Source: Verrucomicrobiota bacterium
GTDB taxonomy: Bacteria > Verrucomicrobiota > Verrucomicrobiia > Opitutales > Cerasicoccaceae
Reading direction: 5' to 3'
Assembly: GCA_039818205.1 (NCBI GenBank)
Contig: JBCBUK010000009.1
Span: 128,001-192,000, forward strand
Length of the DNA stretch: 64,000 nt
In this document: positions 1-64,000 of the stretch, in pieces
How positions within the stretch are numbered: the stretch's first letter is position 1
Layout of the letters: the number at the start of each line of letters is the position of its first letter
Translations under genes and position numbers: made by a program
The notes under the pieces: generated by a model
Databases searched by the model: none
What the model was told of the DNA's origin: nothing
Seen by the model: only the letters and a program-made list of their open reading frames with translations

Positions 1-103
1 CGCTCCGGAAGAAGTGGCGTCGGCTGTGCTCTACCTGTGTCGCGATGCCACCTGGACGACCGGCCAGAGCTTGGTGATGGATGGCGGATTTACCGTGCAG
101 TAA
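1..103 (+). CDS. SDR-family oxidoreductase, 3' end (partial)
   Basis: Frame from base 2 reads [33 protein letters not shown], the typical SDR C-terminus (PEEVA...TG..L.VDGG). Confidence 0.85.
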
Positions 104-138
104 TGCTCGGTCAGCGAAGATAATAAAGGAATATTTAA

Positions 139-1623
139 ATGACACCCACACGCACAGTAGCGCTGGTCGGAAGACCCAACGTCGGCAAGAGCCGTTTGTT
201 TAATCGGATTCTCGGACGGCGCGTGGCCATCGTGCACGACATGCCCGGCGTTACCCGGGATTTGGCGATGGCCGAGGTCGACAACGACTTCTTGCTCGTG
301 GACACTGGAGGAATTGGCATCAAGCCGGAGATGACTCCAGCGGCCATCCATGATGCGACCGAAGAGCAGGTCGACCTCGCTATTCAAGCAGCGAATCTCA
401 TTTTGTTCGTTGTGGAGGGGCCCAGTGGGGTTACCGCGATTGATTTCGAGATCGCCGATAAACTCCGACGTTCCGGCAAGGAAGTCCTAACTGTCGTCAA
501 CAAGATTGATTGCCAGCGCAGCGGCAACCTTCCGACCGAGGATTTCAAAAGACTCGGGTTTCGCGACACGATGTATGTGTCTGCGGAGCATGGAACGGGC
601 TCGCGTGAGCTTTTTCAGGAGATTCTAAATGCACTTGGCCCCAAGCCGCCAGTTGAAGAGGTCGACGAAGATCGCCGAATCAAAATCTGCCTCTGTGGGC
701 GCCCGAATGTTGGGAAATCATCGCTAGGGAACGCCCTCCTGAAAGCCCCGCGTTTGATCGTCAGTGATATCTCAGGAACTACTCGAGACGCCATTGAGCA
801 CGACTTGGACTACACTTCAAGAACGGGTGATGAGTGGAAGTTTCGCCTGATTGATACCGCCGGGATGCTGCCCAAACGCAAACTGGGCACCTCGCTGGAT
901 TACTTCTCGAACCTCCGTTCATCGAGTGCGATTGGGCGGGCTGATGTTGCCTTTCTGATCCTCGATGCACTCACCGGTGTTGCCAAACACGACAAGAAAA
1001 TTGCCGGTGAGATTGCCGAAGCTGGAGTCGGTCTGGTTGTTGTTGTCAACAAGTGGGATTTGGCGCTTGAGAGTTTCCGTAGTCAGCCGATGCAGGGCTA
1101 TAGCAGTGAAAAAGAATTTCGTGCAGCCTTCGCCGAAGCGGTCCGGGAAGAACTCTTCTTCTTGCCGAACTCGCCGATCCTGTTTACCTCCGCAACAACC
1201 GGTTTCCACGTGGAAGATATTCTCAGCGCGGCGGTCACGGTGGATACAACGATGGATCTCGAGTTGCCAACGGCGAAGGTAAATAAGACCTTGCTCGATC
1301 TGATGGAGCGCCAACGCCCGAAGATCGTCGGTGGTCGCCGGTTCAAGGTCTATTACGGACTGCAGGTGGCCAAGCGTCCATTTCGTATTCGACTCTTCTG
1401 CAATAGGGAGGAGAAACTCGATGACAGTTATTTCCGCTATTTGCAAAATGGATTCCACAAGGAGTTCCGCTTGGAGGGGTGTCCGGTTCGATTCGACCTG
1501 CGTGGCAAACCGCAGGAGAACCCGTACTACTCACCAAACACCTCGCAAAACAAGGGTAACAACACCTTGAACAAGCACGGTATGGGCACTCCACGCCGTA
1601 CTGCCCGTAGGGGAAAAAAGTAG
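139..1623 (+). CDS. der: Ribosome biogenesis GTPase Der/EngA
   Basis: Two GTPase domains (GRPNVGKS twice, DTGG/DTAG, NKID/NKWD) and a C-terminal KH-like domain. Confidence 0.97.
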   Translation: MTPTRTVALVGRPNVGKSRLFNRILGRRVAIVHDMPGVTRDLAMAEVDNDFLLVDTGGIGIKPEMTPAAIHDATEEQVDLAIQAANLILFVVEGPSGVTAIDFEIADKLRRSGKEVLTVVNKIDCQRSGNLPTEDFKRLGFRDTMYVSAEHGTGSRELFQEILNALGPKPPVEEVDEDRRIKICLCGRPNVGKSSLGNALLKAPRLIVSDISGTTRDAIEHDLDYTSRTGDEWKFRLIDTAGMLPKRKLGTSLDYFSNLRSSSAIGRADVAFLILDALTGVAKHDKKIAGEIAEAGVGLVVVVNKWDLALESFRSQPMQGYSSEKEFRAAFAEAVREELFFLPNSPILFTSATTGFHVEDILSAAVTVDTTMDLELPTAKVNKTLLDLMERQRPKIVGGRRFKVYYGLQVAKRPFRIRLFCNREEKLDDSYFRYLQNGFHKEFRLEGCPVRFDLRGKPQENPYYSPNTSQNKGNNTLNKHGMGTPRRTARRGKK

Positions 1624-1684
1624 AGGTCCATTGGCAAATGCTCTTTAATCGGGTAGTGTCTAGATCACCAACTAGACAATTGCC

Positions 1685-2539
1685 ATGAGTGAGCTGATTA
1701 TGCCTGAAGAGCGGCATTTCGAATGGTCGTTGAAGACTATACCGACGACACATTTCGAAATCGTTAAAAAGGAAAACGGACAATTCTGCGTTGTCCTTAA
1801 CCATTCGCTGTTACGTGGATGCACGTCGGAAATGATTCATTGGTGGTTTCTTCATTTTGCCAAAATGAAGGTGAAACTCATCGATATTCCTGGCTATGAA
1901 TCGAAGACGGTTCCCGCCTACTATCTTTGGCACCCTTCCGATCATTATGGCGTGTCGTTGAGCGGGGAGCTAGGGCCTGGGGATACCGCTAAAGCCGGAG
2001 CGTCCATTCATATCCAGGAGGCGATGCAATATCTGAAACACGGGTGGAAGTATCCGGTAGATAACAAACTGAAGATTTTTTATTGTGGGCCGGATGGCTG
2101 GGCGATGGGAAAGGCAATCCCGTTTCTGGGTAAGGTGATGGTTTTGCGGATTCACTATAAAGATGTGTACGACGCTCAGACCGTTGTTGGCGTTCATTAT
2201 CACTACGAGATTGTGATCGGTGCGCCTGGCAATCATGCTCTGGTAAGATTTGTGAACCAAAAGATCGGGTCTCACTTTTCGACGGAGTTTTTCGAAGCCT
2301 GGCATCTACACAACGTCATCGAAGTGGGAACCTTTGAGAATTTTCTTCCCGCGCTTTTTGCCCAACGGGATGATCGACAAAATCTAGCGTATTCGAAGGA
2401 CATGAATCCAATTGGGCCGGATGCGAATGAGCAGGTGGGCTTTGATCAAGCGCTCTTTGAAAAACGGGTCCAGGGCTACCGAGATTCGGTCGATGCCCAT
2501 GAGTTCCAAGGTTGGGAGCAGCCAACGTTTTTGGTTTAG
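1685..2539 (+). CDS. DAPG hydrolase (PhlG)-like protein
   Basis: GCTSEMIHWWF, YYLWHPSDH and HNVIE..FENFLPALF resemble PhlG-family motifs, including putative metal ligands. Confidence 0.6.
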   Translation: MSELIMPEERHFEWSLKTIPTTHFEIVKKENGQFCVVLNHSLLRGCTSEMIHWWFLHFAKMKVKLIDIPGYESKTVPAYYLWHPSDHYGVSLSGELGPGDTAKAGASIHIQEAMQYLKHGWKYPVDNKLKIFYCGPDGWAMGKAIPFLGKVMVLRIHYKDVYDAQTVVGVHYHYEIVIGAPGNHALVRFVNQKIGSHFSTEFFEAWHLHNVIEVGTFENFLPALFAQRDDRQNLAYSKDMNPIGPDANEQVGFDQALFEKRVQGYRDSVDAHEFQGWEQPTFLV

Positions 2540-2551
2540 CTGAAGCGGTGC

Positions 2552-2582
2552 AAAAAAAAGCGGCCTCCCATGGAAGCCGCTT
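2552..2582 (-). terminator. Rho-independent terminator between convergent genes
   Basis: Stem AAGCGGC...GCCGCTT preceded by an A8 run, which is a U-tract for the minus-strand FKBP gene. Confidence 0.8.
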
Positions 2583-2605
2583 AGAAATTGGATTTAAGAG
2601 ATCTT

Positions 2606-3283
2606 CTAGCTCTCTGGGTTGATCTCGATCATCTCAACCTCGAAAATCAACGTACCGTTTGGTGGGATACCGCTGCCTGGAGGAGGGGTTGGACCGTAAC
2701 CGAGGTTGCCAGGGATGTAGAGCTTCACCTTGCCACCTTTGCCAACGAGCTGAACACCTTCACCAAAGCCTTTGACGACGCCGCCGACTGGGAATGTTGC
2801 TGGCTCGCCACGCTTGTAGGAGCTGTCGAATTCGGTGCCATCTACGAGGCTACCTGCGTAGTGAACCTTGACGGAATCGTCCGCACTGGCACGGCCTTCT
2901 TCACCTTCTTCGATGATCTCATAGTAAAGACCGGTTGGGCTCTTCTTGACGTCTGGGTTCTTTGCCAAGTCTTCGAAGAACGATGCCGACTTCTTTTCCT
3001 GGATCTTGGTCACACGCTCTTGGAGGTAAGCTTGGACCTGCTGAGCCATGGCTTGCTTGTCCTCAGGGCCTTCGTCGCCAGCCAAAGCTGATTTGACGCC
3101 CTTGATGAAAGCTTCTTGCTCTTCCGCATTCAGGTCGAGGGCGTTAACATTTTGGGCGAGGAACCAGCCGTAATTTTCTAACATAACATCAGGTGAGGAA
3201 TCCTGTTCAGATTGAGCCTGAACAGCGAAAGGGATTGCCAGCAGGGCTGCAACTGCGAGGTTTCTGAGGTGGTATTTCATCAT
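2606..3283 (-). CDS. FKBP-type peptidyl-prolyl isomerase (FkpA/Mip-like), exported
   Basis: Signal peptide, FKBP_N helix, VKVHYAGSLVDGTEFDSSY and IPPNGTLIFEVEM. Confidence 0.95.
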   Translation of the reverse strand: MMKYHLRNLAVAALLAIPFAVQAQSEQDSSPDVMLENYGWFLAQNVNALDLNAEEQEAFIKGVKSALAGDEGPEDKQAMAQQVQAYLQERVTKIQEKKSASFFEDLAKNPDVKKSPTGLYYEIIEEGEEGRASADDSVKVHYAGSLVDGTEFDSSYKRGEPATFPVGGVVKGFGEGVQLVGKGGKVKLYIPGNLGYGPTPPPGSGIPPNGTLIFEVEMIEINPES

Positions 3284-3445
3284 AAGCGGGCGATACTTAG
3301 TGTTGTGGCCGGAAGGTCAACGGAATTTCCGCGCCTCGGACCGGTCGGTTTCGGTTTCGTGTTTTAGAGACACCCGATCCGGATTTGTTCCCGGAAAAGG
3401 TGCATTTACGATCATTTAACGCCGCCCCGCGGAAGATTATTCAAA

Positions 3446-4102
3446 TTATTCGCCAATTAATGCCAACATCGCGCTGTAATCGAGATCGCTGAGGCGGTTG
3501 ACCTTCATATGGGCGCCCTCAAGGTCGTCAATTGGGTGGGTTGTGGCGACGCCGACCACCTGCATGCCGCCTCGGAGACCAGCCTCGATTCCGTAGTGCG
3601 CGTCCTCGAATACGATGCAGCGCGCTGGCTCGCGATTGATTTTCTGGGCTGCAATTAGAAACACCTCGGGGTCCGGCTTGCCGTGGTGAACGTCTTCGGC
3701 TGCCGTGATGTCGGCGAAATACTCCCGCACACCGAGGACATCCATGACGGTCTCGGCGTTGATGCGTGGAGTCGACGTGCCAACCACGCAGGGGATCTCT
3801 TTCTCTTGGAAAAATTTTAGGAGCTCGCGGATGCCCGGTAGCGCCTCAATGCCCTCGGCCTTGATAATTTCGCGATAGAGCGCTTCTTTGCGGGCGCCGA
3901 GTTCTTCGATTTCCTCGGGATCCTGGGTCCAGTTGAGCAGATTCGGGATGATGTATTGATTCTTTCGACCAAAGCCTTTTTTGAAGTGATCGTCGGGAAG
4001 AAACAACTTTCGTTCCTCCGCCAACATTTCCCAGCTGCGCTCGTGCGCAGCGGAGGAATCAATCACGACGCCATCCCAATCAAAAATTGCTCCAATATTC
4101 AT
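3446..4102 (-). CDS. HAD-family phosphatase (beta-PGM/CbbY-like)
   Basis: FDWDGVVIDS, KPDPEVF and FEDA motifs. Confidence 0.92.
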   Translation of the reverse strand: MNIGAIFDWDGVVIDSSAAHERSWEMLAEERKLFLPDDHFKKGFGRKNQYIIPNLLNWTQDPEEIEELGARKEALYREIIKAEGIEALPGIRELLKFFQEKEIPCVVGTSTPRINAETVMDVLGVREYFADITAAEDVHHGKPDPEVFLIAAQKINREPARCIVFEDAHYGIEAGLRGGMQVVGVATTHPIDDLEGAHMKVNRLSDLDYSAMLALIGE

Positions 4103-4164
4103 GGCGCAATGGGCTAACGAAGCGCGGTGTCGGGGGCTAGATTAAAATGCGATGAAGCCGAAAT

Positions 4165-4782
4165 CTACTCAAACTGTCGGGCATAATCCAACTGCGAGGC
4201 TTCGTGGGGTAAGCCGTTTTTCTCTGCAAAATTGACGGATGCCTCGAGGTATTCCACGAATTGATCGCGGGGCAAATTGGCCCGTGCTGAGCCCGCATCG
4301 GTAACCGCCACCATCAGGCCCTTGGTCGGGTGTTCGTAAAAATACCAGAGAATTGGGAGACCGATGGTGCGGCTTTCGTCAATGTGATAGCCGAACTGCT
4401 TTGAATCGTTCTCACCCCTTGGGCCCAGGTGTGATAACCACAATCGCAAACTGGGAACGCCGCCGCTTCCGTCAAACTTCGTCTTGGGGAGGAACTTCAT
4501 GTTGCTAACGATATTAACGCTCTGGTTCCCCAAAAACTCCGGTTGATTTGACCAATAGAGCATCGCAACGTCGCCAGCTGGAAGCGCCTGGTTTTCTTCG
4601 AAATAGGCATCTAGAGCCGTAGTCATTGAATCGGAGATGATCTGGATCCGCTCCTCGTAGCCGTTCCCGACATAGTCATCCATCCAGTTCATGAATAGAC
4701 TGCCAGCGATAAATACGATCACCACGATGATGATTGCGAGGACGATTTGGCGGCGGCTGAATCTGGATGCGGTGTCGGACAT
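4165..4782 (-). CDS. Hypothetical protein with N-terminal TM helix, possibly pilin/pseudopilin-like
   Basis: FSRRQIVLAIIIVVIVFIAG hydrophobic start and ALDAYFEENQALP motif; no canonical G|F...E cleavage site. Confidence 0.5.
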   Translation of the reverse strand: MSDTASRFSRRQIVLAIIIVVIVFIAGSLFMNWMDDYVGNGYEERIQIISDSMTTALDAYFEENQALPAGDVAMLYWSNQPEFLGNQSVNIVSNMKFLPKTKFDGSGGVPSLRLWLSHLGPRGENDSKQFGYHIDESRTIGLPILWYFYEHPTKGLMVAVTDAGSARANLPRDQFVEYLEASVNFAEKNGLPHEASQLDYARQFE

Positions 4783-4853
4783 GGTGATAAATCGGTTGCG
4801 TTAGACAAACCGATGAGCGTAGAATCAAATTTCGAATCTCAACCACTACCGTC

Positions 4854-5336
4854 ATGCGCTACATGATCAAAGAAAAATTCTGGTCGATGGGAGACGACTT
4901 CGACATTTTGGACGCCGCCGGCCAGCCAGCCTTCCATGTTGATGGCAAAGCGTTTTCTTGGGGAGACAAGCTCTCGTTCCAGGATATGTATGGGCAGGAG
5001 CTCGCTTTCATCAGCCAGAAAATGTTTTCCTTTAAGCCGCGTTATGAGATCCATCGCGGCGGCGAGTTGTTTGCCGAGGTCACAAAAGAATTCTCTTGGT
5101 TCAATCAAGAGTTCACCCTCGATGTCCCCGGGCCCAATGATTATTCCATCAATGGGAAATTCTGGGCGCACGCCTACGAGTTCTTCCGCGGAGGCAACCC
5201 CGTCGCTCACGTATCCAAAACCTGGGCGTGGACGGATTGCTACGGAGTCGACATAATCGACGGTGAGGACGACATCGCGATTCTCTGCGCCGCCATCGTA
5301 ATCGACCAAGTCCTCCACGACGAGAAAGACGATTAG
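4854..5336 (+). CDS. LURP-one/scramblase (Tubby C-like) family protein
   Basis: MRYMIKEKFWSMGDDFDI.D...AFHVDGK and C-terminal AIVID motif. Confidence 0.88.
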   Translation: MRYMIKEKFWSMGDDFDILDAAGQPAFHVDGKAFSWGDKLSFQDMYGQELAFISQKMFSFKPRYEIHRGGELFAEVTKEFSWFNQEFTLDVPGPNDYSINGKFWAHAYEFFRGGNPVAHVSKTWAWTDCYGVDIIDGEDDIAILCAAIVIDQVLHDEKDD

Positions 5337-5498
5337 GCACTTTAGGTTCGAGCAGTTCCTTCGATTTTCCGTCCGGGAGCGCTGCGGGAATTTGTGGTGA
5401 TGCCCTGGGATCGCTAGCCAAACGCAACCATTGGGTTTCGATTGGAGAATATCGTTGCCTCGATTCGGCGGGCTCTTATCACCTGAGGCTCCTCAAAT

Positions 5499-6113
5499 TT
5501 GATGCTATTCTATATGTTTTCCTCACGTAGTTTCTACCTGTCTTTGCTTGCTGGATTCTCTCTAGTCTTCGCTGGCTGCACAACGCCGACTATTCCTGAC
5601 CAACAGCGCACGGCATTGGAGCAATTGGTCAATTCGACTGCGGTCGACAAATCGATCGAGCAGTTCTCAATTCCAGAGGTCGACGGCCGCAAAGTCTATT
5701 TCGATGGCCGATACATCGAGGGCTATGACGAGGGCTACGTGATCGCGTCGTTGCGCGATCTGCTGAGTCGGAGTGGTGCCCACTTGGTCGAGTATCGTGA
5801 ACAGGCCGACATGGTCGTCGAAGGCCGTAGCGGCGCACTTGGCTTCGACTTGAGTGATGCCCTTGTTGGTATCCCGTCGCTCGCTATGGCATTTCCTGGC
5901 CTGGGTGGCTTCCAGACGCCTGAACTGGCCCTCTATAAGAACGTCAACGCCGACGGCGTCGCCAAATTGGCGCTGCTTGGTTACGAGCGCGAGGGTGGGG
6001 CACCTGTCTTTTCAACTGGCGCCATCGCTGGTGATTCCTATTTCTACCACTACAGCTTCCTGTTGATTATCGATATCAACTTCACCGATATTCCCGAGCG
6101 CGACGATTACTAG
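5499..6113 (+). CDS. Putative lipoprotein (DUF6655-like)
   Basis: Lipobox FAGC followed by RTALEQLVNSTAVD; the DUF assignment is from memory. Confidence 0.6.
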   Translation: MMLFYMFSSRSFYLSLLAGFSLVFAGCTTPTIPDQQRTALEQLVNSTAVDKSIEQFSIPEVDGRKVYFDGRYIEGYDEGYVIASLRDLLSRSGAHLVEYREQADMVVEGRSGALGFDLSDALVGIPSLAMAFPGLGGFQTPELALYKNVNADGVAKLALLGYEREGGAPVFSTGAIAGDSYFYHYSFLLIIDINFTDIPERDDY

Positions 6114-6160
6114 TCTCAGCAGCCATAAACGTGGCCCGCTGATCATCGATGCGAGAATAC

Positions 6161-6793
6161 CTATTTCCCCTCGCGGGCGAATCGGCGAATCGTGTCGCCA
6201 ACGGTGTCAGGGATCGCGATGGGAATCTCTTGCTGGGCGAAGGTCTCGCGGATGTTTTCGTCGAAGTTGCGCATGTATGGGACGCAGAGAATCACCGCAT
6301 CAATCATGGGCAGGCTGCGGAGAATGATTAGTTGGCCCAAGGTGACGTTGTAGCGGCCTTGGAGCTTGTGTTTACACTCCAGGGCAATCTGGACCTCACG
6401 CCCGGACTCAGGATCGGTATATTTGACGAGGAAATCTGTCCGTAGGTTGGCCACGGTCGAGTAGCGGGTGAATGCAAGGCCTTCCTCTTCAAGGATCTGC
6501 TCGATGTCGTCCTCGAAATCAATCGAAGCTGCCTTGGCGGCGGAATATTGCCCGCCCGCGTTGATGGCCGACTGCAAGTTGACGTCCTGTACCTGTGGAG
6601 TGGGGACCGTGGGAGTCGCAATTCCATCGCTCAAAAGCTCAGATTTTTGCCCATTCAGTTCAGCCTCAACACATAGCGTAACGTAACGACTGAATGACAA
6701 TCCAATACCGCGCGCACGTTCACTAGCTCGGCTGCGCAAGTCAGGATGGAAGGAAACGCCTACCGTTTTATGTTTTTGTGTGTCTTGCGGCAT
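6161..6793 (-). CDS. Ribbon-helix-helix + PD-(D/E)xK nuclease-like domain protein
   Basis: N-terminal KTVGVSFHPDLRSRASERARGIGLSFSRYV (RHH pattern); C-terminal FEDDI...RTDFLV...IALECK. Alternative start at 6826. Confidence 0.6.
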   Translation of the reverse strand: MPQDTQKHKTVGVSFHPDLRSRASERARGIGLSFSRYVTLCVEAELNGQKSELLSDGIATPTVPTPQVQDVNLQSAINAGGQYSAAKAASIDFEDDIEQILEEEGLAFTRYSTVANLRTDFLVKYTDPESGREVQIALECKHKLQGRYNVTLGQLIILRSLPMIDAVILCVPYMRNFDENIRETFAQQEIPIAIPDTVGDTIRRFAREGK

Positions 6794-6926
6794 ATTTTTT
6801 CGATTTTCAGTGAATTTATTATCCATAAAGCGTTGATTTATATGGACTTAATTAAAATAATAAATTTTAGATAATTAATAAATTATTGTTGCGTTTAGTG
6901 CAGAAACTTGGGACTATTTGTTCACC
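6794..6926. promoter_or_regulatory. AT-rich divergent promoter/operator region
   Basis: Very AT-rich; TAATAAATT at 6858-6866 and 6876-6884 and inverted at 6813-6821; TCCATA/TATGGA inverted pair at 6822-6846. Confidence 0.6.
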
Positions 6927-7118
6927 ATGAAAACAGTAAAAAACCACACTGTCAACGTTTCGATTTCACTACCCAAGAAGCTCCGTGACGGGGCGAAAAT
7001 CGCGGCTCGCTGTGAGCATCGCACGGTCTCTGGGTTAGTTGCCTTTTTGCTGGAACATCACCTTTCGGACAACGGCTATATCCCGGCCAACAAGCGCACC
7101 ACCTCGCTTTCCCGCTAA
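6927..7118 (+). CDS. Small ribbon-helix-helix (CopG/Arc-like) regulator
   Basis: VNVSISLPKKLRDGAKIAARCEHRTVSGLVAFLLE: alternating beta-strand followed by two helices. Confidence 0.7.
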   Translation: MKTVKNHTVNVSISLPKKLRDGAKIAARCEHRTVSGLVAFLLEHHLSDNGYIPANKRTTSLSR

Positions 7119-7143
7119 CCATTTTTCCGACCTGATTTTTGCT

Positions 7144-7503
7144 ATGATGCTCATCCCACAAACCCATTTTCATTCCCTGATCGACGAGGACAAGGAATGG
7201 TATTCCGTTCAGGATGTTGCGGCCATCATTGGTCGCACCGATCAGTATGTCCGCGACTGTTTTGACAACGGTCACCTGCTTGGCCACCGCTTAGTTGGTC
7301 GCAGTCGGAATGGAGCCAGCGGTCGTCGCTCTTACCAAGTGCATCGTGATGGCCTGGTACTTTACCTCCTGGAAACCGCTAACTACGAACCGGAGGATTT
7401 TATGGAGCGCGTCGCAAGTATACTCAGCAAGCGCCACCCGGATGAGATCCAGGCAATTGCTGAGCAAGCCATTTCGACGGGGCGCCGGCGTCGGCGTTTC
7501 TGA
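7144..7503 (+). CDS. Helix-turn-helix (excisionase/MerR-like) DNA-binding protein
   Basis: WYSVQDVAAIIGRTDQYVRDCFDNGHL...YQVHRDGL matches the HTH_17/Xis-type pattern. Confidence 0.65.
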   Translation: MMLIPQTHFHSLIDEDKEWYSVQDVAAIIGRTDQYVRDCFDNGHLLGHRLVGRSRNGASGRRSYQVHRDGLVLYLLETANYEPEDFMERVASILSKRHPDEIQAIAEQAISTGRRRRRF

Positions 7504-7558
7504 GCTTTTGAAACACTCAGACGCCATACTTACGACTACGCCTGATCATTCCTATTCT

Positions 7559-7921
7559 TTAAGGGCTCCAGTAGGAGAAATAGAAAAGATTTCCTTTCTT
7601 TTCGATCGTAGCTTCTTCACTGGACTCACTTGTATATCTATCCTTGAGCTGGCTCTGGATCAGCGCACTATCCTCTTCTGAGGCAGAGAAGGTGATCTCC
7701 ATCCAATCACCAGTCATGCTTGTCATGCCCTTCACATCGTGGATCTGAACGCTTACAGGCTTCGGATCCAAAATAAAGGCTGTGAAAGCCCGGTTGGCAT
7801 CATTAATTGTCCAAGATTTAGTCGTGCCTGGATAGATAAAAAAAGTGAAGGCGAAGAAAGCGAAAAAAGCAGCTCCGCAAATCAGCGCAGAAACAAATAA
7901 CCTCTTCAGGATTTTATTCAC
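7559..7921 (-). CDS. Hypothetical membrane-anchored protein
   Basis: GTG start just after the carA stop; N-terminal hydrophobic helix. Confidence 0.55.
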   Translation of the reverse strand: MNKILKRLFVSALICGAAFFAFFAFTFFIYPGTTKSWTINDANRAFTAFILDPKPVSVQIHDVKGMTSMTGDWMEITFSASEEDSALIQSQLKDRYTSESSEEATIEKKGNLFYFSYWSP

Positions 7922-7937
7922 TTTCCAGCCGTGCCGC

Positions 7938-9095
7938 TTAGGCCTTGGATTTGGCAACTAGCTCGTAGAACTGCTGGAAGAGTGGATCGGCGTCGTTGGG
8001 CCCGGGAGCGGCTTCGGGGTGATACTGTACACTGAAAATGGGCAGATCCTTATGCCGAAGGCCTTCAACGGTGTCGTCGTTCAGATTGATTTCCGTCACG
8101 ACGGCTCCACGGTTTTCCAGGTCTTCGCGCTTCGCCGCGAATCCGTGATTCTGAGCAGTGATTGCGACCGTTCCAGTTTCCAAATTCTTGACGGGCTGAT
8201 TCCCACCGCGGTGACCAAACTTGAGCTTATAAGTCGGGGCGCCGAGGGCGTGAGTGATGACCTGGTGCCCGAAACAGATACCGAAGGTTGGGTAATCTTG
8301 CATGACCTTTGCCACCGTCTTGTGGGCATAGGTTACGGCGGCCGGGTCTCCAGGACCGTTGCTGAGGAAGAGGCCATCTGGGTTCAGCTCAGCAATTTGT
8401 TCTGGGCTGGCATCGGCCGGGAGAACCCAGACATCGAAGCCGTGCATCTTCAATTTGCGATAAATGGAACGCTTGGCGCCAAAATCGAGCGCGACTGCCT
8501 TGAAGACGGGGCCGTCCTGCGGCGCGGGATATAGTTTGGTGCCCGGAACCGTAAATTGTTCAATTTTCGTGTCGGGCTCGAAATGGTAGGGCTCCTTGGC
8601 GGTCACGGCTTTCACGTAGTCAACACCGACGAGGCCGGTCCAATCCTTGGCCTTAGAAACGGCCTCCTCATCGCTCAAGCCTTCGGTGGAGAGGCAGGCG
8701 CTCATCGCCCCGGCGACGCGCAGGCGCTTGGTGATTGCGCGGGTGTCGACGCCTTCTAGACCTGGAATGTCGTTACGGCTTAAATACTCGGGCAAGGACT
8801 CCACGCTGCGCCAGTTGCTAACAACCGGGCTGAGGTCGCGGACGACAAATCCAGCTGCCTTCGGGCCATCGGATTCTTCATCCTCCGGGTTCACGCCATA
8901 GTTGCCGATTTGGACGGCTGTCATGGTGACGATCTGTGCGTAGTAGGATGGATCCGTGAGGATTTCCTGATAGCCAGTCATCGAGGTATTAAAAACGGCT
9001 TCGCCAACCACGGTGCGCGAGGCACCGAAGGCGCGTCCACGAAAAATAGTCCCATCTTCCAGGGCGAGTACAGCGTTGTGTGAGTCGTCTGACAT
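7938..9095 (-). CDS. carA: Carbamoyl-phosphate synthase small subunit
   Basis: GEAVFNTSMTGYQEILTDPSY, LSNGPGDP, GICFGHQ and QYHPEAAPGP. Confidence 0.97.
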   Translation of the reverse strand: MSDDSHNAVLALEDGTIFRGRAFGASRTVVGEAVFNTSMTGYQEILTDPSYYAQIVTMTAVQIGNYGVNPEDEESDGPKAAGFVVRDLSPVVSNWRSVESLPEYLSRNDIPGLEGVDTRAITKRLRVAGAMSACLSTEGLSDEEAVSKAKDWTGLVGVDYVKAVTAKEPYHFEPDTKIEQFTVPGTKLYPAPQDGPVFKAVALDFGAKRSIYRKLKMHGFDVWVLPADASPEQIAELNPDGLFLSNGPGDPAAVTYAHKTVAKVMQDYPTFGICFGHQVITHALGAPTYKLKFGHRGGNQPVKNLETGTVAITAQNHGFAAKREDLENRGAVVTEINLNDDTVEGLRHKDLPIFSVQYHPEAAPGPNDADPLFQQFYELVAKSKA

Positions 9096-9186
9096 TAACC
9101 GGCAGACAAAAGACCCCAGCCGCATTTCGCGCAAGCGGAAAAGGTGCGAACTAGACTTATTTCCATTTTCAGGCTAACGAGAGGGG

Positions 9187-10152
9187 ATGACAGTCGGTCA
9201 ACAGATCCAACAATCGCTCTCGAGAAGCGCAATTTTCTTCGGCTATCTGGGGATTCTGGCGAGTTTGATGGGCTTCCTCTCGCAGTTGCATTGGTTCCTG
9301 GCCTTGGCTTCTCATTTCCGCATCCAGTATGCGCTGGGTTTGGCTATTCTTGGATTGTTGTTACTGATTTTTCGGCGTTGGGTGAATGCGGCGATCATCC
9401 TGGTTTTTGCGGTGATCAACGGCTTTCTGTTGGTCCCGCTGTTTGTGGGAGGAAGTTTTGAATCAACACACGATGGGCCGATCCTGCGGGTGATGGCCTA
9501 CAACGTAAACACCTCGCAAGGAAAGCCACAGGAGGCAAAGCAGGTCATCGAAAGCTTTGATCCCGATGTGCTCGTATTAGCCGAAGTGAGTGCTCGTTGG
9601 TTGGGAGAGCTTAAGCCGCTGCTCGAGAAATATCCCTACTCGCGAGCGGTTCCGCGGGATGACAATTTTGGCATCGGGCTTTACAGCAAGTTTCCATTGG
9701 AGGAGATCGCGGTGGAATATCTGGCGGCGGCGAGTGTGCCAACCATCATGGCCGACGTTGAATGGGCAGGCGATAAGGTGCGCGTGATTGCCACGCATCC
9801 TTTGCCGCCAATCGGTGGTCAGTATTCTTGGAACCGCAATCAGCAGATCCTTGAGCTCTCTTCGATGGTTCCGCAATCGGGACCCACACTCGTAGTCGGG
9901 GATTTGAACATCACGCGTTGGGATGCGAATTTTGCGCCGTTGTTGAAGCATCCGCGCCTCAACGACAGTTCGGTCGGGCAGGGCTGGCAACCCACTTGGC
10001 CGGCGGGTGTGTGGCCGTTGATGATACCGATTGACCATGCGTTCTATAGTGACGAGCTGGTTCTTGTGAACCGCGAGGTGGGTCCGGCGGGTGGTTCAGA
10101 TCACTTGCCAGTGATCATTGATGTCGGGCTGAAAGCGCCGACTGTCGATTGA
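9187..10152 (+). CDS. Endonuclease/exonuclease/phosphatase family membrane protein
   Basis: Three N-terminal TM helices, MAYNV, GDLN, IDH and GSDHLPV. Confidence 0.9.
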   Translation: MTVGQQIQQSLSRSAIFFGYLGILASLMGFLSQLHWFLALASHFRIQYALGLAILGLLLLIFRRWVNAAIILVFAVINGFLLVPLFVGGSFESTHDGPILRVMAYNVNTSQGKPQEAKQVIESFDPDVLVLAEVSARWLGELKPLLEKYPYSRAVPRDDNFGIGLYSKFPLEEIAVEYLAAASVPTIMADVEWAGDKVRVIATHPLPPIGGQYSWNRNQQILELSSMVPQSGPTLVVGDLNITRWDANFAPLLKHPRLNDSSVGQGWQPTWPAGVWPLMIPIDHAFYSDELVLVNREVGPAGGSDHLPVIIDVGLKAPTVD

Positions 10153-10192
10153 GCGCTTGCACTGGCGCGGGTGCGCACATTGCATGGTTCCG

Positions 10193-11095
10193 ATGGAGCC
10201 TATCCAGTTCTACAATCGCTATACTCAACAAATCGAAACCGAGCAGGTGTTTGGTGAATCCTGGCTAGCCTGGGCGTATGAGTCACCCATGGGAAAGCTA
10301 ACGGTTGAGCTCGCCGCGAAGCGGGCTTGGTTTTCGCGTTGGTATGGGTGGAAAATGAATCGGCGTTCCAGTGCTGCTCAAATTTTTCCGTTTATTGAAG
10401 ACTACGGCTTGGACATCGCAGAGTTTTTGAAGCCGCCGGATGCCTTTGACTGCTTCAACGATTTTTTCTTTCGGCAACTCAAGCCCGAGGCGCGCCCGAT
10501 CGATGAGGATCCCGCCAGTGTGGTTTTCCCGGCCGATGGTCGACACTTTGGCTGGGCGGATTCCTCCAAGATCGATCAGGTATTTGTGAAGGGACAAACC
10601 TTTGATCTTGAGGCCCTGTTGGCTGACGCGGAATTGGCGGAACGATTCCGGGGTGGGGCGATGGTGCTGTCTCGATTGTGCCCGGTTGACTATCATCGAT
10701 TTCATTTTCCAGCCGCTGGCGTGCCCGGTGCTCCCCGGGAGGTCACCCGCCGGATTGAGGGCCCGCTCTATTCCGTTAACCCCGTCGCGTTGCGGCAGCG
10801 TCTATCGATCATGTGGACGAATTTGCGTGAGGTCACGATTCTCCATTCCGACGAGCACGGAGACGTAGCCTTGGTTGAGGTCGGTGCAACCTGCGTTGGC
10901 AGCATTGTCCAAACACACGTGCCTGGTCAATGGGTTGGGAAGGGCGGTGAAAAGGGATACTTCGCGTTTGGTGGCTCAAGCACGATCACGCTGTTTGAGC
11001 CGGGGCGGGTTCGCTTGGCAGACGACTTGTTAGAGCAAACGACTGCTGGTCGAGAACTTTATGCGCGCATGGGCGATCAGATGGGCTCTCAATAA
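10193..11095 (+). CDS. psd: Phosphatidylserine decarboxylase proenzyme
   Basis: FNDFFFRQLKPEARP, RLCPVDYHRFHFP, VGATCVGSI and FAFGGSST self-cleavage motif. Confidence 0.93.
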   Translation: MEPIQFYNRYTQQIETEQVFGESWLAWAYESPMGKLTVELAAKRAWFSRWYGWKMNRRSSAAQIFPFIEDYGLDIAEFLKPPDAFDCFNDFFFRQLKPEARPIDEDPASVVFPADGRHFGWADSSKIDQVFVKGQTFDLEALLADAELAERFRGGAMVLSRLCPVDYHRFHFPAAGVPGAPREVTRRIEGPLYSVNPVALRQRLSIMWTNLREVTILHSDEHGDVALVEVGATCVGSIVQTHVPGQWVGKGGEKGYFAFGGSSTITLFEPGRVRLADDLLEQTTAGRELYARMGDQMGSQ

Positions 11096-11156
11096 AGTTT
11101 TCGGTGATCGTTTATTAGCGGGAATAGGTCGCCGAGTAGGCGCTCTTATTGTTGTC

Positions 11157-11711
11157 ATGAACGATGTAGTTACAATCGCGGCCCTGAAGCGTGAGCGGGA
11201 AGTCAATCACCTGAGGGATTGCTATTATTTATCTCGCAACGGCAAGATGGTTGACCGACCCCTGTCGTTGACCTCCGTTGAACTCTCGCTTCAAGCGGAT
11301 CCGAAATCGACCTACACGGTAATCCATGCCGATCAGGTAAATGCGCCGATGCAAAAATGGCGCAAGCTAACCCTTCGCAGCGGTATTCGACTGCCTTCGA
11401 AAGGGAACACCTCGTTTTATGTGGCGAACAAGAAATCCAGCCATGAACCCAGTGAGAAAACGACGCAGGAAGCGTCACTGTGCATGCTTGAGCAACGTGT
11501 TGAGGCGTGTGAGGAGCACCAGTCAGCAATGATTGATTCAATCCAACGTCTGCAGTCGGCGATCGACACCTTGAGCCGACAGGATGAATCGGGCGTGTTG
11601 AGCTCGGAGATTCATGCCGCGCGGAGTCACTTGAATGAGCTCCACACGGCGCTTTGGCGCGACCGGCAAGAACTGGAAGAGCTGGGCTCAGACGTTCGTG
11701 GTGTCGCCTGA
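11157..11711 (+). CDS. Hypothetical protein: possible degenerate GYF-like N-domain + coiled coil
   Basis: YYLSRNGKMVDRPLS...W resembles the start of GYF_2; heptad-rich C-terminus. Confidence 0.5.
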   Translation: MNDVVTIAALKREREVNHLRDCYYLSRNGKMVDRPLSLTSVELSLQADPKSTYTVIHADQVNAPMQKWRKLTLRSGIRLPSKGNTSFYVANKKSSHEPSEKTTQEASLCMLEQRVEACEEHQSAMIDSIQRLQSAIDTLSRQDESGVLSSEIHAARSHLNELHTALWRDRQELEELGSDVRGVA

Positions 11712-11864
11712 AAAAGTTTTTTTGATAGATTAGGATAAAGTAGGATAGCATACGTGAGGCCTGCCGGACAGAGGACGGCAGGCCTCGTTTTCGGGGAACT
11801 GTTTTCGGTGATGCAATTTTTTCGTGCATTGGCGGGAAAAAATTGCTGGAAACTAGGGTTGAGG

Positions 11865-12602
11865 ATGAAAGTTTCCCAAGCACAACATTACTTTCAGCAA
11901 CCCGAGGTCGTGCAGAACTATGCGTTGGCCGTTTCGCGGGTGGGCTTATGGATTAGCGAAGAACGGATTTTCCAGCGGGTATTTTCCGCAGAGCAGTCGA
12001 TCCTGGAACTGGGATGTGGCGCTGGCCGAATAGCCTTTGGTTTGTGGGAACTTGGCTATAAAAAGGTCTTAGCCACCGATTACTGCAAGGAGATGGTCGC
12101 GGAGGCGCGCCGGCTGAACAAAATCCTGGAGTATGGCGTACCCGTCCAGCAGGCCGATGCGATTCGGTTGGAATTCGAGGATGGATCCTTTGACGGCGCA
12201 ATTTTTGGATTTAACGGCTTGATGCAGATCCCTGGTCGGGAAAATCGTCTGCAAGCCATGAAAGAAGTTTCTCGGGTGCTCAAACCTGAGAGTTGGTTTG
12301 TCTTCACGGGCCACGATCGTAACCGCCATGGCCGCAAGAGCTTCTGGAAGGAAGAACGTAAGACCTGGATGAAGGGGCGGCAGCATCCGCAAATCGAGGA
12401 ATTCGGCGATCTCTACTACGAAGGAGACGAAGGCCACTGGATGTTTATCCACGCCGCGGACTCCCGCGAGGTAAAAGCTGACCTTGCTGAGGCGGGGTTC
12501 CGAGTCGAGGTTTCGGCCCTGCGTTCGGAAATTTGTATGGAACCACCTGAGGTCCGGGATTTCTCAGATGATACACGCTTTTGGGTTGTCCAAAAAACTT
12601 GA
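11865..12602 (+). CDS. Class I SAM-dependent methyltransferase
   Basis: ILELGCGAGR, DAIRLEFEDGSFD and RVLKP. Confidence 0.9.
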   Translation: MKVSQAQHYFQQPEVVQNYALAVSRVGLWISEERIFQRVFSAEQSILELGCGAGRIAFGLWELGYKKVLATDYCKEMVAEARRLNKILEYGVPVQQADAIRLEFEDGSFDGAIFGFNGLMQIPGRENRLQAMKEVSRVLKPESWFVFTGHDRNRHGRKSFWKEERKTWMKGRQHPQIEEFGDLYYEGDEGHWMFIHAADSREVKADLAEAGFRVEVSALRSEICMEPPEVRDFSDDTRFWVVQKT

Positions 12603-12701
12603 TCGAAGTCCGGCATGAAACCTCAACAAATCCGGGCTTCACATTTACTCGTTTGCCTTTAAGTTTCCCACCTTCGCTTGTTGACCATCAAATTTATACA
12701 C

Positions 12702-13427
12702 ATGAGACACTCCACAATTGCCGTAATTGCTATGACCATGCTTTGTTCGCTGACTTTGTCGGCGGAATCTGTTGACGCGTTCATCCAGAAGGTGCGGTCG
12801 CAATTGGGCACTGAAGACGCGCTCAACTCGGTCAAATCGATTCACTATAAGGGCAAGGTGATCTCGCCAACCGGTGAGGAGTCCTCTGAGCTGGAGCTGA
12901 TATTTCAGGCACCGAACTATCAGCTTCTGCGCGAGACCAATGAGAAGGCAGTGAACCAAACTGCGGTGAATGGATATGAAGGTTATGTGATGTCTTACTC
13001 CGTTGCTGACCCAAACCAGAAGGTGATCCGCGTTTTGGCTCCCGCGCAAGTGAAGCGGCTCATGGCGAATGCGGTGGAAAATTTGAATTTTTTCAATGGT
13101 CCTAAGAAGATGCGCAAAGCGATTATTGAGGACGGTGGCCAGGTTGACTACAACGGGCAAACCGTCCGTAAGCTTGTTTTTGATTATCCCGTGTCGGGCC
13201 TTTCCTATACTCGCTATTTTGATCCAAAATCGGGCAAGCTCCTGGCAACAACCAGCAGCGATGGACTGACCATGGTAGAAAAGAGCTCATTGGTTGTCGA
13301 CGGCGTTAAGTTTCCAAAATCCGTCGATACCTATGATGACACGGGTGCTCTGCTGCGCACGGTCGAGTTTGATACGGTGATTGTTAACGGCGATATTGCA
13401 CCGGACGCCTTTGATTTCCCCAACTGA
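12702..13427 (+). CDS. Exported LolA-like/outer-membrane lipoprotein-sorting family protein
   Basis: Signal peptide, GTEDALNSVKSI, YFDPKSGKL, VDGVKFP and a C-terminal VN..I...F.FP. Confidence 0.6.
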   Translation: MRHSTIAVIAMTMLCSLTLSAESVDAFIQKVRSQLGTEDALNSVKSIHYKGKVISPTGEESSELELIFQAPNYQLLRETNEKAVNQTAVNGYEGYVMSYSVADPNQKVIRVLAPAQVKRLMANAVENLNFFNGPKKMRKAIIEDGGQVDYNGQTVRKLVFDYPVSGLSYTRYFDPKSGKLLATTSSDGLTMVEKSSLVVDGVKFPKSVDTYDDTGALLRTVEFDTVIVNGDIAPDAFDFPN

Positions 13428-13505
13428 GCCTGAAGCTTAGAGAAATCGGCAGTTTCTTGTTTTCCCGGTTGCGCGTATTCCGGGTCGTGATCATCGTATG
13501 GGTCA

Positions 13506-14801
13506 ATGAAAGTATTGGAATACGGTCAACGGGGATTTCAGTCGAAGCTCAACAAAGCTTGCCCGGCCTTTAAGGCGTCGGACGACATTGCTGAAACCGT
13601 TCGTCAAATTATTGCGGAGGTCGCTCAGGAAGGTGACCGGGCGGTGTTTCGCTACACCGCAAAGTTTGACCAAGCAACGATTAGCCCACGCACGCTGAAG
13701 GTTCAAGAAAACGAACTGGCCGAGGCACCCAAGTCGCTTACCGCCGCGCAGCGCAAGGCAATCCGCGAGTCAATCAAGTGTGTTCGTGATTTTCACAAGA
13801 AGACGCTACCGAAGAGCTGGCAGGATAAGAACCCGCACGGTGCCACGGTTGGCGAAGCATTTTACCCAATCCAGAGAGTCGGCCTTTACGTTCCTGGTGG
13901 GCAGGTTCCACTCGTATCCACGGTGATCATGAGCGCGGTACTGGCCAAACTTGCTGGCTGTCCGGAGATCGTCGTTTGCACGCCTCCACAGGCGGATGGT
14001 ACGGTCAACCCCAGCCTCTTGGCTGCTTTGCAGCTATGTGGCGTTGAGGAAGTCTACAAGATTGGTGGGGTGCAGGCGATTGCTGCGATGGCGCTGGGAA
14101 CAAAACTGGTGCCAGCCGTCGACAAAGTATTTGGCCCGGGCAATGCCTACGTGATGGAGGCCAAGCGCGCGCTATTTGGCCAGGTCGGTGTTGATCTTTT
14201 GCCGGGTCCAAGTGAGGTGCTTGTCATTGGCGATGAGACTGCTGATCCCGCCTACATTGCCGCAGACTTGTTGGCGCAGGCGGAACACGGTACCGGCAAG
14301 GAGAAGGTTTATTTGATCGTCACGGACCGGGCTCAATATGACGCCGTCGCGGCCGAGGTGAAAGAGCAGGCCAAGACACTTAGCCATCGTGATGCGGCGC
14401 TTGGAGTTCTTAAAACGCATGGCTTGTGCGTCATCGCGGATGACTTGGATGCCATCGCGGAGGTTGCGAATTTTATCGCACCCGAGCACATGGAACTTCA
14501 GGTGAAGCCAGCTTGGCAGAAAGCGTTGATGAAATCCATTACCACCGCTGGCGCGATGTTGATGGGTAGTGATACACCGACGGTGCTTGGCGATTTCACC
14601 GCGGGCCCAAGTCACACTTTACCAACCGATCGCACGGGCCGCTTTTTTGGCGGTATGCAGGTAACTGATTACATGCGGCGAACTAGCATCGTTAAGTACG
14701 ATCGAAAATCGGCTGCTCAAGCCTTACCGATTGTCCAGGCCTTCGCGGATATGGAACAGTTGGACGCCCACGGCCGCAGCCTCGAGATTCGCGTCAAATA
14801 G
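13506..14801 (+). CDS. hisD: Histidinol dehydrogenase
   Basis: GLYVPGG, GPGNAYV, GPSEV, DLLAQAEH, APEH and GPSHTLPT. Confidence 0.97.
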   Translation: MKVLEYGQRGFQSKLNKACPAFKASDDIAETVRQIIAEVAQEGDRAVFRYTAKFDQATISPRTLKVQENELAEAPKSLTAAQRKAIRESIKCVRDFHKKTLPKSWQDKNPHGATVGEAFYPIQRVGLYVPGGQVPLVSTVIMSAVLAKLAGCPEIVVCTPPQADGTVNPSLLAALQLCGVEEVYKIGGVQAIAAMALGTKLVPAVDKVFGPGNAYVMEAKRALFGQVGVDLLPGPSEVLVIGDETADPAYIAADLLAQAEHGTGKEKVYLIVTDRAQYDAVAAEVKEQAKTLSHRDAALGVLKTHGLCVIADDLDAIAEVANFIAPEHMELQVKPAWQKALMKSITTAGAMLMGSDTPTVLGDFTAGPSHTLPTDRTGRFFGGMQVTDYMRRTSIVKYDRKSAAQALPIVQAFADMEQLDAHGRSLEIRVK

Positions 14802-14809
14802 GACAAACC

Positions 14810-15781
14810 ATGACCTCCCGCCACCCGTCACTTCGTCTGCTCTTTTTGCTTGGAATCGCGAGTTGTGGTTTGCTCGTAGCAGATGATAAAGCGCCCGTTG
14901 GAAACGGTGGGCCTGGCATCCAGATTCAGTTCCTCGAGCCTGAAGCCGAGGAAGCAGCTGTTGAGGAGGAGCGCGAGCTGGATACCGAGCTGATCCCGGA
15001 CCGCGACTATGTCTTTTCTCTGCTGCGGTATCTCTATCGATGGCATATCGATGCTCCGATGCTCGAGGAGGATCTGGAAACGATTGATCACGTCACCATT
15101 GGTTACCGTGAACTTTATCCGGAGACTGACGAAACTGACCATAGCCGGTTTGCGGAAATTGTCGTTCCACTCGCTCGGACGCGGGTCACGCTCAAACGCG
15201 CGGATTATTCCATTGAGGAGCTGGACCTCGAGGTCACGAATCAGGACTTTAACGTGGTCGACGTTCTCTATGATCGCGACTTTGAATGGGACCCTGAAGA
15301 CTATGCGATCCAAGTCTATACCCGCGAGGAGATGTTCGATTGGCTCCATGAAACGCGCAATGATCGACTCTTCCCGGGGAAAGATCTGTTGAAGCTCATT
15401 CGGGCGGAGGTTCGGCGAGAGGTTCAGGCTGAACGCCCGGATTTGGTTAATCCCGACGCACCTCAGGTTGTATTTTTGGCTCCGGCGTCACCTGTTATCA
15501 ATGAGGTTTGGATTTACTGGGAGAGCGGTCATCACCTGGTGCACTTTACCTCCGATGACGACCTGGCAGATATTGATACCTGGAACAATCGCCTACACCG
15601 CGTTGAGCTTCTGGATCTCCGGGAGGATGTTGTGGTCTCCGCGTTGGAGAAGCCCGGTAGCAATGCCTACATTACCAAAGACTGGGCGGGCCGGGTGTTG
15701 TTCAACTGCATCGTGTTGGGAGCAAAACTGATTTTGCCGCCGATCGACTCGGACGACCAGACTGCCATCGTGGTCGACTAG
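14810..15781 (+). CDS. Hypothetical exported acidic protein
   Basis: 323-aa ORF starting 8 nt after hisD, with a signal peptide. Confidence 0.7.
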   Translation: MTSRHPSLRLLFLLGIASCGLLVADDKAPVGNGGPGIQIQFLEPEAEEAAVEEERELDTELIPDRDYVFSLLRYLYRWHIDAPMLEEDLETIDHVTIGYRELYPETDETDHSRFAEIVVPLARTRVTLKRADYSIEELDLEVTNQDFNVVDVLYDRDFEWDPEDYAIQVYTREEMFDWLHETRNDRLFPGKDLLKLIRAEVRREVQAERPDLVNPDAPQVVFLAPASPVINEVWIYWESGHHLVHFTSDDDLADIDTWNNRLHRVELLDLREDVVVSALEKPGSNAYITKDWAGRVLFNCIVLGAKLILPPIDSDDQTAIVVD

Positions 15782-16234
15782 TTACGCAGTTTCCGCTTGT
15801 TTGACGGGCGGTTTACTCTTGGGCTTGGAGGGAGTCCGCTCTTCGTCGACTTCGGCCACAGCGGTCAAGGCAGACATCACAGCCAGCGTTAGATCGCCCG
15901 CCAGCTTTTTCGCGAGGATCTCGATACCTGGTAGATTGGCTTTCTTGCGGGCGGCGACCGCAACCGCACCTTCACGTCCGCGAATCATGTGGATTGCCAG
16001 GCTTCCGCGACTATGGGTATCCAGCTTTTCCAAGCTGATCGACTCGCGTTTGTCCTGGTAATATTTGAGCACGTACTTGCCCGCATCTTCGGCCTCGGTG
16101 AGTCCGGGGTAGGTCATACTGGCGAAGGTGTCGCCGTTGATGTCCATCACAAACACCCCAATCACGTCGGAGACGTCAAATAGGGTTCGCACGCGCTTTT
16201 CCACTTTGGAAATTGCTGACACGCCTTCCAGCAA
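15782..16234 (-). CDS. Roadblock/LAMTOR2 (MglB-like) domain protein
   Basis: DVIGVFVMDINGDTFAS...AVAVAARKKANLPGIEILAKKLA fits the roadblock topology; start codon uncertain. Confidence 0.5.
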   Translation of the reverse strand: MLEGVSAISKVEKRVRTLFDVSDVIGVFVMDINGDTFASMTYPGLTEAEDAGKYVLKYYQDKRESISLEKLDTHSRGSLAIHMIRGREGAVAVAARKKANLPGIEILAKKLAGDLTLAVMSALTAVAEVDEERTPSKPKSKPPVKQAETA

Positions 16235-16258
16235 AGCTAAATTCGTGCCACTAGGGGG

Positions 16259-17827
16259 CTATCCAGCCTCATGTATTTCTGGTTGGATCGAATCATTAAG
16301 CAGGCGCTCAAGTTCGACCAAGGCTTGCTCCCGGCTGCGTGCGTTGTAGACGAACAATTCAAACTTGATTTTACCTTCCTTCCGCTCACCAAGCCAGGCG
16401 TCACGAAAGCGGTCTGGAACCTCGCGACCCACCTTCTTGTGATAGGGAAATGCTGTCCGATCCCATTGACAGTAAAAGACATAGAGTTTGGTGCTGCCGT
16501 GAACAAACTCGTAGGTGTTGAATATTAAGTCGAGACCATCTGGGCTTTTCCAGGTGTAGTCGTCCCCCTTTTTGACCAGTCGCCAACCGACATAGGGAAG
16601 GCAGGCCTCGGGGTTGTGGATGCCCCCTAGTTGGGCGGAGCGGGCATCGTCCCAGCGGAGAAAATAGGCAACCCAGCGGGTTTGGTCGGGCCCGGCCCAT
16701 TTGGCCAATTGGCCATCCTCGAAGTGCAGTATATCTTTGACCCGTTGCTCGATGGGGAAAAAGTCGACCTGGCTATTGGCTCCGTCCCAGTCGACGTTCC
16801 AGCCGTGGAAGGCCGAGCGTTGCTCGCGGGCGGAATACCAGGCGCCAACCGCTGGAATGCTCAGAATCATGGCCACAATCGCAATTATTAGCGGAATTGG
16901 GCGCGTGTAGCGGGGCTGCGATTTATCACTCGCGGGGATCATACCATCCACTGCTCGCTCCTCGATCGGGCGCAGTTTCTGCAGAATTGCCACGATTAAC
17001 AACAAGCCAACAACGCTCATGACGAAGACCAGGTATCCCGCTGGGTCGTGCCACCGGTCCTGCATGACTTCGCCGCCCTCACGCGCGGTTACAATAGTGA
17101 GCGTCAACGTGCGGACGAAATTGAACAGGATCGCGAGTAGACAGCCGGCAATGATCATCCCGATTCGCAGCGGCCAGCTAAAGCGGAGAAGCTCGCCGAG
17201 GAAATAGGCAGCCATGAGGGTCGACTGGAGTGAGCGAACGCCGCTACAGGCTTCCTGCACGCTCACGGTCCCGTTTGACAATACGATGATGTTGCCGCTG
17301 CGTTCGGCAAAGATACCGAGGAGGTTGCTCGAAACTACCACCCATCCGGCGACCAGGCTCATGAGATTGTCCACGACGGGATTTTCAATCCCGGTGGGCC
17401 AGGGAATCGCAAACAACCAATAGGCGAGGGCGGGGAGGAAATAGAATACCCAAGGTCTTCCACCCCAATGAAATATGAAAGCCAAGGTTACCAGCATGGC
17501 ACAACCACCTTGGGTCCAGCTGACCATGCGCCAGTCGGCGTTGGCATCGAATATGATCTTGAGCGGGTAGAGCGCAATAATCGACCCGACGAGCAAGACA
17601 CCAATGATCAGCGCCGATCCACGCTTGGGTGGCACGGCATCCGGGCGATCTTCCCACCGGCGAAAGAGCAGATAGGCGCCCAGGAAGGGCACGAAAAGTG
17701 CATAGCCGTATTGATCGTTAACCATCCACTCGTGGGCGAGTTGGGTCCATAACAAGACCCAAAGAAGCAGCGGGGCCGCAAGGTTTGCGGCCATTTTGAG
17801 AGAACCTGATGGTAGACTTTGCTTCAA
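16259..17827 (-). CDS. Exosortase with C-terminal EpsI-like domain
   Basis: Multi-TM; Cys/Arg/His triad motifs EACSGVRS, NFVR and WHD; HNPEACLPYVGW in the periplasmic domain. Confidence 0.9.
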   Translation of the reverse strand: MKQSLPSGSLKMAANLAAPLLLWVLLWTQLAHEWMVNDQYGYALFVPFLGAYLLFRRWEDRPDAVPPKRGSALIIGVLLVGSIIALYPLKIIFDANADWRMVSWTQGGCAMLVTLAFIFHWGGRPWVFYFLPALAYWLFAIPWPTGIENPVVDNLMSLVAGWVVVSSNLLGIFAERSGNIIVLSNGTVSVQEACSGVRSLQSTLMAAYFLGELLRFSWPLRIGMIIAGCLLAILFNFVRTLTLTIVTAREGGEVMQDRWHDPAGYLVFVMSVVGLLLIVAILQKLRPIEERAVDGMIPASDKSQPRYTRPIPLIIAIVAMILSIPAVGAWYSAREQRSAFHGWNVDWDGANSQVDFFPIEQRVKDILHFEDGQLAKWAGPDQTRWVAYFLRWDDARSAQLGGIHNPEACLPYVGWRLVKKGDDYTWKSPDGLDLIFNTYEFVHGSTKLYVFYCQWDRTAFPYHKKVGREVPDRFRDAWLGERKEGKIKFELFVYNARSREQALVELERLLNDSIQPEIHEAG

Positions 17828-17955
17828 ACGTGAGTGATTTTTGGTCCTAACAGGACAGCTTCTAAATTTTTATACGAAAATTTGAGTTGGAAATTTGCTC
17901 GTCTATTTCCTTAAATGATTGGTTTTATTCCTAACTGGCTGCAACTCAACTCATC

Positions 17956-18759
17956 ATGGAACCGAAAAAAGCGCCTCTCAAGCAGAACCGAAACACCTTC
18001 GATAAAGTCTTTGACGCCCTAATTGATTGGGTCGAAGCCCGAAACGTCCAATTTTCCGAGGTTGGAAACCCGCCAATCTATGAATCATCCGTATTCCCAT
18101 GGGCGAAAGAGATTGAAAAGGATTGGGAGAATATCCGCGAAGAACTTGAGGATGTCCTCAAGGACCGCGAACAGCTCCCAAGTTTTCATGAGATCACCAA
18201 GGAAGTCGAGACCATTACCACCGATAACAATTGGAAGACCTTCTTCCTGGCTGGATATGGCATCGAGTGCGAAGAAAACCGTCGCCGCTGTCCAAACACC
18301 GTAATGGCTCTGGAAAAGATTCCGGGTATGAAGACGGCGATGTTCTCCATTTTATCGCCAGGTAAGCACATCCCAGCGCACCGTGGGCCTTACAATGGCG
18401 TGCTACGCTACCACTTGGGATTGGTGATTCCTGAACCGCGTGAGCAGTGCAAGATCCGCGTGCACGATCAATATTACTCCTGGGCTGAAGGCGAGGGCGT
18501 TATTTTTGACGACTCTTTTGATCACGAAGTTTGGAACGACACCGATGGTGTTCGCGTTGTTTTGTTCGTCGACTTCGAGCGCCCGCTGAAGAACCCTGGT
18601 AAGATGATCAACTCACTCGTGATTAACCTGGCCAAGCACACGCCTTATTTGAAAGAGGCGAATGACAACCAGAAGAAGTGGGAAGAAAAATTCTACGCTG
18701 AGAAGAAGAAAAAGGCTGCGGAAGAGAAGGAACGTGAAACCGTCGGCGCCGATAAGTAG
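17956..18759 (+). CDS. Aspartyl/asparaginyl beta-hydroxylase (LpxO-like) Fe/2OG dioxygenase
   Basis: AMFSILSPGKHIPAHRGPYNGVLRYHLGL, FDDSFDHEVWN and RVVLFVD. Confidence 0.9.
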   Translation: MEPKKAPLKQNRNTFDKVFDALIDWVEARNVQFSEVGNPPIYESSVFPWAKEIEKDWENIREELEDVLKDREQLPSFHEITKEVETITTDNNWKTFFLAGYGIECEENRRRCPNTVMALEKIPGMKTAMFSILSPGKHIPAHRGPYNGVLRYHLGLVIPEPREQCKIRVHDQYYSWAEGEGVIFDDSFDHEVWNDTDGVRVVLFVDFERPLKNPGKMINSLVINLAKHTPYLKEANDNQKKWEEKFYAEKKKKAAEEKERETVGADK

Positions 18760-18868
18760 ACAACCGGCTCGAGCGTGCCGCTGACCGAACCTTTGGTCAT
18801 CGCGCCTTTGGATCAATCCTGAGTTATTTTAGCTCGATCGCGTGTTTGATTTTAGGCGAATGCCAACC

Positions 18869-18899
18869 AAAAGAAAGCACCCATAGCGGGTGCTTTTCT
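18869..18899. terminator. Bidirectional Rho-independent terminator
   Basis: AAAGCACCC-atagc-GGGTGCTTT with flanking A and T runs between convergent genes. Confidence 0.85.
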
Positions 18900-18922
18900 A
18901 TTGGTCAAATTCTTGGTCTAAA

Positions 18923-20914
18923 TTAGCTCTCCTGATTCGCGACCTGCTTGACTAGGTTGCGGTATTTGGCCAGGGCATAGAGCGGCCAGCTCCATTGATA
19001 GCTGTCATACTTCAGGTAGAAGACGCGGGGGAAACCCGTGCCGGTGAAGTGTTCATAACGCCAGGAGCCATCGGCTTGTTGGGTGTTGAGTAGATACTCG
19101 ATACCGCGCTGGATCGACGGACGTTCGGGATTGTCAAAGGTGAGGAGGCCAAGAAGGGCCCAGGCGGTTTGAGATGCGGTTGAAGGCCCATTGCCCTTGG
19201 TGGCGACGTCGTGGTAGGTCCATACGCTCTCGCCCCATCCACCATCGTCATTTTGGCAGTTCTCGAGGAAATTGCGGGCCTTCTGAACATAGCCTTGGCT
19301 CATGTCTTCACCGATGGCGTGCAAGCCTCGTAGGGCATGGCCGGTTCCGTAGATGTAGTTGACGCCCCAGCGTCCGAACCAGGAGCCGTCTTCGAGTTGG
19401 GTGTCCGTCAGAAACTTCTTAGCGCGAATGACGACGTCATCAGCTTTGTCGAAGCCCATCAGCGCAAGAGTCTCGAGTGCGCGACCGGTGATATCGGAGC
19501 AGGGTGGGTCGAGGATTGCATTGTGGTCGGCAAACGGAACCTCTTCGAGCCACTGGTCATTGATATCTTTGTCGAAAGCGGCAAATCCGCCTTCCTTACA
19601 CTGCATAGCGCGGCACCAGCGGATCGCGCGGTCCAGAGTCTGCTCTTGCTCGCGGGTGTTCGAGGCAAGCAAGGGCTTTAGGCCGAGGACTACCTGGAAG
19701 GTGTCATCGACGTCGGGGTACCAATCGTTGTTAAATTCAAACGCCCAACCAGCAGCCTCAGGGAAGTCGCAATTTTCCTTCCAGTCACCCCGGATTTTGA
19801 TCTCGCGCTCGAGGAGCCAGTCAGCCGCTTTCTGTAAGCGTGCGTCGGCTGGGTCCATACCGCTTTCAGCCATGGCCATGGTGATGATTGCCGTGTCCCA
19901 AACCGGAGAGAAACAGGGAGCGATGCGCCAGTCCTCGGGGCCATCCGTGGAGTTGCCCTTGGTCTTGCCGTAGGTTGGCCACCAGGCGCTGTCCTGAGTC
20001 AGTTCTTCAAAGTGCCGAAGGTTCTTTTCAAAGATCCAGTGGTCCTTCTTGTAGCCCAGACATTCGAGGGCGACGAGGACGTTCATGATGGCCGGAAAGA
20101 TGGCTCCCATGCCATCGGATCCATGGGAAATGCGATCGCACATCCAGCCTTCCGCTTGCTGCAAGGCACGCTTGCGGAACAGACCCTCGGGAAGATGATT
20201 TACGATACGACCCAGCTTATCCAGGGTTAGGAAAAAGTTTTTCCAAGAAATCTTCTTCTCGCTCCACTGGACGCTGTAATCGCCGTCCATCTTGCCGTCA
20301 GGATAAAGTTCATTGAGGTCCGGGCAGTGCTCAATCTTGCGGGTGGGTTTGAAGTGGTTGATGACCGCCAGCGGCACGAGCATGTTACGCGTCCAACTGG
20401 ATACCCGATAGATATGAATCGGCGACCATTTCGGTAGCAGCATGACCTCGACCGGGATGAGTGGGCAGTCTTTCCAGGGGAAGCAACCAACGAGGGCCAG
20501 ATAGAGTTTGTGCCAAGTGCACATGGCGGGAATGCCGCCGAGTTCCAAAGCCTTGTCGCGCGCCTTGATCATGATCTCGGCGTTTGGGCTTTCACCGGCT
20601 AACTTGAGAGCGTGGTATCCTTTAACCGTGGCGTTGATTTCGCTGGGGCCACCCGGAAATTGAGGCCAGCCACCGTCTTCGTTCTGCCGGCTCTTGATGA
20701 ATTTAACGATACGGTCCTGCGGAATGCGATCGACATCATCTGCCCAATAAAAATACAGGAGATAATCACAGGCGACCGTTGAGTCGATCGGGAGTTCGCA
20801 ATTCCAGTATCCGCCTTCTTCCTGGATCGAGAAGAGATACTCGCGGATGCGTTCAATCGCCTTGTCGACGTTGTTCGAGGAAATACTATCTGCCATCGGG
20901 ATGGATTCCGCCAT
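18923..20914 (-). CDS. shc: Squalene-hopene cyclase
   Basis: YPDVDDT (DxDD), QW repeats (QNEDGGW, QLEDGSW, QNDDGGW), GRWGVNYIYGT and TGTGFPRVFYL. Confidence 0.96.
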   Translation of the reverse strand: MAESIPMADSISSNNVDKAIERIREYLFSIQEEGGYWNCELPIDSTVACDYLLYFYWADDVDRIPQDRIVKFIKSRQNEDGGWPQFPGGPSEINATVKGYHALKLAGESPNAEIMIKARDKALELGGIPAMCTWHKLYLALVGCFPWKDCPLIPVEVMLLPKWSPIHIYRVSSWTRNMLVPLAVINHFKPTRKIEHCPDLNELYPDGKMDGDYSVQWSEKKISWKNFFLTLDKLGRIVNHLPEGLFRKRALQQAEGWMCDRISHGSDGMGAIFPAIMNVLVALECLGYKKDHWIFEKNLRHFEELTQDSAWWPTYGKTKGNSTDGPEDWRIAPCFSPVWDTAIITMAMAESGMDPADARLQKAADWLLEREIKIRGDWKENCDFPEAAGWAFEFNNDWYPDVDDTFQVVLGLKPLLASNTREQEQTLDRAIRWCRAMQCKEGGFAAFDKDINDQWLEEVPFADHNAILDPPCSDITGRALETLALMGFDKADDVVIRAKKFLTDTQLEDGSWFGRWGVNYIYGTGHALRGLHAIGEDMSQGYVQKARNFLENCQNDDGGWGESVWTYHDVATKGNGPSTASQTAWALLGLLTFDNPERPSIQRGIEYLLNTQQADGSWRYEHFTGTGFPRVFYLKYDSYQWSWPLYALAKYRNLVKQVANQES

Positions 20915-20964
20915 GGTCGCTGGAGATAGACGATTTTACGCCGAAACCAAGCAAAATCGTTCCG

Positions 20965-21639
20965 TTAGCTTCTGCGTCGACGCCGCAAACCGATCGCTAG
21001 ACTGACGATCGCCCCAAATCCTAGAGCATAGTGGCTGGGCTCTGGAATAGGCGTTGCGGAGACAGTCACATTGTCGATTTGGACAACGTCAACGAGTTCA
21101 AGCAACTCAACGAATTGTAATCGGAGTCCGCCGGTGCTGATGTTGTTGAGCGCGGTGATGCTGCTCAGGTCCAAATCAAGTGTTGTATAGATCGGGGCTG
21201 GTTCTCCGATGAATGAAAACGCAACCCAATTCCCGCCATTGTTAGTCGAATACTGAATCTCGTAGCTTTGGAGGTTTGCGCCGATAACATCGCGACTCAG
21301 ATCGAAGCTGAAGTGGATGTCTTGCATGCCAGTAAAATCGAGACCAGTGATTTCCATTGTTCCGGTCTCAGCGGCAACACCCAGGCTAAAATATTGCAGG
21401 GCGTCTCCGGCCGGCTGACCAAACTGAGCGTTGAGCGAGGTGCCCGTTCCCAGCTGATTAACATTAGACGCTATTGCCAGCGGCTGTAGGTCAACGGTCA
21501 TCGTGCCACTCGAGTTGGCAGATGGAAAACGACTCAGATCATTGGAATTGAAATCCCAATAGCCAATAATGTCGGCTGAGGCTAGGTTGACAACGATTGC
21601 ACCGGAGATGGCCAGTGAGAGAAGTCTGGGAGATTTCAT
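20965..21639 (-). CDS. PEP-CTERM surface protein
   Basis: Signal peptide; C-terminal IPEPSHY + TM + RRRRR. Confidence 0.92.
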   Translation of the reverse strand: MKSPRLLSLAISGAIVVNLASADIIGYWDFNSNDLSRFPSANSSGTMTVDLQPLAIASNVNQLGTGTSLNAQFGQPAGDALQYFSLGVAAETGTMEITGLDFTGMQDIHFSFDLSRDVIGANLQSYEIQYSTNNGGNWVAFSFIGEPAPIYTTLDLDLSSITALNNISTGGLRLQFVELLELVDVVQIDNVTVSATPIPEPSHYALGFGAIVSLAIGLRRRRRS

Positions 21640-21669
21640 GGCAGTAAATGGTTGGTCGCCGCGGTTCTT

Positions 21670-22554
21670 TTATTGAGGCAAGCGATCTTCTTTTTCTTGG
21701 CGAGACTGTTCGATTTCCTGTTGGTAATTCTCAATGAAGTCCTGGTATTGGCCCATGATCTCGTTGTAAGGATCGGCAATTGGACTGGTTGCAAAGCTAG
21801 AAAATGTCGTTGGTGTAATGATAGCGGCGATTCCAACCACAACTAGCACGAAAGATTTGCCAGCATTCTTAAGGTCAACGACGAGGTAGATGAGGGCTGC
21901 AAGCGGTGAAAGTAAAAATACCGCAATGCCCCACGCCCAGTGTTTCATGAAAGCGCGTACGAGCCAGGCAATTTGGCCTGCTAGGACCATAAGAACTCCA
22001 GCACCCATTACGATGGCATGCCAATACTCCATCTTTATCACTGAACCAATCCCAGCGAGAACAAGCATCACCGCGAAAAAGGCCGATTCAAAAGAGCCCA
22101 AACCGATACTCTCGAAGAAGCCTACTTTCGGTTTGCTCAGGAGTTTACTTTGGGCACTGATCGACTTCGCGCTTTGGCCATCTTCTCCGCCTTCGGAAAG
22201 CATCTCCTGAATATCGACTGCGCCCGCGGGATCTTCCTCCTTGAGGTTGATCTTATCAAACTCTTTGGCGCCGCCAAGCTTGAGGCCACCCGATGGGCGA
22301 TCACTCTCAAAGGGCTCGGGGGTTCTGTCTTTGGGTGGAGCGGTCGTCGTCGGTGGCGGTGCGGCAACTTTCACGACGGCAAGTTCCGGAATCGCGCTTA
22401 TGGCGAGCCATTCGGCCATGCCGCTTTTCCATACCGGTGTCTCCGGGCTAACGCGGCCCGTTTCGACGAATTGTTTGACTTGTTCCGCGGTGAAGGGGCC
22501 GACTTGCTGGCCAGAGTCCGCGTAGTACCAAATACTGTCTGTTTGTTCAGCCAT
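21670..22554 (-). CDS. GYF_2 (DUF4339) domain membrane protein
   Basis: WYYADSGQQVGPF...VWKSGMAEW, Pro-rich linker and about four C-terminal TM helices. Confidence 0.88.
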   Translation of the reverse strand: MAEQTDSIWYYADSGQQVGPFTAEQVKQFVETGRVSPETPVWKSGMAEWLAISAIPELAVVKVAAPPPTTTAPPKDRTPEPFESDRPSGGLKLGGAKEFDKINLKEEDPAGAVDIQEMLSEGGEDGQSAKSISAQSKLLSKPKVGFFESIGLGSFESAFFAVMLVLAGIGSVIKMEYWHAIVMGAGVLMVLAGQIAWLVRAFMKHWAWGIAVFLLSPLAALIYLVVDLKNAGKSFVLVVVGIAAIITPTTFSSFATSPIADPYNEIMGQYQDFIENYQQEIEQSRQEKEDRLPQ

Positions 22555-22670
22555 AGATGGGTTAATGGGTTTACTAAAAACACATTAGGCATGACTTGGC
22601 GAGCATTGAACCTTAAGTTTAATGTGAAACTGTAGTTGCCCTCCCGGAGCGACCTCGCCAGAACTCACGG

Positions 22671-23339
22671 ATGATTGGAATCGTCTTTCCCAGCCACTTT
22701 GAAGGGGCTGAATTCATTGCTCGGATGGATAATAAGGCCGGAGCCCGCCTGCAGCCAAACCTACCCAGTTGGCGGGGCAGTATCCAAGGGCAGGATATTG
22801 CCGTCGGCGTCATCGGAATGGGCCCGCCACATTGTGCCAGTCGGGCGGATTACTTTATCGGATTCTATCAGCCCAAGGTGGTCGTTTTGGCTGGCTTTGC
22901 GGGTGCACTGGATCCGGCGTTGAAACGAGGCGAGGTCATTATCAATCGCGGGACAGGCAATATCCATACGGCCAATGAGGTGATCGCAACGGTCGCCGAT
23001 AAGTCTCGTCTCCTTGAGCAGACCGGGTCACCACTAGTTGATATGGAAAGCGACCATGTGGCGGAAGTCGCCCAAAAGCGCGATGTTTCGCTAATTGTCA
23101 TCCGCGCGGTTAGTGATTTGGCAACGGAGGATGTGCCAGTTGATATTCTCGGTCGCAGTTATGATCAAGAGCGCGGGGTGACCACACCCTTAAAGCTCGC
23201 CGCCTATTTGGCGTTCCACTGGGGCGATATTGGGCGACTGATGCGGTTTTTGAAGCCGTTGTCGGATGTTAGACGGGGACTGACCAGCGTTGTATTGTCG
23301 GAGGTGTTGAAAGTCGCGGATCAATCAAAGGAGACATGA
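22671..23339 (+). CDS. Nucleoside phosphorylase-like protein (PNP_UDP_1; HpnG-like)
   Basis: GMGP, AGFAGALDPALKRGEV, VDMES and IRAVSD; lies close to shc. Confidence 0.8.
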   Translation: MIGIVFPSHFEGAEFIARMDNKAGARLQPNLPSWRGSIQGQDIAVGVIGMGPPHCASRADYFIGFYQPKVVVLAGFAGALDPALKRGEVIINRGTGNIHTANEVIATVADKSRLLEQTGSPLVDMESDHVAEVAQKRDVSLIVIRAVSDLATEDVPVDILGRSYDQERGVTTPLKLAAYLAFHWGDIGRLMRFLKPLSDVRRGLTSVVLSEVLKVADQSKET

Positions 23340-23383
23340 GTTTCCGCTGGCCAATAAATGGCTGGCTTACATAGTTTAAAGGC

Positions 23384-23827
23384 ATGCGCGGTGACAAGAG
23401 TACGAAACAGGCCCAGGTTCGGGTCGGCTACGATGGCCTGGTCCGAAAGACCTTCCTTGGGCCAATGGCGAAGGAGCGTTTTGAGAATGAGCTTCGGGTA
23501 CTCACTTACCTGCAAGAGCGCGGTTGCGAATTCGTGCCCAAGATCATTGATAACGAACCAGAACGCCTCTACATGGTGACCACGAATTGTGGCAAGGTTG
23601 TGGAAAAGATCAGTGATGATAAGCTGGAGAAAATCTTCACCGAGCTGGAAACATACGGTGTTCGGCACGAGGATCGGTTTGCGCGCAATGTCACTTACAA
23701 TCCACAGCTCGGGCGCTTTTGCCTGATCGATTTTGAGTTCTCGACGATCCTGGAAACAGGCGAAGGACTAACCGTGGACGAGGTCACGCATTATCGCCTA
23801 GAACAACAGCGAGGCCAGGTTGATTAG
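23384..23827 (+). CDS. Minimal protein-kinase-like protein
   Basis: VRKTF (beta3 Lys), RFENE (alphaC Glu), HEDRFARN catalytic loop and IDFE. Confidence 0.75.
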   Translation: MRGDKSTKQAQVRVGYDGLVRKTFLGPMAKERFENELRVLTYLQERGCEFVPKIIDNEPERLYMVTTNCGKVVEKISDDKLEKIFTELETYGVRHEDRFARNVTYNPQLGRFCLIDFEFSTILETGEGLTVDEVTHYRLEQQRGQVD

Positions 23828-23829
23828 TT

Positions 23830-24663
23830 ATGTCCGGGCCGATTTTGACACCTCCAAAGGGTCTGCGTTGGTGGGGCATGACCGACAAGGGACGTTTTCG
23901 AAAGAACAACGAAGATGCCTTCCTTGGGCTAAAGGTCGATGGTCGGGAGATTTTTCGCCTCGGCAAAGTTGGTGAATCGCACTTTTCCGATGGCGATTTT
24001 GTCTTTGCGGTCAGCGATGGCATGGGCGGCGCGAACGCAGGTGAGTTTGCTAGCCGCATTGCAGTCGATAAAATCACTCATTTGTTTCCGCAGGCCTTCA
24101 AAATGCGGGCTGCTGGATTGACCAGCGGTGGTGATGATTTAATCGCCGAGACCATTGATCTCATTCACCGGGAAATGAAGTTACAGGGTGCCGCCTACGA
24201 GGAAACCCACGGGATGGGGGCCACCTTGAGCCTTTGCTGGTTTACGCCGGAGCGGGCCTACTTCGGCCACGTGGGTGATAGCCGCATCTACCACTTGGCT
24301 AAGGACGACGGATACCTGCAGATCACCCATGATCACACCCACGTTGGGTGGTTGTTGCGCCAGGGCAAAATCACCGAGGTCGAAGCCCGGCATCATCCCG
24401 GCAAATCGGCCCTGCAGATGGCGCTCGGCGGACGCATCGAGAATGTCGAACCTCAGATTGGTGACGTACTCTTTGAAGCCGGGGACTGGTTCGTGTTTTG
24501 CACGGACGGCATCTCGGATGGGGTGAGCTCCCGTAAGATTGATGACTTGATCCGCACGCCGTCACCGATCGCGGAAAAGCTGCTTCCAGCCGAACGGCTC
24601 ATCCGGGAGGCCTGGGACCTTTCCCGCGACAACATGACCGCGATGGTGGTCGAGGTGTTTTAG
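23830..24663 (+). CDS. PP2C-family Ser/Thr phosphatase
   Basis: GRFRKNNED, VSDGMGG, HVGDSR, CTDG and DNMT. Confidence 0.93.
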   Translation: MSGPILTPPKGLRWWGMTDKGRFRKNNEDAFLGLKVDGREIFRLGKVGESHFSDGDFVFAVSDGMGGANAGEFASRIAVDKITHLFPQAFKMRAAGLTSGGDDLIAETIDLIHREMKLQGAAYEETHGMGATLSLCWFTPERAYFGHVGDSRIYHLAKDDGYLQITHDHTHVGWLLRQGKITEVEARHHPGKSALQMALGGRIENVEPQIGDVLFEAGDWFVFCTDGISDGVSSRKIDDLIRTPSPIAEKLLPAERLIREAWDLSRDNMTAMVVEVF

Positions 24664-24923
24664 TGTCGTAAGATTGACCTCTGCGACGCCGTTTTCCGAT
24701 GGCTGCTCATGGCCAATCTATTTGCCGTGGCAGCACTCCTCTTTTCATCGGTTTTCATCCTGGTAGCGGCATGGCGTTGGCATTGTTGACTGCGCTCAAC
24801 ACAGGCACGCCTTGGACCACGGTTTGCGGGACGTGAATGAGGATGTCATGGTGATCAAAGAAAAACCGCTGACGGTGAAGAAACGTTAGACTTGTTTCCG
24901 GTCGATCGCTTACGGTCACCAAT

Positions 24924-25907
24924 ATGCAGAACCTCGTCTTCTTTGGATCAGATCCGATATCATTGCCTTTGCTGGATTGGCTGCGGGAGTATTCCGGGCA
25001 GGGCTATCGTCTGGTCGGAGTTGTTAGCCAGCCGGATCGCCCGAAGGGCCGAGGCAAGAAGCTTGCGCCCAATGAGATTTCTGCCTGGGCGTTGGCCAAT
25101 GACATCGAGCTGCACCGTCCAGAGAAACCGGGTCCTGAGCTCGAAGCTTGGCTGCGGGAGCAGCGGGTTGAGTTGGCGTTGGTGATGGCCTATGGACACA
25201 TCTTGAAGAAGTCGCTTTTGGCGATTCCGCCGCTGGGGTTCGTGAACTTTCATGCCTCGCTCTTACCGTCTTATCGTGGAGCTTCGCCGATTGAATCGGC
25301 TATTGCCAACGGCGAAACTGAAACCGGTGTTTCGTTGATGCGCATCATACCCAAAATGGATGCCGGTGCGGTATGTGACGTGGAGAAAGTGGCGGTGGCA
25401 CCCAATGATTCGGGTGGGTCGGTGCGCGAAAAGTTGGCCGATGCTTGCGTCCCACTCTTGTCCCGAGGCCTCCCAAGCTTGCTTAATCGATCGGCGACTT
25501 TCACGGAGCAGGATGAAGCCGCAGTTTCATACTGCCGCAAGTTGGTAAAGACGGATGGTGAGTTGGACTTCGAGGCCTCCGCAAAGGTGCTTGCAGCACG
25601 GGTCAACGGATTATTTCCGTGGCCTGGGTGCTATTTGGATTACGACGGTGTCCGTATCAAGGTTAAGGACGCCTCCTGTGAGACGGGTCATGGCGCTCCG
25701 GGTGAGGTGCTTTCCTCCGATCGCAATGGCTTGGTTATTGCTTGTGGGGAAGGGGCACTGCGGGTGCATGAGTTGCAGCGCCCTGGTGGAAAAATGCTTC
25801 CTGCGGATGACTTTTTCCGGGGTTTTAGCATTGCTCCGGGAACTTTTGTGCAAGGGGGCGAACTCAGCAATTTAGTGTCAAAAACTCCATTTTTACGGAA
25901 AGCTTAG
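24924..25907 (+). CDS. fmt: Methionyl-tRNA formyltransferase
   Basis: QPDRPKGRGKKL, NFHASLLPSYRGASPI and MDAG. Confidence 0.96.
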   Translation: MQNLVFFGSDPISLPLLDWLREYSGQGYRLVGVVSQPDRPKGRGKKLAPNEISAWALANDIELHRPEKPGPELEAWLREQRVELALVMAYGHILKKSLLAIPPLGFVNFHASLLPSYRGASPIESAIANGETETGVSLMRIIPKMDAGAVCDVEKVAVAPNDSGGSVREKLADACVPLLSRGLPSLLNRSATFTEQDEAAVSYCRKLVKTDGELDFEASAKVLAARVNGLFPWPGCYLDYDGVRIKVKDASCETGHGAPGEVLSSDRNGLVIACGEGALRVHELQRPGGKMLPADDFFRGFSIAPGTFVQGGELSNLVSKTPFLRKA

Positions 25908-25950
25908 TGCGATCATCTGATTTTTCTTTCTCTCAACGGACCCACTTTTT

Positions 25951-26553
25951 ATGACCAAAGATATGTTTCGACGAATTTACATTTTTTGCTTCTTTGCCAT
26001 CACACCGCTCGCTGTGTTCGGGCAATCCAGCAGCCAGGTCGCCCGCCTGACCCAAGATGTCCAATTGATGAACGAACAGTTGGGTAAGATGAGATTGCAG
26101 GTGGAATCCTTGCAGCGCACTCAGAATCAATTGCTCGATTCGTTTGATCGGATCATGAAGCGGCAGAATGATCTGGTTGCCAACTATCAGACCTTGGTTG
26201 CAGATACCGAATCGAAGATCAATGAGCTACCCGAACGCGAGGCCGCGATGAAGCGTGAGATCATCACCGAGGTCTCCAAGCAGATCAATGCGCTTGCCGC
26301 CGAAACTCAGAAAGCGATCGACACATTGGCAAAAGCCAACTCGGCGAAGCCACAGGTCCAGGTGAAAACTAATTTCAGCGATGACTATCCAGAAACCGGT
26401 ATTGTCCACGTGGTAAAGCGCGGCGAAACAATATCTGGGATTGCGCGCCAGCATGGGTCGACGATTCAGGATATCATGAATGCCAACCGGATTGCGAATG
26501 CTACTGGCCTGAAGGCTGGAGAGACGATTTTCGTTCCCGTGAACGACGAGTAA
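25951..26553 (+). CDS. Exported coiled-coil + LysM protein
   Basis: Signal peptide, coiled coil and HVVKRGETISGIA...LKAGETIFVP. Confidence 0.9.
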   Translation: MTKDMFRRIYIFCFFAITPLAVFGQSSSQVARLTQDVQLMNEQLGKMRLQVESLQRTQNQLLDSFDRIMKRQNDLVANYQTLVADTESKINELPEREAAMKREIITEVSKQINALAAETQKAIDTLAKANSAKPQVQVKTNFSDDYPETGIVHVVKRGETISGIARQHGSTIQDIMNANRIANATGLKAGETIFVPVNDE

Positions 26554-26603
26554 TGATTGAAAAAGTCTTTGTGTTTCGAGGCGCAAGTATGCTCAACTAG
26601 ATT

Positions 26604-27554
26604 ATGGCATCTCCAAAGAGTAGGTTAGGTCGCGGTTTAGGCGGCATTATTTCGGGCGGTGGAGCGAAGAAGGGTGCGGCAAAGAAAGCGACTGCTAAGC
26701 CCGCCGTATCGGCGTCCAAAAAAGCCGAACCGGCACCTCCGAAGAAAAAAGAAGAACCTGCTGGTCCCTACCGGGAAATCGCCGTTAGCGCGATCGAGCC
26801 CAATCCGTATCAGCCGCGCCGCGAAATGGATCCTGAGCATGTTGCGGAACTCGCTGCCAGTATCGCTTCTGAAGGGCTGCTTCAGCCAATTGTTGTTCGT
26901 GAGTCTTCCAAAGGGAAATATGAATTGATCGCGGGTGAACGTCGTTGGCGGGCGCACCAGAAGTTGGGTTTGAAAGCCATATCGGCCCGGGTTATGGCCG
27001 CTTCCGACACGTCGTCGGCTGTCATTTCATTGATCGAAAATTTGCAGCGTGAGGGGTTGAATCCGATTGAAGAGGCGCTTGGTTATGCGAGCCTCATGAA
27101 AGATTTCGATCTGACCCAGGAGGCGGTGTCGCAACGCATTGGCCGCCCGCGTGCTTCGATTGCGAACACCCTTCGACTATTGGCACTCGATCGCGAGATT
27201 CAGGGATACCTTGCGAAGGGAATGCTGTCGACCGGTCATGCTAAGGTACTCCTTGGAGTCGAAGATCCGAGTCAACGCCTCCTGCTGGCTCGCCGTATCT
27301 TGGAGTCCGGGATGAGTGTCCGCGACGCCGAGCGCCAGGTGAAACGCATTAAGAGTGAAGCCTCGCTGCGCGGGGAGAATCGCGATGCGCAGGGGGCTGA
27401 GGACACTGTTGTCCGCGATCTGGAGAAGCAGCTTTCCAGTCAATTGAACACGAAAGTCCACCTGAAGCATACACCGAAAAAGGGGCGTATCATCATCGAA
27501 TATTTCGGAAACGAGGATTTGCAACGGATTCTGGAACGGACCGGCCTGCAATAG
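26604..27554 (+). CDS. parB: Chromosome partitioning protein ParB
   Basis: RLGRGL, NPYQPR, GLLQPI, IAGERRWRA, ENLQRE and HTH. Confidence 0.95.
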   Translation: MASPKSRLGRGLGGIISGGGAKKGAAKKATAKPAVSASKKAEPAPPKKKEEPAGPYREIAVSAIEPNPYQPRREMDPEHVAELAASIASEGLLQPIVVRESSKGKYELIAGERRWRAHQKLGLKAISARVMAASDTSSAVISLIENLQREGLNPIEEALGYASLMKDFDLTQEAVSQRIGRPRASIANTLRLLALDREIQGYLAKGMLSTGHAKVLLGVEDPSQRLLLARRILESGMSVRDAERQVKRIKSEASLRGENRDAQGAEDTVVRDLEKQLSSQLNTKVHLKHTPKKGRIIIEYFGNEDLQRILERTGLQ

Positions 27555-27655
27555 GTCTATATGTCTTGGATTGAGTTGGAATTTCCGTTGGATTTTATCC
27601 TTGAAGCGACTGGGCTGACGGGTCAATCTGCGCGGTTTCCCATTTTCTTACCGAT

Positions 27656-28612
27656 ATGAGCGCAATCATTTATGGCCTTCTTTCCGTCTTGCTGATTTTA
27701 GTCAGCGGTTATCTTCTGCTGATTATTCTCATGCAGCGTGCGAGCAGCAATTCTGGCTTGGGCTCGGCTCTTGGCGGTGGCGCCGCTGAATCCGCATTAG
27801 GCGCAGGCGCTGGCAATGTTTTGACCCAAGGAACGATCTGGGGAAGTGCCGCGTTCTTCGTCATTTCGTTCGCTTTGTATCTAGGATACCTCGCCCAAGC
27901 TGAGGACACCGGACCGAGCAACACTTTGCCAACCGAGATTAGCGCGCCAGAGTCCGAAACCACTGCGACCGAGCCGGTCACTACGCCGTTGGTTCAGTTA
28001 CCCGAAGGCATGGAATTTACCGCAACTAGCCAGCAGCTAGACGGCGACACCACGACGGTAACGACTGATCAAGGAACTTCGACGGTAACTATTCCGCAGG
28101 ACGTTCAAGATGCAGTCAACGAGGTGAAGTCTGGTGCTGATTCAGCTGCTAGTGACGTTAAGGACGCGGCCGAGTCGACAGCTACGAGCATCCAGGAAGG
28201 TGCTCAAAACGCTGGTAGCGAGATCCAAGAAGGCGCTGACAAAGCTGGAACCGCTATTAAGGAAGGATCGGAATCCACTTCGAAATCGATTCAAGAGGGT
28301 GCTGATAAGGCCGGGGCTGCGATTCAAGAAGGCGCAGACAAGGCTGGCGCTGCCATTAAGGAAGGATCGGAATCAACCGCGAAATCGATTCAAAAGGGTG
28401 CTGATACGACCGGAGCTGCGATTCAAGAAGGCGCAGACAAGGCTGGCGCTGCTATCCAAGAGGGCGCTGAAGCCGTTGCGAATGAAGCCCAAAAGGGTGC
28501 CGAAGAGGTATCTAATCAATTTGACGCTTTGAAGAAGCAGGCCACTGATGCGGCCGATGACACTGCGGCCGCTGCTGAATCGGCGACTTCAGAAGAAACA
28601 AAAGCAGAGTAA
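27656..28612 (+). CDS. secG: Preprotein translocase SecG with long repetitive C-terminal extension
   Basis: TM-ILMQR..GLGSALGGG..ESALG..NVL-TM SecG core in about the first 80 aa, then about 235 aa of acidic Ala/Thr-rich tail. Confidence 0.8.
   Translation: MSAIIYGLLSVLLILVSGYLLLIILMQRASSNSGLGSALGGGAAESALGAGAGNVLTQGTIWGSAAFFVISFALYLGYLAQAEDTGPSNTLPTEISAPESETTATEPVTTPLVQLPEGMEFTATSQQLDGDTTTVTTDQGTSTVTIPQDVQDAVNEVKSGADSAASDVKDAAESTATSIQEGAQNAGSEIQEGADKAGTAIKEGSESTSKSIQEGADKAGAAIQEGADKAGAAIKEGSESTAKSIQKGADTTGAAIQEGADKAGAAIQEGAEAVANEAQKGAEEVSNQFDALKKQATDAADDTAAAAESATSEETKAE
28189..28500 (+). repeat. Intragenic 33-bp (11-aa) repeats arranged as 99-bp higher-order repeats
   Basis: IQEGADKAGAA-like units; 99-bp units start at 28222, 28321 and 28420 (partial). 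Confidence 0.9.
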
Positions 28613-28645
28613 AGTTGTCTCCTAGGTAAGCCGATAGGCTTTCTC

Positions 28646-29503
28646 ATGCGACACATTGCCATCCTCTTAATTTCCCTGCTCGGCCTGAGCGCGACACTTG
28701 TTGCGCAGCGGCCAGGCGAACGCGCACACGGCCCAAAGAAGGTTGAGCCGATTGATCAATCCGAGGCAGATGCTTTTGTTGAGGACTTTCGCAATCAGCG
28801 ACTGCGCGGAGATTATATCTTCCTATTTAATCTCAACCATTTCGAGCGCCGAGGAGGCGAGGTCCCCTATGAAGGTATTTTGTGGGGAACCTGGAATGTA
28901 GAAGGACCCGTCAATCGTGTGTCGGTTTGGCCTCGCGGACAGCGTAAGACGCATTCCCGCGACTTTATTGTCCAAGGAGGCGCCGAGCCGAAGATTTGGT
29001 CCTTAGAGGACGGAGAGGTGGTCGAATTAAAGGCCAAGGATCAAGGCAAGCCGTTTTTCAAAGGGATGGTGTATACGCCATACGATGTGGTTATGCCCTT
29101 TGCCTACTGGGAGATGTTTGACTACACCGGTTCGAAGCGTGTGCGGGGACGTCCTGCCCACCAATTTGTATTCTACGCTCCAGGCGATGTTACTCAGCGC
29201 ATGCCCGACCTAGCAGCAGTCGAACTTGTCTTGGATGCAGATTTCAATGCTCCGATCAAAGCGGCCATGCTAGACGTCAATGGCGAGGACCTCCGGACGA
29301 TGGACTTTAGTGGTTTTAAGGAGATCAACGAACAGTACATCGTGAAAGAGATCGACTTGATCGACGAGCGTACCCGTGACTATACCCGCTTTCGGGTGAC
29401 GGATGCAGCGCTGGGACTCGACTTACCGGCCGAAGTTTTCGAACCCAGAGACTTATCGGAAGGTGTGCCCAGTTTGACTCGGGTGATCTTCGAGCCAGTT
29501 TAG
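28646..29503 (+). CDS. Outer-membrane lipoprotein-sorting (LolA-like) protein
   Basis: Signal peptide, YTPYDVVM, FKEINEQYIVKEIDL and LPAEVF. Confidence 0.65.
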   Translation: MRHIAILLISLLGLSATLVAQRPGERAHGPKKVEPIDQSEADAFVEDFRNQRLRGDYIFLFNLNHFERRGGEVPYEGILWGTWNVEGPVNRVSVWPRGQRKTHSRDFIVQGGAEPKIWSLEDGEVVELKAKDQGKPFFKGMVYTPYDVVMPFAYWEMFDYTGSKRVRGRPAHQFVFYAPGDVTQRMPDLAAVELVLDADFNAPIKAAMLDVNGEDLRTMDFSGFKEINEQYIVKEIDLIDERTRDYTRFRVTDAALGLDLPAEVFEPRDLSEGVPSLTRVIFEPV

Positions 29504-29600
29504 TTATTAAACGAGGACCAAAGCGCGATTTGCGCAATTTTGGTGCTGATAGTCGCTTAAGGCACTTGAGGCTAAGGGACATTTTTGATAACATGAACCC

Positions 29601-30206
29601 ATGCGAAATTATCTTCTCCCCCTAATAGCATTTCTCGCCGGTTCGGCAGTTTCTTCAGCTCAACTCGTCACCTGGGATTTGACCAGCGGCGGGGATACTC
29701 CTAACACCTTTAGCAATATGATCGGTGCTGAGGAGACCGCGACCATCGGAGCCAACGTCCTCACAGCAACTTTGATATCAACCACTGGTAGCGGTGGATT
29801 GGGTGACAACGGTTCTCGATTTTATATCGGCAACGCCGGTGTCGCGCCTGTAACGACGGTTGTCGACATTACCATCGTCAACGGTGGTTTGGATCAGGAA
29901 TTTACTTTTGAAGGTATCTCGTCGATGTCCTTGAATGGTGATGACGGAGGCGTGGACTCTTTTGTTGGTATGCTTGGAGTAGCTGAGGTCTGGAATATCA
30001 GCACGGCTGGCTCGGATATCACTAGTATCGCCGCGCAAGCAGGAACAATCGATAGGATTGTGTGGACCGCTAGTGGTGGTGAGTTCGGGCACTTCTTTCA
30101 GGACCTTTCGGCCAACGTTAGCGTTGTGCCTGAGCCGTCATCCTATGCTCTCACGGTTGGACTTGGCGCTCTTTGCTTCCTCGCGTGGCGACGGCGCCGT
30201 GGGTGA
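29601..30206 (+). CDS. PEP-CTERM surface protein
   Basis: Signal peptide; VPEPSSYAL + TM + RRRR. Confidence 0.92.
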   Translation: MRNYLLPLIAFLAGSAVSSAQLVTWDLTSGGDTPNTFSNMIGAEETATIGANVLTATLISTTGSGGLGDNGSRFYIGNAGVAPVTTVVDITIVNGGLDQEFTFEGISSMSLNGDDGGVDSFVGMLGVAEVWNISTAGSDITSIAAQAGTIDRIVWTASGGEFGHFFQDLSANVSVVPEPSSYALTVGLGALCFLAWRRRRG

Positions 30207-30375
30207 TTACTAAGCCCCGGAATACTGGGCCCGGGCATATTTAGTTTTAACTGAGGCACAGGCGCAAAGTCTGGGCCTTTTTATTTTATATAGCGCCATG
30301 CGCAACCTGCCAACACCGGCATTTGTATTGGAAGCTGTATTGGCTGAGAGTATTCGAACGATGAATGACTCTGGA

Positions 30376-31017
30376 CTATTGAACTCCCCGCAGGTTCTCA
30401 AAAAACGATTTGAGTTTTGCGGGGTCTTTCTTGCCGGGCTCACTTTCGATACCGCTGTTCACATCAACGATCTCCGTGCCGGTTGCCTCGACGGCAGCGA
30501 CAACGTTGTCGGGAGATAGCCCGCCCGCCAGGACAAACTGCTTGTGTGGGTACAGCGTTTTCCATTCGGCGAATTTCTCCCAATTGCCGGTCTGACCCGA
30601 GCCGCCATATTTATCCTTGTGGTAGGTGTCGACGAGGATTGTATCCGCAAACTCAAGAATGCTTTGGGGAAAGGGTTCGTTAGGCGGAATTTTTGGAGCA
30701 AGCCACAAACGTTCCCGACCGACAATCCCGCACCAGGCGGCGAGCGTTGCGTAGTTGGTCTCGAGGTCGCAATGGATCTGAAAAAAGTCGTAGCCGAGAT
30801 CAGCCCAGTTCTCGAGCTCGTCGGTTCCGGTATTGACATCCACCATGACCCGTTTGCCAGCGGGGATTCGCTGGCAGAGATCGAAGGCTTGATCGCGGGT
30901 GACGGCGCGGGGAGATTTCGGATAGACTATGGTGCCACAATAATCGGCTCCGAGGTCGATCACCGCGCTAACATCCGTCCATCGGGTAAGCCCGCAGACT
31001 TTGATTTTCGGAGTCAT
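30376..31017 (-). CDS. trpF: Phosphoribosylanthranilate isomerase
   Basis: KIKVCGLT, SPR, GGSGQ, LAGGL, DVNSGIE and PGKKD. Confidence 0.95.
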   Translation of the reverse strand: MTPKIKVCGLTRWTDVSAVIDLGADYCGTIVYPKSPRAVTRDQAFDLCQRIPAGKRVMVDVNTGTDELENWADLGYDFFQIHCDLETNYATLAAWCGIVGRERLWLAPKIPPNEPFPQSILEFADTILVDTYHKDKYGGSGQTGNWEKFAEWKTLYPHKQFVLAGGLSPDNVVAAVEATGTEIVDVNSGIESEPGKKDPAKLKSFFENLRGVQ

Positions 31018-31030
31018 ATCTCCTAACTCA

Positions 31031-32218
31031 TTAAAACGCGTTCCAGATGGCGTCAATGTCGACGTTATCTAGAATCAGATTTTGAATAATTGGAATCTTG
31101 TCCGTGTCCTGAGGCTGAGTCTTGACCGTCATGGAATTGATGCGGCTGGCCACGGAGTAACTCTCTTCGCTGCAAATGACGCAAGGGATCTTGGTTTGCG
31201 CGAGCATTTCCATGAGCTTCGGATGCGGCAGGATATTGCGAGTCAGCACGATGCCGCTCACAACCTTTTTGCCAGAGATACCGGCGCTTGCGATCGCGGA
31301 GAAAATTATGTCATCCCGGTCGCCCGGTGTAATGATCAGCACGCCTGGCTGCAGGTAGTCGATGACTCCCTTTGCGGTCATCGCACCGATGACGACGCGC
31401 AGAATACGTTCGTTGGCGGCTTGTTCGCGTCCATTGATCCAGCGACCACCAATCTCGTCGACGATTTGAGAAAGGTTCGGCGCGGCGAGCTGCTTTGCGA
31501 GTGGAAGCACGCCGAGCAGGGGAACGCCGAGTCGCTTGAGACCTGCGCCTGCGTAGGTGCGAATCGTGTCGATTTTTTCTGGGAGCACCTTGTTCAAGAT
31601 GGCTCCGATGACTTCAACGCCGTGCTTGTCGAAGAGTGCCTTGTTGATCGCAATCTCATCAACGGGTCGCCCGATTCCACCTTGGGCGACGACGATTGCT
31701 TTGGCCCCGAGGAGTTTGGCGACTTGGGCGTTAGAAAGGTCAAATACGGCTCCGACACCAGCGTGTCCACTGCCTTCGATGATACAGACTTCCTTCTCAT
31801 AGGCTGCGCGGTCGAACGCGCGGCTGATCCGGTCCTGCAAAATGCCGAGGTTCTCTTCCGGGTTGTCGAGGAAGCGCCGGGTAAACGTGCCGTCAACGGC
31901 AACGGGGCTCATCGCATCGATCGGCGTTTGGACGTCATAGATGGAATCGAGGAGGACGGAATCCTCATCGACCCGATGGCCGTCTTTTTCCACGAAACGC
32001 TGGCCGACGGGCTTGATGAAGCCTACCTCCGGGGTGCGGGTGCGCATGGCTCCGTAAAGGCCAAGGCTAGTCGTTGTTTTACCGTCGTTCTGGCGCGTTG
32101 CGGCGACAAAAATACGTTTGGTGGTCGTGTTACGCGGTCCGCTCAGGAGTTGAGAGATATCCTCATCTCCTGGGAATGGGCGCGACGTAATCGTTTTCTT
32201 TTTCTTGGAATTTGGCAT
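31031..32218 (-). CDS. AAA_26 (BioD-like) + DRTGG protein, equivalent to the Pta N-terminal region
   Basis: QNDGKTT, GFIKPVGQ, IIEGSGHAGVG and ITPGDRDD. Confidence 0.85.
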   Translation of the reverse strand: MPNSKKKKTITSRPFPGDEDISQLLSGPRNTTTKRIFVAATRQNDGKTTTSLGLYGAMRTRTPEVGFIKPVGQRFVEKDGHRVDEDSVLLDSIYDVQTPIDAMSPVAVDGTFTRRFLDNPEENLGILQDRISRAFDRAAYEKEVCIIEGSGHAGVGAVFDLSNAQVAKLLGAKAIVVAQGGIGRPVDEIAINKALFDKHGVEVIGAILNKVLPEKIDTIRTYAGAGLKRLGVPLLGVLPLAKQLAAPNLSQIVDEIGGRWINGREQAANERILRVVIGAMTAKGVIDYLQPGVLIITPGDRDDIIFSAIASAGISGKKVVSGIVLTRNILPHPKLMEMLAQTKIPCVICSEESYSVASRINSMTVKTQPQDTDKIPIIQNLILDNVDIDAIWNAF

Positions 32219-32233
32219 GGTGCGACCGAAAGC

Positions 32234-33268
32234 TTACTCCATTGGAAAGAGATACTTCGGGTCGACGGCTTGGGCTGCCACGATCACCGATGCACCAAAA
32301 ATATCGTGAGCACTAGCACCGCGAGAAATCTCAGCGGCGGGTTTGGATAGGCCAGTGATAATTTGGCCGTAGGCGCGGCAATCAGCAACGATCTGGGCGA
32401 GCTTGGCAGCAATGTTTCCAGAGTTCAGGTCGGGGAAGATCAATACATTGGCTTTTCCCGCAACCGAGCTGGAGATGCCTTTTTGTTCGGCGACGCCCTC
32501 AATCAAGGCCGCGTCTACCTGGAGCTCGCCATCGATGTCGACGTTGATACCCAGGCTGCGGGCCTTATCACGTGCCAGGGCGGTTGCGGACTTCATTTTG
32601 AGGAGCGAAGGATTCTTCGTTCCTTCTTTCTTACTCGCATAACTCAGCATCGCAACTCGTGGTTGTTCGTTGGTGAGGTGCTTGGCGAGCAGGGCAGTGG
32701 TAATCGCCATATCCGAGAGTTGATTCTGATTTGGGTCGGGGATAACGCCACAGTCGGAAAGGAACAGGGCACCCTCGACACCGATGCGCTCATCTTCCTT
32801 CTCCAGGATGAGAATGGAGGAGGCCGTATCGACGCTCTTTTGCATCGGGATGATGCGGAAAAGCGGGCGCAGGGCACTGGAAGCCGAGTCAGTCGCACCA
32901 GAAACAAGCGCATCAGCGCTGTTGGTGGCGAGCATCATGGTGGCGAAATAGGATGTGTTGAGCAAGTACTCGCGAGCTTCTTGCTGATTGAATCCGCGAA
33001 AACGGCGCAATCCTTGAAACTTTTGGATAAAACCCTCCATGTGATCGCTATCGCCCGGTTCGAGGATACGGATTCCGTCGAGTTTGATGTCGAGCTGCTC
33101 GGCCCGCTTCTTAATGGTGCTGCGGTCACCCAAGAGGATAGGGGCACCGAGTCCGCGGTTTACAAATAGACGGGCGGCTTGAATTATTCGGGGATCCGCA
33201 CCTTCCGCATAAACAATGCGCTTGGGGTGGTTTTGCAGACGAATGGATAAACGATTGATCAGAGACAT
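32234..33268 (-). CDS. pta: Phosphate acetyl/butyryltransferase (catalytic domain only)
   Basis: KRIVYAEGADPR, DGELQVDAA, VAGKANVLIFPDLNSGNI and SRG. Confidence 0.85.
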   Translation of the reverse strand: MSLINRLSIRLQNHPKRIVYAEGADPRIIQAARLFVNRGLGAPILLGDRSTIKKRAEQLDIKLDGIRILEPGDSDHMEGFIQKFQGLRRFRGFNQQEAREYLLNTSYFATMMLATNSADALVSGATDSASSALRPLFRIIPMQKSVDTASSILILEKEDERIGVEGALFLSDCGVIPDPNQNQLSDMAITTALLAKHLTNEQPRVAMLSYASKKEGTKNPSLLKMKSATALARDKARSLGINVDIDGELQVDAALIEGVAEQKGISSSVAGKANVLIFPDLNSGNIAAKLAQIVADCRAYGQIITGLSKPAAEISRGASAHDIFGASVIVAAQAVDPKYLFPME

Positions 33269-33353
33269 CTTGAAAGTTTCAGGTTGTCGGCGAATGACTT
33301 ATGAAACTGTATAGCAAAGAGAAGACCATGAAGGAAGCAAACTAAATCCCATC

Positions 33354-34946
33354 GTGTCAAAACGCCTGCAAAGTATTATCACTGTTTCGGCCAGTATTCT
33401 CGGTTCGCGGGTACTTGGCTTGGTCCGTGATTCAATGACGGCCGCGTTCCTTGGGGTTTCGCTTGCTAGTAACGCGTTCTTATTCGCATTTGCGATTCCG
33501 AATCTGTTCCGGCGTCTATTTGGGGAGGGCGCTTTGACCTCGGCGTTCATCCCGGTGCTCTCGGATCGGCTGCAGAGCGGGGAAGGCGATGCTGCGGCGT
33601 ACCGTTTCGTGAACCAAGTGCTACTGAGGCTGGTCGTGGTGACGGTCGGATTGGCGATTGTTCTCGGGCTCTTGTTTTTCGCGGCTTCAGTCTATTTTTC
33701 GCATCGCTTGGGTGAGGATGGCAATTGGTCGCAACCCATGGCGGAGCAATGGTTTCTCGGAAGTTTGCTAAGTGTGCTTCTAATTCCTTATATGCCAATC
33801 ATTTGTGTAACCGCGATCCTTGGTGCGGTTTTGAACACGCGAAACCGTTTTGCGGTCCCGGCACTTTCAAACGTTCTGCTAAACGTTGGGATGATCAGCG
33901 CATTGATCTTGGGTGGATTGACAATGAAGCTGCCCGCAGAGCAGTTGGTGTGGTGGCTGAGCATCGGGGTCCTTGTTGGCGGATGCCTTCAACTGCTTTC
34001 GGCTTTGGTTGCGTTGTGGTTTGAGGGCTGGCGCCCTCGGATCGAACGAGGACCGGTGGAAGGAATGGATGCCCTCATGCGTTTGTTTATCCCCAGTTTG
34101 TGGGGTGCTGCGATTTTGCAGGTGAATATTTTGGTTTCGCGGCTACTCGCCTTTGGCCTGAATGAAACCGCGACCACAACTCTAAACTACGCACACCGGC
34201 TGATTGAATTGCCGCTCGGGATGTTCGCGGTCGCCATTGCAACGGTGATCTTTCCCCAGATGAGTTTGATGGTTTCCTCGGATGACCGGGAAGGCTTGAT
34301 CGATTCCTATGGCCACGGGATGCGTCTAACCATCGCATTGATTGCGCCTGCGGCCGTGGGTTTGATTGTATTGAACGAGCCGATCATACAGTTGTTGTTC
34401 CAGTGGGGGCGGTTTACCTCCGAGGACGTTGCGTTAACCGGGCCGCTCCTGCTGATTTTGGCGATGGCGACACCGATGTATGCGATTATTACGCTCAATA
34501 CACGAGCCTTCCATGCGATGAAGGATACCCGAACGCCGGTCCTTTATGCCGGGGTCGCTTTTCTGGTAAACCTGGTGGCAAGTTTAGCTCTGATGGGGCC
34601 GTTTCAAGCCCGTGGTTTGGCCTTGGCAGGTTTGCTTTCGGCGGTGATTCATGCGGCCTTGGTTGTGCGCGGTCTCGCTAAGGCGCGTCCCGAGCTCTCG
34701 AAAGCGAATATTGGGCGTGCCCTGCGAATTGTATTGGTTTCCTCAGTTGGCATGGCTTTGGTGGCATTTTTTGCGTCCGAAGGTATCGAGGCGCTGTTCG
34801 GGACAACGAAGCAGGCGTCACTCATCATCTGTGTTGGGGTCATTCCGCTCGCCGCTGCGGTGTATTTTGCCCTGCTGTTCGCCTTGAAGTTTGAGGATCG
34901 GCATGAAGTGGTGTCGCTAACCAAGCGGCTGATTGGTAAGACCTAG
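33354..34946 (+). CDS. murJ: Lipid II flippase MurJ
   Basis: SRVLGLVRD, IPNLFRRLFGEGALTSAFIP and RLIELPLG; multi-TM. Confidence 0.96.
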   Translation: MSKRLQSIITVSASILGSRVLGLVRDSMTAAFLGVSLASNAFLFAFAIPNLFRRLFGEGALTSAFIPVLSDRLQSGEGDAAAYRFVNQVLLRLVVVTVGLAIVLGLLFFAASVYFSHRLGEDGNWSQPMAEQWFLGSLLSVLLIPYMPIICVTAILGAVLNTRNRFAVPALSNVLLNVGMISALILGGLTMKLPAEQLVWWLSIGVLVGGCLQLLSALVALWFEGWRPRIERGPVEGMDALMRLFIPSLWGAAILQVNILVSRLLAFGLNETATTTLNYAHRLIELPLGMFAVAIATVIFPQMSLMVSSDDREGLIDSYGHGMRLTIALIAPAAVGLIVLNEPIIQLLFQWGRFTSEDVALTGPLLLILAMATPMYAIITLNTRAFHAMKDTRTPVLYAGVAFLVNLVASLALMGPFQARGLALAGLLSAVIHAALVVRGLAKARPELSKANIGRALRIVLVSSVGMALVAFFASEGIEALFGTTKQASLIICVGVIPLAAAVYFALLFALKFEDRHEVVSLTKRLIGKT

Positions 34947-35196
34947 CGGAGATCGATATGATTGAGCGGCCAAGTCCGCCTTTGGAGGATCATTTGCTGC
35001 CGGATTTAGAGCTGACTGCCGATCCGAATACTCCGGGTGCGGTCTGCAATGCGTCCCATCACAATTGCTCCTGTTGTTAAGGGATAATAGTTCATCACAT
35101 ACGTGCTTGTAATGACTCACGGACCGTTTGGCGTTAGCTCGCGCTTCGTTGGCTCACGCCTGCGAGGGCTTTCTGCAACAATCGGCAAATTAAGGC

Positions 35197-35227
35197 TTTG
35201 CACATTTTATCATAAAGATTGCGCAAA
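35197..35227. promoter_or_regulatory. Putative operator (imperfect palindrome)
   Basis: TTTGCACA-t-TTTATcATAAA-gat-TGCGCAAA upstream of the 35430 gene. Confidence 0.4.
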
Positions 35228-35429
35228 TATGGTATACGTTGTCGAACCAGCCTCTTGAATAACGGAGTCGCAGGGTATATATTCCCGAGGTTGCTGATTT
35301 GGCCTAGTTTCTCCCTTAACAAACGCTGCCATTTGCTTCGGCAACACTTCTTCCGCTTCATTTATCGCCAGCCGCAAACGCTGGTTTTGCTCTACCTAGA
35401 AAAGCCTACCCACGTTAACTCCCAGAATT

Positions 35430-37508
35430 ATGAGTCCCCTAAGATCTCTTGCTTCTTGGGCGGTGGTACTATGTGCCGTTGTCCAGGCTTTCGCGCAAAT
35501 CCCACAGTCGAACTTTCGCAGTTCCGACCGCCTCGCAATTTCTTCCGATGGTAACCCCCGTGTCGATATCCTGGTGCCCAACCGGGTGATCCATCCCCAG
35601 GGCGGTTTCCGCGCCGTTGGTGATTCCTTTACGTTGGATCCCGATGATATTCCAGCCATGCCGCTGAGCCTCGCAATAATCGCGAACGCGGATCTTCAAA
35701 GCAAGTTGGTGCACTATCACTATAATTGTGGATTCGTTCCTGAAAACATTGCAGCGCGCAATTTTCCGAATCGTATGAAGATTGCGATCGATGAAAACAC
35801 TCCGCTCACCCTCGGTTCTCAAGCGAACTCAATGGTATTTGATTCCTGGGATGTTCCGCAGGCAACGATCAATCATTTAGCGGATCAGATCAACCAATCG
35901 ACGGCAGATTCGCATCTGTACATTATGTTGGCGGGACCGGCTGATATTGTTTACCAGGCCATTGCTGCGGCTCAACAGAGTAAGCGCCAATACATCCACA
36001 TTGTATCGCATAGTGGTTGGAACGAGAGCACGAAGTTCCTAACCGAGCAACATACCTTGAGCGATATCAAACAGGATTTTCCGGCCGTGAACAACATCCG
36101 GATTGGAAACCAAAACGTGCAACTCAATACGATTGGGAATGCGACTTGGGCCCAACGTGGCGACCGCAACAATGCGATCTTCAATGCTTGGCGGTGGATG
36201 GATCAACCAAGTGAAAATGGCTTGAGTGGATTGACGCTCGCTCTCGATCGCATCTTTGAAAGCATGGTCCAATATCGAGTCCCGGATGTGTCGGATGCTG
36301 GCATGATTTGGTGGACGCTTAAACTGGACCCGACCAGCGCCGCCGCCGATGGAAGCAACTCGAGCTATGTAACTCCAGCACAGTTAGAGACCTTTTTCGC
36401 CCGGGGTGGATCTGACGCAACCCAGGAGAGTGTTGACTGCTCGCAGTTGCCATCGTCGGTTTCGTCAAAAACGGCATACACCGTGACCTTGGGCTATACC
36501 GCCAACCAACCCCGCGACCTCGTGGTGGCATTCTATGACAATGGAACGTGGATTGCGGCCGGTAGAACAACCGTTAGTTCTGGAACAGGAACAACCGATG
36601 TTACAATCAATCTGCCATCGGCCCCTGCTGTAGGTAGTGGATATGAATGGCGGTCCGCCATTCGCGAGGTTGGCCAAGGTTGGCAGACGAACAAGGACAC
36701 CTGTAGTGAAGTCTTTACGGTTGCTGGTGGAACTACACCAGGCTCGGACACAGTTTCTTGCGCCGAATTGCCGGTAGCGGTTGCGTCGCAAACGAACTAT
36801 GCGGTTTCCGTTCCCTACACGGCGACGGAATCGCGCGACATTGTGGTTGAGTTTTGGGACAGTAGTTGGCTCTCGCAGGGTAAGACGACGGTGAGTGCGG
36901 GTTCGGGCACAGCCACGGTAAATATTACCCTCCCCAGTGCGCCTCCAGAAGGGAGCAATTACTTGTTCAAAGTCGGAATTCGCCCGCTCGGGGGCGATTG
37001 GCAATCGCGGTTTGATTTTTGTCAGGAACCCTTTTCGGTCAGTGGCAGTTCCAGCACCCCGCAGGCGTCGTCGTTTGGGCCAATTGACGATGCCTACTTG
37101 CAAGGCAGCACGGCGTTCAACAACAACCTCCTGAAGGTGGAAGCGAACAACCGCACGAGCTATCTCAAGTTTAACGTGACCGGCGTCGGGAACGTGACCA
37201 GTGCCACCCTGACGTTAACGGTTGCCGGTGATGCCGGGAACGGAACGATTCGCGTACATCAAGGCGCCAGCAATAGTTGGACGCAAGCTAACCTATCGAC
37301 TGGCAATGCACCTGGGAAGGGCGTGTTACTCGGCACCGTGACTGGATCGTTCGGCCTAGGTGCCCCGGTTGATATCGATCTCGGTAGTTCCATCGACAAC
37401 GGTGTCAGCTCTCTGGTTGTGTCGATGGATGGTGGTGGGAATGACGCCTGGTTCTCATCGCTGGAGGGCGTTACCACTCCGCAGTTGACTATTTCTCATT
37501 TGCCCTAA
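35430..37508 (+). CDS. Secreted multidomain protein: nucleoside-hydrolase-like domain, two beta-sandwich repeats, CBM96/DNRLRE-like C-domain
   Basis: Signal peptide; RLAISSDGN...DPDD, AGP, SHS.WNE and DVSDAGM; two ~100-aa repeats; DDAYLQG...RTSYLKF...PQL. Confidence 0.7.
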   Translation: MSPLRSLASWAVVLCAVVQAFAQIPQSNFRSSDRLAISSDGNPRVDILVPNRVIHPQGGFRAVGDSFTLDPDDIPAMPLSLAIIANADLQSKLVHYHYNCGFVPENIAARNFPNRMKIAIDENTPLTLGSQANSMVFDSWDVPQATINHLADQINQSTADSHLYIMLAGPADIVYQAIAAAQQSKRQYIHIVSHSGWNESTKFLTEQHTLSDIKQDFPAVNNIRIGNQNVQLNTIGNATWAQRGDRNNAIFNAWRWMDQPSENGLSGLTLALDRIFESMVQYRVPDVSDAGMIWWTLKLDPTSAAADGSNSSYVTPAQLETFFARGGSDATQESVDCSQLPSSVSSKTAYTVTLGYTANQPRDLVVAFYDNGTWIAAGRTTVSSGTGTTDVTINLPSAPAVGSGYEWRSAIREVGQGWQTNKDTCSEVFTVAGGTTPGSDTVSCAELPVAVASQTNYAVSVPYTATESRDIVVEFWDSSWLSQGKTTVSAGSGTATVNITLPSAPPEGSNYLFKVGIRPLGGDWQSRFDFCQEPFSVSGSSSTPQASSFGPIDDAYLQGSTAFNNNLLKVEANNRTSYLKFNVTGVGNVTSATLTLTVAGDAGNGTIRVHQGASNSWTQANLSTGNAPGKGVLLGTVTGSFGLGAPVDIDLGSSIDNGVSSLVVSMDGGGNDAWFSSLEGVTTPQLTISHLP
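36426..37040 (+). repeat. Two tandem ~100-aa domain repeats
   Basis: YTA..RD.VV.F.D..W...G.TTVS.G.GT..V.I.LPSAP..GS.Y...IR..G..WQ...D.C occurs twice. Confidence 0.85.
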
Positions 37509-37524
37509 GGGGGAATTCAGTCAC

Positions 37525-37563
37525 GCGGGCGTCCAACAAACCCCGGTTGGGCGCCCGTTTTCT
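37525..37563 (+). terminator. Rho-independent terminator
   Basis: GCGGGCGTCCAAC-loop-GTTGGGCGCCCGT followed by TTTCT. Confidence 0.75.
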
Positions 37564-37731
37564 ATTTCGAATATTGAAGCCAATCGAGATGGTGGCGCTA
37601 TTTTAAAACGTTGCCTTCTGGGCTCGAGCAGGTTGTTTGTGTCCATCAAATTGATGGTCGCTTTAGATTGCACGAATCCGGGCCTTGAACTGGCTGAAAA
37701 ATGCACCGAATCGGTGCGGGAGCTTTGAACT

Positions 37732-38871
37732 ATGCGTGTGTGTTTGGTTACTCCGCAAAAAATCGGCGTGAGCGAGACCTTTATCCGGGCCCATATCGAT
37801 TCGTTGCCGCACGATGTGACTTACATTTATGGATATCAGAATCGGTGTTCTTGGGAGGACAAACCGCTGCGGCAAATCGATCCAGTGGCCAGTGTTCCGC
37901 GACCAAAGTGGTTAGACTTGTTGCCTCGAGTATTGGAGTTTCGTCTTAGCCGGAAATGGTATCCAACTCAGTCGGACGACGATATTCTCGAGCGGTTTTT
38001 GCGGAAGAATCAGATAGAGGTCGTGCTAGCCGAGTACGGAACGACGGCTTCGTTTATCACGCCGATATGTCGTAAGCTTGGCATTCCATTGGTTGCGCAC
38101 TTCCATGGAATCGATGCTTCTCATTACAAGGTCTTGAACGACTTTAAGGAGGGGTATCGTGCGCTGTTTGATTACGCCTCAACAATTGTGGCGGTATCGA
38201 ATGCGATGAAAGAGAACCTGGTTGCGGAAGGTTGCGCAGCGGAGAAAATTATCTGCAATCCGTGTTCGCCGGCGGATCACTTTTTCGAAATTTCGCCGAA
38301 CTATGAATCCAATACGATCTTAGCGGTCGGAAGGCAGACCGCCAAGAAGGCACCGTATTTGACCCTGGATGCATTTCGATTAGCAGTGGAACGGCGGCCA
38401 GAATTGCGTCTGTGTTTGATTGGCGATGGTGAATTGTCGGAGGTTTCAGAGAACCTGGTGAAGGCGTGGGGTTTGCAAGACAAAGTGGATTTAGTTGGTG
38501 CCGCCGAGCCGGCTCAGATTCAGGCGAAAATGCGTGAGTCGTTTCTGTTTGTACAGCATTCGATTCGGGCAAAGAATGGTGATTCCGAGGGAATGCCGGT
38601 CGCCGTTATGGAAGCGAGTGCGGCAGGCCTTCCAGTTGTTTCAACCAAACATGCGGGGATACCGGAGGTCATTCAGAACGATATGAATGGATTTGTCGTG
38701 GAGCCAGGTGACACACAATCGATGGCAAAGCACATCGTTCAGCTCGCCGATGATCGGGGACTTTGCCAGAAGCTGGGCCAGGAAGGGCGTCGCTTGGTAG
38801 CGGAAAACTTTAGCATGGAAAAGCATATCCAGCGGTTGGATGAGGCCCTATGCTCTGCCGCTAAGCGCTAG
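37732..38871 (+). CDS. Glycosyltransferase family 4
   Basis: SETFI, HFHGID, VGR..KK and EGMPVAVMEA. Confidence 0.93.
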   Translation: MRVCLVTPQKIGVSETFIRAHIDSLPHDVTYIYGYQNRCSWEDKPLRQIDPVASVPRPKWLDLLPRVLEFRLSRKWYPTQSDDDILERFLRKNQIEVVLAEYGTTASFITPICRKLGIPLVAHFHGIDASHYKVLNDFKEGYRALFDYASTIVAVSNAMKENLVAEGCAAEKIICNPCSPADHFFEISPNYESNTILAVGRQTAKKAPYLTLDAFRLAVERRPELRLCLIGDGELSEVSENLVKAWGLQDKVDLVGAAEPAQIQAKMRESFLFVQHSIRAKNGDSEGMPVAVMEASAAGLPVVSTKHAGIPEVIQNDMNGFVVEPGDTQSMAKHIVQLADDRGLCQKLGQEGRRLVAENFSMEKHIQRLDEALCSAAKR

Positions 38872-38941
38872 TCGAAACAGAGCCAGGCAATACTATCTTT
38901 TTATAACTTTGCAGCCGATGGAATTCGCCGTATACGGAGGG

Positions 38942-40171
38942 ATGTTTAAGAAAGCCCTTCTTTCACTATGTCTCGTTACGATGGTCCACTTGACTCACGC
39001 TAATTTGCCTTCTGGAATGATTAGTAACGGGGAGCAAGGCGTATATGACCCAGCAGTTCCTGAAGAGCTGCGAGTTCGCGGAGGTTTACCAAACGCATTT
39101 CAGAAGTTGGAGGCCGGTGAGCCCGTGTGTGTGGCCTATGTTGGTGGTAGCATTACCGATGCTGAGGGATGGCGGGTAAAGACCTTTGATTGGTTACAGC
39201 AAAAATTTCCCGATTCCGAGCTAAGCCAAGTTGAGGCCGCGATCCCGGGAACCGGTGCCGATTTCGCGGCATGCCGGCTCAGTGATGATCTTTTGCCCTA
39301 TAACCCCGACCTCGTTTTTGTTGAGTTTCGGGTCAACCTGGGTGGTGGGTTCGAAGCCCGTGCAATCGAGGGTGTGGTTCGGCAGATTTGGGAAGCCAAC
39401 CCGGAGACCGATATCTGTTTGGTCTACACGATTGGAGATTGGATGATTGAGAAGCTGCAGAATAATGAGCAGTTCTTCTTTGGCGAAATCATGGAAACGA
39501 TGGCGAACGAATACGGGATTCCCTCGATTGACTTTGGCGTCGAAGTTATCAAGCGCCTCAACAACGATACATTGGTTTTCGAAAGCGACCAACCCGTTGC
39601 GGGCAAACTTCACTTTTCCAGAGATGGAGTTCACCCAATTGATGAGGGGCACGAACTCTACAAGGAGATTGTGGCCCGCTCATTCAAAACAATGCAAGGG
39701 CAGGGCCAAGCGGGTGCGCACCAGATGCCGGAGCCACTTGCAGAAGATCACTTTGGCCGAGCTTCGTTGATTCCGGTCGAGCATTTAGAAACGATCGGTG
39801 GTTGGGTACCCGTTGATGTCGAGAATGATCCCGTTTACACGGCGGATAAGAAGCGCAGTCATGCGATGCTGAGGGGAGCGTTGAAAACCGCTCAGGTTGG
39901 GGATACGATTGAGTTCGATTGGGAGGGTAAGCTGATTTGCTTTACGCATATTCCGCAAGGCGAAGGAATGGAGGTAACGGTATCCATCGATGGTAATGAA
40001 CCGAAAACCTACCAACTGGATCAGAAGTCGACCCGCAATGTTTTCGCCCGTTTCTTTTATGCGCCAGAGCAAGAGGATGGGCCTCATACGGCAAAACTGA
40101 CCGTCACCAAACTGCCCGAAGGGACGAGCTTCTATGTGGGGCAAGTGATGGTCATTGCGGCATCGGAATAG
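38942..40171 (+). CDS. Exported SGNH/GDSL hydrolase (carbohydrate esterase-like)
   Basis: GGSIT, PGTG, VEFRVN and DGVHP; signal peptide. Confidence 0.88.
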   Translation: MFKKALLSLCLVTMVHLTHANLPSGMISNGEQGVYDPAVPEELRVRGGLPNAFQKLEAGEPVCVAYVGGSITDAEGWRVKTFDWLQQKFPDSELSQVEAAIPGTGADFAACRLSDDLLPYNPDLVFVEFRVNLGGGFEARAIEGVVRQIWEANPETDICLVYTIGDWMIEKLQNNEQFFFGEIMETMANEYGIPSIDFGVEVIKRLNNDTLVFESDQPVAGKLHFSRDGVHPIDEGHELYKEIVARSFKTMQGQGQAGAHQMPEPLAEDHFGRASLIPVEHLETIGGWVPVDVENDPVYTADKKRSHAMLRGALKTAQVGDTIEFDWEGKLICFTHIPQGEGMEVTVSIDGNEPKTYQLDQKSTRNVFARFFYAPEQEDGPHTAKLTVTKLPEGTSFYVGQVMVIAASE

Positions 40172-40198
40172 TTTACGATCGCAATTTTCGGTTCGGTG

Positions 40199-40939
40199 CT
40201 AATACGAGTGTTTTTTGCGATAGTCGCGGGGAGAAAGGCTCAAAATTTCTTTAAAAACTTTTGAGAAATGGCTGTGGTCATAGAAGCCTACCTGGAGGGC
40301 AATTTCGGTCGTCTTTAGTTCGGTTTCACGCAGTAGCTCGGCGGCGGCGTTGATCCGTACGCTCTTCAGGTAATCATGAGGCGACAGTCCAAATAACTGT
40401 CGGAAGATGCGGCCAAACTGGCTGCGCGAAAGCCCAACCTGGGATGCCATGTCTTTGACCTGCAAGGGTTCGGCATAGTGCTCATGCATCAGGTCGATAA
40501 CGTCCATCAATCGACTGTAGGCTGGAGGTAATGCGCCAATGGACTCGGCCTCCCGCCAGACACCCGCCAATCCAACGATCGAACCGCCGGCGTCTCGTAG
40601 GGGAATTTTGCTGTAGACGATCACGGCATTGGATCCGCGTTCGGGAGTCGGACAAAGCGCATTGATGATCGGTTTGCCCGTTCTCATGACTTCTTCGTCC
40701 TGCTTCACAAAGATCGCCATCCGCTCGCTATGCCAAAACTCGTGGCCGATTTTTCCAATGGTCTCGGCCTCGGTGGCAACGCCGGCGGAGGCCACCGCTC
40801 GTAGATTGTTCATGGTGTGCCGCGACTGCCGATCTTTGAAGAAGAACGCGGTGTCGTGGAGACTGTCGAGCAACGGAAGAAGCTGGTCCATCGGGCCAAC
40901 CTGATCCCAAAAGTCTCGTTTAAAGTCCTGCTTATTCAT
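40199..40939 (-). CDS. AraC-family regulator with PAS-like N-domain
   Basis: FFFKDRQSR...[12 protein letters not shown]-terminal AraC HTH ([13 protein letters not shown]). Confidence 0.92.
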
Positions 40940-41067
40940 GCGCCATATTTACACAAAAATAGCGCATTCATCCAAGAAATAAAAGGAGGTTCACGGTATT
41001 CTTATAGTCAGCGGGTTCGTCCGGTAGTCCTGGCTATACCCGAGCTTTATCTAATTTTTTACCGTTT

Positions 41068-42375
41068 ATGAAGTATACTAGAAGAGAGTTTTTTCGCCGT
41101 TCCGGTTTCATGGCGACCGCTGCGGCGTTTCCATTGATCGTTCCTTCCCGCTTACTCGGTGCCAACGCGCCCTCCGAGCAGATCACGTTAGGCTGTATTG
41201 GGGTCGGTGGTCAGGGCACGAGTGTGAATCTAAAGAACTTCCTTAACCAGTCGGACGCTCAGGTGGTCGCTGTTTGCGATGCTTTTTGGTCTAAGGCTAA
41301 GAATGCCCAGAAAATCGTCAACGAGGCCTATGGCAATGAAGATTGCCGGGCGTATCAGGACTTTCGAGAAATATTGGCGGACCCAAGTATCGACGGCGTG
41401 GTTATTTCCACGCCGGACCACTGGCACGTTCCAATTTCGATTATGGCAGTCGAGGCGGGTAAGCATGTCTTCTGTGAGAAGCCAACTCAGAGTATCAACG
41501 AGGGGCGACAACTCGTTGAAGCCTTTGCTAAAACAGATAGAGTCTTTCAGGCGGGGATTGAAGATCGGTCAGTTATCTACTTCCATAAACTGGTCGAATG
41601 GGTGAAGAACGGCGCTATCGGCGAGCTTGAAGAGGTTGAAGTGATTATGCCCAAAGGCCGCGACTTTGCTCTGGAGGATCCGTCGGAGCCGCCCGAAGAC
41701 CTGGATTGGAACCTTTGGCAGGGACCGGCGGAATTTCATGAGTTTTCGAATACGCGGGCTTGGCCAGGGCAATGGCGTCAGATCGCGATGTATTCCAAGG
41801 GTACCATCCTGGATATTGGAACGCACTTAGTGGATACCGCGCAAATTGGGATCGATGACCCCAACGTATGTCCCATCGAAGTATTGGGAACGGGTTTGAT
41901 TCCGGAAGGTCGCATGACTGATGTTCCGATTGAATACGATCTCCACTATAAATACTGGAACGGTGTCGAGATGCATGTTAAAAATGGTGAGGGTGCGGTA
42001 TGGGACCCAGAAAGCTGCTTTATTGAATTTCGTGGTGACAAGGGTTGGGTGCGTCGCAACACCTGGCACGGTCGGCTGGAAGCCAGTGATCAGAGTATTC
42101 TGCGAACAAAGTACTCTCCGGAAGAGAGCAAGCATTGGGTATTACCGCCACGGGAACACCGCAATTTCCTGGACTGTATTAAGTCAGGCGATTCGACGAC
42201 TTACACGGCCCTCGATCTTCATGATATGTCAACGACTCTGCACATGGGCGTTATGAGCATTGAGCTTGGGCGTAGGCTGCAATGGGACCCCAGGCAAGAA
42301 GCGTTTATTAACGACGATGAGGCTAATCAACTTCGGGATCGTCCACCGCTGCGTGATTGGGAGGCTGAAGCATGA
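41068..42375 (+). CDS. Tat-exported Gfo/Idh/MocA oxidoreductase
   Basis: TRREFF Tat motif, [13 protein letters not shown] and CEKP. Confidence 0.92.
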
Positions 42376-43151
42376 ACAAACTGATTGCTTCGCTGATCAT
42401 GTCGGCAGCCTTCTCGGTTGCTGGTGCAGAAGAGAGGTTTCACGAGTTTACTTCCTACAAAGTAGCCGAAGAGACTCCGATTATTCCGGGGTCAATTTAT
42501 CGTGTGCACCAGGGCGATCGTCCGCAGCCGAAACGTGTGATCCCTCCGGCCTTCGAAGCGGGGGAAGTCGTTCCACCGCCGAGTGACGCGATTGTCCTTT
42601 TTGACGGAGGTAATCTGGATCAATTTCGACCAAATGGGTGGTTGTTAGAAGCAGGTGTTTTGACCGCTGGAAAGGGTGGATTGGTGACCAAGGATGCTTT
42701 TGGGGATTGCCAGTTTCACATTGTCTGGCGAGCGCCGAATCCGCCAACCGGCAAACCATCGCGGATGGGGAACAGTGGTATCTACTTCATGTGGCGGTAT
42801 GAACTGCAGATCTTTGACTCCTATAGCTGTGAGATCTATGCGGACGGATCTGCGGGAGCGATCTACGGCCAGACGCCGCCCTTGGTTAACGCCAGCCGAC
42901 CACCCGGCGAATGGCAAACCTTTGACGTCATATTTGAAGCGCCGCGCTTCGAGGGCGATAAGTTGATTAAACCCGCATACATGACCGTGTTTCACAACGG
43001 GATTTTGGTGCAGGACCATACCGAGTTGTTTGGCGGAACCACTCATAAGAGTATCGCTGAATATAGTGCTCACCCCAACCGTCTTCCTCTACTTATTCAA
43101 GGGGATAAAAGCCCGGTGCAATTTAAGCAGATTTGGATTCGCGAATTGTAA
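42372..43151 (+). CDS. DUF1080 (3-keto-disaccharide hydrolase family) protein
   Basis: [26 protein letters not shown] and [12 protein letters not shown] overlap with the upstream gene. Confidence 0.9.
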
Positions 43152-43319
43152 TTGGGATGGGTTTTGTATTTGCCTGAGAGTGAGGGTATTGGCGGGTTAG
43201 AGTTCGCTCAATGGCCGCGATTTGGTTGCGGGCGAAAGAATCCGACTAGACGAAAGTCTAGTATGTAATATTTGGGATTTCGGATATTCTGTTGGGTCAG
43301 ATCTTCACCCACATTTTTC

Positions 43320-44759
43320 ATGAAATCCCTCGTTTTCTTTATCTTGGGCTCCATTGCCCTTACCGTCCACGCTGAGCGACCCAATGTCATTGTCTTTATG
43401 GCCGATGATATGGGTTATGCTGATGCTGGTTTCACCGGTGCGACCGATATCAAAACTCCCCACCTTGATGCCCTGGCGGCGTCTGGTGTAGTTTTCAAAC
43501 AGGGCTATGTTACGCATCCCTTTTGCGGGCCAAGTCGCGCGGGGTTTATGTCGGGTCGTTATCAGGAGCGGTTTGGTTTTGACCATAACCCAGCCTACGA
43601 TCCGGCCAATCCATTGCTGGGGATTGACCCGGAAGAGGTTCTCTTCCCCAAGCGCCTTCAGGACGCCGGCTACTATACTGGCATCATCGGAAAATGGCAC
43701 CTTGGGGCCGCCGCGCCGTTTAATCCGCTCAATCGCGGTTTTGACTATTTCTATGGCTTTCTCGGTGGTGGCCACGACTACTTTGACATCGATATGGCCA
43801 AGCCAGTACACACTGCTTACTTGCAGGGGCTAGTTCGAAACAAGCTCCCGGCGGGATTTGAGGGATATATTACAACGGCACTGAGCCGCGATGCGGTGAA
43901 GTTTGTGGAAGACAATAGCGACAAACCATTCTTTCTTTTCGTTGCTTACAATGCACCTCATGGTCCGCTGCAAGCACCCCAGGAGGACATCGATCGTTAC
44001 TCTCATATCGAGGATCGCAAGCGGCAGATATATGCGGCGATGGTCGATGTGATGGACCGCGGGATTGGCGAGGTTGTTGCTGCATTGAAAGAGGAAGGTG
44101 TATACGAAAACACGTTGATTTTCTTCCTCAGTGACAATGGCGGTCCTCAAACGGTGAGTTGGAACCCGCACAATTGGAATGGCTCGTCGAACGGACCCCT
44201 TCGCGGTGGAAAAACGAATCTGTACGATGGCGGCGTACATGTGCCGTTCATTGCCTCCTGGCCAAAAGGGATTAAGCCTGGCCAGACTTTTGATTTCCCG
44301 GTGATCTCGTTGGACATCGGGCGAACGGCAGTTGAGCTGGCTGGAGGAGACCCGGAAAAGGGCCATGTGATGGAAGGTGTAAATTTGATTCCGTTTCTGA
44401 ATGGAGATCGTTCGGACGCTCCGCATGATGCGCTCTACTGGAAGTCCTATGGTAACTGGTCGGTCCTAAGCTCAGCGGGATACAAGCACCTGAAGGACCC
44501 TTCCAGCCGTGATATTGAGTTGTTCTTTTTGCCTGATGATATTGGGGAGGAAAACGACATGCTCAGCAATCAAGCTGAGGTGGCATCGCAGCTGCGGAGC
44601 AAGTGGGAGGCTTGGAATGCGGAGAATGTGCCTGGGCGTTTGGGTGGCTACATGCAATATTTCATCAAGCGTGATGACTTTTTCTATGACGCGATTCCCC
44701 AGGCGGCTATTGATGCCGGCTACGATCCGGAGTTTCCGCGAATGTTCAAAAAGAAGTAG
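43320..44759 (+). CDS. Formylglycine-dependent (S1) sulfatase
   Basis: [24 protein letters not shown] and SDNGG. Confidence 0.95.
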
Positions 44760-44905
44760 GTGTCGGTACAGGGTCGCGGGCGAGTGGCCGCCCTCGAGCT
44801 AGATTTCCAATAGCTGATTGGGTGCGATAAAGGATTGTCTCAATCCGAAGCATTGCTGGTATTGGAGTGAGCATTCGGTGCATTGTGGTAGCTTTTCTTT
44901 TCTGA

Positions 44906-48079
<3,174 letters not shown>

Positions 48080-48112
48080 ATTGATCGCGCCTTATTGGGT
48101 TCAAATTTTAGT

Positions 48113-49888
48113 TTAGGAGATCCCCAGCGATTCCAAACGCTTGATCTCGGTGCTCCATTCGAGGCGCTTTTCCGGGCTGTACTCGATGTCTTCCGGGAGA
48201 AGGCTTTTGCGTGTGCAATTAACCAGTGCCTGCAGGGCTTGATAGCGCCGCGTCTCTTCGATTGCCGGGGGGATCAAGTCTTCGATGATCGCCAGGATTT
48301 CTTCGTGGGAAAGCGTCTGCGGTTGTGCACTGAGCTCGCTCCGAATGCCTGCGAACATTGCTGCGGAGTAGTCCCGCATGACCTCGCTGAGTGAATCCAG
48401 TATCTCATCGGTCATGGGCTCTTGGAGAAATTTTTCAACGGTCCAGCGAACAAATGCTCGGTGGTCGTCGCCTTGAGGATCAAGAACCGGGATGATTAGG
48501 CTTCCCGTGCGCCCGGGGCGTCGAATGTCGGGCGACAGCAGGTGAATTCGCGCGGTGATCAGCAGCCAGGTTAGCTTACCTTTCATTCGCGGGTCGGACA
48601 TCAGTTCCTGCATTTTACCGGTCAACCGACGTTCGGTGGCGTGTTCGTTCGCACCGATTCGGCCAAACTGCGTATCTGCCTCATCGACAAAGATCAATGC
48701 TCGGCCAATCGACATCAATACACGGCGCAATTTTTCAAACAGAACATCCGTTTGTCCGAACCATTGGGAGCGAATGTTTTTTATGGTGAGCACCACGATT
48801 CCCAGCTCGCCTGCGACCGCCTCGAAAATATAAGACTTACCCGAACCAATTGGGCCGGCGATCGCGGCTCCAGTCAGCGCGTCTGGTCCGCTGCTACGTA
48901 GGCGCGGAATAAACTGCGTTGTCAGGAATTCTTTGAGCTTGGAAGCACCCACGACGTCGGCCATGGACTGACTCGGCTTTTTAAACTCTATCACACCACT
49001 GCCAATCTGATCGATGATGTAGTCTTCGACTTTCTTGATTACGTCTTCATGGCAGATCGATGTTTCGGAGTAAACGGCTCCCATGAGTAGCTGGCGCAAG
49101 GCATATAGCGATAAGCCTGCGGTAAGCGATGCGAGCTCTTCACTCGACATATCGAGTGAGAGATTCTGTTCATGCTGGTTTTGTTGGAACCAAGAGATAA
49201 AGGCCAATCGTTGATCGCGATCAGGAGCATCGACTTCGATCGCCAGGGTTTGCGGGAGCTGGGTTATGCGATGGTTGATCTGACTCTTGGCCTCGGCAAT
49301 CAGAATGAGTGAGTCGGATGCCTCCGCAAACGCTGGATCTGAGAACCACTCTTGAACGAGGCTTACTCGGTAGCGATCGCGTTCGGAAAGGGAAGCAACG
49401 GTGCCCTCGGGTAAAATGATGTCGGCGCTTTCAACAATAATTATCAACCGGTTTTCGTAGTGGCCTTTGCGGGAAGCGATCGTTAGCTGCCGGAGGATCT
49501 CAAGGGCTTTTAGGCTGTCTCCAATGGCGCTGCGGATACGCTCCTGCAGGCTGGGTGGGCTTGGGTCGACCTGATGCCCGAGCATGACTTTGATTGCCCG
49601 ATCATCTCGACTATCGACACCCCTCAAGGCATCCCATGCTTCCGACAACGGCTCGAGGTGTTCGTCGGGTATGCGAATCAAACCGTTGGGTTCGTAGTGG
49701 ACGACGACATAGCCAGGGAGTGTCCAGCTCTGATCGAGAAGCGCGGTTAAGTTTACATAGTCTTCCGTGTCGCCGCTACGGAACGAAAATAGATCATGCA
49801 CATTTCCGTAGAGGATCAGTGACCGGCTCTGACCAGAATTGATGATGCGCCCTGCGCTGCGTAGAAACTGGTTGTTGTTTTTTGTCAT
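48113..49888 (-). CDS. Classical-clade AAA+ ATPase with degenerate N-terminal AAA-like domain
   Basis: GPIGSGKS, pore loop SQWFGQT, IFVDEAD and SRH DIRRPGR; N-half LILYGNVHD / LIIIVESAD lacks the Walker A Lys. Confidence 0.88.
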   Translation of the reverse strand: MTKNNNQFLRSAGRIINSGQSRSLILYGNVHDLFSFRSGDTEDYVNLTALLDQSWTLPGYVVVHYEPNGLIRIPDEHLEPLSEAWDALRGVDSRDDRAIKVMLGHQVDPSPPSLQERIRSAIGDSLKALEILRQLTIASRKGHYENRLIIIVESADIILPEGTVASLSERDRYRVSLVQEWFSDPAFAEASDSLILIAEAKSQINHRITQLPQTLAIEVDAPDRDQRLAFISWFQQNQHEQNLSLDMSSEELASLTAGLSLYALRQLLMGAVYSETSICHEDVIKKVEDYIIDQIGSGVIEFKKPSQSMADVVGASKLKEFLTTQFIPRLRSSGPDALTGAAIAGPIGSGKSYIFEAVAGELGIVVLTIKNIRSQWFGQTDVLFEKLRRVLMSIGRALIFVDEADTQFGRIGANEHATERRLTGKMQELMSDPRMKGKLTWLLITARIHLLSPDIRRPGRTGSLIIPVLDPQGDDHRAFVRWTVEKFLQEPMTDEILDSLSEVMRDYSAAMFAGIRSELSAQPQTLSHEEILAIIEDLIPPAIEETRRYQALQALVNCTRKSLLPEDIEYSPEKRLEWSTEIKRLESLGIS

Positions 49889-49902
49889 GGTTTAGCTTTC
49901 CA

Positions 49903-50799
49903 TTAACTTACGGTATCCTGGCCATAATCCGAACCAAAAGCCGCCTCGATGACTTTCGATTTCTCCTGGGAAATTACCGTTGAATCTTTTAGGTCGTCGG
50001 GCTTGAAAACGGGTTGAGCTTCGTCAAAAACAATGCTGGCACCGTTGCCGTCCCGTCCCCTCTGGGACAAGCCAATGATTCGGTCGCCGACAAATATTGC
50101 TTCCTCAATCTCGTGTGTGACGATGATAATCGTGTGCGGTGGGCGCTCGCCTTTTTCTTTTGCAACCTGGTTTTGATGGTAGAGCTCGAGCAAGAGACGT
50201 TGAAGGGATTCGCGGGTCGCTTCATCAAGTGCACCGAAGGGTTCGTCCATCAACAATATCTGTGGGCGCATGACCAGGGCCTGAGCAATCGCAACCCGCT
50301 GGCACATGCCGCCTGACAATTCGGTTGGGTAGTTATGCATGGCTTTGGCCAGGCCAACTCGTGTGAGAATCTCTTCGCTCTTTTCGAGATGTGCTTTGCG
50401 CAGCTTGCGCCACGCAAAGGGATTCAACCAGCGAAAGTGGGGCTCCGTTTCGTCTAGCATTAAGCCAAAGGCCACGTTTTGCAATGCGGTGAGATGCGGG
50501 AACAACGAGTAGCGTTGATAGACGATTCCACGATCACGGCCAGGTCCATTAACGCTCATCATCTGATCTGTGTCCTTATTCCAGACTTCGATTGATCCCG
50601 AAGTTGGCTCGAGGGTGCCCACGATGCAATTGAGCAAGGTGGACTTTCCGCAGCCGCTGGGACCAACGAAGGCAACGATTTCTCCAGGCTCGATGGTCGT
50701 ATCGATTTGGTCTAGTACGCGATGACTACCAAACTGCTTGGAAACGTTCTTGATCCGGATCGCGGGGTGCGATTCGGAGGCGTTTACTTCTTGCTCCAT
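49903..50799 (-). CDS. ABC transporter ATP-binding protein (NitT/TauT type)
   Basis: GPSGCGKST, LSGGM, LLMDEPFGALD and VTH. Confidence 0.95.
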   Translation of the reverse strand: MEQEVNASESHPAIRIKNVSKQFGSHRVLDQIDTTIEPGEIVAFVGPSGCGKSTLLNCIVGTLEPTSGSIEVWNKDTDQMMSVNGPGRDRGIVYQRYSLFPHLTALQNVAFGLMLDETEPHFRWLNPFAWRKLRKAHLEKSEEILTRVGLAKAMHNYPTELSGGMCQRVAIAQALVMRPQILLMDEPFGALDEATRESLQRLLLELYHQNQVAKEKGERPPHTIIIVTHEIEEAIFVGDRIIGLSQRGRDGNGASIVFDEAQPVFKPDDLKDSTVISQEKSKVIEAAFGSDYGQDTVS

Positions 50800-51629
50800 G
50801 GACTGATTTGGGTTTGTAGGATCTTGATACCCGCATCGAGGGCGAAGGCCAGAAAAGCCAAAATCAAAAGGTAGGGATAGACGACAGTCATGTCCAACTT
50901 ACGTGAGAATAAGCGGATCGTATAGCCAAAGCCGACATTGGCGACCAGGAGTTCAGCCGCAAGGAGATAGACCAGGGCGGGGCCGATGTTCGATTTGATG
51001 ATCTCCATGATACGGGGTGCCTTGACAGGGAGGAAGGCATCAACGATGACCTCAAGATGCGACGCACCTAGCGAGTAGGCTTTGTACCGCAATTCCTTTG
51101 GAAAGGAGGCAATCTCTTGAGATACACCAATAGCGATAGCCGGCAGAGTCCCGAACACGATCATCGCAATATACATTGTCAGGTTGGTTCCCGCCAAAAC
51201 GAAAAATACCGCTAGTGCCGCGGTTGGAATAATGCGTGACGCCAATCGCAGGGGAAGGACAGCGAGGGACTCAAGGCTGAGGAATGACCCCATCAACACT
51301 CCGAGTAAGAGGCCACCAGCAACGCTGACGCCATACCCGGCGACGAATCGAATCCCTGTGGCCTTGAGATCGCGCCAGAGCATGGGAGCGCGCTCTTCGG
51401 CTTTAACATCCTCGCCCAAAGCGGCAGCTAGTAAGTCATTTTGAGGTTCTGGTTTTTCCAGGATTTGCTTCAACCCTTCGGCGAGACCGGACCACGTAGG
51501 AATGGTTCGATCCTCCGGGTTGTCACGGTGTTTGCTTTCGGAAAGCAGGGTATAGCCGAGCAAAAGCAAAAAGATCGATAGCGCCTGGAGGACCAGGCGC
51601 TTCCGACGGGATATAGGCTGTTGCAGCAT
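50784..51629 (-). CDS. ABC transporter permease (NitT/TauT type)
   Basis: About six TM helices, EAA-like KAYSLGAS and AAELLVANVGFG. Confidence 0.9.
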   Translation of the reverse strand: MLQQPISRRKRLVLQALSIFLLLLGYTLLSESKHRDNPEDRTIPTWSGLAEGLKQILEKPEPQNDLLAAALGEDVKAEERAPMLWRDLKATGIRFVAGYGVSVAGGLLLGVLMGSFLSLESLAVLPLRLASRIIPTAALAVFFVLAGTNLTMYIAMIVFGTLPAIAIGVSQEIASFPKELRYKAYSLGASHLEVIVDAFLPVKAPRIMEIIKSNIGPALVYLLAAELLVANVGFGYTIRLFSRKLDMTVVYPYLLILAFLAFALDAGIKILQTQISPWSKK

Positions 51630-51650
51630 TCGCGGATCGTTTAGCGAAAA

Positions 51651-52682
51651 CTACTTTTTTGCAACCTGCTTAATGTAGGACGGGTCAAAGCTTAGGTTGG
51701 TGCCCGGATTGCTTTTACCGAAGGCTAGACTTGGGTTCTCGGCTACGATTCCTTGTTTGACGCAAAACTTGCTGACCTTGTCCATGGTCTTCGGCAATGC
51801 CTCGCTTTCAAACAGCGCCTGGCCTTTTTCGGGTGTGTCATAGAAGCGAGTTTCTTTGACGATTGTTCGCATATCAGCGAGGCCCAGCTTGGAGAAACGT
51901 TCGCCGAGGGCGATCAATGCTTGATCTCGCGTCTTGCTTTGAGTCATTAACCCACAGAATCGATAGTAAGTATCGATAACGGCGCAGGCAAAGGCTTCAC
52001 CACCTTCCTTGTCGAGTGACTTACGGCTCATGGTGACCATATCAATAATCTCATTCGGAATCGACTTCGAGCTGAAGAGCATCAGTGAGTCCTTGTCCTG
52101 AGACTGAATTTCCAGGCAGAAGGGATTCCAGACAACGATTGCGTCGACCTTGCCTTGGAGGAACGCGGTTGAAGCCGCTGCTGGATCCATCATGCTGAAG
52201 TTGAAGGCCGCTGGATCCATTCCCTGGTCTTCGATGTATCGGTCAAAGAGGTACTGGCTCACTGAGTTCTCTAAGCCATAGACCGGCACCTCTTTGATCT
52301 CGTCGAGCGTGGTGTATTTTTTGGTTACGATGCATTGGTCGGCTCCATCACTGGTGGAGGTTGGGAGGATGGCCACAGATTCGATTTGGAGGCTGGGAGC
52401 CAGCGAATCCATGTTCGTTAGGCAGGCAGCGTCGACTTGTCCGGATCCGTAGAGTGTAATGCACGTGTCGTAGTCTGTCTCAACGAGGACGATGTCGACC
52501 TCCCATTTCTTTTCTATAGGGCCCATCTTGCCTTCATCCATGTTGATGAGTCCAAGGTCGCTCGCAGTCAAAAAGAGGCTCCATGAAGGATACTCGCTGA
52601 CGGCTAGCTTAAAGGTGGGGGCGGCGCTGAGGCTGCCTGCCCCGATAATCAATGAGGTTAAAATCGCGGTGGTTATTTTCAT
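51651..52682 (-). CDS. ABC substrate-binding protein (NMT1/SsuA-like; resembles urea-carboxylase-region SBPs)
   Basis: Signal peptide, SEYPSW, TNMD, STSDGAD, VVWNP and IPNEIID. Confidence 0.85.
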   Translation of the reverse strand: MKITTAILTSLIIGAGSLSAAPTFKLAVSEYPSWSLFLTASDLGLINMDEGKMGPIEKKWEVDIVLVETDYDTCITLYGSGQVDAACLTNMDSLAPSLQIESVAILPTSTSDGADQCIVTKKYTTLDEIKEVPVYGLENSVSQYLFDRYIEDQGMDPAAFNFSMMDPAAASTAFLQGKVDAIVVWNPFCLEIQSQDKDSLMLFSSKSIPNEIIDMVTMSRKSLDKEGGEAFACAVIDTYYRFCGLMTQSKTRDQALIALGERFSKLGLADMRTIVKETRFYDTPEKGQALFESEALPKTMDKVSKFCVKQGIVAENPSLAFGKSNPGTNLSFDPSYIKQVAKK

Positions 52683-52749
52683 GTTCAGTGTGGGTTGGGT
52701 TTCTGATGCAAACAGTCCAAATGGTATTGGACTATTGTTATCTAAAATT

Positions 52750-52766
52750 AAATTGTAACACAATTT
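52750..52766. promoter_or_regulatory. Perfect 7-3-7 palindrome in an internal AT-rich spacer
   Basis: AAATTGT-aac-ACAATTT; second hairpin AGTCCAA-atggta-TTGGACT at about 52714-52733. Confidence 0.45.
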
Positions 52767-52805
52767 CTCCGCAGCTGAGGCTGCTCTAGTGCGCCGGGGC
52801 TGCTT

Positions 52806-53621
52806 TTAGTCAGGTAGCTTGTCGGTGCGCTTGGTCTCAGTTTCGGGCTCTGATTCTTCGACGGGTGCGGATTCCGCGCCAAAAATCAAGTCATCAAACT
52901 CTGACCGAGCAACGCTTTCTTCGGCGAGGTTAAGGAACTCAGCCTCTTCAGCGATAACGTTTGTTCCAGCCAATTCACTGGTGATTTTTGCCTGTGAGCT
53001 AACCTTTTGCACGCGGTCACGGAGAGAAGACAACTGTTCAGCTGAATCGTCCTTACCGATCCCGGCTAGCGCTTCACTGACCTCCCGTTGGTGCTTGGCC
53101 ATAGTGATCTCTGCCACGGCTTGATGCTTTTCGGCTTTGATCTTTTCAAGGTCACGTTGAAAGTTGATCAGCTGTTGCTTGTAGCCGTTAACTTGCTTCT
53201 GTCCCGATTCAATGTCGGATTCCAAATCTTGTAGATGGGACTTCTTTTCTTCGAGTGTTGAGCTGAAGTTCTTGAACGCTTCCATGGCGCGAACGTATTC
53301 CGGGCTAGCGGCGGCTTCTTCTTTGGACAAGCCTTGTGCAGCCTTCTTGGCATAAGCAACCGCGCCAACCTTCTTCTTCTCCAACTCACTAATGTCGGCG
53401 AGCAGCTTTTCGGCTTGGTTGCTCTTACGCTCTTGCTGGGCCATGAGGCCAGCGACGGCATCGCGGATGTCCCGCACTTGGCGTGTCTTTACTTCGATGA
53501 CCTCGTTGTATTCCTCGCGAACAACGTGCGTGTCCTCCGCAATGGAATCGGTTTTCTCATTGATCCGTCCGGTAAAAAGTCGGCCAATGGTTTTAAATAA
53601 ACGGCTGATTGCTTTGATCAT
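52806..53621 (-). CDS. PspA/Vipp1 (IM30) family protein
   Basis: Amphipathic N-helix (ISRLFKTIGRLFTG), long helical hairpin with AVAGLMAQ, late AKITSEL...EAEF helix and acidic tail; 271 aa. Confidence 0.75.
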   Translation of the reverse strand: MIKAISRLFKTIGRLFTGRINEKTDSIAEDTHVVREEYNEVIEVKTRQVRDIRDAVAGLMAQQERKSNQAEKLLADISELEKKKVGAVAYAKKAAQGLSKEEAAASPEYVRAMEAFKNFSSTLEEKKSHLQDLESDIESGQKQVNGYKQQLINFQRDLEKIKAEKHQAVAEITMAKHQREVSEALAGIGKDDSAEQLSSLRDRVQKVSSQAKITSELAGTNVIAEEAEFLNLAEESVARSEFDDLIFGAESAPVEESEPETETKRTDKLPD

Positions 53622-53633
53622 AGTAGAAGTTGA

Positions 53634-54389
53634 TTAATGTTTAAGATGGTAGTCTGGGTTTTCCCAGGATTCGATCTGCTTTTTGACACGCTCGGAAATC
53701 TCAAGTTGGCTTTCCAGTTCCTCACGGATGCGGGCGGTTTCCACCGATTGTTCTTTCTGTTGGTTCTTGATGAATGAAATGATCGTTTTCTCCAGGGATT
53801 GGATACTCGCTTCGGTATCGTTCAGCAGCGCGGTGCGCTGAGCCAAAATTTCTGCGCGTAGTTCGGGGATCTCGGTTTTCTCGGAGCGGTTCCAGAGACT
53901 CCACGATTGTTCGAGATTGGACACGCTTGCCTCGATTAAAACTTCGGATTGCGCCATGATTTCGGCAACTTGATAGGAGGTCGATCTTGGGCTGAGCTCG
54001 TCCTTGAGTGCTTTCTGCAACTGCAGCAATCGATCGAACATCTGCTCGGTTCGCGGATCCTGGTCGCGGGTCAACCGCTGTCGGGTTTCTTGCAGGTAGG
54101 CGGAGGCCTTGGCTTCGATTTCGGCGGTCACATTGTTGAGTAAGCGTTGCTTGACGGCATCGAGATTGCCCCAGGTAAGGCAGACCCGTGTCAGGTAGGC
54201 TCCGAGCGATAATAGGCCGAGGCCCAGCCCAGCCGCTGTAAGCCAAGGTGATGAGCGATTGATAACCCACGGTAAAAAGGTGAGGGGGACGGCAAAGAAC
54301 ATCGGTATCAAGCTGTTGGCCGGCTTGATGAACAATTCGTCCTTGAGTTGTTTGTTCAACCATTGCTTGTTGGGTAACTCATTCTTCAT
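53634..54389 (-). CDS. Two-TM membrane protein with cytoplasmic coiled coil
   Basis: Two N-terminal hydrophobic segments followed by about 180 aa of helical sequence. Confidence 0.75.
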   Translation of the reverse strand: MKNELPNKQWLNKQLKDELFIKPANSLIPMFFAVPLTFLPWVINRSSPWLTAAGLGLGLLSLGAYLTRVCLTWGNLDAVKQRLLNNVTAEIEAKASAYLQETRQRLTRDQDPRTEQMFDRLLQLQKALKDELSPRSTSYQVAEIMAQSEVLIEASVSNLEQSWSLWNRSEKTEIPELRAEILAQRTALLNDTEASIQSLEKTIISFIKNQQKEQSVETARIREELESQLEISERVKKQIESWENPDYHLKH

Positions 54390-54402
54390 GCCTTACCAGC
54401 TG

Positions 54403-55989
54403 CTAATAAGGGATTTGGCCCGCTTCAAAAAGCAAATTCAGCACGGACCAATCATTAACGTCTGATAGTTTCGCCTCGACCCGCAACCGTTCGGAGGGGA
54501 TTCCGTTGGCGATTAGGAAATCGGCGGCGGTGCGGGCCCGCTTCTCCGCAAGCTCTAGCGCGATTGCGTCCAGTTCCGCATTGTCGTTTTTCAGGGATTG
54601 TCCCCGGATGGTAATGTAATAAGAAGGCCAATCCTGGAGGCGTTGAGCAAGGTCGGTTAGCTTGCGCTCATTTTGGAGCGTGATTTTCGCTGACATGCGG
54701 GGAAAGCGAATTTGCTCAACGTGGAAATTGGCCACCGGGCGCAGACGCTGCCATTCGGGATCACTCAGGGCGCGAAGCTTATCGGTGGAATCCGCTGCCT
54801 CAGCGGGTAAGTTCAGGTCGGTGGCAATGATGTTCAGTTTCTTTCTGGGATGGAAACCATCGGCTTTCATACCCTTGAAAATTCGATCAAAGAGGATCGT
54901 GGTTGGATTTCCGTCCAACGGATCTTCCTTTAGCATCCCGACCTGAATCATGATTTTGGTGATTTTCGTGACGATGTCTTCCAGGGATTCGTTCTTTGAA
55001 GGAATGACTCCAAAGTAGCCATAGTTATCGGTGGTGTTTTTCCAGCTGATGCCGTTGACGATGTTCTCGGCGTGTTCGACACTGAGTTTGCCGGTTGGGC
55101 CAGCATCCTTTTGCACGAGGCTGACCATGCTTCCCTCGGATTGGTGAAGGTAAAGAGCCCGGCAATACATCTCGACAAAGATATTAGCGACGTCGGGGTG
55201 CTCTCGAAGAAATTCACGATTCACGACAAGGACATCCATGATGTAGCCGCGCATCTTGGAACTATCGAGCAATACGTGGACGTCGCCAAGTTCCAGAGAT
55301 TCGCTCACCTGGGGCTCCCACAGAACATAGGCCGTTGGCTCATTCGGGCTGGATCCCTTCATTCGCTCAAAGACTTCTTCAGAGCCTTGTTCCTTGATGC
55401 GCCAGTCGTCAGATAGTCGCGGAAAAATAAAACTCTCGATCGTGACCTCCGCCAGAAATTCCGAGGGAGAATCCGGTGTGTAAACGATCCGTGCTTCCGG
55501 GTTGTCCAGGTCTTGCAGGGCGGCTAATCCCTGTTTGTAGGCAACGATGGCATCGGCACCTTGAGTTTCATCGATAACTAACACGATGGTTGCGGGAAAA
55601 CTACCTAGCTTTGCACCGGCCTGGATAAAAGAGTTGATCGGAAATACGGCAAAGTCGGCCTTGTCAGACTCCAGTGCCTGCATGCGTTTCTGATAATTTG
55701 CCTGGTCATCAATGACATCCAGGCGGATTTTTTCATTTTTTAGCAGTTGGCGAAACTCGGGAGAGCGCAGGATGGAATATCCGGAAAACCCATCGGCATA
55801 CAGCGTCACGGTATGATCGTAATTGCTCGATGCGCTGGTGTCTGCGATCAGGCTTTCCTCTTCTTGCTGTTCCTTTTGCTGATTGAGCATCGGTGCGATC
55901 ACGTAGCGATAAGCCACCCCGCCGATCGCGAGCAGAACACACCACGCAATCAGCGCGGCAATAATTCCTTTTTTACTCCGTGTCCCCAT
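54403..55989 (-). CDS. Membrane-anchored NMT1-like solute-binding protein fused to degenerate OmpA-like domain
   Basis: N-terminal TM, DGFSGY, IDETQGADAIV and VLWEP; C-terminal IRF...LAEKRARTAADFLIANGIPSERL. Confidence 0.8.
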   Translation of the reverse strand: MGTRSKKGIIAALIAWCVLLAIGGVAYRYVIAPMLNQQKEQQEEESLIADTSASSNYDHTVTLYADGFSGYSILRSPEFRQLLKNEKIRLDVIDDQANYQKRMQALESDKADFAVFPINSFIQAGAKLGSFPATIVLVIDETQGADAIVAYKQGLAALQDLDNPEARIVYTPDSPSEFLAEVTIESFIFPRLSDDWRIKEQGSEEVFERMKGSSPNEPTAYVLWEPQVSESLELGDVHVLLDSSKMRGYIMDVLVVNREFLREHPDVANIFVEMYCRALYLHQSEGSMVSLVQKDAGPTGKLSVEHAENIVNGISWKNTTDNYGYFGVIPSKNESLEDIVTKITKIMIQVGMLKEDPLDGNPTTILFDRIFKGMKADGFHPRKKLNIIATDLNLPAEAADSTDKLRALSDPEWQRLRPVANFHVEQIRFPRMSAKITLQNERKLTDLAQRLQDWPSYYITIRGQSLKNDNAELDAIALELAEKRARTAADFLIANGIPSERLRVEAKLSDVNDWSVLNLLFEAGQIPY

Positions 55990-55995
55990 GGGTTA

Positions 55996-56739
55996 TTATT
56001 CACCAAGCGGTTGATTACCCGATTCCGAAAGTGCGTCGATTGTTGAAAGTGCCGCATCGTTGTTCGGGAAAAATGCCAGATAGTCGTAAGGGGATTCTCC
56101 TGCTGCATCAAGATCTGTATTGCTGGAGACCTCTGCGATAAAGGTGGTGACGGCGGCATCGAGTGATTTGACGTCTTTGGCGCCAACGTACTGATGAGCC
56201 GCGTCTTTAAGGCTGTGGTCGTTGGCCATGCCGACGCCAATCACGTTTAGTGTAATACCACGGGAGACCAGCTCCGGAGCATAGTTAAGCATCAGCTTGC
56301 CGTCGGTTGATTCGCCATCGGTGATGACTATGAGGCGATAGGTTCCGTAGTTGAACTGCTTAGCACGCTCGGCTAGCAGGCTGTCGGCGCCGGTTTTCAA
56401 GAATGTGCCGAGTGGTGTCTTGCCTCCTTGCTTGATCCGCTTCACCTGTTTGCGCACTTTGGTTTTGTCCAATGGTCCGAGCGGGTACGCCCAACCGTTA
56501 ACGTTCTTGCTAAAAACCAGGAGACCAAATTGCGTATCATCGGGCAGCTTTTTGAGTGCTTGGTAAACGGAGTTTTTCGCTGCTTGCATCTTGCTCTTGT
56601 CATCGATCATACCCGACATGGACCCGGATCCGTCGAGGATTACGACGACGTTGTCCAGATTGTTGCTCTCCTGGGCCTGAAGGGCAGCCGCGCAAAGAGC
56701 ACCCAGTATCAACTGGAAAACTATTTTAAACTTGCTCAT
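55996..56739 (-). CDS. Secreted von Willebrand factor A domain protein
   Basis: Signal peptide; intact MIDAS (DGSGS, GKTPL, ITDGE). Confidence 0.92.
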   Translation of the reverse strand: MSKFKIVFQLILGALCAAALQAQESNNLDNVVVILDGSGSMSGMIDDKSKMQAAKNSVYQALKKLPDDTQFGLLVFSKNVNGWAYPLGPLDKTKVRKQVKRIKQGGKTPLGTFLKTGADSLLAERAKQFNYGTYRLIVITDGESTDGKLMLNYAPELVSRGITLNVIGVGMANDHSLKDAAHQYVGAKDVKSLDAAVTTFIAEVSSNTDLDAAGESPYDYLAFFPNNDAALSTIDALSESGNQPLGE

Positions 56740-56757
56740 AGAGATTTCGGTTAGGCT

Positions 56758-58590
56758 TTAAAAGTCGAAGTCGGAGGAGTTTTGAGCCTCCGCGGAGACA
56801 CGAACCAAGAGGAACTCAACCCGCCGATTTTCCGCGGCTTCGGCAGCATTGGCCGGCTTCGGGTTGACGGGCTCACGGATACCGACACCAACGGCTTGGA
56901 TCTGCGTGATATCAAGCGGGATACCTTCCGCGCCAGCATACTCAGAAATGGCCGATTTAACAGATTCGGCCCGCGAGCGCGATAGGTTGAGACCGGCTTG
57001 CATAACCTGACGTGGGCTTTGGCCCCGGTAGCTCACCCGGTCAAAGGTTCCCTTTTGGATCAACTCGGTCAAATACTTGGTGTTGTTGACGTCCAGGCGA
57101 CGTCCATTGAGGAAGTAATTGTAGTTCCCCTGGCTACCCGTCTGTTTGATGATACCTTCTTCCATCCCGCCACGAACTAAGGTCAGTAGGGTTAGGGTTG
57201 GGTCGGTGTGCCCGCGGACGGCGATAACGGCGTTACCATACTGTTGGACAAGCTCCAGGACTTTGGTGAATTCAACTCCATATTGAACAGCGCTAAACTC
57301 GTTCTGGTTCGGTTCAAACGAAATGACCACGCTGTAGATAACGTTGTTCGCGAGGTCGCCGCTCAAATTCAGCGATTCAAGCTCCTCGAGCGTGGCTTCA
57401 GCGTTAAAGCGTGGCTGCTGAGCCACACTGGTTTTGCTCAGATACTTGGTGAAGGCGTCTGAATTCCAATCGAGGGGCGAGGGCACAAAGCCCTGCCGAA
57501 CCGATGCGTAGCCACGCACTTGGGCGAGATCGAGTGACTTCTTCTGGAAGGCATCGAATCCGCGATAGGGATTGCTGTTGGAAAAGAATGCGATGTTACC
57601 CGGCTGGCCAACAAATGTGCAGTCTAGTAGCAAGCCATGGGCGTCCGCTTCCAGTGAGGGAATCACGTCCTCGCCGTAGATGTCCTGGGTCAATTGCAAG
57701 AGTTCCATGTACTTCTGGTTTCCCTTGGTCTCGTACTCCTTCTGCAGGTCGATGACTTCTTCAGCTGCTTTGAGGTAGCCCGCGGCGAACTTGGTCACCC
57801 AGTCCTTGTTGGCGTTGAACCAATCACCGCGGCATGCGTAGACGTCAGCGATGGAGTAGGAGCGCTCCGCGGTCGAGGCAAGGACCCGGGCACCGCGCAC
57901 GGTTCCCTCGATGCCGTTGCCCATGCTTTGCAGGCCTCCAGTTAAGCCTAGCATATCGGGCGTAATCACAAATGCTACGTCAACGTCGTCGCGTTGGCGA
58001 AAAATCTCGGCCGGGCTGTCGGCGCTACCGGTTAGGTCCTTAGCCCAAACGACATCGATATCGTCCCAGGAAAGACCGGCATCCCGTAGTAAGTCATCCA
58101 ATAGCCCTTCGTGGGGGCCCGCCTTTTGCAATACGACCGTTGCACCTTTGAGGTCCGCGAGTGTCTTGATGTCGTTACGAGCAACCGCATGGTCTCCAGC
58201 ACTCCAGGTCATTTGCATGATGATGACTGGCTTGGTTTCGGGTGAGCTTCCAATGACTTCGGAGGCCATACCAATCATACGATAGGTACCTCGGAGAAAG
58301 GGGCTCTTGCCCTCCATATAGTCGCGAACCTGCTGGACGAAGTCATCACCCGGAACCAGGTCTATATCCAGCCCTTGCTGCGCATAGATACTGCTCTTTT
58401 GGGTTTTGAGGCCACCGTTGGCGTAGAAGGTCGCCATGTCTCCGCCCCAGACGATGAAGGGCACTTGAACTGCCTTGGTTTTGGCGACCGGCTTTACGGT
58501 GACGGGACCAACGACATCTTGGAAGGATTCAGCGTGCAACGGGAGGCTGACAAGCGATAAAACGAAAAGAATAGCGTAAAACTTTTTCAT
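56758..58590 (-). CDS. Exported NMT1-like solute-binding protein fused to OmpA C-terminal domain
   Basis: Signal peptide, TWSAGDH and IADV; FEPNQ, GHTD, LSRSRAESV, GVG and NRRVEF. Confidence 0.85.
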   Translation of the reverse strand: MKKFYAILFVLSLVSLPLHAESFQDVVGPVTVKPVAKTKAVQVPFIVWGGDMATFYANGGLKTQKSSIYAQQGLDIDLVPGDDFVQQVRDYMEGKSPFLRGTYRMIGMASEVIGSSPETKPVIIMQMTWSAGDHAVARNDIKTLADLKGATVVLQKAGPHEGLLDDLLRDAGLSWDDIDVVWAKDLTGSADSPAEIFRQRDDVDVAFVITPDMLGLTGGLQSMGNGIEGTVRGARVLASTAERSYSIADVYACRGDWFNANKDWVTKFAAGYLKAAEEVIDLQKEYETKGNQKYMELLQLTQDIYGEDVIPSLEADAHGLLLDCTFVGQPGNIAFFSNSNPYRGFDAFQKKSLDLAQVRGYASVRQGFVPSPLDWNSDAFTKYLSKTSVAQQPRFNAEATLEELESLNLSGDLANNVIYSVVISFEPNQNEFSAVQYGVEFTKVLELVQQYGNAVIAVRGHTDPTLTLLTLVRGGMEEGIIKQTGSQGNYNYFLNGRRLDVNNTKYLTELIQKGTFDRVSYRGQSPRQVMQAGLNLSRSRAESVKSAISEYAGAEGIPLDITQIQAVGVGIREPVNPKPANAAEAAENRRVEFLLVRVSAEAQNSSDFDF

Positions 58591-58861
58591 GACAGTTGGT
58601 ATTATCTAGTTCCGGTCCTTATGTGCCAGAACGCCTCCGATAATGCCAGAAGATTACGCGACTTGAATATTACAAAACCGATTCAATATTATAAAGGCTA
58701 ATGCGGATGTTGATGCAGTACTACTTGTTTAATGCTCCCAATAGAAACGGATCTACTTCTTTTTCAGGTAGTTAGGTGCATTAAAACCGAAACCATTTAA
58801 GGGAATGAAACATCGATAAGCCATTCAAGTATCCATTTGCGTAACTCTAGAAAGGTGAGTT

Positions 58862-59491
58862 TTAATCGTCAAAGTGAACGATGCCGTCGCGAATCGCTTT
58901 GATTGCCGCCTGAGTCCGATCTGCCGTTCTCAGTTTATCCAATACCCGCGACACGTGTAGCTTCACGGTGCCTTCCGATATTCCGAGATCCTCCACGATT
59001 TCTTTATTGCTGCGTCCATGGACGATCAGGTGAAGAACCTGATGTTCGCGATCGGTTAGCGATTCACGAGATTCCCGTGTTGAAAGTTTTTCGGCCATTG
59101 CGGCGGGAAAGTAAGTGCCGCCAGCGGCGATCTCGCGAATGGCGTCGAGGACTTCCTCGATATCGCCCCGTTTGTTCAAATAGCCTTGGGCTCCAGCTTG
59201 GACCGCGTTCCAAATGTCTTCTTCGCCCTCAAAGACTGAGAGCAGCACGATCTTTGCATCCGGAAACTCGGCGATGATTTTTTTGGTGCCTTCGATTCCG
59301 TTCTCGCCCGGCATTTGGTAATCCATCGTTACCACGTCGGGGGTCAACTCCCGATAGCAGTTGATGGCGCTCGAACCGTTGTCCGCTTCTCCGACGACCT
59401 CAAGGTCTTCCTCGGATCCGACTGCTTCCGCGAGGCCCATGCGGAGTATGGAGTTATCATCGACAACCATGACTCGGATTTTCTCACTCAT
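58862..59491 (-). CDS. NarL/LuxR-family response regulator
   Basis: VVDD, MD receiver and LTDREHQVL...SNKEI...TVKLHV HTH. Confidence 0.95.
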   Translation of the reverse strand: MSEKIRVMVVDDNSILRMGLAEAVGSEEDLEVVGEADNGSSAINCYRELTPDVVTMDYQMPGENGIEGTKKIIAEFPDAKIVLLSVFEGEEDIWNAVQAGAQGYLNKRGDIEEVLDAIREIAAGGTYFPAAMAEKLSTRESRESLTDREHQVLHLIVHGRSNKEIVEDLGISEGTVKLHVSRVLDKLRTADRTQAAIKAIRDGIVHFDD

Positions 59492-61590
59492 TCTGTTTCG
59501 GGTTTGTTTTGGGGGTCGTAGGGCAGTTCAACGAAAACGTTGGTGCCCTCTCCAATCGTGCTCTCAATTTTAAGGTGCGCTTGGATGCGGTTGGAACGCT
59601 CACGCATCCCTTGCAGGCCGAATCGTTCTGACTTGTCCAATTCGTTCAAATTGAATCCGCTGCCATTGTCAGAAACTCGCAAAATCGTTTTGTTCGGCTG
59701 AAAGTTTAGCTCAATGTGGACTTCCGTGGGCACGGCATGGCGGACCGCGTTAGTGACCGCTTCCGTCGCAATTCTCAATAGATGCCGTTCCTCGTATTGC
59801 TGTAGGCGTCGACGATTGCCTCGGACCGTTAGCTCAATACCCGCCTTACTTTCGATTTTTAACGGGGCAATAGATTCCTGAATGGCATCGGCCAGGTCCA
59901 TCGTTTCCAAGGGGCCACCGCGCAGATCCAGGATCGAGTTGCGGGATTCCTCACGGCAATAGCGCAACATGCCTTGAGCCTGCCGTAGGGCCTCTTTGCC
60001 TTTTTCAGGATCGGAATCGATCTTTCGATTGCAGCTGCGTAACTGCAAAGTCATACCGGCTAGTCCTTGCTCCAGCGTATCGTGTAGGTCGCGAGCAATC
60101 CGCTGGCGCTCCTGTAGAATGGACTCGCGCTCGATCTGGTCGCTAATAATGGCCGTTTGTTTGGCGACGTTCTTTCTTAGTAACACGATCCAAATGAAAA
60201 ATAGCGCGGCGATCGCCAAGACGATGGTCATTAGCCAAAGCAAACGAGCGGTTGTCCACCAGGGGGCGGATTGTAGCACAGCCACTCCATCAAGAGGTCG
60301 CAAATCCAGCCATAGAGACTCCGAGAACATTTGCCACCGAGTATCCTCATTGCGCACGAGATTGCAGATGCCGATTAATTGGAGCACGGCTCCCGCGCGC
60401 AATTCACCGTCGATAGCCATGCCCGTGGGCAGGCGGGCTTCGAAGACGCGATCACCGGCCTGGCAAAGGAGGCTCAATCCGTCGGGTTCTATCGAATCAC
60501 CGGCGGCTTCACTCGAGAATCCAGATAGCCTGAACGATTCTCCAATGTTCACTAAGGTCGCCGTTACTTCGACGAGTTCATAGTTCCAATCGGGGTCGAT
60601 TGGGTCCCGTAGGTCAATCTTGTGCGGCTTGGGTGGGGGACGTTTTTCCAGCACGCTAACTTCCCGAGCTCGAAAGGCCGGGCTAATTGGTTGAGCTTGG
60701 ATGAAACCCAGCATTTCAACGAAATCACCCGGCTCAAGGCTTAGGTTGCCAAGTGTTGTGACTTTGAGGCTAGCCCGTTTTCCTCGAAGGTATAGGCGAT
60801 CCTCGTTTGAGTAGGTGACAAGTCCGCGTGTGTTGAGCGCCTTTTGGTAGTTTGCCCCGGTTCGCATGAGATGCTCGATGGGGCGCAAATCGGTGTAATC
60901 CAACTCGGTGTCTTCGCTGTTTAGAGTAAAGTCGTCCACTGAATTGGTGACGAATACGCGGCCAGTCATCTGCCGGTGCTTGTTGAACACTGTCCCGACG
61001 ACTGCTCGAAATTCTACGCGTTGAAACAACATATCCGAGAGCTGGTCGTAGGCTCCCTTCGAATAGGGAATTTGCACCGTGATGATCGAATCATGTGCTT
61101 CCAGAATAATAGCGATATGGTCCAGGTCTTGCGCAACGCTCAAATCAATGATGCGCCCCCAGGAGTATACCCATTCGGCATCGAGTTCAGTCGACGGGCT
61201 AGTCAGCTCAAATTGGTGAAATTTTCGAGGTTTCGGGAGTGGCCCCCAATCGAGAACTTCCAGCTCATCGCAGTGGATGACGGGGACGAATCCACCCGGT
61301 GAAGAGTGTCCCTTGATCTTGATGATGGAACCTACCGTGAGTTCTTCATTCACATATTTCGTTCCGGGAAGCTCAATGTAGATCCCGAGTTCTCCGTCGA
61401 AGATGAAGCCCCCGTTCCGGCGGGGATTCAAATGGATAACCTGGGCCTCAATTTCGACCGTAATTTTTTGGGCGGCGGTTGTGGGGTCTAGATTCTTGAC
61501 GGCCTTGATCGTCGTAATGGTCGCGCCAGAACAGACCGTGAACGATAGAGCGCTCAGGAGTATGATGACCAGGGCTTTGCGAACGAGCAT
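59488..61590 (-). CDS. Sensor histidine kinase (HisKA_3) with large periplasmic region
   Basis: ERQRIARDLHDTLEQ, EAVTNAVRHA, DNGSGF and GLQGMRER; single TM after PWWT. Confidence 0.93.
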   Translation of the reverse strand: MLVRKALVIILLSALSFTVCSGATITTIKAVKNLDPTTAAQKITVEIEAQVIHLNPRRNGGFIFDGELGIYIELPGTKYVNEELTVGSIIKIKGHSSPGGFVPVIHCDELEVLDWGPLPKPRKFHQFELTSPSTELDAEWVYSWGRIIDLSVAQDLDHIAIILEAHDSIITVQIPYSKGAYDQLSDMLFQRVEFRAVVGTVFNKHRQMTGRVFVTNSVDDFTLNSEDTELDYTDLRPIEHLMRTGANYQKALNTRGLVTYSNEDRLYLRGKRASLKVTTLGNLSLEPGDFVEMLGFIQAQPISPAFRAREVSVLEKRPPPKPHKIDLRDPIDPDWNYELVEVTATLVNIGESFRLSGFSSEAAGDSIEPDGLSLLCQAGDRVFEARLPTGMAIDGELRAGAVLQLIGICNLVRNEDTRWQMFSESLWLDLRPLDGVAVLQSAPWWTTARLLWLMTIVLAIAALFFIWIVLLRKNVAKQTAIISDQIERESILQERQRIARDLHDTLEQGLAGMTLQLRSCNRKIDSDPEKGKEALRQAQGMLRYCREESRNSILDLRGGPLETMDLADAIQESIAPLKIESKAGIELTVRGNRRRLQQYEERHLLRIATEAVTNAVRHAVPTEVHIELNFQPNKTILRVSDNGSGFNLNELDKSERFGLQGMRERSNRIQAHLKIESTIGEGTNVFVELPYDPQNKPETE

Positions 61591-61930
61591 TTCTAGGTTA
61601 ATATGGATGTTTTGGTATGTTTTCCAAGACCGGAAAGAGCAACGCTTCTAGGGATTCTATGGTCATTCCTGGAGACCAAATTGCTTAGCCTTGGAAACCC
61701 GGCATATAGCTTCCAGCGATTTATCAGGTCTTCGCCTTCTCTCTGTGAGAAGATTGATGCGGTCTCTTTTGGGGCGGGCCTATACCCCCAGAATCTCTAG
61801 GAATAATATTCAATCGATGATTCTCATTGATAAAAGGTTATGGACTCTGAGGTAGGGTTTACCCTTGATTATTTACAATTCTTAAACAGTCTTAAGTGTC
61901 TTCGGCAATCTGTACAAGCAGCTTATTTTT

Positions 61931-63616
61931 ATGTCATTTCATTCTCTTGATTTTTTCAAAATTTCCGCGGTCGCTCTTGCACCATTAGCGATCGTTCCTG
62001 AAGTCTTTGGCACCCAGGCTTACTACGATTTGACGGTCTACAACGACTTTGCCAATGGCGAATATTATGGTGCCACCCCGTCAAGCTCTGACATCTGGTT
62101 GTTGAGCAATTTCGAATTCGATTACAACACTTCATCTGGATTCGTTAAGGGCAATTCGAGCGCCGGTACCTATGGTACGGCGGTTCGGCTGAGCGATATT
62201 GACGGCGGAAAAATGCGCATCTACTCCACTGATGGTGGCACACGCATCTATTCGGTACTTAGCCAAGGCAGTACCGCTCCGACCTTCTCCGATTTGGACT
62301 CGAAGCCAAATAACTATTTTGAGTGGAGCTTCTCCAGTAGTAATCCGGGTACCCTCGATATGAGTTGGATTGACAGCTTCGACTATCTGTCGCGCTTGAA
62401 GGTATCAGCGAAGGGAACGTCTAGTCCGGCACCAACAATCGTTACCTTTGGTGCGGGCTCTTCGAAAACAACGCAACAAGTTGGCAGCGCGTTGAATACG
62501 TATGTGAATCAAACGGGAGGAAATTACTCTTGGTTGGGAACCAGTGGCTATTCTACATCGATAAGCTATACCGGGGCTACCAACGCTGTTCGATGGATTA
62601 CCAATAATTCCGGTACGGCTGGGTCCATCAATGCTCAGAACAACAAGAGCTACACGCGGGGATTGGATAATATCATCACCGAAGCGAGTAACAGCACGCA
62701 TGTTTGGAAGGCCGGAACTCCCGCCACGGGTCCGAACTGGACCGACAAGGGATTCCGTATATCAGGTTTGCAAGGAGTCAGTCCGCCGGATGGTTCAACG
62801 CTGTCCGATACAGCAACGATGTGGTCAGCCTACGTCAACTTCACCAAGGATCAGGGGACGGGCAAATACACGATGGTGGTCACCGAATTCACGATCTATG
62901 GCGGAACGGGAACCAATGCATCGTATAAGCAGTTATGGACTGCTGGTGCTACGACCTACTCGGTGACCCAAGATGATGGTGCCCTTGACGCGATTTGGAC
63001 TTCAAGTGTCAACAACTTGTCGAGCACACCGGCTTGGATTACGAACCTTGGCGCGAACAACAACAACTTATTCTACGCGCTCTATAATGCCATCGCCTCG
63101 GGCGTCATCTACAATGATGACTTTGTGAGCGACACTACCTTACCGAGCTGGACGGGTTACGTTCCCTACGTAGCAGGTCAGCAAATCTATAATTTCGAAA
63201 TCCTGTTTCAGGGTGGTCAGGTTGACCAAAGTACCTATCCAGGTGGATTGACGGGCAATCTGACCGGGACGGATTTGGTCGCATTGATGAAAGCGCGGGA
63301 CTCCGCGGATGACCTTATCAATCCTTACTTTCTGGAGCTTCTCAGCGTAATGCACCAAACGCCGGCCTATTTGTTTCCTTCCCAGGATTTCTGGGGATCT
63401 GAGTCTCTCGGCAGCGATTCTTATATTGGCCTTCAGCCAGGTCCGCTCAACGGTGATGATGTGTTTGGAGATGCGACGTTTGATTGGTATCTCGGGAGCA
63501 AAGGAAGCGACCTGGTCATCCCAGAACCGCGCACTGCAGTTGCTTTTGGAGCCGGAGCACTTGCCCTCGCGGTTTACATGCGACGACGAAGAAAAGGGCA
63601 GAAATCCGAATCTTAG
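61931..63616 (+). CDS. Large PEP-CTERM protein with possible GH64/thaumatin-like domain
   Basis: Signal peptide; C-terminal IPEP + TM + RRRRK; motifs RIY, YFEW..WIDSF and NPY...AYLFP. Confidence 0.8.
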   Translation: MSFHSLDFFKISAVALAPLAIVPEVFGTQAYYDLTVYNDFANGEYYGATPSSSDIWLLSNFEFDYNTSSGFVKGNSSAGTYGTAVRLSDIDGGKMRIYSTDGGTRIYSVLSQGSTAPTFSDLDSKPNNYFEWSFSSSNPGTLDMSWIDSFDYLSRLKVSAKGTSSPAPTIVTFGAGSSKTTQQVGSALNTYVNQTGGNYSWLGTSGYSTSISYTGATNAVRWITNNSGTAGSINAQNNKSYTRGLDNIITEASNSTHVWKAGTPATGPNWTDKGFRISGLQGVSPPDGSTLSDTATMWSAYVNFTKDQGTGKYTMVVTEFTIYGGTGTNASYKQLWTAGATTYSVTQDDGALDAIWTSSVNNLSSTPAWITNLGANNNNLFYALYNAIASGVIYNDDFVSDTTLPSWTGYVPYVAGQQIYNFEILFQGGQVDQSTYPGGLTGNLTGTDLVALMKARDSADDLINPYFLELLSVMHQTPAYLFPSQDFWGSESLGSDSYIGLQPGPLNGDDVFGDATFDWYLGSKGSDLVIPEPRTAVAFGAGALALAVYMRRRRKGQKSES

Positions 63617-64000
63617 ACGATCTCGTTTTCCCGCCATATCGTGGTGGAGTCATCGCCGTCGCTGAGCACTAACGCACGTTCTGCGGTAATCACTCCGACG
63701 GATTCGCAGCTCAGGCCGCGCGCATTGAACCGCTCGATGATCGGATGACGGTTCTCTGGCAGGCAGGTGATCAAATATCCGAAACTCGGAAAAGCGGTGC
63801 TCCAATGGGTTAGCGGGCATCTGTCGGGTCGAGGAATCGAATCGATGTCTACCTGGGCTCCGACATTGGAACATTCAAGCAGCATCATGAGCGTGCCAAA
63901 GATACCGCCGTTGCTGATGTCTTTAGCCGCATTGGAGAGCCTCGCTTCTGCGATCTGCGGAAGTAGTTCAATGTCTCCGCGTAGTTGCTCCTCGTCAGCC
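63613..64000 (-). CDS. AIR synthase-related protein (sll0787-like), 3' part
   Basis: QLRGDIELLPQIAE..AAKDISNGGIFGTLMMLLECS...AFPSFGY; runs off the window end. Confidence 0.8.
   Translation of the reverse strand, partial: ADEEQLRGDIELLPQIAEARLSNAAKDISNGGIFGTLMMLLECSNVGAQVDIDSIPRPDRCPLTHWSTAFPSFGYLITCLPENRHPIIERFNARGLSCESVGVITAERALVLSDGDDSTTIWRENEIV

Follow-up and report, generated by a model that had tools for sequence, protein, structure and literature searches.

A nine-gene operon that groups a PspA/Vipp1 paralog with a tandem AAA+ ATPase and a relative of guanidine importers: a candidate envelope-remodeling module

The locus lies in a 64-kb stretch of verrucomicrobial DNA (the window) and, according to the ORF calls, comprises nine ORFs on the minus strand at 48113..58590. 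In the order of transcription these encode a binding protein (SBP) fused to an OmpA-like domain (SO1), a vWA protein, a second such fusion (SO2), a membrane protein with a hydrophobic hairpin (TM2), a PspA/Vipp1 paralog, a free SBP, an ABC importer permease, an ABC ATPase, and a tandem AAA+ ATPase, with gaps of 18, 6, 13, 12, 123, 21, -16, and 14 nt between successive genes. The shared orientation, order, and spacing all matched an earlier note on this DNA. As that note had also stated, the operon contains no pspBC, pspF, or liaRS, although the genome does carry a separate pspF-pspA-pspC-like locus elsewhere (genes named from their translations). The 123-nt spacer between the PspA paralog and the SBP (52683..52805, minus strand; counted up to an ATG at 52682) folds into three hairpins with a z-score of -3.67, and equal stability was reached in 2 of 200 shuffles. 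These hairpins possibly tune pspA expression relative to the downstream genes. An Rfam search of positions 44000-64000 of the window gave no match, and neither promoter-like sites (5 vs 8.1 in shuffles) nor terminator-like sites (18 vs 13.1) were clearly in excess. The neighbors of the operon in the window encode a beta-galactosidase, a sulfatase-like protein, and a two-component pair. We considered the upstream two-component pair (58862-61590) as a part of the operon and rejected it because it is not conserved as a neighbor.

The 271-aa product of the fifth gene (52806..53621, minus strand) matched the Pfam family PspA_IM30 (PF04012) at 34.9 bits compared to a cut-off of 33.9, and its family profile matched Vipp1/PspA chains at E 1.6e-6. 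AlphaFold2 placed helices at residues 2-16, 31-95, 107-185, 193-218, and 222-246, and the best ten Foldseek rows were all Vipp1/PspA (TM 0.39-0.46, with high rmsd). The PspA-like fold on which the earlier reading of this gene depended was thus recovered with Pfam, AlphaFold2, and Foldseek. The first helix is amphipathic, with a hydrophobic moment of 0.77. The hairpin tip is about 30 aa longer, and it is followed by an acidic linker and a C-terminal LPD. We conclude that the protein is a specialized PspA/Vipp1 paralog of the ESCRT-III superfamily. Its terminal tripeptide belongs to a conserved tail: [LI]P[ED] ends 80 of 80 sequences in one set and 111 of 120 in another, while the linker ahead of it is variable (about 3 bits of entropy per position). 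PspA proteins partnered with more distant ATPases carry other tails, REL/REI in 2 of 2 cases and K-x-[LM]-G-[PK] in 9 of 9 among the matches listed. The pattern makes the [LI]P[ED] tail a candidate docking signal for the ATPase.

The ATPase that closes the operon (48113..49888, minus strand) consists of a degenerate N-terminal module, which matches AAA-type models, and a Cdc48/VAT-like C-terminal module. CDC48 was nearest in the domain search, and the best PDB matches were VAT, Cdc48, and p97. Walker A, DEAD, the aromatic pore loop, RRPGR, and TAR[IV] are each present in 54 of 54 family members, so that the marks of a classical AAA+ unfoldase (Walker A/B, the pore-loop aromatic, and the second region of homology with its arginine fingers) are complete in all 54. 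Sensor-1 is the exception: its asparagine is replaced by alanine in every one of the 54, with TAR[IV] where VAT has T-N-R, and ATPase activity is therefore not assured. Pfam detected no MIT domain, and the protein has neither a DNA-binding domain nor a hydrophobic segment.

TM2 (251 aa; 53634..54389, minus strand) has a hydrophobic hairpin at its N-terminus, followed by a helical bundle that includes a long hairpin; AlphaFold2 modeled it at pLDDT 91.6. It has 390 representatives at E<=0.001 and belongs to no named family. Its hydropathy is moderate, with peaks of 1.6 and 1.9 in a 17-residue family profile; a 19-residue scan missed both these helices and the signal peptide of SO1, which were assigned from the 17-residue profile, the model, and inspection. 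The bundle is probably cytoplasmic, and TM2 is a candidate membrane anchor for PspA. Foldseek gave no match at E<=0.001, and nothing in a PDB sequence search fell below E 0.17. Residues 136-250 align to Snf7/Shrub with Z 7.5-7.9 among many generic helical bundles (VIA-align). In hhalign comparisons the scores were 8.9% for XpaC, 16.7% for the membrane protein of a sister subtype, and 0.6% for PspA. A weak XpaC match occurred in 2 of 122 TM2 members, PF25587 was absent among the 25 families listed, and the nearest named cluster in the Atlas was PspM (0.85), which is a lead only. None of these comparisons links TM2 firmly to PspM, XpaC, Snf7, or the sister-subtype protein.

Three further products are predicted to face the periplasm. 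In OmpA-like domains peptidoglycan binding is marked by the aspartate of G-H-x-D and the arginine of L-x-x-x-RA. SO1 (56758..58590, minus strand) has a signal peptide, an NMT1/SsuA-type binding domain (Pfam NMT1, 32.6 bits), and an OmpA-like domain with a large insertion (a weak match, E 0.048) that keeps G-H-x-D in 40 of 40 sequences and L-x-x-x-RA in 39 of 40; it ends in DFDF in 34 of 40. SO2 (54403..55989, minus strand) starts with a membrane anchor, after which comes a binding domain akin to the SBP of the operon (hhalign 97%); the pocket residues of this domain, F68, Y71, D146, W224, and D252, are kept in 44 of 44 sequences. Its OmpA-like domain scores 35 bits in Pfam but is degenerate, with the G-H-x-D aspartate in 0 of 44 and the arginine motif in 43 of 44. 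The earlier description of the receptors as tethered to the wall fits SO1 but probably not SO2. The vWA protein (55996..56739, minus strand; Pfam VWA, 71 bits) carries a signal peptide, is predicted to be periplasmic, and has an intact MIDAS, which is kept in 40 of 41 relatives. It was described before as secreted, and the window protein indeed ends one residue past the terminal motif, without the Pro-rich linker and membrane anchor of its homologs. However, 31 of the 33 vWA proteins that have the terminal motif continue into a C-terminal hydrophobic helix; the anchored form is the norm for the family and the secreted form is local.

The SBP (51651..52682, minus strand) is nearest to TIGR03427, the family of the GimABC and urea-carboxylase-associated ABC transporters, at 140 bits, which is below the equivalog cut-off of 334 (333.9). 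Residues Y58, W61, D142, W212, and D241, numbered from the TTG ORF, are present in 49 of 49 sequences. They correspond to the three aromatics and two aspartates of the docked guanidinium pocket of GimA, a mapping made by spacing, through the genome's own urea-carboxylase SBP, onto a docked model, in a class of SBPs to which the Trp and Asp positions are perhaps general. No close solved structure was found for the SBP. Judged from these residues, the ligand would be small and cationic, probably guanidinium-bearing, and the pocket offers a first guess at its identity. The permease (50784..51629, minus strand; BPD_transp_1, 52 bits) has an EAA-like motif in 41 of 45 sequences, and the ABC ATPase (49903..50799, minus strand; ABC_tran, 120 bits) has Walker A, signature, Walker B, and H-loop in 43 of 43.

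The full nine-gene order was found at 29 of 52 informative PspA-anchored loci in genomes and at 17 of 29 informative ATPase-anchored loci in metagenomes, which is grouping beyond chance. The records are labeled Planctomycetota, Verrucomicrobiota, Acidobacteria, Desulfobacterales, Omnitrophota, and others, and they include a cultured species, Desulfosudis oleivorans, with all nine genes. The ABC and SBP genes therefore do co-occur with the PspA and AAA genes in other genomes, and the lack of co-occurrence that would have refuted the earlier proposal was not observed. At 14 of the 52 PspA-anchored loci the set is reduced to PspA and the ATPase, with or without TM2, and the constant core is the PspA paralog with the Cdc48/VAT-like tandem ATPase. 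The pairing is near-obligate: PspA and the ATPase are neighbors at 7 of 8 loci from one phylum sample and at 16 of 19 from another, and no PspA lay near the ATPase in 3 of the 29 metagenome loci or within the stretch examined at 3 of 19 Planctomycetota loci. The ATPase was also present in all ten genomes tested, in nine of which none lay within the stretch examined at the PspA locus. By comparison, it occurs in 9 of 401 and 20 of 401 genomes of the two samples; the operon-type SBP occurred in 6 of 401, each of which also has the ATPase. A single-protein query matched 0 of 40 relatives, and a plasmid search gave no match. Pairwise distances of PspA, ATPase, TM2, SO2, and SBP co-vary with Spearman coefficients of 0.80-0.89 over 58 sequences, which is expected for any linked genes and comes from sequences that include non-independent kin.

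The explanation that we favor, at about an even chance, is that the operon encodes an ATP-driven, ESCRT-like module for the remodeling or repair of the envelope, with a mechanism that we infer as follows. The PspA paralog would form polymers on the cytoplasmic side of the inner membrane, where the hairpin-anchored TM2 would hold it; XpaC takes the slot of TM2 in some genomes. In the earlier note, too, TM2 would bring in PspA and the ATPase would recycle the polymer. The ATPase would grip the flexible LPE tail and extract PspA subunits, doing the job of Vps4 without being Vps4. An exchangeable periplasmic arm, made up of the wall-tethered SO1, the membrane-anchored SO2 and vWA proteins, and the guanidine-type importer, would bind ligand and so place or trigger the module at challenged sites of the envelope. 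As the transporter is absent from 14 of 52 loci, this last step cannot be essential. A setting in envelope stress is suggested because a true XpaC occupies the slot of TM2 at two loci (L022 and L055) and flotillin, YqiJ, and DUF3686 are neighbors at five.

One alternative is that the operon serves specialized uptake of a guanidinium or amidine compound, in which SO1 and SO2 gather the ligand in the periplasm and a patch of transporters is put together or shielded by PspA, TM2, and the ATPase. The best in-genome paralogs of the SBP, permease, and ABC ATPase all lie at the urea-carboxylase locus, and the invariant pocket and intact transporter motifs fit an importer. However, the same genome already has the standard urea-carboxylase importer, and no catabolic enzyme, for guanidine or otherwise, is conserved beside the operon. 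Rfam detected nothing around it, and a genome-wide search found no Guanidine-I riboswitch. In addition, some loci have the PspA-ATPase dyad but no transporter, whereas all genomes found to have the operon-type SBP are ATPase-positive. We consider uptake as the main purpose unlikely. It is reasonable to hold, as was stated earlier, that the system differs from an ordinary importer of nutrients, but its transporter is an optional part.

A second alternative is that the operon works in defense or exclusion by sealing or reshaping the membrane where a phage injects or a toxin attacks, and that giant phages use it for superinfection exclusion or to maintain the energy state of the host. The patchy spread would suit such a device, and so would the viral copies: of the eight viral contigs that have the ATPase, seven bear further operon genes, and a T4-like major capsid gene is present on 2 of 5 contigs tested, of 436 and 299 kb. 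Carriage by giant phages hints at a role during infection. Profiles detected divergent PspA genes on phage contigs, a pattern scan of the viral contigs for PspA found none, and the ATPase had no match among GenBank phages. On the other hand, PADLOC gave only generic ATPase matches, and the neighbors in the window do not make up a defense island. Defense is rather unlikely as a separate explanation, and it is compatible with envelope remodeling as the purpose of that module.

A third alternative concerns the direction of the ATPase's action. It may keep PspA inactive or load it, as PspF does, instead of taking polymers apart, or its substrate may be TM2 or the transporter. The non-canonical sensor-1 and degenerate first module suit a holding role, for which there is a precedent, as the binding of PspF blocks PspA assembly (PMC7619361). 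Against this, the ATPase has no DNA-binding domain, and the invariant Walker A/B, pore-loop aromatic, and arginine fingers favor threading, which makes holding or loading quite improbable. Finally, a MoxR-type AAA+/vWA chaperone pair that assembles the transporter, a known kind of pair that is suggested here because the operon has both an AAA+ gene and a vWA gene whose product keeps its MIDAS, is very hard to reconcile with a signal-peptide-bearing and probably periplasmic vWA protein, a Cdc48-like rather than MoxR-like ATPase without a hydrophobic segment, and dyad loci that lack the vWA gene.

Envelope remodeling can also be taken further than we favor. In this bolder form, which is possible but doubtful, the ATPase would be a bacterial Vps4 analog that reads a subtype-specific code in the PspA tail (LPE here; K-x-L-G-P and REL in sisters) for polymer turnover. 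Threats or cargo of a cationic guanidinium type would be sensed by receptors tethered to the wall and by a guanidine importer turned to a new use, both linked to the ATPase, and the entire system would have been taken over by giant phages for reshaping the envelope of their hosts. For the question of how bacteria disassemble ESCRT-III polymers, the operon offers a single PspA with its cognate ATPase and a three-residue tail that is open to deletion or to exchange between subtypes.

ESCRT-III and Vps4 of eukaryotes, like CdvB and CdvC of archaea, also combine an ESCRT-III-fold protein and a flexible C-terminal motif with an adjoining classical AAA+ ATPase. Vps4 and CdvC carry an N-terminal MIT domain ahead of just one AAA module, unlike the MIT-less, two-module ATPase of the window, which is nearer to Cdc48/VAT. 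A 2025 review noted that a Vps4-like ATPase seems to be missing from bacteria (PMC7619361). In archaea, an SBP is also part of Meth_adaptin loci, and at Halo_adaptin loci a PspA-like protein is partnered by an ATPase that has no MIT domain (PMC11188069). The proteobacterial pspF-pspABC system shares the PspA fold and an AAA+ partner, but there the partner, PspF, activates sigma-54. The envelope-stress units ClgR-PspA-PspM of mycobacteria and xpaC-telA/yaaN of Firmicutes likewise combine a helical effector with a neighboring membrane protein of two helices; xpaC-telA is linked to nisin tolerance (PMC12791056), and the literature consulted on both units does not report them with a window-type ATPase. 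The flotillin/DUF3686 neighbor cluster was considered as the Arc3 pathway of P. aeruginosa and rejected, as Arc3 is PA5113-14.

The closest published relatives are those of Ravi et al. 2024, who described in silico operons with PspA, an inactive/active AAA pair, ABC, and PBPB-OmpA (example OGG56892.1) and proposed ATP-dependent membrane remodeling for them (PMC11237479). The earlier note had expected related neighborhoods in such comparative surveys. No experimental study of the operon or its sister version was found in a search that mostly did not reach subscription journals. The main text of Ravi et al. contains neither "vWA" nor "guanidin", and one supplement also lacks "vWA" (PMC11237479). 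The operon type is thus in print, and the present analysis adds the PspA tail motif, the kinship with guanidine importers, the loss of the vWA anchor, and viral carriage. Both types share PspA, a tandem AAA with an inactive first module, ABC ATPase, permease, PBPB-OmpA, and a helical membrane protein. The window subtype has in addition a second SBP-OmpA, the vWA protein, and a free SBP, and its membrane protein is another one (hhalign 16.7%). The published order, PspA, SBP-OmpA, permease, ABC, TM-Snf7, AAA, also differs from that of the window. We observed it at two loci, L205 and L206, where the ATPase scores about 200 bits on the window-family profile compared to a typical score of at least 860 and PspA has another tail; these two loci are a distant sister subtype whose order matches that of Ravi et al.

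As the earlier note had claimed, the genes in question form an operon: nine minus-strand ORFs run from 58590 to 48113, with intergenic gaps of 18, 6, 13, 12, 123, 21, -16 and 14 nt. In order of transcription they encode a first SBP-OmpA fusion (SO1), a vWA protein, a second fusion (SO2), a protein with a two-helix membrane hairpin (TM2), PspA, an SBP, a permease, an ABC ATPase and a tandem AAA+ protein (48113..49888, hereafter "the ATPase"). The GC content is that of the surroundings, and the operon end adjoins a convergent beta-galactosidase gene. The operon starts 271 nt after a co-oriented two-component pair lying directly upstream (58862-61590, minus strand; a NarL/LuxR-type response regulator and a HisKA_3 kinase), which could regulate it in this genome and was not a conserved neighbor across the compared loci. 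Divergent from this pair is a gene for a 561-aa secreted protein (61931-63616, plus strand) with no Pfam match and a PEP-CTERM-like tail.

The 271-aa product narrowly passed the PspA_IM30 cut-off. A PDB search with the profile of its family (111 proteins) placed Vipp1/PspA chains first, and Vipp1/PspA filled the ten best Foldseek rows for its AlphaFold2 model (pLDDT 79). The first helix is amphipathic, and offsets in the PDB profile alignment place about 30 additional residues at the hairpin tip. Because the genome has a third PspA as well as a pspF-pspA-pspC-like locus, the operon PspA is a specialised paralogue. The third paralogue is followed directly by a 466-aa multi-pass membrane protein (L083, G000:C14:14817-16992).

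Scanning genomes with PspA as the anchor confirmed 185 loci, of which the best 80 were kept, a selection that favors similar loci; among the 52 of these with enough flank, 29 had the nine genes in order, 14 had (TM2-)PspA-AAA only and 9 had a partial operon. An ATPase-anchored metagenome scan (80 of 353 kept) gave 29 loci with enough flank, not dereplicated: 17 complete, 7 PspA-AAA, 3 ATPase alone and 2 split. In even samples, the ATPase was present in 9/401 genomes of the window's phylum and, at 700 bits or more, in 20/401 of Planctomycetota, where 34 more had weaker matches only. The fetched ATPase stretches included PspA in 7/8 and 16/19 cases, respectively, and all nine genes in 1/8 (several contigs being short) and 6/19. 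An operon-type SBP (over 400 bits) occurred in six of 401 genomes, every one ATPase-positive. All ten genomes tested for the ATPase were positive, nine of them having shown none in the fetched PspA locus; one copy was split over two frames and one was partial. A single-protein query did not find the operon PspA in 40 relatives. These locus and co-occurrence counts indicate that PspA and the ATPase are the core and the other genes a frequent extension. Three loci are rearranged, with the ATPase ahead of SO1 or of TM2-PspA (L185, L187, L188).

Ravi et al. 2024 (PMC11237479) describe PspA beside a tandem AAA with an inactive first module, in operons that also encode an ABC ATPase, a permease, PBPB-OmpA and TM-Snf7, and propose a function in the ATP-dependent remodelling of membranes. 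Their example gene order is that of L205 and L206, two of 17 fetched loci with distant ATPases; the ATPases of these two reach about 200 bits, and the TM protein encoded there has no clear relation to TM2 (16.7%). Compared by gene order through these two loci, the published example (OGG56892.1) looks like a sister subtype, L205 and L206 themselves having a different PspA tail. In a 2026 preprint (10.64898/2026.10.24.761521), complete ABC systems are described next to 15 pspA genes of huge phages, and the main text nowhere uses the term "AAA". The operon is a variant of an operon type so far known in silico only.

The last three residues of PspA fit [LI]P[ED] in 80/80 proteins and in 111/120 of a wider set, the nine exceptions being LPV/LPI (4), FPE (3) and REL/REI (2). 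When 125 distinct tails were aligned on the proline, which is therefore invariant by construction, Leu preceded it in 112 and Glu followed it in 117; the linker ahead of the motif carried about 3 bits per position. The two REL/REI tails pair with ATPases of about 420 bits, nine sister-subtype PspAs, picked by eye, have K-x-[LM]-G-[PK], and one phage PspA ends in LHE. A short fixed motif that closes a disordered linker has the look of a docking signal, and the PspA tail may dock on the ATPase. Vps4 is recruited by C-terminal regions of ESCRT-III (PMC7619361), and the operon might work in the manner of ESCRT-III/Vps4. Our leading reading, given about an even chance, is an ESCRT-like module for envelope remodelling: TM2 would anchor the PspA polymer, the ATPase would turn it over by acting through the tail, and a cation-binding periplasmic arm would place or trigger the module.

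The nearest family of the SBP is TIGR03427, scored below its cut-off. For the SBP, the permease and the ABC ATPase (49903..50799), the best in-genome paralogues lie together at a urea-carboxylase (guanidine-type) locus (G000:C5:271081-280000), which also encodes, as named from translations, creatininase-like and glutamine-synthetase-like proteins, two small paired genes and the carboxylase. No Guanidine-I riboswitch matched anywhere in the genome. GimA binds guanidine with a KD of 97 nM, and its docked pocket comprises W59, W62, D135, F205 and D233 (PMC12704784). By spacing, these correspond to W38, W41, D112, W182 and D211 in the SBP of the urea-carboxylase locus and, via alignment to the latter, to Y58, W61, D142, W212 and D241 in the operon SBP, where the predicted pocket is invariant (49/49). 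SO2 has F, Y, D, W and D at like positions in 44/44. Our best guess from these residues is a guanidinium-like cation as ligand. A specialised uptake system is the foremost rival reading, though unlikely.

The ATPase also occurs on eight viral contigs. Six of these, two of them near-duplicates, have the genes from SO2 to ABC in order; TM2, PspA and a partial SBP were found on another, and the last has the ATPase alone; several have CinA-like and kinase/phosphatase genes inserted ahead of the ATPase. Among five contigs tested, a Gp23 capsid gene was found in two (436 kb, and 299 kb, the latter classed as provirus) and a tail sheath gene in one. A defence or exclusion device is a somewhat less probable reading than specialised uptake. 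Contigs L162, L164 and L209 are ATPase-only; L162 and L209 share phage-like neighbors (HNH; a release factor in L209), so phages may carry the ATPase by itself.

The C-terminal module of the ATPase best matches VAT, Cdc48 and p97; Walker A, Walker B, the pore-loop aromatic and the arginine fingers are each kept in 54/54, and the sensor-1 position is Ala in 54/54. In the N-terminal half, which is similar to AAA-type models, the motifs are degenerate. No MIT domain was found in the ATPase, which is not a Vps4. A role in which the ATPase holds or loads, in place of turnover, seems improbable, and lower in our ranking than defence. That the ATPase and vWA form a MoxR-vWA chaperone is very improbable.

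In the periplasmic arm of the proposed remodelling module, the peptidoglycan-binding motifs are present in SO1; in SO2 their aspartate is missing. Both have conserved aromatic C-termini, DFDF in SO1 (34/40; 56758-56772) and PY/AY/PF in SO2 (44/44; 54403-54411). The vWA MIDAS is intact; vWA is usually anchored at its C-terminus, and the window copy has no anchor. SBP_bac_11-type genes occur at L016, L046, L053 and L055 (a fusion to vWA was confirmed for L016 and L055), and XpaC lies in or near the TM2 slot at L022 and L055; the arm is thus exchangeable. Flotillin/YqiJ/DUF3686 genes adjoin five loci. TM2 has a confidently predicted fold, and family, profile and structure comparisons assigned it to no family. 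Distant TM2 homologues lie stand-alone from G000:C3:776 onward (plus strand; 36 bits, full length) and at L012:19172-20065 (71 bits). At L136:12584-18558 and L099:1841-5938 (minus strand), SBP-OmpA, TM coiled-coil and vWA genes form a second cluster, which is convergent to the PspA-AAA dyad or to the ATPase of that dyad; in L136 the cluster follows a spermine-synthase-like membrane protein.

Follow-up and report, generated by a model that had tools for sequence, protein, structure and literature searches.

An operon in the window, the 64,000-nucleotide stretch of DNA analysed here, encodes a tandem AAA+ ATPase together with a PspA-like protein. This raises the question of whether the ATPase acts on PspA polymers as a bacterial analogue of Vps4. 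According to a 2025 review (PMC7619361), a Vps4-like ATPase is apparently absent from bacteria and the regulation of PspA polymers is left open; Junglas et al. (PMC11746142) suggested only chaperones or PspF for this regulation.

Organization of the operon

The two open reading frames, which the initial annotation regarded as a pair, were found on the minus strand at the bounds given there. They belong to a nine-gene operon, in which they are 2.9 kb apart and not adjacent:

56758..58590, minus strand: binding protein (NMT1-like) fused to an OmpA-like domain, 610 aa, encoded by the operon's first gene
55996..56739, minus strand: vWA-domain protein, 247 aa, signal-peptide-like N-terminus
54403..55989, minus strand: membrane-anchored binding-protein and OmpA-like fusion, 528 aa (domain models)
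53634..54389, minus strand: 251-aa protein, with a helical domain preceded by two hydrophobic segments, without Pfam family
52806..53621, minus strand: PspA/IM30-family protein, 271 aa, divergent subfamily (PF04012, profile and model)
51651..52682, minus strand: free substrate-binding protein, NMT1/THI5-like (TIGR03427 140 bits, below the cut-off of 334; likely start 52682)
50784..51629, minus strand: ABC permease (BPD_transp_1; domain models)
49903..50799, minus strand: ABC ATPase of the NitT/TauT-like importer type (domain models)
48113..49888, minus strand: tandem classical-clade AAA+ ATPase, 591 aa, with a degenerate D1 (about aa 1-296) and a D2 in which Walker A/B, the aromatic pore loop and the arginine fingers are intact

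Three ABC-importer genes thus separate the PspA and ATPase genes, and two binding-protein/OmpA fusions, the vWA gene and a membrane coiled-coil gene lie upstream of PspA. Promoter and terminator scans of the operon gave results no better than chance level.

The product of the gene immediately upstream of PspA, the 251-aa protein, is a possible membrane anchor for PspA. Its topology fits the membrane-anchored Snf7 type; in HHalign comparisons its family reached 0.6% with the transmembrane protein of the sister subfamily and 3% with PspA. None of the 14 members scanned matched Snf7 or PspA, and Pfam gave nothing consistent. The nearest named Atlas family, PspM/Rv2743c, scored 0.85, which is under the 0.9 bar and represents a weak lead. 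The genes upstream of PspA at loci L023 and L069 are unrelated to this family and were left out.

The tandem AAA+ ATPase

The following elements were located within the ATPase gene:

49001..49888, minus strand: dead D1 module, an AAA fold lacking the Walker A lysine, the Walker B DE and an aromatic pore loop; candidate docking or oligomerization tier
48833..48856, minus strand: D2 Walker A, GPIGSGKS (K351 invariant)
48749..48769, minus strand: D2 pore loop 1, SQWFGQT (W376 invariant; F/Y377)
48680..48697, minus strand: D2 Walker B, LIFVDE (D402 and E403 invariant)
48548..48556, minus strand: sensor-1 region T-A-R of D2 (Ala; Asn in VAT/p97)
48509..48523, minus strand: arginine-finger motif RRPGR of D2 (motif checked in place)

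The pore loop, the Walker motifs and the RRPGR string reported in the initial annotation are all present as described. The residues K351, W376, G378, D402, E403, R456, R457 and R460 are invariant in 77/77 homologues, and position 377 is F or Y in all of them, so that the loop is of the X-Ar-phi-X type. Pore loops of the X-Ar-phi type are characteristic of protein translocases (PMC5039278). The inactive AAA-like domain said to precede the active one was also borne out. The AF2 model (pLDDT 91) matches the D1-D2 arrangement of Rix7, VAT and p97 over the whole length of the ATPase, and D1 shows weak homology to its own D2 (HHalign E 1.7e-4, 189 columns, probability 49.5%). D1 is a dead, degenerate AAA module that lacks the Walker A lysine, the Walker B DE and the pore aromatic, whereas D2 looks active.

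One D2 residue departs from the canonical pattern. The sensor-1 Asn is lost across the ATPase clade: the position is Ala in 77/77 sequences of the close family and Ser in the sisters. A polar sensor-1 residue is critical for hydrolysis (PMC5039278), and the invariant Thr next to the Ala may or may not substitute for the Asn. Together with the dead D1, this loss favors a reading in which the ATPase binds PspA as a slow or nucleotide-switched assembly factor or holdase, which would block polymerization or start it at the membrane but would not thread PspA processively. The inhibition of PspA assembly by bound PspF, described in PMC7619361, points the same way. This reading nevertheless appears unlikely to us: the 77 homologues show no variation in Walker A, Walker B, the pore-loop Trp or either arginine finger, and a pore aromatic would be needless for a pure holdase.

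The relationships of D2 were studied in three trees: a first quick tree of 65/138 domains (every third representative, nine proteins without a Walker A pattern match being omitted), a second tree of 30 chosen rows and a third of 34 rows. Three bacterial TPR-AAA Vps4-like proteins stood for the Vps4 side in place of authentic Vps4/CdvC, and the grouping of the ATPase with these three was rejected in the 30-row tree (p-AU 4e-5). The initial annotation named the Vps4, CDC48 and Ycf46-like clades as possible placements. The ATPase falls apart from the CDC48 and TPR-Vps4-like rows and on the Ycf46-like side of a 99/98 branch; it is, however, not sister to the Ycf46-like reference. Plasmid relatives with 22-25% identity have no annotated PspA neighbor and lie outside the PspA-linked clade.

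Co-inheritance with PspA and the PspA tail

Among 702 genomes of two phyla, the ATPase and PspA subfamilies occur in the same 21 genomes, with 0 discordant cases: the same 7/401 genomes hold both in the phylum of the window, and the same 14/301 do so in the second phylum, at close-subfamily scores. Frequent occurrence of ATPase orthologues without PspA, which the initial annotation said would speak against the pair, was therefore not observed. In 20/21 cases the two genes lie on one contig and at most 8 kb apart. PspA stands beside the ATPase in 66/80 GTDB loci, and four of the 14 loci without an adjacent PspA were tested; PspA was present in the genome in 4/4. Linkage is looser in the wider ATPase clade, where for 3/27 loci no cognate PspA was found in the vicinity of the gene or by the profile applied. 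Frequent lack of PspA in the wider clade is less likely than it first seemed, as seven of the ten such genomes tested hold a cognate-type PspA unlinked to the ATPase. We consider the functional pairing of ATPase and PspA well supported.

The remaining genes of the operon bear on the reading that PspA is an adaptor or regulator rather than the substrate, bringing the motor to the membrane to work on some other client, for example damaged membrane proteins, the importer or the coiled-coil protein of the operon. All nine genes in preserved order are found in 27/80 loci, and the sister subfamily independently has an OmpA fusion, a permease, an ABC ATPase and a membrane coiled-coil gene. The tandem fold resembles that of the extractases p97 and Rix7. 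On the other side, ABC genes are absent from 32/66 PspA-linked loci, 23 of these 32 carrying Poribacteria titles; related genomes do not count as independent cases. In addition, the anchor protein, the large OmpA fusion and the binding protein had no match in 2/5 ABC-free genomes tested, and both of these genomes retain the PspA tail motif. The pair alone is kept in some genomes. The system therefore does not need a fixed client encoded in the operon, and we regard the adaptor role as improbable. That the ABC transporter is the only system served by the ATPase, a narrower possibility, was dismissed, since these 32 loci have no ABC genes.

The PspA-like protein is a divergent member of its family. 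It scores narrowly above the Pfam PF04012 gathering score (34.9 vs 33.9 bits), the best PDB matches of its family profile are Vipp1/PspA (E 8e-5), and Vipp1 is the top Foldseek match of its AF2 model (E 3e-4). The model shows an N-terminal amphipathic helix, a long hairpin and C-terminal helices (H2-16, H31-95, H107-188, H194-239 and H242-247), with high pLDDT only in the hairpin. The two ends of the protein are as follows:

53568..53621, minus strand: predicted N-terminal amphipathic helix (hydrophobic moment 0.77, the highest of all 18-residue windows; median 0.28)
52809..52880, minus strand: disordered acidic tail, a variable linker followed by the conserved [LI]P-x motif at 52809-52817

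The acidic C-terminal tail ending in LPD had already been recognized; its end proved to be a family-wide terminal motif. The [LI]P-x motif follows the variable linker in 67/67 members of the subfamily, and in 6/6 and 13/13 members of further PspA sets, whose genomes partly overlap. The last four residues have a column conservation of 0.73, the linker one of 0.38. In ordinary PspAs the chain stops a few residues past the last helix and the motif is found in 0/25; the two other PspAs of the host genome likewise end just past the last helix and carry no motif. The partner PspAs of sister ATPase subclades have different tail motifs (QKI-x-E or K-x-hydrophobic-GP), and one unlinked intermediate PspA of the wider clade has no terminal motif. 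A subclade-specific conserved tail is also expected from shared descent. Complex prediction with the full ATPase and PspA residues 215-271 gave a score of 0.23 against a mark of 0.32, in a run without folded controls, and is counted neither for nor against contact.

The tail could also bind PspA itself, a chaperone or a protease, the two genes being parts of a co-transferred stress cassette whose products make no direct contact. The patchy distribution would suit a mobile cassette, the ATPase having been found in none of 12 same-family genomes, and the tail partner of VIPP1 is Hsp70 (PMC12798727). The pair, however, outlasts the loss and reshuffling of every other gene, and the seven genomes of the wider clade retain a cognate-type PspA even unlinked. 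We judge the absence of direct contact to be unlikely.

Proposed mechanism and comparison with known systems

Given the fold, the motifs, the co-inheritance and the conserved tail end, the best reading is that the ATPase is a dedicated PspA remodeler, and with moderate confidence we propose tail-directed remodeling or disassembly of PspA polymers. A precedent is the VIPP1 tail, which recruits the chaperone by which VIPP1 is disassembled (PMC12798727). The Ala at sensor-1, the lack of an MIT domain and of a pore aromatic in D1, and the looser linkage in the wider clade speak against this reading. We infer three steps. In the first, PspA would be held on the inner membrane by its N-terminal amphipathic helix and would polymerize like PspA/Vipp1, leaving the acidic tail of 25-35 residues exposed. 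In the second, the terminal [LI]P-x motif would be recognized by the ATPase hexamer, probably via the dead D1 tier as a substitute for the MIT domain of Vps4. In the third, the Trp-Phe pore loop of the D2 ring would take hold of the tail, and the ring would extract PspA subunits at the expense of ATP, so that the polymer is remodeled or recycled. The long operon may couple expression of this membrane module to that of an ABC importer, OmpA fusions that bind the wall and a possible anchor, all of them dispensable partners. We put forward a more specific version only tentatively: an independent bacterial equivalent of Vps4 may have arisen from a dead-D1 tandem AAA+ protein that disassembles PspA, its dead D1 ring rather than an MIT domain reading a tail code (LP-x, QKI-x-E or K-x-hydrophobic-GP, depending on the subclade), with ATP hydrolysis proceeding without the sensor-1 Asn, perhaps only on engaged substrate.

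The pairing of PspA with a dyad of "inactive classical AAA + classical AAA" in an ABC/PBPB-OmpA operon was described by Ravi et al. 2024 (PMC11237479; AEY64321.1, OGG56892.1), who already propose a Snf7/VPS4-like role for such operons. Their system shares with the window the pair, the dead N-terminal module, and ABC ATPase, permease and PBPB+OmpA genes. The long example given there has the order PspA, PBPB+OmpA, permease, ABC ATPase, TM+Snf7 and AAA, which corresponds to the sister subfamily of this study. The window differs from it by two OmpA fusions, the vWA gene, the free binding protein and the membrane coiled-coil gene upstream of PspA. Neither the tail motif nor the sensor-1 change is mentioned in the accessible text of that paper, and our literature search found no experimental test of the PspA/tandem-AAA pairing. 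Because pairing and hypothesis are already in print, the value of the locus lies in testability, not in discovery. Because some genomes keep the two proteins by themselves, the regulation of PspA polymers can be tested directly with this system, for which the conserved end of the tail, together with the motifs peculiar to each subclade, supplies precise mutants and swap controls.

The Vps4-analogous pair proposed in the initial annotation holds as an analogy. Like Vps4/CdvC, the ATPase has an AAA module of the classical clade, whose pore loop is aromatic-hydrophobic, and a partner from the ESCRT-III superfamily with an exposed C-terminal tail. Unlike Vps4/CdvC, it has two modules instead of one, no sensor-1 Asn and no MIT domain; Pfam gave no MIT match at E 0.05, and residues 1-296 are modeled as an AAA fold. 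The CdvC model NF041006 scores 30.5 bits against a cut-off of 650, a cut-off passed by 0/61 genomes in the phylum sample of a locus titled "Bathyarchaeia". The structural match to Vps4 6ap1 (Z 18.8, rmsd 3.0, 259 aligned) is tied with those to FtsH, spastin and p97. The Vps4 type has an extra Arg immediately ahead of the arginine finger; R456 and R457 are adjacent, but RRPGR does not discriminate this type because VAT carries the identical string. The ATPase appears not to be a Vps4 orthologue, and the likeness to Vps4 is one of analogy only.

CDC48/p97/VAT and Rix7 share the tandem D1-D2 fold with the ATPase and provide its best PDB sequence and fold matches. It differs from CDC48/p97 in having no N domain, in its dead D1 and in its separate position in the D2 tree, and TIGR01243 scores 43 of 803. 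A Nostoc plasmid AAA protein, which we take to be Ycf46-like from its DUF1257/DUF2997 neighbors, resembles the ATPase in length and in a similarity that reaches upstream of the active module. This single reference shares with it the side of the 99/98 branch opposite the CDC48, FtsH-like and TPR-Vps4-like rows. It keeps the sensor-1 Asn, however, and has no PspA among its annotated neighbors, and a 100/96 branch divides it from the PspA-linked clade. PspF of the proteobacterial PspF-PspA system is an NtrC-type sigma54 activator with an HTH domain, whereas Pfam and NCBIfam gave no match to a sigma54-activator AAA or HTH domain in the ATPase of the window; the two systems are alike in that an AAA+ protein is inherited with PspA.

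The PspA-like protein, its operon and its tail

The open reading frames of the tandem AAA+ ATPase (48113-49888, minus strand, 591 aa) and the PspA-like protein (52806-53621, minus strand, 271 aa) were confirmed at the positions of the initial annotation, and all the motifs named there were found in place. Both genes belong to a nine-gene run on the minus strand, which extends from 58590 to 48113 with intergenic gaps of -16 to 123 bases.

Genes of the run 58590 to 48113
Gene 1 (-), binding-protein/OmpA fusion
Gene 2 (-), vWA protein
Gene 3 (-), membrane-anchored binding-protein/OmpA fusion
Gene 4 (-), membrane coiled-coil protein, 251 aa
Gene 5 (-), PspA
Gene 6 (-), free binding protein
Gene 7 (-), permease
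Gene 8 (-), ABC ATPase
Gene 9 (-), AAA+

The GC content of the operon (48113-58590) is 0.526, compared with 0.527 for the genome; despite this agreement, the ATPase was not found in five out of five genomes of the same genus. A LuxR-type response regulator and a HisKA_3 kinase are encoded directly upstream on the operon's strand (58862-61590, minus); they were not seen as conserved neighbours in the related loci, although most of the 10-kb flanks there stop short of this position. A protein of 561 aa is encoded at 61931-63616 (plus strand); it matches no Pfam family, and we take its C-terminus to be PEP-CTERM-like.

The PspA-like protein exceeds the Pfam threshold by a narrow margin, and Vipp1/PspA are its top matches in profile and fold searches. 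In its model, the first helix is amphipathic and is followed by a long hairpin and C-terminal helices; from about residue 245 onwards the tail is disordered. The acidic C-terminal tail described in the initial annotation was borne out: a variable, mostly acidic linker is followed by a conserved [LI]P ending. The tail ends in [LI]P followed by one or two further residues in 67 of 67 proteins of this PspA subfamily, and the terminal motif was seen again in further proteins (6/6 and 13/13), some of which share genomes with the earlier ones. Thirty Pfam PspA loci out of a 121-genome sample served as the control. None of the 25 ordinary PspAs among them carries the terminal motif; four of the 30 loci belong to a third, ATPase-linked PspA type, and one was not placed. 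Two more PspA genes are present in the window's genome, G000 (C2:553984-554625 and C14:14928-15557). Both products stop shortly past the last helix, and the terminal motif is missing.

Fold, motifs and phylogeny of the ATPase

The AF2 model of the ATPase is of high confidence (pLDDT 91). The whole model aligns to D1-D2 of Rix7, VAT and p97 (TM up to 0.56; Z 19.7 and rmsd 5.0 with 452 aligned residues). The second module, D2, by itself gave a tie among FtsH, Vps4, spastin and others at Z 18-19. Conservation was assessed by aligning 77 of the 120 homologues listed; in all 77, D2 retains both Walker motifs (A and B), the Trp of the pore loop and three arginines. The first module, D1, lacks the Walker A lysine, the Walker B DE and the pore aromatic. 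It retains many invariant residues among the aligned homologues and bears weak similarity to D2. Sensor-1, absent from the initial annotation, is Ala in 77/77 aligned homologues as against Asn in VAT; in sister ATPase groups it is Ser. Hydrolysis is described in a review as depending critically on a polar residue at sensor-1 (PMC5039278). The sensor-1 Ala speaks for, and the invariant pore-loop Trp against, a non-threading role of the ATPase in assembly or holding, a reading that we consider unlikely.

In an unrooted D2 tree of 30 rows, built without any authentic Vps4 or CdvC sequence, a 100/96 branch has the PspA-linked ATPases on one side, with plasmid AAA proteins and a Nostoc protein, which we take to be Ycf46-like from its DUF1257/DUF2997 neighbours, as the rows closest to them. 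The closest named relatives among the matches listed, at 61% identity, come from Puniceicoccaceae genomes, which points to a probable verrucomicrobial host. A grouping of the PspA-linked ATPases with bacterial TPR-AAA Vps4-like proteins was rejected (p-AU 4e-5).

Co-inheritance of the ATPase and PspA

Among the best 80 of 519 confirmed ATPase matches in GTDB, PspA of the window's subfamily is present in 66 loci; all nine genes occur in 27, and PspA without any ABC gene in 32. Contig ends cut off 12 of the 14 PspA-free loci, and PspA was present in all four genomes tested out of these 14. Unbiased genome samples of two phyla agree with this pattern. The close ATPase occurs in seven of 401 genomes of the window's phylum, and the PspA subfamily in those same seven; among 301 genomes of a second phylum, to which a Pirellulaceae genome belongs, the 14 with the ATPase are the same 14 with PspA. 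ATPase orthologues occurring mostly without PspA, the finding that the initial annotation named as contrary to a pair, were thus not observed. No p-value is attached to the co-occurrence, since kin genomes are not independent. A fifteenth genome of the 301, G512, encodes an intermediate ATPase and an intermediate PspA on separate contigs, and the terminal motif is missing from this PspA. The two genes form the minimal unit: in five pair-only genomes, the three accessory genes (anchor protein, large OmpA fusion and binding protein) were all unmatched in two, and some were found elsewhere in three. Co-inheritance might also link an ATPase and a PspA that have no direct contact, a reading that we find quite improbable.

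By record title, the ATPase loci among the matches listed belong to Verrucomicrobiota, Planctomycetota, Poribacteria, Hydrogenedentota, Sumerlaeota, Acidobacteriota and others. A record titled Bathyarchaeia (L065), a title that may be wrong, holds the full nine-gene operon; the phylum sample of its genome has a bacterial appearance, with sizes of 3-8 Mb and no CdvC over the cut-off. An IMG/VR viral contig about 20% complete (L001) encodes a close ATPase orthologue with 50% identity, and no PspA of the window's subfamily was found in the 51 kb of this fragment that were covered. The operon is rearranged in L171 (G638:C5), with the ATPase first and the OmpA fusions after it, and the ATPase match in L183 (G470:C57) contains one internal TAG stop, due either to disruption of the gene or to a mistake in the assembly.

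The wider clade was examined through 27 loci of more distant ATPases. A PspA-like gene lies near the ATPase in 17 of them (one being a 153-aa partial ORF, and seven being profile-based assignments without a Pfam hit or a Pfam scan) and elsewhere in the genome in seven; none was found for three. In a sister subfamily (L111-L116, L164) the PspA-like gene is Pfam-negative, with an HHalign value of 72% to the window's PspA, and its product ends in [RK]Q[KR]I-x-E in 7/7. After this gene there usually come an OmpA fusion, in many cases a permease together with an ABC ATPase, then a membrane coiled-coil gene and the gene for the AAA protein. The third PspA type (L156-L170, L217-L234) has a K-x-hydrophobic-G tail motif, with K and G invariant in 11/11 aligned proteins and the strict pattern in five of eight further loci, two of which are repeats. 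One protein (L166) contains this motif twice. The LP-x and QKI tail types form one clade each, following the ATPase tree, and the third type is scattered over several of its branches. Tail types that track the ATPase tree fit a docking code; shared descent would give the same. That PspA acts as an adaptor bringing the ATPase to another client is a reading that we judge improbable.

Proposed mechanism and comparison with known systems

A PspA accompanied by an AAA+ of two modules, the N-terminal one inactive, was described by Ravi et al. 2024 (PMC11237479). The operons concerned also encode an ABC ATPase, a permease and a PBPB-OmpA protein, and the authors suggest a remodelling function akin to that of Snf7 and VPS4. 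The PspA/tandem-AAA+ pair is a real, conserved system of an already predicted kind. The tail motif with its controls, the subclade pattern, the 21/21 co-occurrence and the sensor-1 caveat are new here. No experimental study of the pair was found in a literature search, with most subscription papers outside its coverage.

Tail-directed remodelling of PspA by the ATPase is the favoured reading, one that we regard as evenly balanced. The ATPase would form a hexamer, D1 would recognise the PspA tail, the tail would be threaded through D2, and the PspA polymer would be taken apart.

According to a 2025 review (PMC7619361), a Vps4-like ATPase is seemingly absent in bacteria. G000 encodes a separate TPR-AAA protein adjoining a TPR gene (C7, locus L082, 1042-3767; CdvC model 190 bits, AAA_lid_3), which resembles the bacterial VPS4-like type described by Ravi et al.; no PspA match was found on this contig. 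The Vps4 analogy of the initial annotation holds in part. The tandem ATPase is not a Vps4, as the domain search found no MIT domain and its scores with the CdvC and CDC48 family models are far under the cut-off, but together with PspA it may work like ESCRT-III/Vps4.
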